This document shows positions 1 to 24,000 of a stretch of 24,000 bases of DNA, in pieces. How positions within the stretch are numbered: position 1 is the first letter of the stretch; each line of letters opens with the position of its first letter. The translations under genes and the position numbers were made by a program. Below the pieces are notes generated by a model. That model was not told the origin of the DNA, did no database searches, and saw nothing but the letters and a program-made list of their open reading frames with translations. This stretch comes from Halorubrum amylolyticum (GTDB lineage: Archaea; Halobacteriota; Halobacteria; Halobacteriales; Haloferacaceae): the NCBI RefSeq assembly GCF_004114995.1, contig NZ_SDJP01000003.1, positions 1-24,000 of the forward strand, given 5' to 3'.

Positions 1-94
1 TCTCCGAATTGTCGTTGCTATTACCAATTTTGAGCGGGGAAATAATCCGGGCCGTGAGAAGCTCACGCTATGAGACTGATTCTATGACAGGCTC
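1..94 (+). mobile_element. Right (3') end of an ISH-type DDE insertion sequence, cut by the window edge; diverged sister copy of the IS at 14379-15447
   Basis: Hand alignment of 1-94 with 15354-15447 gives 82/94 identical bases with no gaps. It ends in the terminal repeat ttctatgacaggctc (80-94), versus ttctatgacacgctc at 15433-15447. Confidence 0.85.
2..73 (+). CDS. Transposase C-terminal fragment (5' part outside window)
   Basis: The frame starting at base 2 reads LRIVVAITNFERGNNPGREKLTL-stop (TGA 71-73). This matches the C-terminus LRLVVAITNFEQGDNPGREKLTL of the transposase at 14428-15426. Confidence 0.8.
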   Translation, partial: LRIVVAITNFERGNNPGREKLTL

Positions 95-260
95 TTTCTT
101 GTCCTATATTTTCGAAGACACTGTGCCATCGCCTGGGCATATCGTCGGTGTCGTACGCGCCCTCATGTGCCAATCTCAGGAACCGGATTGCTTCGTTGTC
201 GGTGAGGTTGTCCAGATCAAGGTCAGCTACTACTCGTTCGCGCGCGTCTTTGGTGCTCAT
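63..260 (-). CDS. Small hypothetical protein, probably 3'-truncated by the IS (its last ~10 codons and stop lie inside IS sequence)
   Basis: An ATG at 260 opens MSTKDARERVVADLDLDNLTDNEAIRFLRLAHEGAYDTDDMPRRWHSVFENIGQE..., which has acidic haloarchaeal composition. The frame crosses the IS terminus at 94. No family recognised. Confidence 0.25.
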   Translation of the reverse strand: MSTKDARERVVADLDLDNLTDNEAIRFLRLAHEGAYDTDDMPRRWHSVFENIGQERACHRISLIA

Positions 261-629
261 CACCCGCTCGCGTTGGATAGCTGAATGAAAATGGAACCAG
301 AACATGAAGTTCCCTTCCGATGGAATTGTTGGCGGGTGCCCGGGATTAAGTCGGTCGGGATAACCGGGAGTGCTGAGAGTGTTGGGAGGGCCGTCAGGAA
401 CAAACGTCGCAACATGTGTCGACACGCACCTATGGTCAGAAAAATCCTCTTCCGAGCAGCATGGATGGGACTGTACAAGCCGATGAACCGAGATCAACGG
501 TAAGAGGCCCGAGGAACCAGTCGGGAAAATCGATTGAAGGCGAAACAGAGGGGCGAATGTTGTGACGGTTCCACTCCTTCAGCGGATTATAGAACAGGGA
601 CTAAATTTCGTCGCTCCAATTCAGGAGCC

Positions 630-1556
630 ATGGTTACTTCAGAGGGGGCTACTGGCGCTTTGCTCGGTCTCGCCTGTGGCGATGCCTTAGGTCGTCCCGT
701 GGAATTCCGCTCCGCGGAGGAGATCGCTGATCAGCACAGCACCGTGACGGAGATGCTCGGCCGCGGGTCACATGGGCAACCCGCGGGAACCGTTACTGAC
801 GACACTGATCTCGCGGTGTGCATCGCACGGAGCCTCGTCGAGCAGGGAGACTTCAACGGGAATGATATCGCCGACCGATTCCACGAGTGGTACGAGAGTG
901 ATCCGTTCGACATCGGGCTGATGACCGCCGATGCCATCCGCGAGTACGCGAACGGAACGTCCTGGCGAGACGCTGGGCGCGAGGTCTGGCAACACCGGAC
1001 CGAAGGATCGAATGCCGGCAACGGCAGCGTGATGCGGTGTGCACCGCACGCGATTGCCTTCGCCGACGATCCCGACGCGCTCGTGCAGGTGAGTCGGCTG
1101 TCCTCGGCGATCACGCACTCCGATCCGCGATGTACCTACGGGTGCGCCGTGCTGAATTGCACGATCGCCGGGTACCTCCGGGGCGACGACGAACCGCTTA
1201 CGGGCGCACTCGACCGCGTCGAACGTGACGCACCGGACGAACTCGTCGAGACGCTGCGACTGATACTGGATCACGTCGATGAGAGCCAGTTACCAAACAG
1301 CGGCTACGTCGTCCACACGCTACAGACGGCGCTGTACGACGCGCTGACAGCCGACGATGCGGAGGACGCCATCGTGACCGCAGTCAACCGCGGCGGCGAC
1401 ACAGACACTATCGGAGCCGTCACGGGCGCGCTCGCCGGCGCACGCTTCGGGAGCGACTCACTTCCTGACCGGTGGCTCACCACCATCAACTATCGTGAGG
1501 ACTTCGAACTCCTTGCGCAAGCACTGGCAACGACGGATATCGACGCAGGGACTTGA
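630..1556 (+). CDS. ADP-ribosylglycohydrolase family protein (ARH/DraG-like)
   Basis: The ORF spans 534-1556; I prefer ATG 630 (MVTSEGATGALLGLACGDALGRPVEF). Family hallmarks seen: GDALGxPxEF, TDDTD, GNGSVMR, and C-terminal GGDTDTIGAVTGALAGARFG. Confidence 0.85.
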   Translation: MVTSEGATGALLGLACGDALGRPVEFRSAEEIADQHSTVTEMLGRGSHGQPAGTVTDDTDLAVCIARSLVEQGDFNGNDIADRFHEWYESDPFDIGLMTADAIREYANGTSWRDAGREVWQHRTEGSNAGNGSVMRCAPHAIAFADDPDALVQVSRLSSAITHSDPRCTYGCAVLNCTIAGYLRGDDEPLTGALDRVERDAPDELVETLRLILDHVDESQLPNSGYVVHTLQTALYDALTADDAEDAIVTAVNRGGDTDTIGAVTGALAGARFGSDSLPDRWLTTINYREDFELLAQALATTDIDAGT

Positions 1557-1562
1557 CCGGTT

Positions 1563-1895
1563 CTAGGTTGTGTCAAGAACCTGGTCCCACAGACTGGGTA
1601 GATCCTTGATGCGTTCCCATCCGTCCGCTTCATTGATGTTCTCGTCAACGATGGTGATGTCCTCGAAGTCCTCGTCAAGGATTTCCGCGCGTTCCATTGC
1701 CAGTGGCGGCGTACAGTAGTCCTCCTCGATCCAGACCGCCTCGCCGGTTTCGGGATCGAACCGAGCGTTCTGTAGAGCCTTCGTCATCGCTCGACCGAAC
1801 GGCTCCATCTGCTCGATGTCACCACTCTCCACACGCTCACGTAATTCGGAGAGGCGCTGCCGAATAGGCAGTGCACGCACGAAGCGATACGCCAT
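1563..1895 (-). CDS. Hypothetical acidic protein (110 aa), convergent with the ARH gene (6-bp gap)
   Basis: Clean ATG-started ORF with haloarchaeal acidic composition (MAYRFVRALPIRQRLSELRERVESGDIEQMEPFG...). No family recognised. Confidence 0.55.
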   Translation of the reverse strand: MAYRFVRALPIRQRLSELRERVESGDIEQMEPFGRAMTKALQNARFDPETGEAVWIEEDYCTPPLAMERAEILDEDFEDITIVDENINEADGWERIKDLPSLWDQVLDTT

Positions 1896-2246
1896 AGTCG
1901 CAGATAGGTCAGTCCCGGTAATAAACGTTCGACGCGTCCATCGTACTCTCTACGAAACCGATCTTGATGATCTCGCTATCGAGTTAGAACGGATCAACAA
2001 CTGGGCAGGATTCCACTCCGATTACGAGTACGAACACTATTACATAACAGCGTGTCACCACGAGCGGTACAACAGTGATCAGGACAAGTAAGAAGCAGAA
2101 TCCGTTGAGCAGGCGGTTGCGATTGGAGTACTTGATTTGAACCTTAGAATGCGTACATCTATTGTACCGCTAACGATGTCACTGCAATCGTCTCCTTCCC
2201 GTCCAACCCGGAGGATCCAGGCTTCCGCGAAGCGCAAAAAGACCTC

Positions 2247-2771
2247 TTGGAGGTGCTGGAACGGCAGAACCCGATCTTCAGTTACGTGGCCCGCCGAATG
2301 CTCACCGAACAACCCTGGACCGACGGGAACGGCACGATCGAAGACGTTCGCCGCATTGTCCGCGAATTCTACGACGAAGCCGGTCGAGAGCAACCCGAGT
2401 ACTTCCCCGCTGACGAGCCGGCCGAGAAGACGTACGACACGGGGCGGTTGAAGTGGCAGCGGGATATCCAAGGCGGCCGTGTCACGTTCGAGTCGGAACC
2501 GAATGCTATTACAGCTGACTTCGACCGCGAAGAGTACGAAGTGTACGACTACGAGAAGCGCCTCCCCAAACGGTTCATGTCCGAAAAATCGTCCACAAGC
2601 GTCTACATCGGCGCACCCGAGGAATTCGCTGAGTGGATCGGATACTCCGTCACCGAACTCCTAAACGGCGCGGCCGAAACCGGCACGGACACCACGCAGT
2701 CAACCACCACGGAAGATACGTCGAATACGGACAACTCAGGGGGATTCTTTTCTCGGCTGTTCGGGGACTAA
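2247..2771 (+). CDS. Hypothetical protein with Thr/Ser-rich C-terminal tail; start uncertain (TTG 2247 or GTG 2253)
   Basis: Acidic, coding-like ORF (…PWTDGNGTIEDVRRIVREFYDEAGREQPEYFPADEP…). The frame stays open and coding-like upstream to the stop at 2145-2147 but contains no ATG, so the gene may be 5'-decayed. Confidence 0.5.
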   Translation: MEVLERQNPIFSYVARRMLTEQPWTDGNGTIEDVRRIVREFYDEAGREQPEYFPADEPAEKTYDTGRLKWQRDIQGGRVTFESEPNAITADFDREEYEVYDYEKRLPKRFMSEKSSTSVYIGAPEEFAEWIGYSVTELLNGAAETGTDTTQSTTTEDTSNTDNSGGFFSRLFGD

Positions 2772-2805
2772 TCTCGTCGGTTCTTTGTTCGACTCTCACG
2801 GGGGA

Positions 2806-3921
2806 CTACACGAGCTCCATCGCCTGCTCGGTCAGCCGGTAGCGATACGCTGGTCGAACAAACACGATCTGCCCGTAGTTTTCCGATTTCGTGACCTCTT
2901 CAGAGGACTCAATCGCTTCAACAGCCGTATTGAGTCGATCTACTGGATCGCCGGACTGCAGAAAGTCGATGATTTGCTCTGGTTCAATACCGAACTCCGC
3001 AGCGAGGATACTTCGGATTGTCCGCCCAGCACCGTCAGCGACGGCGACAGACGGTACCGAGGCACGGGCTTGCGGCCCGTCCCGCTCCGCAGCATCCTCA
3101 GAAAGCGCCGTGACCTGCAGCTCATCGTCGATATGCGCGATGAGGGCCTTCAGATTCGCTTCAGCTTCCTCAGTCACTTGCCCGTTCACGATGTCGTCAA
3201 GCCGCTCGCTAATCGCAAAGACGTCCGGCCCGGGCGGCGCTGTCTGCGCAAGGATCCCGATATCCACGAGATGATTGAGTACCGTCCTCGGTTGGTACTC
3301 GATATCGACATCAAGCGAGTCAATCATCTCCGCTCGTTTGATACCCTCTTCCTCGGAGTCGATCCCTGCCTTGTAGAACGCTTTTGCAACGGTTACCTGA
3401 TCGGAAACGCTGTGCGTGTTCCCCTTTTGTTCCCGAATATACCGCTCCAAGCGGTCGAAATTAGCGTCATCTTCCTCGTCAATCGTGAGCGCGTCTCTGA
3501 CTGTGTCTGGAAGTTCTGGACGCGGCGCATCACGGTGCCGCTGGGCTTTCTCCGACAGGCGCGTGTTATCGTAGAGCGCACGCGCGACGGGGAGCCCACG
3601 GAGATAATTGTACTCGTAGAGAATCTCCACACCGTGTTCAGTCAGGCCGTAGAACTGACTGGGGAGATCGCGCGCGTCCTCATTCGGCGGGTACCGATAA
3701 CAGTCGATAATATCGTTGTCACTGAGAACCTCCAGCTGATCCCGGATTGCGGCCTTGTTCTTCGGCATCATGTACGCCAACTCATCGAGTGAGGGGAGAT
3801 GCTCTGGGTGGCCAAGGATGAACTGCAGAATCAAGTGTCGCGTCTCCTGGGAGAGAAGGTCGTAGATCTGCCGCTGTTCCTCAAACGGGCCGCCACCCTC
3901 CGCGGCAGGCGCATCACTCAT
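2806..3921 (-). CDS. Winged-helix (ArsR-like) DNA-binding protein of the type common on haloarchaeal plasmids and islands
   Basis: I prefer ATG 3921 (MSDAPAAEGGGPFEEQRQIYDLLSQETRHLILQFILGHPEHLPSLDELAYMMPKNKAAIRDQLEVLSDNDII…FYGLTEHGVEIL), which shows a helix-turn-helix plus wing pattern. A possible second wHTH occurs around RTVLNHLVDIGILAQ. The ORF track starts at TTG 3969. Confidence 0.65.
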   Translation of the reverse strand: MSDAPAAEGGGPFEEQRQIYDLLSQETRHLILQFILGHPEHLPSLDELAYMMPKNKAAIRDQLEVLSDNDIIDCYRYPPNEDARDLPSQFYGLTEHGVEILYEYNYLRGLPVARALYDNTRLSEKAQRHRDAPRPELPDTVRDALTIDEEDDANFDRLERYIREQKGNTHSVSDQVTVAKAFYKAGIDSEEEGIKRAEMIDSLDVDIEYQPRTVLNHLVDIGILAQTAPPGPDVFAISERLDDIVNGQVTEEAEANLKALIAHIDDELQVTALSEDAAERDGPQARASVPSVAVADGAGRTIRSILAAEFGIEPEQIIDFLQSGDPVDRLNTAVEAIESSEEVTKSENYGQIVFVRPAYRYRLTEQAMELV

Positions 3922-4042
3922 AATCTCACTTGAGAGTACCTCGGCGACGCGAATAATACTTTGGGTCAACTGGTGTGGTCAATCGGCGTATTAGACATAT
4001 TGGTTAGCAACCTATTTATCTATTCCCCAAGGAGCACACAGT
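3922..4042. promoter_or_regulatory. AT-rich divergent promoter region between the wHTH gene and the 252-aa gene
   Basis: The TATA-like tatttatc (4013-4020) lies ~26 nt before ATG 4043, consistent with a leaderless mRNA. The TATA-like gaataatact (3951-3960, minus sense) lies ~30 nt before ATG 3921. There is a direct repeat ggtcaa at 3964-3969 and 3977-3982, and a small palindrome ggttagcaacc at 4002-4012. Confidence 0.4.
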
Positions 4043-4801
4043 ATGGCTGACCCCGGCCCGCCTCCGAATGCAGCGGAGATCATGGAGAGCGTGAACGATG
4101 CACTCCAAGGTCTCGAATTAGAACCTCACGAAACATCGGACATACTGGGGTTCGCCAACCGAGAGCTTCCGCACCTCCACACTCCCGAAGACTCGTATTT
4201 CATCCTCGGCAGCTACCGCGACCCCTACATTCGACGGCTCCGTATCGTCCAGAACGAACTCGACAAGCGACTCGGTACATACCCGTTCCTGATGGGCGAT
4301 CTCCAAGAATTAGATATTGACCGGCTCCCGGTCTTCCGCATTCGATTCACACTCCTCGCTGCGCACGCCGACACCATCGTCGCCGTGTATGAACAGGACG
4401 CCGGCGGCGAAATCACCGAACTCGGAAAGAGCAGCACGACACCGTACTTCGACAAATCCTACGTGCTACCGCGAGACTACAGGTGGATGACCGAACAGAA
4501 CCTCGACACAGAAGCAGACGTCATCGCCGCTGCCGCGACTATCTACTTCAACGACGATCTCGACGAAGCTACCACCGAAGAAGAGCTGGACTCGCTCATC
4601 ACAGCGGCGAACAAGAACGACATCGATCTTGCGAAACCAGACATCATAGAGCGACTTGAAGATCGAGACGACAGCGAAGACGCCCCAGTTTCATACAGTT
4701 GGGTGCATCTCAATGAATTCCGGCTTTTCGAACTTCACGGGCGGTGCCTCGCGTGGAGCACTCCCGACAATCTCCGCGATGTCGTAGCAGAAATCCCGTA
4801 A
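4043..4801 (+). CDS. Hypothetical protein (252 aa); the N-terminal half has a Rossmann-like strand-helix pattern reminiscent of nucleoside 2-deoxyribosyltransferase, TIR or SLOG-type folds (weak)
   Basis: The pattern is SYFILGSYRD…(helix)…YPFLMGDL…LLAAHADTIVAVYEQDAGGEITELG. This is eye-level resemblance only, followed by an acidic C-terminal half. Confidence 0.6.
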   Translation: MADPGPPPNAAEIMESVNDALQGLELEPHETSDILGFANRELPHLHTPEDSYFILGSYRDPYIRRLRIVQNELDKRLGTYPFLMGDLQELDIDRLPVFRIRFTLLAAHADTIVAVYEQDAGGEITELGKSSTTPYFDKSYVLPRDYRWMTEQNLDTEADVIAAAATIYFNDDLDEATTEEELDSLITAANKNDIDLAKPDIIERLEDRDDSEDAPVSYSWVHLNEFRLFELHGRCLAWSTPDNLRDVVAEIP

Positions 4802-4843
4802 CACGTTGTATCGATTCAGCGCTGTCAGCCCGGATCAGATTTA

Positions 4844-5242
4844 CTACCCAGTTTCAAGTATGTCAGCGGCTGGAATCGACTCGACAGTCACATTCACGGA
4901 TGGTGTTGAGTCGGCCTCGATGAGTCCGAGGTCTTCCCCTCGTTCAATCACGGTCAAAATGGCATCCGTAACTGCCTGCTCATCCACTCCATCCACTGTT
5001 GCGATCACACCATTACCGAATAACACAGCGGTGGTCATTGGCTGGTCTACGTGGTAAATCAAACCGGAGAACCGTTCTGGCTCGTACTCAATATTCGCTA
5101 ATCCGAGACCGATTGCGAGCGCATTAAGATTTAAATCGGATTCTAATTCAACGTATCCCGCTGTTTCACCAGTGTTCAATTCGACACCAACATCAGTGAG
5201 CGCGTCACGTACCGTGTCCGGGGTAAGTCCCTCGGTAGTCAT
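4844..5242 (-). CDS. Single-repeat TBP-domain protein (half-size TATA-box-binding-protein homologue)
   Basis: LNLNALAIGLGLANIEYEPERFSGLIYHVDQPMTTAVLFGNGVIATVDGVDEQAVTDAILTVIERGEDLGL matches one TBP repeat (consensus LdLnxxAxxLxxxEYePEqFpGLvYRxxxPkxxxLiFxSGKivxTGak…). At 132 aa there is room for only one repeat. A possible own TATA (taaatc, 5271-5276) lies ~30 nt upstream. Confidence 0.7.
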   Translation of the reverse strand: MTTEGLTPDTVRDALTDVGVELNTGETAGYVELESDLNLNALAIGLGLANIEYEPERFSGLIYHVDQPMTTAVLFGNGVIATVDGVDEQAVTDAILTVIERGEDLGLIEADSTPSVNVTVESIPAADILETG

Positions 5243-5292
5243 ATGAATGGCACACCGGGCACCAGTGTTGTAAATCTACTGCGAGATAGTGA

Positions 5293-6936
5293 TTAGTCTA
5301 AGCTCTGAACGCCAGTCGAGTCTCCCTCCCCGAAATCAGCCGATTCGGACTGTGTCGGTTCGCGTTGTCGTTCGTCATATGCTTCGCGCCATTCCTTGAT
5401 GACTGGCCTGCTTCCAGCACCGTGTGGTGTGCGTCGCTGTCGAACCTGGATTAGTGCTGGCGTGTTCATTGCGTCACCAGACACGACCGCTTGCCCTGGA
5501 GTTAACCCGGGCAACTCCCGAAGCACGTCCTCGCCAGCGGCCTCCACTGAGTTTTTGATCGCGTCCTGGTCATTCGGGTTCTTGATCTGCATCGAGATCT
5601 GCGTGCCGCACTGCGACAGTACGTCTTGATCGATTTTCGACGGGCGTTGACTGATAATTCCGAGTCCGAATCCGAACTTGCGGCCTTCAGACGTGATCGT
5701 TCGCATGATCCCTAGCGATGGGGCTTCACCGGAGGCTGGAGCAAAGCGGTGTCCCTCTTCGAACAAGGCGAAAATCGGATGCTCGATATCCGAATCCCGG
5801 TCTCGCACGTCATCGAGTCGCTCTCGGTACATCCGCCGCAGAAGAACGGTCGTGATAAGTTGCTGATCCCGCCGATCCAACGTATCCATCTGAAGGACGG
5901 TACACTGCCCTGGGTCCACAATTTCATCCAGCGGCACGTTCTCTTCAGGATGGAAGAGGTCATTCCGTTCGATCGATCGGCGGAGCCGCCATTCTAATGC
6001 GCCGACGCTTGCGTCATCATCGTCGTAGATCCGCTCCATCTCACCGATCAGTTCATCAATCCCCCATGTTCGACTTTCCTGACGTTGCATGGCTCGCCAT
6101 GCCGTCGAAAGCCGCTCTTGCATCCGATTGCTCGGATTATCCAAGATTGCCATGACATCGCCGATTTCCAGTTCAGAGATGCGAACGCGAAGTCGCTCCG
6201 GATCGTAGTACTCGATCTCTGGCTCATACCCATCCTCGCCCTGAAAGGCCTCTTCACCCTGCATTTCCGCTAACGTATCGTACTCACCGTGCGGGTCAAA
6301 CACGAGTAGTGATGCACGCGAACTCGGACGCATCATCTCCTCGATCAGGACCGACGCTGTGTAGGATTTCCCGCTCCCTGTTGAAGCGAGAATCGCTAGG
6401 TGTGTCGAAGCGAATTCTTCGATTGGAATGTGTAGATTTGTCGCCTCTGCCGGTCGATTCAACAGCCAGCCGACGTGCGCGACTCCGTCAAGCGTTGTGA
6501 CATCCGTGCTGTCAGTTTCACAGCCGAGGTTCGGCAACACGGTTTCGAGTTGCTGGTGTGGTGCGATCGACAGTGGCGTCCCCGGGTCAGGCAGCTGGCG
6601 AGGATTAGCGAACGTCGTCATATTCGTGTCGTAGTACCCTATGACCGTTGCTGTCAACCGGTACAACTCGGTATCATCAGTCGGCACGCCGAGCGTTGCC
6701 GCAACTGTCTCCGGCCCGATCTCCGGATCTGCAAGGAACCCTTCAGGAAGCCCCCGAATCAGTTCACGATTCGTCACGCGAGCGAACACCGATCGTGGCT
6801 CACCTTCTACCGAGACCGTGTACGTGATGAACTCACCCGTCTTGATCGACTTGTCCGACGGAGTCACGAACACGAATTCGTTCGGATCTTCACCCGGTCC
6901 AGCGACGGTTCCGACTACGTCTGATCGATCAGCCAT
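5293..6936 (-). CDS. herA: HerA-type (DUF87/FtsK-HerA superfamily) hexameric ATPase/helicase
   Basis: It has an N-terminal barrel segment (VVGTVAGPG…GEFITYTV…VFARVTN), Walker A ASTGSGKSY, Walker B/catalytic Glu FALFEEGHRF, and GRKFGFGLGIISQRPS. The start ATG overlaps the upstream stop (TAATG at 6934-6938). Confidence 0.85.
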   Translation of the reverse strand: MADRSDVVGTVAGPGEDPNEFVFVTPSDKSIKTGEFITYTVSVEGEPRSVFARVTNRELIRGLPEGFLADPEIGPETVAATLGVPTDDTELYRLTATVIGYYDTNMTTFANPRQLPDPGTPLSIAPHQQLETVLPNLGCETDSTDVTTLDGVAHVGWLLNRPAEATNLHIPIEEFASTHLAILASTGSGKSYTASVLIEEMMRPSSRASLLVFDPHGEYDTLAEMQGEEAFQGEDGYEPEIEYYDPERLRVRISELEIGDVMAILDNPSNRMQERLSTAWRAMQRQESRTWGIDELIGEMERIYDDDDASVGALEWRLRRSIERNDLFHPEENVPLDEIVDPGQCTVLQMDTLDRRDQQLITTVLLRRMYRERLDDVRDRDSDIEHPIFALFEEGHRFAPASGEAPSLGIMRTITSEGRKFGFGLGIISQRPSKIDQDVLSQCGTQISMQIKNPNDQDAIKNSVEAAGEDVLRELPGLTPGQAVVSGDAMNTPALIQVRQRRTPHGAGSRPVIKEWREAYDERQREPTQSESADFGEGDSTGVQSLD

Positions 6937-7643
6937 TAGACCATCCCTCGCTGTTCACGCGCTTGCCACTGTACGTTCTGTTCAACCACGTCTAGTACCC
7001 GCTGGTTTGGATCGTCTTCCGGGAGCATCCCTCGTAACCGGTCAATCAGTGCGACGATGACCTCCGACCCGAGGTCACCAGCAATATCCAAGAGTCGATC
7101 CATGTACGCCAACTGAATCTGATCGTCGACGGTATGGAAGGAAACTGTGACCTGATCAGGACAGTGGAAGACGGTATCCTCAACTTCTAACGTCCACCGC
7201 GGCATTTGATGCGTTGGCTCTTGTATTGTCCCTTCTTCGGCGATTTCTGCGGTACCGAGAAGCGCCACGCCAGCGAGCGTGGTGCGCTCTTCGATGTATC
7301 CCGGCGTGAATTGGGCCTGGTCGTCCTGCGCTAATCGCGGCCCGGTTCGCCCCTGGTCAGGATCGACTAACTGCGTGTCATAAATCACGCCCATGACGGC
7401 GTGCTCGGTTCCGTTGACGGGTTTCTTGATGAAGACTGGTTGCCCGAACTCGCGCTCGTGAAGTTCCGGTGGACGATCACAGTCACGTTCCTTGTACACC
7501 TCGGCGACGTAATCCAAGTGGCTGTTCGAGGATACGATGCTGCCAATCCGAACGCACGAATCGAGACCCGGACTGTCTCCGTCAGTTAGTGTGTCTGTCA
7601 TAGCTCCGTCTCCGTACTGTTGTCTGGTCGTCGAGCGGTGCAT
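6936..7643 (-). CDS. Orphan 235-aa protein wedged between nurA and herA; possible small beta-barrel (HAS/OB-like) N-terminal domain
   Basis: Coding-like acidic ORF whose stop overlaps the herA start. The pattern IGSIVSSNSHLDYVAEVY…FGQPVFIKK…HAVMGVIYDTQL resembles N-terminal barrels of HerA-type ATPases (eye only). There are no nucleotide-binding motifs. An alternative start is ATG 7601. Confidence 0.6.
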   Translation of the reverse strand: MHRSTTRQQYGDGAMTDTLTDGDSPGLDSCVRIGSIVSSNSHLDYVAEVYKERDCDRPPELHEREFGQPVFIKKPVNGTEHAVMGVIYDTQLVDPDQGRTGPRLAQDDQAQFTPGYIEERTTLAGVALLGTAEIAEEGTIQEPTHQMPRWTLEVEDTVFHCPDQVTVSFHTVDDQIQLAYMDRLLDIAGDLGSEVIVALIDRLRGMLPEDDPNQRVLDVVEQNVQWQAREQRGMV

Positions 7644-7674
7644 CCTGCTGGTGCGTGCGGGGTGTGGTGGTGAA

Positions 7675-8940
7675 TCATCGTCGTCGAAGTTCCTTGCTTA
7701 GTGCTTTAGCGTCCCATTCCAACGGCACGTCGTTCGATTCAGCCCAGCGTTGGACGACGCGCTGGAACTGTTGGCGGTCCTGATGGTCTAACACAGCGTC
7801 GCTATCGGCCTGTTGCAGGATTTCAGGATAGCCACGTCCGATGCCTGCTTCTGCCCACACAATGTCGACGGTGTACTCGTACATCGAATCGTACCCGTCG
7901 GGACCGTTACTGCGGCACAGCCACCCGGGGAATTCGATTCGGTCGAGTCCAGCGCCTGGTGGCACGTTCAAGTACGAGAACAAGATGTCATCGCGGAATT
8001 CGTATGCTTCCCCGTTATACGTTGTCTGCAACGCGTCGATACTCCCGTCGCGTTTCGAGATGAATGGGATTGTCGTGTCTCCCCACGGGCTCATCAACTC
8101 CGTCAGGACGTGCGCATCCGGAATGACGCGATCTGTCCCGAACTCCTCGCGTAACAGGAGCCGCGTCATCTTCACGAGTTCAGTCGCGCTCGACCCGGCA
8201 ACGTATCCCACCAGCGGGATGTCGTGGTGCTGACTCGCTGCAATAACTCGACTCAGCGTGGAGATGTACCGCTCTCGGGTCTCCGGCTTCAACGGGTTCG
8301 CAAACGACGCAATCAACGGCCCGTCATAGAACACGACCGGCGTCTGATCGATATCACCTGCATCACGCGCGTCAGCTAACTCCGAAAGTTGGTCGATGAG
8401 TAGCTGTCCTTCGTGTTCGAACCGATGATGGCCAACGAGTTGGGAATCAACGAACCGGTAGTCACCGTCCTCTGATTCTTGTGTGACCTCGTCAGGCGTC
8501 AAGAGTCGCCCTTCGACGCCGCGATCAAGCCGACCCTCCGCGTGATGGTGGTTGACTGCCCATGCCGCTTGGACGTACGCGAGCGGGACGTTGAATTGCG
8601 TTGTCGGCGGGAGCTGTGACCCATCGACAGCCATCACCGGCACGTCACGAATGATATCGCGCGCCCACTCGTTGACCTCCTCGTGATTCTCCCACCCGTC
8701 ACTCTCCGGGTACGGAACGATGAGACTATCTACCTCATCGAACTCGTCTGTCGGATACGCTCCTGGGTATGACGCGTCCTGGAGCGAGGCTCGAATCTCA
8801 GCACTCGTCCACTCGTCGGGCAACCGCTGAAACGCGTCTTGATACCGTTCTACGATCCCCGTATCGTCTTCGAGATACGTCTTAATCGTGTCAACGTTCG
8901 CCTCCAATTCAGACGCGACACCGCGTTTATCGATCGGCAT
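7675..8940 (-). CDS. nurA: NurA-domain nuclease
   Basis: NurA-like motifs are VMAVDGSQL (catalytic Asp), VFYDGPLIASF and VGYVAGSSATELV. The start ATG overlaps the rad50 stop by 1 nt (TAATG at 8938-8942). Confidence 0.75.
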   Translation of the reverse strand: MPIDKRGVASELEANVDTIKTYLEDDTGIVERYQDAFQRLPDEWTSAEIRASLQDASYPGAYPTDEFDEVDSLIVPYPESDGWENHEEVNEWARDIIRDVPVMAVDGSQLPPTTQFNVPLAYVQAAWAVNHHHAEGRLDRGVEGRLLTPDEVTQESEDGDYRFVDSQLVGHHRFEHEGQLLIDQLSELADARDAGDIDQTPVVFYDGPLIASFANPLKPETRERYISTLSRVIAASQHHDIPLVGYVAGSSATELVKMTRLLLREEFGTDRVIPDAHVLTELMSPWGDTTIPFISKRDGSIDALQTTYNGEAYEFRDDILFSYLNVPPGAGLDRIEFPGWLCRSNGPDGYDSMYEYTVDIVWAEAGIGRGYPEILQQADSDAVLDHQDRQQFQRVVQRWAESNDVPLEWDAKALSKELRRR

Positions 8941-11651
8941 TAATTGACCGACACCTCCGATGTCTGCCGGTCTTTCTCGATGGTAATCGTGTAGTCAGTC
9001 ATCGAATCGAACGTCTGGTCGTGACTAATGACCGTGAGTTGCTCGAAACTATCCAGCTGTTTGAGCTGGGTGACGAGATTCCGTTTCTTTTGCCGGTCGA
9101 GGTTCGCTGTCGGTTCGTCCAAGAATGCGATCCCCACGGACGCTAACTGTTCGAGAATCGCCAGTCGCACCGCAAGTGCAGCTGCCATCTTCTCCCCACC
9201 GCTCAGCGTGGAAAACGACTTTCTGACATCCGCATCGTGCACGACGATTTCGTAGTCGCTCGTCCACTCCAGCGTCTCAGCCGATGCGCCGCGAATCGAC
9301 CGGAACAACTCATTCGCCCGGGATCCAATCCGGTCGGTGATGATCTCTCGCATTTTCGGCCCGGCCTCGCGGACGTTCTCCCGCACCCAGTCGGCGAACT
9401 GCTGGTCCGCTTTCAGTTCCTTCACCTGCTGGAGTTTCTCCTGGCGCTCCTCTAGCTTCGTCTCCAACACCTCGATCGTTTCACGAACCTCCTCCAAATT
9501 CTCCTTCTTATGCTCTAATGACCGCCGATCACCTGCCAATTCCTCCTTGAGGTCCTCAATGTCTGACTCCAGCGTCTCGAATCGCTCGTCATCGAACGAC
9601 GCTTTCGTCTCCTCCAGTTCTGCCTTCGTCTCTTCAAGATCCGCTTCGAGGTCTGCAAGCTCGCTCTCCAAGTCTTTGACTCTCTCCCGCCGCTCCTCCA
9701 CCTGCGACGCTTGCTGCTCGTACTTGATATACGTCTGATGTGCCGACTCCGTCTCCTCCAGCGTTTCCTTGACCTCCGTCAACTCTTCATCCAGGCCCTC
9801 GAACGCTTCCAACTCGTCTTCGATATCCGCCAGCGCCGACTGTTCCTCCTCTAGTTCCGCCCGTTTTGCCTTCAACTCATCAGGGACATCAGCATGCTCC
9901 TTCACTCGGAATTCAGCAGTCTGGTACTCGTCGTACGCCTCCTCCAAGTCGTTTCGCTCGGCTTCGATATCCGGGAGCCCCTCCAATTCGTCTTCCAAGT
10001 CCGCTAACTCTGACTCCATCTCTTCCTTCTCGGCGCGCAGATCTTCGATCTCACCTTCCAACGACTCGATTTTCTCCCGATGAACAGGGAGCTTATCAAC
10101 GCGCTGCTTGACCTCTCGCGCCGTGTTACGCCGCTCACGCAACGCATCAAGTTTCTCGGCGAGTTCCTCACGCTCCGTCTCGATTTCCCCGATCCGGGCT
10201 TCACGCTGCTCAATCGTCTTCGACCGGTGATCCTCGTTTAACGGACGGTCACACGTCGGGCACGGCGCATCAACATCCGTGTCACGTAACCTGTCCAACT
10301 GTTCTTCGAGCCGCTCATGCTCGCTCTCCAGTTGCTTCCGGCTCGCCTCTCGGTCGTTGATCTCACCGGAGAGTGCTTCCGGATCCGTCGTCCCCTCCCA
10401 CTCGTCTTCTATCTCCGCAATCGTCTCTTCTTTCGCCTCGATTTCGCGCTCCTTCGATTCGATCTGCTCTGCCAACTGCTCGATTTCCTCTTCTAACGCC
10501 TCTACGTCGTCCTCGCGGTCTTTCAGCGACTCAATACGGTCATCAAGCTCCTCATACCGTTCTTTCTCCTCTTCACGCGCCTCCAACGTGTCCCGAGCCG
10601 CCTCCAGTTCTTCCAGATCCTCTTCCAGCTGTTCGACCTCGAATTCGATCGCCTGGATCGTGTCTTTCTGTTCGTCTCGGTCCGCGACGAGCGCGTCCCG
10701 TTCGGCCTCCTGTTCCTCTAACTCATCCTGCCGCTCGCGTGCCTCCTCGTACTGACGGTACCCCTCGCGGTTCGCCTCGCACTTCTCCTGTGCCTCTTCG
10801 GCGGCTGTGAGTTCCTCCTTCGCCGTCCCCAAATTGTCTTTAGTCGAGTCGATGTCCCCTTCCAGCGAATCAACCTCCTGATCAAGACGGTCGATTTCCT
10901 CTTCAACAGCTTCCAACTCTTCGTACTCTTCTTCTTTCTCCGACAACTCGCCGGCTTTCCGTTCGATCCCGGCTTCAATTTCCTCAACGTCATCGGCCAA
11001 CGACTCCGCTTCCGCTCGCTCGTCCGGCAACCCCTGCACCTCGCCGGTGAGCGTATCAATGTCCCTACGGAGATCCTGCTGCCGACTCTCGATTGCGTCC
11101 GGCACGTCCTTGAGCGTCTCCCACGACCCCTCGTACGCGTCCAGATTCAGGAGCGCATCGAACGTTGCCTTGCGATTTCGAGGCGTTTGCGAGAAGTCCG
11201 ATAGGAATCGCGTTTGGGGTACCCCGATGCTGGAACTCCAGAGACTGCTAAGCTCGTCTCCATCTTCAACATCGAAGCGCGCACACAACCAGTCCACCAA
11301 CTGCGTCTTGGAATCGATGTCCTGATCGATCCACTCGTCAGCATCGGGATCATACCGGTGCACGCCGTACTTCGACCGGCCGACCGATCGAACAACTTTG
11401 TACCGGTCCGTCCCGTTCTGTGTGTCCTGCTCGAACGTGACTTCGACCGTTCCGGAACTCGCGCCTTCCCGCACGAACTCCTTGTTGTTGAAGGGGAGCG
11501 AGTCGAACAACGCGAATCCGATGGCCTCCTGAACCGTCGATTTCCCCGCGCCGTTCTCACCGAGAATCGCCGTCACGCCGCCTTCGATCGGCACGACAGT
11601 CCGATCCTCATACGACTTGATGTCTTCCAACGCAACCTCCGTGATTCTCAT
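8940..11651 (-). CDS. rad50: Rad50/SbcC-type SMC-like ATPase with zinc hook
   Basis: It has Walker A GENGAGKST, a very long E/L/R/D-rich coiled coil with a central CxxC hook (DAPCPTCDRPL), the signature LSGGEK, Walker B IAFLDEPT, and an H-loop VISHD. The start overlaps the mre11 stop (ATGA at 11648-11651). Confidence 0.9.
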   Translation of the reverse strand: MRITEVALEDIKSYEDRTVVPIEGGVTAILGENGAGKSTVQEAIGFALFDSLPFNNKEFVREGASSGTVEVTFEQDTQNGTDRYKVVRSVGRSKYGVHRYDPDADEWIDQDIDSKTQLVDWLCARFDVEDGDELSSLWSSSIGVPQTRFLSDFSQTPRNRKATFDALLNLDAYEGSWETLKDVPDAIESRQQDLRRDIDTLTGEVQGLPDERAEAESLADDVEEIEAGIERKAGELSEKEEEYEELEAVEEEIDRLDQEVDSLEGDIDSTKDNLGTAKEELTAAEEAQEKCEANREGYRQYEEARERQDELEEQEAERDALVADRDEQKDTIQAIEFEVEQLEEDLEELEAARDTLEAREEEKERYEELDDRIESLKDREDDVEALEEEIEQLAEQIESKEREIEAKEETIAEIEDEWEGTTDPEALSGEINDREASRKQLESEHERLEEQLDRLRDTDVDAPCPTCDRPLNEDHRSKTIEQREARIGEIETEREELAEKLDALRERRNTAREVKQRVDKLPVHREKIESLEGEIEDLRAEKEEMESELADLEDELEGLPDIEAERNDLEEAYDEYQTAEFRVKEHADVPDELKAKRAELEEEQSALADIEDELEAFEGLDEELTEVKETLEETESAHQTYIKYEQQASQVEERRERVKDLESELADLEADLEETKAELEETKASFDDERFETLESDIEDLKEELAGDRRSLEHKKENLEEVRETIEVLETKLEERQEKLQQVKELKADQQFADWVRENVREAGPKMREIITDRIGSRANELFRSIRGASAETLEWTSDYEIVVHDADVRKSFSTLSGGEKMAAALAVRLAILEQLASVGIAFLDEPTANLDRQKKRNLVTQLKQLDSFEQLTVISHDQTFDSMTDYTITIEKDRQTSEVSVN

Positions 11652-13165
11652 TGCTCCACCACCTCCCCTGCCTCCGTCTCTCCGTCTGCTTCGTCGCCGT
11701 CTGTCGTGTCACCAGACGCTTCCTCGCCTGTGTCAGCATCGGCGAACGGATCTTCTTCAATGTCCAGCACGACGTCGTCTGTCAGTTCTGGGAACAACTC
11801 CTGGCGCGCCGAACTCACGGAGTCACGAATATCCTCAACAGCTTCGCCAGCTTGGGCCATCTGATGAGCGTTCCCTAACACGTCAGCGACATCGGCTGCG
11901 TGGTCATCGTAGATCGATTCCTTCGCAATCGTCTCGAAAACGCGGTGTTCTAACGCAGCCGTGTTCAGCTGCCCATCTTTGAACACTTCGTCCTCGTCGA
12001 TTTCCGAGAGAAGTTGCTGCACGTTCGCCGTCCGAATCCCTGTATTTACTTGGACGTACAATGCGTCGCACGTGTCTTCTACCCACGCCGCAAGTTCATC
12101 CGTTCGGAAATCCCCACGGCTAAACTGCAACGTGCCCGTGAACCGAAGATCGATAATCGGTTCTCGCGGCTCGCCTTGTGCCGTGAACTCGTCCTGACTG
12201 CAGTATTCTGTCATCGCAGCCTGCTCATCCTGAACGTGCTCTTGAAACGCGGTTTCGAGGTCGCCAGGTGACTCATGCGCCGTCACGTCGAATTCAATCC
12301 GGTAGTACGGCCGTCGCTTCGTCGGATGATGCTCCACGTCGAACCCAATCGCGTCACCACCAGCCCCGGAGCCTCCGACGTCGAGCATGACCGAGTAATA
12401 GCCGTGCTCCCACTCAGGCCTCCCTTCCCGCGTATTATGCGCTTCCGGCGACCCGGGATTGTAGATCCACCCACCCGACTCGTACCGCTTGTGAATGTGC
12501 CCGAGCGCCAGGTAATCCACGACGTCTTTCACGTCTCGCAGCTCGCCATGGGTTACTGTCCCGCCGAGCGTCGGCACCTCGTCTTCCATCCCGAAATGCG
12601 CCAGCAACACAGTCCACGCCGGCTCACCATGCATCTCATTCGTCTCCTGAATCCCCTTCGCCACCTGCTGGAGCGCCTGGTCTGTCTTCGCGCCGCGCCA
12701 CTGCAGGCCGAACACGCGAATCGGCCCGTCTACGTCCGCGGCATCAATATCATAAAACCCTGCAGACTGCCCCGGTTCGTCCGGATCGTACGGGTTGAGC
12801 CACGCTGTCTCCGGGTCCGCGTTCAGATCAGCCTGCAAGAACACGATGTGTCCGCGCTGATGAAGGTAATTCAGCCACGTCACGTCACGCGGCGTCAGAT
12901 TCTCGTCGTGGTTACCGCGCGAGACTAACACCGGTACCTCATCGGGGATCTGTTCGAGTTCCTGTTCGATCTGATGCAGGATCTTCGGGCGCAAATCCCG
13001 TGAGTGGAACAGGTCACCCGGTGACAGAATCGCATCCGTTTCGCGCTCCTCAATCATCTCTTGGAACGCAGCACGCGTGGTCGATACCATATCGTCCTCG
13101 CGTTGTTTCAACCCGTATTGTCGATGGCCAAGATGCGTATCAGCGATGTGTGTAAGTGTCAGCAT
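11648..13165 (-). CDS. mre11: Mre11/SbcD-type metallophosphoesterase nuclease
   Basis: Phosphoesterase motifs occur in order: IADTHLGH, GDLFH, GNHD, LLAHFG, GHIH. It has an acidic C-terminal tail and is the first gene of the coupled operon. Confidence 0.9.
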   Translation of the reverse strand: MLTLTHIADTHLGHRQYGLKQREDDMVSTTRAAFQEMIEERETDAILSPGDLFHSRDLRPKILHQIEQELEQIPDEVPVLVSRGNHDENLTPRDVTWLNYLHQRGHIVFLQADLNADPETAWLNPYDPDEPGQSAGFYDIDAADVDGPIRVFGLQWRGAKTDQALQQVAKGIQETNEMHGEPAWTVLLAHFGMEDEVPTLGGTVTHGELRDVKDVVDYLALGHIHKRYESGGWIYNPGSPEAHNTREGRPEWEHGYYSVMLDVGGSGAGGDAIGFDVEHHPTKRRPYYRIEFDVTAHESPGDLETAFQEHVQDEQAAMTEYCSQDEFTAQGEPREPIIDLRFTGTLQFSRGDFRTDELAAWVEDTCDALYVQVNTGIRTANVQQLLSEIDEDEVFKDGQLNTAALEHRVFETIAKESIYDDHAADVADVLGNAHQMAQAGEAVEDIRDSVSSARQELFPELTDDVVLDIEEDPFADADTGEEASGDTTDGDEADGETEAGEVVEQ

Positions 13166-13397
13166 GATCAGTGTGTCGTGGAGGGTACTTGTTCAGCCGA
13201 GCGTGCTACCAAATCACGGGCCTGAAAGTATGTGACTACGTGTAACCTGACGGCTATTAAATGCCAGTCAACCAGGGTGAAAGTGAATCAGAGACGACAG
13301 ACAACATAGATGGCCATACGATTGTACAGCAATCGAAAATATCGGAGCCTCTAAGCTCTCTACTTACACTTTGGGTGGCGAATCTTCATACGGATCG

Positions 13398-13412
13398 TTG
13401 CTGTAACAGCAA
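13398..13412. promoter_or_regulatory. Perfect 7-bp-arm palindrome ttgctgt-a-acagcaa, 10 nt upstream of the WYL-like gene start
   Basis: Read directly from the sequence. It lies in the 256-bp divergent intergenic region between mre11 (start 13165) and the WYL-like gene (start 13422). It could be an operator or a leader hairpin; function unknown. Confidence 0.3.
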
Positions 13413-13421
13413 AATAGACGC

Positions 13422-13712
13422 ATGACCTCCAAAATCTGCCAAGCAATTCAGGAAAACCGCGTAATCGAATTCCGCTACGACGGGCATTACCGAAAAGTCG
13501 AACCGTACTGTCACGGCACCAGTGAACGCGGCAAAGAATCAGTACGAGGGTATCAGGTCGCAGGAGGGAGCAACTCACGGAGCATCCCGTTCTGGCGACT
13601 CTTCACCGTCGCAAAGATCGGAGACCTAAGCCTCACCGACGAGACGTTCCAAGGAAACCGACCAGCGTACAACCCGAACGACAAGGATCTACGCGTCCAC
13701 TGTAACATCTAA
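13422..13712 (+). CDS. Minimal stand-alone WYL-like domain protein (96 aa, no HTH)
   Basis: RVIEFRYDGHYRKVEPYCHGTSERGKESVRGYQVAGGS…IPFWRLFTVAKIGDLSLTDETF follows the WYL-domain pattern (hxhxYxxxxxxRxhxPYxxxxxxGxxxhxxYxxxxxxxWRxFxhxxIxxxxxxxexF). Confidence 0.6.
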   Translation: MTSKICQAIQENRVIEFRYDGHYRKVEPYCHGTSERGKESVRGYQVAGGSNSRSIPFWRLFTVAKIGDLSLTDETFQGNRPAYNPNDKDLRVHCNI

Positions 13713-13787
13713 CTCGGAGTTCTCAACGACCGATTTCCGCTTAGCGCATCCAGATTTATACTTGGCACGAGTATAATCTCAAACACG

Positions 13788-14378
13788 ATGGCACCGTCCT
13801 ACGTGAGCCGGGGTTCAGATGTCGATGAAGAACTCGCGGAGCGGCTGATTCAGCGTGTACAAGAGGATCCCGCAAAACCGTGGACTATCGTTTCGGATGT
13901 GGCTGACGCTACTGACGAGAACCCAGAGACCGGTACAGCATCGAAGACGGAACGTGGAGCGCAATTATGCGTCGCGTCACCGACGCCGCCTACCGTGATG
14001 TCTTCGACCACGGCACCACCCCCTCCCCAACGTGTCAAACGCCGTGTTCCGCGAAGGCCAAGTCACCGTCATCCCAACCAGTCACCTCCACGGCGCAAAA
14101 GAAGAACTCACCGTCCTCTCCTACATCATCGACAACAAAATCGACGACTACAACGTCGATCCCAACGTCAAAGACACTCCACTCCTCGTCGCCGTTGACG
14201 AAGCCCACAACTACGTCTCCGACCTTGCCGACGAGGCCCTGTTGGCGGCCACAGCGCCGGTGACGAAGCCCACAACTACGTCTCCGACCCAACACTCTCC
14301 GGGAACAATACATCGTCAACTGCGCTCGTGACGCCGTCAAACAAGGCCGCAAAGACAAACTCGGCCTTTTCATGATCA
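13788..14378 (+). pseudogene. Decayed HerA/DUF87-like ATPase gene: multiple frameshifts, no Walker A region, 3' end cut by the IS
   Basis: Pieces lie in three frames: MAPSYVSRGSDVDEELAERLIQRVQEDPAKPW…; …REGQVTVIPTSHLHGAKEELTVLSYIIDNKI…PLLVAVDEAHNYVSD (Walker B-like, cf. FALFEEGHRF); and NTLREQYIVNCARDAVKQGRKDKLGLFMI (cf. GRKFGFGLGIISQRP). The last piece runs straight into the IS end at 14379. Confidence 0.6.
14190..14289. repeat. 35-bp direct repeat (1 mismatch) separated by a 30-bp spacer, inside the pseudogene
   Basis: 14190-14224 (cgccgttgacgaagcccacaactacgtctccgacc) matches 14255-14289 (cgccggtgacgaagcccacaactacgtctccgacc). The 65-bp offset shifts the reading frame. Confidence 0.9.
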
Positions 14379-15447
14379 GAGCGTGTCATAGAAAGCGTCA
14401 CGTACGAAGCTGCAGGGTGCGGGAAGTGTGTCCAACACCAGCGCAACCCTGCAAGACGTAGCTTCGGTAGACGACTTCTTGAATGTCGCGGCTACCGAGA
14501 CAGTGCCGCTGTTCGAGCATCTTGAGTTCGAGTTTCTCCTGGAGTACGACGTGTTCGCCCCCTCGAAGCGGGGGCGAACACGAGTTCATCAGCCACCAGA
14601 TCTCTTTCGCGGCTTTCTGCACTGCTACTACGAGGATGTCCACGGTACACGCCCGGTTGCACGAGAACTTCAGCACGGCCTCGCCTGGTACTATTGCGGA
14701 CTCGACAAACCGCCGTCCAGAGACACGATTGACCGCTTTATCACCGACATCGAACACGTCATCGACGATGTCTTCGACAGGCTCGTCGAGCAGGCCGCCT
14801 ATCGGGGCCTGCTCGACTCGACGTACTCTATCGATTCGACACACGTTGAGGCGATTCAGTACAACGACGCGGCGTCATGGAACTACGATCCAACAGCCGA
14901 AGAGTACTACTACGGCTTCGGCTGTATGATTGTCTCGACCGGTGCAAAGATCCCGATTGCAGCGGAGTTCACACAGGCCAAGCAAGCAGACCAGGAGACG
15001 GCGATGCGCGTCACGCGTGACGCGCTCGCCGTCGATACACCAATCTGGATGGTCGGAGACAGCGCCTATGACATCCTCGACTGGCACGACTACCTGCTGG
15101 CCGCAGGGGTCGTGCCAGTCTCCCCGTACAACCCACGAAACACTGACGACCCGAAAGACATCGAGTACAGGGTCGAAGACCGTATCAAGGAACACAGCGA
15201 GGACGTTCAGCTCAAGCAATCCATCTTGGACGAGACGTACAACCGACGGACAGGCGTTGAACGAACCAACGACGCAGTCAAGGACTGCGGCCTCGGGCAC
15301 GTCCGCGCCCGAGGCCGCGTTCATGCACGAACAGAAGCGTTCCTTGCGCTTTGTCTCCGGCTCGTCGTTGCAATCACCAACTTTGAGCAGGGAGACAATC
15401 CTGGCCGTGAGAAACTCACGCTATGAGACTGATTCTATGACACGCTC
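14379..15447 (+). mobile_element. Complete ISH-type insertion sequence (1069 bp) with 15-bp perfect terminal inverted repeats
   Basis: IRL gagcgtgtcatagaa (14379-14393) is the reverse complement of IRR ttctatgacacgctc (15433-15447). It carries a single transposase ORF. The flanks atgatca / gtcgtaa are not a direct duplication. Size and IR length recall ISH11-type elements (recollection; needs an ISfinder check). Confidence 0.85.
14428..15426 (+). CDS. DDE transposase (IS4/IS5 superfamily), GTG start
   Basis: The DDE-type landmarks are YSIDSTHVEA, IWMVGDSAYD, and YNRRTGVERTNDAVK (the Y-x2-R-x3-E-x6-K signature). Confidence 0.85.
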   Translation: MSNTSATLQDVASVDDFLNVAATETVPLFEHLEFEFLLEYDVFAPSKRGRTRVHQPPDLFRGFLHCYYEDVHGTRPVARELQHGLAWYYCGLDKPPSRDTIDRFITDIEHVIDDVFDRLVEQAAYRGLLDSTYSIDSTHVEAIQYNDAASWNYDPTAEEYYYGFGCMIVSTGAKIPIAAEFTQAKQADQETAMRVTRDALAVDTPIWMVGDSAYDILDWHDYLLAAGVVPVSPYNPRNTDDPKDIEYRVEDRIKEHSEDVQLKQSILDETYNRRTGVERTNDAVKDCGLGHVRARGRVHARTEAFLALCLRLVVAITNFEQGDNPGREKLTL

Positions 15448-15753
15448 GTCGTAATGGTGTCAAACCAGCACCCGACCACGATTGAATTAGATCCTCGGAG
15501 CCGCTCCCGGTTGAATTGCCAAACGCTTGAGTTCAACTCCTACAACGCTGCTCAGCTCGAACAGATACTGGAGAAGCGGGTTGAACAGGCATTTCGTCCC
15601 GGATCTGTCCCAGACAGTGTCATCACAAAGATCGCGGAACAGGTAGCCGAAAACTCGGGTGACTGTAGACAGGCCCTTTCACTACTGCTTCAAGCCGCAC
15701 GAAAAGCGGAGCAGAAGGGGCTTACAGAAGTGTCAGAAGAATTTCTAACGTGA
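15448..15753 (+). pseudogene. Orc1/Cdc6 fragment (middle/lid portion only): 5' end removed at the IS junction, winged-helix C-terminus missing
   Basis: VVMVSNQHPTTIELDPRSRSRLNCQTLEFNSYNAAQLEQILEKRVEQAFRPGSVPDSVITKIAEQVAENSGDCRQALSLLLQAARKAEQKGLTEV matches the Orc1/Cdc6 pattern (IsN…LdxRxxSrL…FxpYxxxQLxxILxxRxxxAF…GDxRxALxLLxxA). The frame abuts the IS end at 15447. Confidence 0.7.
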
Positions 15754-15982
15754 CAGGATAATTCTCATGAGTATGGTTCCGGACTAGTATTAGAGTTCAG
15801 GCCGATAGACTGCTTGCCCGGTGTTTGAAGTGGGCGCGTGATAATACTAAGTCGACGAAGAGACCCGCCAGCAACCGGATATACAGCTAATACCAGGACG
15901 GCGATACGGCTTGAAAAATCAGTTGAAAACGTGTTGTCTGAAGACGGTCAAATCACCGTTTTTAGGCCACGAAACGTATCAA

Positions 15983-16028
15983 CGTCTTGGTAAGGACGAG
16001 ACCCCGAGTTCAAATCTCGGCCTAGGCT
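15983..16028 (+). other. tRNA 3' portion: imperfect anticodon-arm-like stem, T-arm, 3' acceptor strand and discriminator. It has no matching D-arm or 5' acceptor, so it is a candidate att-site remnant
   Basis: The T-arm is ccgag-ttcaaat-ctcgg (16004-20), followed by cctaggc+t (16021-28). Upstream is cgtc-ttggtaag-gacg (15983-98). Only a 6/7 partner for the 5' acceptor (ttttagg, 15960-66) exists, and the 37 nt between cannot form a normal D-arm. Confidence 0.5.
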
Positions 16029-16037
16029 CTTTCCTCC

Positions 16038-16064
16038 GTACACTCCTTGTACGCACACTTTTTT
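16038..16064 (+). terminator. Hairpin gtaca-ctcct-tgtac followed by T6, directly downstream of the tRNA fragment
   Basis: The stem-loop is at 16038-16052 and the oligo-T run at 16059-16064. Oligo-T tracts are archaeal termination signals. Confidence 0.45.
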
Positions 16065-16383
16065 GGCTACGCTCGCCTGAACGAAACCCGTTCAAGATTC
16101 GCTTCTCTCGCTAAACAGGGTATCCCTCGCCGTAATGCGATTCGCTGAACTGTCAGGACACACAAACAAATACACAGGCCGCGGTGGGATAGACCCGAAA
16201 TCGACCGAGGGCGCGTCCCCTCAAGGGACACTCCTGATTTCGCTAATCAACGCTCACAGCGGGAAGAATGAAGCTTAGTCAGGAATGTGATAGAACACCC
16301 TCGATGCGGTTATCCACGACGAGTACGCGGCGAGTGATGTTCCGCCGAAACGACTATTGGTAAGACCAACGTATTACGTCTAT

Positions 16384-16665
16384 ATGTCTGAAGCAGCTAC
16401 GAACGACGACGGCGGAGACGACATCGCCACGGTGAATTTCAAACTCACCGAGTCGTTCCTCGAACAGATAGACGATACGTGGCAGGGACGCGGATTCAAC
16501 AGTCGGAGCGAGTTCATCCGGTACACGCTTCGAGACGCCGTCGAGTTCCCGACGTTCGACCGCGACGAACTCGTCGCCCTGCTCGAAGCCGAGGAGGACA
16601 TCCGCGAGGGACGGACGACGAGCGCCGAGGAAGCCCGCGAGCGATTCGGCACGAGCGATGAGTGA
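16384..16665 (+). CDS. Ribbon-helix-helix (CopG/Arc/MetJ-type) protein, putative antitoxin
   Basis: I prefer ATG 16384. ATVNFKLTESFLEQIDDTWQGRGFNSRSEFIRYTLRDAV is a typical RHH strand-helix-helix. Its stop overlaps the next gene's start by 8 nt. Confidence 0.7.
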   Translation: MSEAATNDDGGDDIATVNFKLTESFLEQIDDTWQGRGFNSRSEFIRYTLRDAVEFPTFDRDELVALLEAEEDIREGRTTSAEEARERFGTSDE

Positions 16666-17029
16666 CGACGGGTGGACGTGGGAACTCTCCTCGACCGCCG
16701 AAGACGACCTCGACGGACTGTCCCCCGCCGACCAAGACCGGATACTCGACAACCTCGACAAAATCGTCTCCTCGCCGTGGCGCGACCCGCCGGACTGCTG
16801 TGGTCGCTCGCCGTGGGTGGCAGGCGACGGTGCTATTCCCAAGTGTAGTCGACGAGTGGATGGCCAACCGGACGTGACGCCGTCGAACCGGCGCACCGCG
16901 GGTGACTCCCACCAGTCTCTACTTACCCCTCCCGGCCGTGGGGGTACCCGACGGCCAGTTTTTCAGTCCGACCCCGCGACGACCGAGGCCGATGCCCGAC
17001 GCCGCTACGGCAACCCGGACACCGAGTGA
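16658..17029 (+). CDS. Putative RelE/ParE-superfamily toxin partner; N-terminal half typical, C-terminal half atypical or extended
   Basis: WTWELSSTAEDDLDGLSPADQDRILDNLDKIVSSPWRDPPD resembles the N-termini of haloarchaeal RelE/ParE-like toxins. The remainder (…SPWVAGDGAIPKCSRRVDG…) is G+C-rich and I cannot confirm it by eye. Confidence 0.4.
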   Translation: MSDDGWTWELSSTAEDDLDGLSPADQDRILDNLDKIVSSPWRDPPDCCGRSPWVAGDGAIPKCSRRVDGQPDVTPSNRRTAGDSHQSLLTPPGRGGTRRPVFQSDPATTEADARRRYGNPDTE

Positions 17030-17127
17030 GCGGAATGGCGGGGGACGTAGCCACAGCAACTACTCTGACCAGTACGCGTGTTGTCGGCAGAAAACACTTG
17101 TAGCCTCCCGGAGAACATCTTGGGCCG

Positions 17128-18501
17128 ATGACTGGTCCCCCGACGCCACGGCGCCCCTCCCGCCGACGAGCGTACCTAGCCGCGATCGCCACGAGCGGTC
17201 TCGGGAGCCTCGTCGGCTGTACCTCGAACGAGTCCGCGACGCCGTCGGACACCGACACCCCCGCGTCCGACAGCTCGCCGGTCGAGGTGCTGCACAACTG
17301 GACATCCGGTCCCAACAAACTCGCGAGCGAGTCGTTCACCGCGGCGTTCCGCGACGCCCACCCCGACGTTCCGACGGACGTGCGACCCGTGGCGGACGCC
17401 GCCGTCGACGACCTCGTCATGCGGCGTATCGAGGCCGACGACCCGCCCGGAGCCTTCGCGACTGTTCCCGGAGGGAACCTCGCACCGTTCGACGGCTCGC
17501 TGGCCCCCGTCGACGACGTGTGGACCGCCGACGTGGCGGACGCCCATCCGCCGATCGTCCGCGAGACGTGCCGTCGAGACCGTGCCCACCGGGCCGTTCC
17601 GGTTGCGGCCTTCCGAGTCGACACCGCATACTACAACGCCGACATTCTCGATGCGGTCGGCGTCGATCCCGAATCGCTCTCGTCCGTCGACGGGCTCCTC
17701 GCAGCCGTCGAGGCGGTCGCAGCGTCGTCAGCGACCGAGGCACGGCCGTTCAGCCACGCGTTCGGCCAGCCGTGGGCCACGCTCCAGCTGTTCGCCGCCC
17801 TGCTCGCGACCGTCGATCCCGGAGCCTACCGCGGGTTCCGCTCGGGCGGCGAGCCTCGATCTGCCGTCCGCGAGACGGTGTCGGCGGTGTCACAGCTTCT
17901 CTCTACCGCCGGAGACGATCCGGCGGAGATCCTGACCGAAGCGGGTCGCCGAGTCGGAAACGGCGAGGCGGCGGTCGTCCAGACCGGGTCGTAGCTGTCG
18001 TCATCCCTCCGGCAGGCCGGATTCGGTCACCGGGACGAAGCCGGGACTGAGGGGGGCTGGGGGCTCGTCGGTCTCGGAGACGCGCCAGTCATCCGGTACG
18101 ACGCGTTCGCCTCGCCGGCGAACTCCCCCTCCGAGGGAGCCGCTGCGTGGCTCGGATTCGCGGGGTCTGTGCCCGGCCAAGTCGCGTTCAACGACCCACA
18201 GTCGGCCGAGGCGCGTCCGGATCCTGACCCCGAGGAACGCGAAACCCCGCCCGTCCCGTGCGGGGCCGTGCCTCCCCGGACGGACATCTCACCGGACCGG
18301 TTTGAGCCGCCGCTGACGGCCGTCTCGCGGGCGTACCAGAGCGCCGACGAGCGCCTGCCGTCCGTAGCTCACGGGCTGGCGTTCACGCCTGCAACGACTG
18401 ACTCGCTGCTCGAAACGGTCGATGAACGGCTGGTGAGCGCCGAACCCGTCGACATCGACGCGGCGACCGACGCGCTCATCGCGGCCGTCGAAGATGCGTG
18501 A
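17128..18501 (+). pseudogene. ABC transporter substrate-binding lipoprotein (family-1 sugar-type SBP) interrupted by one in-frame TAG at 17992-17994
   Basis: It has a Tat signal plus lipobox (SRRRAYLAAIATSGLGSLVGC) and then VEVLHNWTSG…. ORFs 17128-17994 and 18169-18501 are in the same frame with no other stop between them. The downstream part (FASPANSPSEGAAAWLGFAGSVPGQVAFNDPQS…SVAHGLAFTPA) continues the SBP pattern. Confidence 0.7.
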
Positions 18502-18554
18502 TCCGATCGACGGATCCGCGCCGCGATCGACGCGCTCTCGGCCGCGACCCGGTC

Positions 18555-19193
18555 CTATCGCGGCGTCGCCACGACCCCGAGGTGGTCCTCGTGGTACCGG
18601 TCGAGTCGCTGCGTCTCCAGAATCTCGTAGGTCTCCCGGAGCCGGTCGAGCGCGCTCTCGAACACCGTCTCCGGGGCCGCCGTCACGTCCTCGCTGCGCG
18701 CCTTGATCGCGAGCAGCAGCCGCCCGTCATCCGCGAGGAACCGGCGATTCCGAACCGCCACCTCCGCCTGCCCGCGCGTCGCCACGTCCTGAACGATCGC
18801 GTCAACGTCGCTCTCGACGACGTGGGCGTATCGGGTCGGCGTCCGCGCGTCTTTCAGCAGCGGGAACAGCCGCTCCCGGGGCTCGGCCGCCTCGACGAGG
18901 TCCCGCGCCGGCCGCGGCGCGAACTCCACCGCGTACGTCGGCCCCGCGAAATCCGCGACGTGGCTGACCGTCGTCCCGCTGGCCGCGCCGAGGTACAGCA
19001 CGGTCTCGCCGCCGGACAGCCCCGTCTCGACCCCGAGCTCGAACATCCCGCCGAGCTTCGAGCGGCCGGCGTCCCACGCGCGCCACCCGTCCGCGGTCGG
19101 CTCGCCGTACACCGGCGGGCCGCGGGTCGCCAGCCGGATCTCCCCGTCGATCTCGCGGCGTTCGACGCCCGCCGGCAGGTCGGCGTCGGTCAC
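18555..19193 (-). CDS. flpA: Fibrillarin-like rRNA/tRNA 2'-O-methyltransferase
   Basis: It has the SAM-binding motif VLYLGAASGTTVSHVADF, fibrillarin-like length and context, and a 4-nt overlap with upstream nop5. Confidence 0.9.
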   Translation of the reverse strand: MTDADLPAGVERREIDGEIRLATRGPPVYGEPTADGWRAWDAGRSKLGGMFELGVETGLSGGETVLYLGAASGTTVSHVADFAGPTYAVEFAPRPARDLVEAAEPRERLFPLLKDARTPTRYAHVVESDVDAIVQDVATRGQAEVAVRNRRFLADDGRLLLAIKARSEDVTAAPETVFESALDRLRETYEILETQRLDRYHEDHLGVVATPR

Positions 19194-20113
19194 GCGTCAC
19201 CCTCCGTGTCGGTGTCGGCGTCATCGTCCCCGCTACCGTCGCCTCCTTCCTCCGCGCGCGCTCGGATCGTCGCCATCCGCTCGTGAAGCTCCTCGTGGAG
19301 CGTCTCGCGGCGCTCGCCCGAGTAGTGGTCAACCCGAGCCGCGAGCGTCAGCTTGCCCGCGAGCGCCCGCGCGGCCGACCCGCGATCCTCCGGACGGGTG
19401 TTCCGAACGTACTCGTGCGTGTAGATGATCCCGTGTTTCGGCGAGGGGGCGCGCCCGGAGAGGTGCGCGAACAGCGCGTCCTCCGCGCCGAGCACCTGTA
19501 CGGTCCCCGAGGGCTTCTTCGCGAGCGGTTCCAGCCCGCCCGCGAGCGCGATCAATCTCGCCGCGAGCTCCGGGCCGGCCATCTCGGCGAGATTCGGCGC
19601 CACCGCCGGCGCGGTCCGCTCGATCGTCTCGGCGAGCGCGTCGCGCTCGGCAGCGAGGTCGACCACTCGCGCCGCGAGCGAGACGGCGCGCCGCTCCAGC
19701 TCGCTCTCCGGTTCCCGCTCCGCCACGGCGCGGGCGCCCTCGATCCCCGGCTCGGCGTCGTCGAAGAGGCTCCCGGCCCACTCCGCGACGCGCTCGGCCA
19801 ACTCGTTGGCGGTGCGCTCGCAGTCGTCCATCGCCCGCACCGCGTGGACGAGCTGTTTGTCGTCGGCGCGCTCGCGCTCGTGGACCGCCTCGCGGGTCGC
19901 CGCCACGGACGCCTCGTGGAGTCGATCGTAGTAGTCGTCCCGCAAGTCAACGAAGCCGGCCTCGACGGCGAGGCCGGGCCAGTCGCGCGGCGCGTCGGCC
20001 TCGCCGTCGGCGATCCGGGCGCGGAGCGACCCCTCGTCGCCCGTCGCCCCGGAGCCGGCCGGCGAGCCGCCCGCGAACCAGCCCCTGTCCGCGTTGTCGT
20101 CGATGTCGGTCAT
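19190..20113 (-). CDS. nop5: Nop5 (Nop56/58) C/D box sRNP protein
   Basis: The Nop-domain signature is GAEDALFAHLSGRAPSPKHGIIYTHEYV…RGSAARALAGKLTLAARVDHYSG. It forms an operon with flpA. Confidence 0.9.
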   Translation of the reverse strand: MTDIDDNADRGWFAGGSPAGSGATGDEGSLRARIADGEADAPRDWPGLAVEAGFVDLRDDYYDRLHEASVAATREAVHERERADDKQLVHAVRAMDDCERTANELAERVAEWAGSLFDDAEPGIEGARAVAEREPESELERRAVSLAARVVDLAAERDALAETIERTAPAVAPNLAEMAGPELAARLIALAGGLEPLAKKPSGTVQVLGAEDALFAHLSGRAPSPKHGIIYTHEYVRNTRPEDRGSAARALAGKLTLAARVDHYSGERRETLHEELHERMATIRARAEEGGDGSGDDDADTDTEGDA

Positions 20114-20210
20114 TACCCGGGGCTACTTCGCCCGGTCGTATAGGCGTTCCCGAAACAGCGGCAGAAGTACGATGTGTGAAAACGGGAGCGCGAAAACGGA
20201 ATCGTCGCGG

Positions 20211-20474
20211 CTACTCGTCGGCCAGTTCGATCGTCGCGCCCGCGTCGTCGGAGCCGTTGGCGTCGTCCGCATCGTCGCCGCCGGACCGGAACTCCGCGAA
20301 GACGCCGTCGGCGCCGCTCCGGAGGTCGGCGAGCGTCGCGCCCGCGAGTCCGCCGAGCGCGCCGCCGGTGCTCGCCGCGTTTCGGCTGACCAGTCCGCCG
20401 ACGGCGGCGCCGACCGCCGCCCCGACCGCCGCGTACTTCGCTCGGGACAGCGCGCCCTTGATTCTGGATCGCAT
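20211..20474 (-). CDS. Small glycine-zipper membrane protein with acidic tail (87 aa from ATG 20474)
   Basis: MRSRIKGALSRAKYAAVGAAVGAAVGGLVSRNAASTGGALGGLAGA… contains GxxxG/AxxxG repeats. The longer ORF-track start at 20558 overlaps the next gene's 3' end. Confidence 0.45.
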   Translation of the reverse strand: MRSRIKGALSRAKYAAVGAAVGAAVGGLVSRNAASTGGALGGLAGATLADLRSGADGVFAEFRSGGDDADDANGSDDAGATIELADE

Positions 20475-20554
20475 ACACGTCACTTCGCTGCGAACTCTCA
20501 AAAACCTGTCGTCGGCGTGAGGACGGAAGCTACCGCCGGAAGCCGAAGACGCGA

Positions 20555-21337
20555 TCACTGCAGTCGCTTCGTGGTCTCGACGAGGGGGTGGCGCGCGTAG
20601 TCGACGACTTCGATGTCGGTGATGTCGTCGAGCCCCTCCTTCTCGGCGGTCTTGGCCATCCCGAGCTCGACCGGGTGGTCGGGGACGATCACGTACGCGT
20701 CCATCTCCTCGATCCCGGCCTCGTGGGCGGCCATCACGCGGTGGTGGCCGTCGGCGAGGTGGAGCGTCCCGCCGTTGTCGATGACGACGAGCGGCTCCGC
20801 CAGCCCGCGCTCCAGCTCGTACTTGCGTCCTTCCAGCTCGTCGGCGTACACGCGGGCCTGCGTCGGCGTGAGGCCGGTGAGTTCCACCTCGCGGCGCTCC
20901 TCCGTGAGCCCGACGCCGTGGATCTGTTCGAGCGTGCGCATCAGCTTCCCGACCTTGCTCGGCGTCGCGCGCTCGATCTGCGAGCGGACCACGTCCGTGT
21001 TCGAGATGATCCCGACGAGGTTGTCGGCGTCGTCGACGACCGGGAGGCGTTGAATCCCGGACCGGAGGATGACGCGCGCGGCGTCGGTCACCTTCATGTC
21101 CGGGTGTGCCACGATGAGGTCGTCGGACATCACAGTGAAGACCGGGGCCTCGTCGTCGGCGAGCAGGAGGTCGGCCGCCGAGACGAACCCCTCGACCGTC
21201 CGTCCCTGCGTGACGGGGAACCCGTTGTGACCGTCGCTTTCCGCCATCCGCCGCGCGACCGCTTCCACCCTCTCGTCGGGACTCACGGTCTCGACGTCGC
21301 GGGTCATGTACTCGCCGACGGTCGGTTTCCCGCTCAT
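20555..21337 (-). CDS. CBS-pair plus ParB-like (ParBc) domain protein
   Basis: I prefer ATG 21337 (MSGKPTVGEYMTRDVETVSP…). Two CBS repeats are followed by VVIDNGGTLHLADGHHRVMAAHEAG (ParB-like DGHHR motif). The upstream ORF-track extension is Ser/Arg-rich and non-coding-like. Confidence 0.75.
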   Translation of the reverse strand: MSGKPTVGEYMTRDVETVSPDERVEAVARRMAESDGHNGFPVTQGRTVEGFVSAADLLLADDEAPVFTVMSDDLIVAHPDMKVTDAARVILRSGIQRLPVVDDADNLVGIISNTDVVRSQIERATPSKVGKLMRTLEQIHGVGLTEERREVELTGLTPTQARVYADELEGRKYELERGLAEPLVVIDNGGTLHLADGHHRVMAAHEAGIEEMDAYVIVPDHPVELGMAKTAEKEGLDDITDIEVVDYARHPLVETTKRLQ

Positions 21338-21383
21338 CGTCCGAGGTTGGCGTCGCCGAAGTAAAAAGGGGCGGGAGCCGGGG

Positions 21384-21749
21384 TCACCCTCCGCCGCCAG
21401 CCTCCGAGCCCGTCCAAGCGGCCCCAAGCCCCTCGTGCGCGACGAACTCCACCGCGTTGACGACGTAGTGCGCGACGACGACCGCGAGGAGGCTGCCGGT
21501 GGTGACGAACAGCCCCGCGAGCGCGACACCGAGCCCGCCGGCGACGGCGATCCCGAGCCGCCCCTGCGCGCCGTGGCCGAGCCCGAACGCGGCCGACGAG
21601 GCGACGACGAGGAACCACGGATCGACCGCGAATCCGACCGACAGCGCCCCGATCAGCGCGCCGCGGAACAGCGCCTCCTCGAAGGCGGCGACGACCGGGA
21701 GCGCGATCCCGAACAACAGGACCCACTCGGCGAGATCACGGGGAGCCAT
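21384..21749 (-). CDS. abi: CPBP (CAAX/Abi) intramembrane protease core; the N-terminal membrane segment appears split off by a frameshift (ATG 21939)
   Basis: The motifs are EEALFRG, AAFGLGH and HYVVN. The same frame is open upstream to the stop at 21897-21899 without any start codon. A hydrophobic start MPDWAAFAAATVALTLLLLFF sits at 21939 in another frame. Confidence 0.7.
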   Translation of the reverse strand: MAPRDLAEWVLLFGIALPVVAAFEEALFRGALIGALSVGFAVDPWFLVVASSAAFGLGHGAQGRLGIAVAGGLGVALAGLFVTTGSLLAVVVAHYVVNAVEFVAHEGLGAAWTGSEAGGGG

Positions 21750-21842
21750 CGCCTCGCGGAGCCGCGTCGAGGGCGCGACGCCGGCCCGGGTGCCCAGCCG
21801 CGCGGCCGCCTCGTTGCCGACGGCGAGGAGGAGTCCCGCGAC

Positions 21843-21872
21843 GACACCGAGAGCGACGACATCGAGAGCGAC
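21843..21872. repeat. Tandem 2 x 15-bp repeat (gacaccgagagcgac / gacatcgagagcgac) next to the apparent CPBP frameshift
   Basis: Read directly from the sequence; 1 mismatch between the units. It encodes VALDV/VALGV on the minus strand. Confidence 0.85.
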
Positions 21873-21962
21873 GGGTGAAGAACAGAAGCAGCAGCGTCAG
21901 GGCGACGGTCGCGGCCGCGAACGCCGCCCAGTCGGGCATCGGTGTGGTTGCGGGTAGCTACC

Positions 21963-24000
21963 CTACTGCGGGCTCGGACTGGAGGGACCGGAGACGCTCC
22001 CCTCCTTCAGCGCCGAGCCGGTGATCGACTTGAGCCGGGAGACGAGCGAGTCCTTCTCGGCTTCGCCTTCGAGAGCGATGTCGAGGACCTCGCTGATGTG
22101 CGAGACCGGGATGACCTCGATCATGTCCTCGTACTCGTCTTCGATCATCACGTCCTGCTCGTTCGCCTGCGGGATGATGACCCGGGTGCAGCCGGCCTTC
22201 GCGGCCGCCTCGATCTTGTGGGTGACGCCGCCGACGGGGAGCACGTCGCCCCGTACCGACAGCGAGCCCGTCATCGCGAGGCTCTGGTCGACGCCGACGT
22301 CCTCCAACGCGGAGATGACCGCGGTCGCGACCGTGATGGACGCGGAGTCGCCGTCGACGCCCTGCTGGCCCGCCTGCACGAACTGGATATGGATGTCCAT
22401 CTCCGAGATGTTCTCGTCGGAGAACTTCTTGATGATCGCGGAGACGTTCGACACCGACTCCTGCGCCATCTCCTTCAGCTGGCCCGTGGCGATCACTTCG
22501 CCGGGGCCCTGCGAGGGCGCGACTTCGGCCATCACCGGGAGCATGATCCCGGAGTCCTCGCCCATCACGGCGAGCCCGTTGACGCGGCCGACGACGTAGC
22601 CGTCGGAGACCTGCAGCTCGTAGTCCTTCCGGCGCTCGATGAAGTCGTCCGCGAGCTGCTGTTCGATGGAGCGCGAGCGCCCCTTCGCCTGCAGCACGTG
22701 GTCGCGGGTGGTCAGCTCGGCGTCCTCGCCGCGGGCGATGTCGCCGGCGACGCGGACGAGCCCGCCGAGGTTCCGGAACAGGAGGGTGAGGTGGCCCTTC
22801 CGGCCGGAGCGACGCTTGGCCTCGAGGAGGACCTCCTCGACGGCCTCGGCCGTGAACTCCGGCAGGCGGCCGTCCTTCGCGACCTCCTGCGCGATGAACC
22901 GGACGTACTTCCGGCGCATCTCCGGGGTGTCCTCGATGGTGTCCTCCATGTACACCTCGTAGCCGTATCCCTTGATACGGCTCCGCAGCGCCGGGTGCAT
23001 GTTCTCCATCGCGTCGAGGTTCCCGGCCGCGATCATGACGAAGTCGGTCGGGACGGGCTCGGTCTGGACCATCGCGCCCGAGGAGCGCTCGGACTGGCCC
23101 GTGATCGAGAACTCGCCCTCCTGAATCGCCGTCATGAGATGCTGCTGGCTGCGGATGTCGAGCGTGTTGATCTCGTCGATGAACAGCACGCCCTTGTTCG
23201 CCTTGTGGATGGCGCCCGCCTCGACGCGGTCGTGGCTGGGCGTCTCCATCCCGCCGGACTGGAACGGGTCGTGCCGGACGTCGCCGAGCAGCGCGCCGGC
23301 GTGCGCACCCGTGGAGTCGCGGAACGGCGCGGTCTTCGTGTCGCCGTTGTTCACCAGCAGGTTCGGGATCATCGCGTCCGACCCGCGGTTCAGGTAGCGG
23401 AAGACGAGGTAGACGACCCCGGCGGCGATGATGCCGACGAGGATCTGGCCGACGATGATGAGCGCGTAGCCCAGCACGACGGCGATGATGATCCACATCA
23501 ACAGCGACCGCATCTGGTTGCGCTTGCGCGCCTCCTCACGGTGCGCGTCGAGGATCTGGTCGCCCTTCCCGGCGGGGACGGTCCGGACCTTCGGCTTGTT
23601 GCCGTCCTCCGGGTTGTGGTAGACCAGCACGTCCTGAAGCTCCTCTTTCGGGAGCAGCTCGGACATCGCCTTCGCCAGCATCGACTTCCCGGTCCCGGGC
23701 GAGCCGATCATCATCACATGGCGGCGCTGCTTGGCCGCCTTGATGATCACGTCGCGGGCGTGCTCCTGCCCGATGACCTGATCGACGAGGCGGTCGGGGA
23801 TCTCGAGCTCGGCGGTGGTGTCGATCTTGAGGCCGCCGAGGAGGTCGTCCTCGTCGGGGTCCTCCTCGATATCGGCGCCCTCGACCTCGACGGTGCTGCC
23901 GAGCTCGTCGATGCCGCCGCCCTCGTTTGCTTCGGTGACACCCTCGGGGGTGGCGCCGTTCGCTTCCTCGCGGCCCGTCTCGGCGCCCTCCGACCCGGGT
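21963..24000 (-). CDS. lonB: Archaeal membrane-anchored Lon protease (LonB), 5' end beyond window
   Basis: It has IGQEHARDVIIKAAKQRRHVMMIGSPGTGKSM (Walker A), a TM insert (MWIIIAVVLGYALIIVGQILVGIIAAGVVYLVF), and a Ser-Lys protease domain (GDSASITVATAVISAL…GGVTHKIEAAAKAG). The frame stays open from 23750 to 23999 with no Met, so the ORF-track start at 23750 (GTG) is internal. Confidence 0.9.
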   Translation of the reverse strand, partial: PGSEGAETGREEANGATPEGVTEANEGGGIDELGSTVEVEGADIEEDPDEDDLLGGLKIDTTAELEIPDRLVDQVIGQEHARDVIIKAAKQRRHVMMIGSPGTGKSMLAKAMSELLPKEELQDVLVYHNPEDGNKPKVRTVPAGKGDQILDAHREEARKRNQMRSLLMWIIIAVVLGYALIIVGQILVGIIAAGVVYLVFRYLNRGSDAMIPNLLVNNGDTKTAPFRDSTGAHAGALLGDVRHDPFQSGGMETPSHDRVEAGAIHKANKGVLFIDEINTLDIRSQQHLMTAIQEGEFSITGQSERSSGAMVQTEPVPTDFVMIAAGNLDAMENMHPALRSRIKGYGYEVYMEDTIEDTPEMRRKYVRFIAQEVAKDGRLPEFTAEAVEEVLLEAKRRSGRKGHLTLLFRNLGGLVRVAGDIARGEDAELTTRDHVLQAKGRSRSIEQQLADDFIERRKDYELQVSDGYVVGRVNGLAVMGEDSGIMLPVMAEVAPSQGPGEVIATGQLKEMAQESVSNVSAIIKKFSDENISEMDIHIQFVQAGQQGVDGDSASITVATAVISALEDVGVDQSLAMTGSLSVRGDVLPVGGVTHKIEAAAKAGCTRVIIPQANEQDVMIEDEYEDMIEVIPVSHISEVLDIALEGEAEKDSLVSRLKSITGSALKEGSVSGPSSPSPQ

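Follow-up and report, generated by a model that had tools for sequence, protein, structure and literature searches.

The window analyzed here, a stretch of 24,000 nucleotides of Halorubrum amylolyticum DNA, carries an operon of five genes, mre11-rad50-nurA-DUF8166-herA, which we regard, with moderate confidence, as encoding a five-subunit version of the HerA-NurA/Mre11-Rad50 machinery for resecting DNA ends. We take this version to be ancient and, in Halobacteria, to behave as mobile accessory cargo. The same gene order is found in very distant organisms, haloarchaeal copies can be nearly identical across genera, and the fifth protein belongs to a conserved family.

A five-gene operon with intact catalytic motifs

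The operon spans positions 5293-13165 of the minus strand (Table 1) and its five genes are translationally coupled. All seven open reading frames of the initial annotation lie where it had placed them, and the couplings it had described can be read directly in the sequence: an ATGA overlap between mre11 and rad50 (11648-11651), and TAATG overlaps between rad50 and nurA (at 8940) and between the DUF8166 gene and herA (at 6936). The 31-nt gap proposed downstream of nurA (7644-7674) holds for the first ATG of the DUF8166 gene, whereas the start conserved in the family (M15, ATG at 7601) leaves 73 nt. The DNA homology of this cassette to other genera stops at about 5290 on the herA side and at 13165, 13287, or 13304 on the mre11 side, and the conserved upstream region may carry the promoter.

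Table 1. Features of the operon and its surroundings in the window.
Feature	Positions	Strand	Remarks
PLD-nuclease-domain protein remnant	2189..2771	+	C-terminal 174 aa of a roughly 780-aa protein
Divergent gene pair	2806..4801	.	2806-3969 (-, 387 aa) and 4043-4801 (+, 252 aa)
TBP-domain gene, single repeat	4844..5242	-	132 aa; PF00352, E 1.5e-11; variable neighbor
herA translocase/helicase gene	5293..6936	-	547 aa; last operon gene
DUF8166 gene, fifth subunit	6936..7643	-	ORF of 235 aa; 221 aa from conserved start at 7601
nurA nuclease gene	7675..8940	-	421 aa
rad50-like ATPase gene	8940..11651	-	903 aa; coiled coil and CPTC zinc hook
mre11-like nuclease gene	11648..13165	-	505 aa; operon gene 1
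Conserved cassette upstream region	13166..13304	-	Probable promoter/5' leader; contains a TTTAATA element
Small WYL-like gene	13422..13712	+	96 aa, no HTH; divergent from mre11; variable neighbor
Decayed chimeric ORF	13788..14373	+	3' part (13931-14378) is the remnant of a second HerA-like gene; cut by the IS
IS element	14373..15447	+	DDE_Tnp_1 transposase, 332 aa; PF01609, E 3e-24; terminal inverted repeats
orc1/cdc6 fragment	15454..15753	+	Lid domain only; Cdc6_lid, E 1e-17
tRNA-like 3' fragment	15990..16030	+	T-arm and acceptor strand; read by eye

Domain matches and motifs, together with the reading frames and couplings, bear out the proposed Mre11/Rad50/NurA/fifth-gene/HerA operon. Mre11 matches Metallophos (E 4.5e-11) and its translation contains the five expected phosphoesterase motifs (DTH, GDLFH, GNHD, LLAH, and GHIH). 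Rad50 matches NF003034 over its full length (E 5.7e-70), and the Walker A/B, signature, and CxxC hook motifs previously ascribed to it are found in its translation (GENGAGKST, FLDEP, LSGGE, and CPTC). The assignments of NurA (PF09376, E 5e-24, motif VDGS) and HerA (DUF87, E 3e-36, plus HerA_C, motifs GSGKS and FEEGH) stand as well, and HerA carries its own N-terminal beta-domain. All five genes are under purifying selection (dN/dS 0.03-0.17), with values of 0.09 for Mre11 relative to the related locus L002 and 0.03-0.04 for NurA.

None of the five proteins comes near the cutoffs of the NCBIfam equivalog models. Mre11 does match Mre11 equivalog models, with scores far under threshold (49 bits for Mre11_Halo, whose cutoff is 550), and Rad50 reaches 124 bits with Rad50_Halo, whose cutoff is 1000. 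The pair is therefore not orthologous to the housekeeping haloarchaeal proteins, and we infer that it is a second copy in the host genome.

DUF8166, a conserved fifth subunit

The initial annotation had called the 235-aa protein an unassignable orphan. It belongs in fact to Pfam family PF26500 (DUF8166), which is recorded on all its homologues and whose conservation extends beyond Halobacteria to Asgard archaea and Chloroflexota. Its dN/dS (0.04-0.07) indicates a constraint equal to that of HerA. When its AF2 model (pLDDT 81, pTM 0.75) was compared with the PDB using Foldseek, the top 39 matches were all HerA (best E 3e-6), including the HerA chains of Sir2-HerA/Nezha and HerA-DUF4297-type defense complexes, and the order of secondary structures in the model parallels the HerA N-terminus. 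The predicted fold is apparently that of the HerA N-terminal barrel with two long helices. At the sequence level the DUF8166 profile found no match in the PDB, and hhalign aligned its residues 33-173 with HerA 9-161 at a non-significant probability of 5.6%. Since HerA retains its own barrel, DUF8166 would be an added part rather than a split-off piece of HerA.

The DUF8166 gene immediately precedes herA in all 23 close metagenome loci and in 19 of the 47 distant ones. The HerA relatives of the remaining 28 distant loci lack such an upstream gene, and DUF8166 is sometimes encoded on its own, so the partnership is not obligatory. DUF8166 is a conserved partner of one particular HerA clade, and the window HerA shows 38-52% identity to the DUF8166-paired HerAs of Asgard archaea and Chloroflexota. 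Gene adjacency, the start/stop overlap, and the predicted fold are what suggest a contact between the two proteins and its stoichiometry.

An ancient gene order that spreads horizontally in Halobacteria

Halobacteria have been reported to lack HerA and NurA. We found the mre11-rad50-nurA-DUF8166-herA order in about 30 species of haloarchaea and, in metagenomes from hypersaline sites, on many contigs. The order is strict in all 33 genome loci where the contig permits its assessment, except L024. Among metagenome loci with enough upstream sequence, 11 of the 12 close ones show it, and 9 of the 22 distant ones have all five genes. In bacteria, L038 and L041 carry the complete set in the same order, with 27-43% identity to the window proteins, and a Helarchaeota contig carries the NurA-DUF8166-HerA triad. 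NurA is 31-33% identical to its counterparts in the five-gene operons of Chloroflexota-type bacteria, where the module, in the same order, is chromosomal and lies amid housekeeping and repair genes (ruvA, ruvC, nfi, and an XPB-like helicase, with RecA, RecG, and UvrD among other neighbors); integrase or RM families are absent from its commonest bacterial neighbors. The five-gene order spans both domains and appears to be ancient.

The haloarchaeal module looks very different in its mobility. Its amino-acid identity across different genera reaches 92-99%, and the DNA of the cassette is 90-94% identical across haloarchaeal genera, whereas the host core gene Nop56 is merely 70-92% identical within Halorubrum. 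Two copies are plasmid-borne, one of them on a Natrinema plasmid. In H. lipolyticum, the closest relative found, the LonB-CBS-Nop56-fibrillarin synteny is preserved but the island is missing, and the clade of the module varies between Halorubrum species. Decay is seen in some copies (L018, L021, and L030), hence the module is dispensable.

The composition of the window points in the same direction and confirms the lower-G+C setting noted at the outset. Its G+C content ranges from 0.52 to 0.60 over roughly the first 16.3 kb and from 0.68 to 0.75 in the rest, and the GC3 of the operon (0.61-0.71) lies 0.25-0.35 below that of core genes (0.90-0.97), so that an island of foreign composition adjoins Halorubrum core genes. 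The shift occurs at about 16.3-16.5 kb, just past the tRNA-like fragment (CCGAG-TTCAAAT-CTCGG plus acceptor strand, about 15990-16030). The latter is visible by eye, as initially reported, but is not called by ARAGORN or Rfam; it is a probable att remnant at the edge of the island. Foreign composition, cross-genus identity, the Natrinema plasmid, and the empty H. lipolyticum site support the earlier proposal of horizontal acquisition, and on this evidence the module is horizontally spreading cargo in Halobacteria. Conversely, it is extremely improbable that this is simply the host's ordinary and sole Mre11-Rad50 repair locus with its neighbors. The complete catalytic motifs and purifying selection would fit such a locus, but the equivalog scores, the low GC3, the absence from the syntenic H. 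lipolyticum site, the occurrence of cassettes with 90-94% DNA identity in other genera as well as on a plasmid, and the variation in module clade between Halorubrum species all speak against it.

Other mobile or decayed elements accompany the operon. The IS (inverted ends AGAGCGTGTCATAGAA / TTCTATGACACGCTC) and the orc1/cdc6 fragment were confirmed by their DDE_Tnp_1 and Cdc6-lid matches. The decayed second HerA-like gene is also real: this remnant, which differs from the operon herA and includes a visibly duplicated DEAHNY-coding repeat, shares 91% DNA identity with the 3' portion of a HerA-like gene (623 aa) belonging to a four-gene Mre11/Rad50/NurA/HerA module on Haloferax alexandrinus plasmid pBNX82-4. 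The genes of the divergent pair, which have no family matches, both recur beside the module in L006, L009, and L032, and the 252-aa one is also found, truncated, in L002 and L003. The TBP-like gene does contain a single repeat, the second (TBP profile positions 107-186). The WYL-like label has a weak PADLOC match behind it (WYL, E 1e-5) and none in Pfam or NCBIfam. Neither gene is part of the module, since among about 30 other loci the WYL-like gene accompanies it in four (L004, L005, L006, and L008) and the TBP-like gene in two (L002 and L003).

Defense, transfer, or repair

The haloarchaeal neighborhoods of the module are typical of defense islands and mobile elements, and would also fit a non-repair role. 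The PLD-domain protein of which the window keeps a remnant (homology begins sharply at 2189 in 14 loci) is found beside the module in 15 other loci, in three arrangements; in its full-length form (cluster c5) it has weak matches to PLDc_2 and RE_NgoFVII that fall short of the Pfam cutoffs. Eight loci have a type II methylase (Eco57I/TaqI_C-type) near the module, four have an OLD/GajA-like nuclease, and a TerB-N/ATPase/DEAD-helicase trio adjoins the module on the Natrinema plasmid.

These genes, the patchy distribution of the plasmid- or island-borne module, and the WYL-like gene divergent from mre11 in five loci (window included) would be compatible with a role in defense or inter-element conflict, i.e., a mobile immune nuclease destroying the linear DNA of invading viruses or plasmids much as RecBCD does. 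The cassette may then cooperate with the adjacent PLD-nuclease/methylase pair or OLD nucleases, which would make or mark the ends, and a double-strand digestion mode of HerA-NurA against foreign DNA has been proposed (PMC12977600). We nevertheless consider this role rather unlikely. Adjacency is weak evidence for defense because islands gather defense genes anyway. PADLOC found no defense-family model in the window, its matches to LmuB, mad3, mad8, and HerA being generic ATPase similarity, and effectors such as Sir2, DUF4297, or LmuA are missing. The window retains a truncated PLD gene and no methylase, yet the five genes are intact and constrained, and the bacterial members lie in repair and housekeeping neighborhoods. 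Finally, the best solved relatives of HerA are those of T. kodakarensis and S. solfataricus; it scores 136 bits (9x1l) and 117 bits (4d2i) against repair-type HerAs and 58-101 bits against defense HerAs. Among solved structures, it is thus nearest, by these scores, to the NurA-partnered repair HerAs.

The module might instead serve the element itself, NurA-HerA pumping or processing DNA for transfer, or acting in its replication or recombination. There is a precedent in Thermus ICEth1, an element that spans 14 kb, is inserted at a tRNA 3' end, and whose cargo includes a type IIG restriction enzyme, a NurA-like nuclease, the HerA-like TdtA, and a methylase, and in which NurA and TdtA are required for DNA donation (PMC5365140). 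The haloarchaeal layout (module, then PLD nuclease, then methylase) is analogous, the window island ends at a tRNA-like fragment, one variant directly adjoins conjugation genes (TraG-D_C, T4SS_pilin, TrbL, and TraC-like), and the Natrinema zhouii and Haloferax alexandrinus plasmids are typed MPF_T in PLSDB. Still, the analogy concerns gene content only, TdtA works without Mre11-Rad50 and is membrane-localized, with nothing here suggesting membrane association, most loci have no transfer genes within 10 kb, and the bacterial members are chromosomal, in core contexts. This makes a role in element biology quite improbable.

We return to end resection. The five genes would be co-transcribed and their products would form one machine processing double-stranded DNA ends. 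By homology to characterized archaeal and bacterial enzymes, Mre11-Rad50 would recognize, tether, and open the ends, and NurA, on the hexameric HerA translocase, would carry out their ATP-driven processive resection or degradation. DUF8166 may bind HerA as an extra collar on the NurA-docking face of the barrel, or as a mimic of that barrel, and in that place serve as an adaptor or a gate during assembly and the entry of DNA. Carried by plasmids and integrated elements in Halobacteria, this accessory cassette would most likely resect or degrade linear DNA ends, providing extra recombinational repair capacity to the host or the element. It may double as a nuclease against foreign linear DNA, and a role in defense or DNA transfer is possible.

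Comparison with known systems

As in the window module, NurA-HerA pairs occur in bacteria, e.g., in Deinococcus radiodurans and Thermus thermophilus (TTC0147). To our knowledge, the characterized bacterial pairs have neither DUF8166 nor linked Mre11-Rad50 (SbcCD-like) genes, whereas members of the clade described here often have all five. ICEth1 also combines NurA with a HerA-family ATPase on a tRNA-integrated element, and the restriction-type nuclease and methylase at its flanks are of the same kind as in the haloarchaeal relatives of our locus, but it has no Mre11-Rad50 or DUF8166, and its TdtA is membrane-associated (PMC5365140). The HerA antiphage systems (Sir2-HerA/Nezha and HerA-DUF4297) share the theme of an effector docking on the barrel face of a HerA hexamer. 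Lamassu (LmuB) and MADS (mad3, mad8) use Rad50/SMC-like defense ATPases. The window lacks the defining effectors of the HerA systems, as well as LmuA of Lamassu and the other MADS genes, and its partner nuclease is NurA, as in repair systems.

H. volcanii has neither nurA nor herA (PMC7776575). The housekeeping mre11-rad50 genes of H. volcanii and Halobacterium NRC-1 belong to the same two families and have the same order as the window pair, which differs in being non-orthologous and linked to nurA and herA. The nearest parallel in content is the herA-mre11-rad50-nurA operon of thermophilic archaea (Sulfolobus, Pyrococcus/Thermococcus), reportedly described by Constantinesco and colleagues in 2002 and 2004. 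The same four enzyme families are clustered, presumably co-expressed, and the window proteins have all catalytic motifs. The window differs in its order, in the DUF8166 gene added between nurA and herA, and in its hosts, which are mesophilic halophiles where the module is accessory and mobile. The earlier proposal of a distinct gene order with a genuine extra subunit is thus supported on both counts.

A divergent five-gene operon

The seven genes described in the initial annotation were all recovered in our ORF table. Five of them, on the minus strand, form the module mre11-rad50-nurA-DUF8166-herA, which encodes together a Mre11 phosphoesterase, a zinc-hook Rad50 ABC-ATPase, a NurA protein, and a HerA (DUF87) protein, with overlapping start and stop codons. 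We read the junctions ATGA (11648-11651), TAATG (8940), and TAATG (6936) from the sequence, in agreement with the translational coupling proposed earlier. The gap between nurA and the fourth gene was also part of that description, but its length changes from 31 to 73 nt when the conserved start of the latter (M15, giving a protein of 221 aa) is used. Searches with Pfam and NCBIfam profiles bore out the identities of Mre11, Rad50, NurA, HerA, and the single-repeat TBP protein; NurA had no match in the NCBIfam search. The five motifs of Mre11, the Walker A/B, signature, and CxxC motifs of Rad50, and the Walker A/B motifs of HerA are intact in the translations. The candidate acidic active-site residue of NurA is D106 (VDGS), assigned by motif resemblance only. 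The gene order is kept in at least 30 loci, and selective constraint is seen on all five genes.

Coordinates of the module and its flanking genes in the window, and of selected genes adjoining related modules
Feature	Locus	Position	Strand	Basis or content
mre11	window	11648-13165	-	ORF table; Metallophos/Mre11 profile
rad50	window	8940-11651	-	ORF table; Rad50 profile
nurA	window	7675-8940	-	ORF table; NurA profile
DUF8166 gene (235-aa ORF)	window	6936-7643	-	ORF table
herA	window	5293-6936	-	ORF table; HerA (DUF87) profile
half-TBP gene (132-aa ORF)	window	4844-5242	-	ORF table; single TBP repeat by profile
WYL-like gene (96-aa ORF)	window	13422-13712	+	ORF table
~780-aa PLD protein	L003	13288-15699		
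~780-aa PLD protein	L012	12355-14736		
~780-aa PLD protein	L028	1932-4049		
~780-aa PLD protein	12 other loci			
Genes beside the module	Natrinema zhouii plasmid NZ_CP084885 (L001)	279-4485 and 18070-24120		TerB-N protein, ATPase, DEAD/DEAH helicase; AAA ATPase (959 aa) and DNA repair exonuclease (441 aa)

The best scores of these proteins missed the NCBIfam equivalog cutoffs for HerA (167 vs 970), Rad50 (236 vs 700), and Mre11 (62 vs 500). The haloarchaeal housekeeping models NF041030 and NF041035 were missed as well (Rad50, 124 bits vs 1000; Mre11, 49 vs 550), and thermophile Rad50 models outscore the haloarchaeal one on the Rad50 of the window. By these scores, the module proteins constitute a divergent subfamily of Mre11-Rad50/NurA-HerA. 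We reject their identity with the housekeeping haloarchaeal Mre11-Rad50, given the scores under the equivalog cutoffs and a composition that is not host-like (GC3 of the pair 0.67-0.71, vs 0.90-0.97 in core genes).

The module is probably an accessory copy acquired horizontally

The cluster lies, as annotated, in DNA of lower G+C content (0.52-0.60 up to ~16.3 kb, vs 0.68-0.75 beyond). GC3 parts this island from the core more sharply: it is 0.61-0.71 in the five genes and 0.90-0.97 in those encoding fibrillarin, Nop56, the CBS protein, and LonB. The LonB-CBS-Nop56-fibrillarin region (18559-24000) is common to the island-free relative Halorubrum lipolyticum at 89-96% DNA identity. The core part of the window is Halorubrum DNA: the Nop56 encoded there shares 92% identity with the H. 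lipolyticum protein and 70-92% with those of the genus as a whole. No part of the island was found in the syntenic region of H. lipolyticum.

The block 5290-13304 is found at 90-94% DNA identity in Halosimplex, Halovenus, Natronomonas, Haloplanus, Haloarchaeobius, Salinibaculum, and Salinadaptatus, in another Halorubrum species, and on a 224-kb plasmid of Natrinema zhouii. Copies in further Halorubrum species are merely 73-76% identical, which indicates that the genus acquired the module more than once. In most loci, homology ends just beyond the herA stop codon and 0-140 nt upstream of mre11, so that the five genes act as one unit together with the region upstream of them. The claim of horizontal acquisition is thus well supported for a probable accessory copy, considering the foreign GC3, the cross-genus and plasmid copies, and the absence of the island from H. 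lipolyticum. This matters because haloarchaea are stated to lack HerA-NurA (PMC7776575, PMC12977600): Haloferax volcanii has neither HerA nor NurA (PMC7776575), and their genes are not apparent in halophiles (PMC12977600).

Some copies of the module are pseudogenised, in herA (L018), mre11 (L021), or several genes (L030). Relatives of DUF8166 were not found among IMG/VR viral contigs, which thus give no support to carriage by viruses. In two scaffolds of Halobacterium yunchengense (L012 and L013), all 20.7 kb retrieved, module and flanks, give matches with identical coordinates and scores; the cause is a recent duplication or a repeat in the assembly. Two short contigs with haloarchaeal-type modules (L020, 77% identity; L033, 59%) come from MAGs labelled Halanaerobiaceae and Syntrophomonadaceae, and probably represent haloarchaeal DNA of hypersaline sediment that was binned wrongly.

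The IS, the cdc6 fragment, and the decayed second HerA-like gene (13788-14373) of the initial annotation were all confirmed. Positions 13931-14378 are a remnant, 91% identical, of a HerA-like gene of the Haloferax alexandrinus plasmid pBNX82-4; this remnant is joined to a different ORF and interrupted by an IS. The module of pBNX82-4 (L127, 1-6618) lacks DUF8166 and encodes Mre11-like, Rad50-like (1089 aa), NurA (429 aa), and HerA-like (623 aa) proteins, followed by an OLD-family nuclease. Hence, at least two kinds of such modules, with four and five genes, occur on haloarchaeal mobile DNA. As for the reported tRNA 3' fragment, a tRNA-like 3' end is visible in the sequence, but neither ARAGORN nor Rfam calls it. 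It is absent from the other module loci, and it is not the tRNA-Leu found near fibrillarin in H. lipolyticum. Also at the island edge (16357-17029), a small RHH gene (CopG-like, weak match) overlaps a 123-aa ORF whose N-terminus resembles RelE/ParE by eye; the two may be a decayed toxin-antitoxin pair.

Haloarchaeal neighbours of the module

One recurrent neighbour, adjoining the module in 15 loci, is a protein of ~780 aa whose PLD/NgoFVII-type nuclease domain is a weak match; it lies either downstream on the same strand, downstream and inverted, or upstream. It comprises an N-terminal nuclease-like domain (HSKIY...GSANLS), an acidic middle part, and a C-terminal P-loop-like motif. In 8 loci its gene is followed by an Eco57I/TaqI_C-type adenine methylase; this may be a pair resembling restriction-modification systems, or a partner of the module in function. 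In the flank upstream of mre11, 4 loci encode an OLD/GajA-like ATPase-TOPRIM nuclease on the opposite strand. Beside its module, the Natrinema plasmid has a trio of TerB-N, ATPase, and DEAD-helicase genes, and it carries a further SbcCD-like pair. In L042, a contig labelled Nanohaloarchaea, a module with a 207-aa DUF8166 variant (4947-12314) abuts genes for TraG-D_C, T4SS_pilin, TrbL_3, TraC-like, and DUF8128 proteins. Overall, the neighbours of the haloarchaeal modules look like the content of mobile elements or defence islands.

Such surroundings bear on the alternative that the module is a dedicated defence or inter-element weapon, which we nevertheless consider unlikely. Of the PLD gene, the window retains just the final 174 codons (2189-2771, with homology starting abruptly at 2189), and it lacks the methylase; its five genes are intact despite these losses, so the module is independent of that pair. 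The WYL-like and half-TBP genes, presented initially as bracketing the operon, lie beside the module in just 4 and 2 of ~30 other loci; we therefore reject them as components and regard them as variable neighbours. The label of the former rests on one PADLOC WYL match (E 1e-5), and the protein has no Pfam match and no HTH.

Further genes recur around the module. A divergent pair that received no family assignment (2806-3969, minus strand, 387 aa; 4043-4801, plus strand, 252 aa) is found beside it in L006, L009, and L032, and L002 and L003 have a truncated copy of the 252-aa gene. Judged by eye only, part of the N-terminus of the 387-aa protein looks like a winged helix. The protein cluster of the 207-aa DUF8166 variant also includes sequences of Halobellus clavatus and Haloarcula argentinensis. 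In Halorubrum vacuolatum (L021), an array of 13 tRNA genes (18219-20261) lies ~6 kb downstream of the module. Such arrays are unusual in chromosomes and typical of viruses or large mobile elements.

The fifth protein is predicted to resemble a HerA barrel

The product of the fourth gene had been described as an unassignable orphan. It belongs to PF26500 (DUF8166), a family matched by 120/120 of the homologues listed, some of which are named 'DUF8166 domain-containing protein' in UniRef; the name is not mentioned in any paper of the library searched. The dN/dS of the gene is 0.04-0.07, i.e., purifying selection on par with that on HerA and NurA.

The AlphaFold model, built on an alignment of 15 sequences, is confident (pLDDT 81, pTM 0.75) and consists of a beta-barrel-like domain (~residues 30-160) followed by two long helices. 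When it was compared with the PDB using Foldseek, the best 39 matches were all HerA chains (E-values down to 3e-6, ~143 columns), from repair complexes (T. kodakarensis, D. radiodurans, S. solfataricus) as well as defence complexes (Sir2-HerA, HerA-DUF4297). The N-terminal barrel is the sole beta-rich HerA domain of that size, and is the docking site for NurA or defence effectors. The order of strands and helices in the DUF8166 model parallels that at the N-terminus of our HerA model, whose full-length version is poor (pLDDT 57) and was used solely for N-terminal secondary structure. The link to HerA is supported by fold comparison alone: the DUF8166 profile had no match in the PDB, and hhalign placed residues 33-173 on HerA 9-161 with a non-significant probability of 5.6%. 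These models point to a HerA-like fold for DUF8166, likening it to the N-terminal barrel.

One may think of a barrel split off from HerA. We reject this explanation because HerA keeps its own N-terminal beta-domain, which is conserved throughout its clade; DUF8166 is thus an additional barrel-like protein and no detached piece of HerA. Its most conserved motif, NP..G..GPRL ... F.PDY.E, coincides with the sole low-confidence loop of the model (residues 97-117), as expected if this segment is ordered by contact with a partner. This suggests that the loop may bind a partner or DNA.

The operon is conserved across domains

We searched 1.84 billion representative proteins with the DUF8166 profile and identified 201 clusters, mostly of ~195-200 aa, whose named members include Chloroflexota/Caldilineaceae, Cyanobacteria, a Helarchaeota MAG, and Nanohaloarchaea. 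Far from being an orphan, the fifth gene is a conserved partner also in bacteria and Asgard archaea, beside the same HerA clade. A Chloroflexota-type contig encodes Metallophos-SbcC/Rad50-NurA-DUF8166-HerA in the order of the window, adjoined by ruvA, ruvC, yebC, and nfi; upstream lies a gene for an XPB-like helicase. A second metagenome contig has the same five genes. Shorter versions are NurA-DUF8166-HerA in a Helarchaeota contig, in others either NurA-Uma2-DUF8166-HerA or, next to an integrase and Tn7-like genes, NurA-DUF8166-HerA, and only DUF8166-HerA in Caldilineaceae. Two contigs have DUF8166 on its own: L043, which is cyanobacterial and has ruvC at a distance of 1 kb, and L044. All five proteins of the window have homologues in the bacterial operons (identities: Mre11 27-29%, Rad50 26-31%, NurA 31-33%, DUF8166 32-36%, HerA 43%). 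The five-gene operon is no haloarchaeal invention, and its order is conserved across domains.

We then surveyed metagenomes for the 80 closest relatives of HerA using our own HMMs, taking as denominators the loci with enough upstream sequence. Among the 23 loci whose HerA is 49-96% identical to that of the window, DUF8166 is upstream in 23/23, NurA in 16/16, and all five genes are present in 11/12. At 40-45% identity (57 loci), the values are 19/47, 10/33, and 9/22, respectively. At this distance, 28 loci among L073-L124 have no DUF8166 or NurA gene upstream, and the DUF8166-HerA partnership may act in trans or be non-obligatory.

The flanks of the distant DUF8166-bearing loci carry housekeeping genes and UvrD (2), RecG (2), and RecA (1), and their commonest families include no integrase or restriction-modification families. 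Compared with solved structures, the HerA of the window scores highest with the NurA-partnered proteins of T. kodakarensis (136 bits) and S. solfataricus (117), vs 58-101 for defence HerAs. The repair and housekeeping flanks in bacteria and the closeness to NurA-partnered HerAs point to an ancestral role in chromosomal DNA repair. Separately, the window has an ADP-ribosylglycohydrolase gene (534-1556) within a few kb of the module, and a 35%-identical one lies just upstream of a bacterial five-gene operon (L041, 761-2644). Their proximity in both may be a coincidence.

A putative role and its implications

By analogy with characterised enzymes, Mre11-Rad50 would open and tether DNA ends, and NurA mounted on a HerA hexamer would resect or degrade DNA processively. 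From its adjacency and fold, DUF8166 might bind HerA and act as an adaptor or gate at the face of the barrel. We rank first the reading that the module is an accessory machine for end resection and repair, acquired horizontally, which is probably correct; activity against foreign linear DNA would be compatible with it. A broader reading, which we find doubtful, is that the five subunits destroy DNA ends on behalf of haloarchaeal plasmids and islands, to provide innate immunity to linear DNA of viruses or plasmids or else to process DNA for transfer between cells, DUF8166 being a hitherto unnoticed subunit that gates NurA-HerA activity as a regulatory ring or as a decoy of the HerA barrel. If this were true, DUF8166 would be an overlooked core component of double-strand break resection in Chloroflexota-type bacteria and some Asgard archaea.

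The theme of the gene cluster is already known. What would interest specialists is its carriage as mobile cargo in a lineage reported without HerA/NurA, the uncharacterised, HerA-barrel-like fifth subunit, and the conservation of the operon across domains. A complete Mre11-Rad50-NurA-HerA machine circulating on mobile DNA in haloarchaea could explain differences between strains in DNA-damage tolerance, recombination, or virus resistance. DUF8166, the companion of one clade of HerA proteins in bacteria, Asgard archaea, and Halobacteria, is a concrete new candidate partner for the structural biology of HerA-NurA, and H. volcanii offers a HerA/NurA-free background for separating roles in repair, defence, and transfer.

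Comparison with known systems

We compared the module with defence systems built on similar ATPases. It does not belong to Sir2-HerA or HerA-DUF4297, since no Sir2 or DUF4297 domain occurs in the operon or in the scanned neighbour ORFs and the partner of HerA is NurA. Lamassu is rejected too: the only match is a partial one of Rad50 residues 1-415 to the LmuB model, and there is no LmuA or LmuC. The matches to MADS (methylation-associated defence system, mad1 to mad8) are generic, with mad3 (Rad50) and mad8 (HerA) at 86-87 bits; no other mad genes were found, and we reject membership here as well.

The ICEth1 element suggests a further alternative, namely a function in DNA donation or element maintenance. 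This tRNA-integrated Thermus element carries a restriction enzyme, NurA, TdtA, and a methylase, and requires NurA and TdtA for transfer (PMC5365140). The gene content of related haloarchaeal loci is analogous, and a tRNA-like fragment lies at the island edge of the window. In the window, the nuclease gene is truncated and the methylase is absent. We consider this explanation quite improbable.

For the favoured reading, accessory end resection and repair, the closest analogues are, in thermophilic archaea, the HerA-NurA/Mre11-Rad50 systems and, in bacteria, the NurA-HerA pairs, and the same mode of working would be expected of the module. It differs from them in its gene order and its fifth conserved subunit, as the initial annotation had anticipated for these two traits, and in its strong divergence, all NCBIfam equivalog cutoffs being missed. 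Finally, unlike the systems of thermophiles and bacteria, the module is accessory and mobile in Halobacteria.
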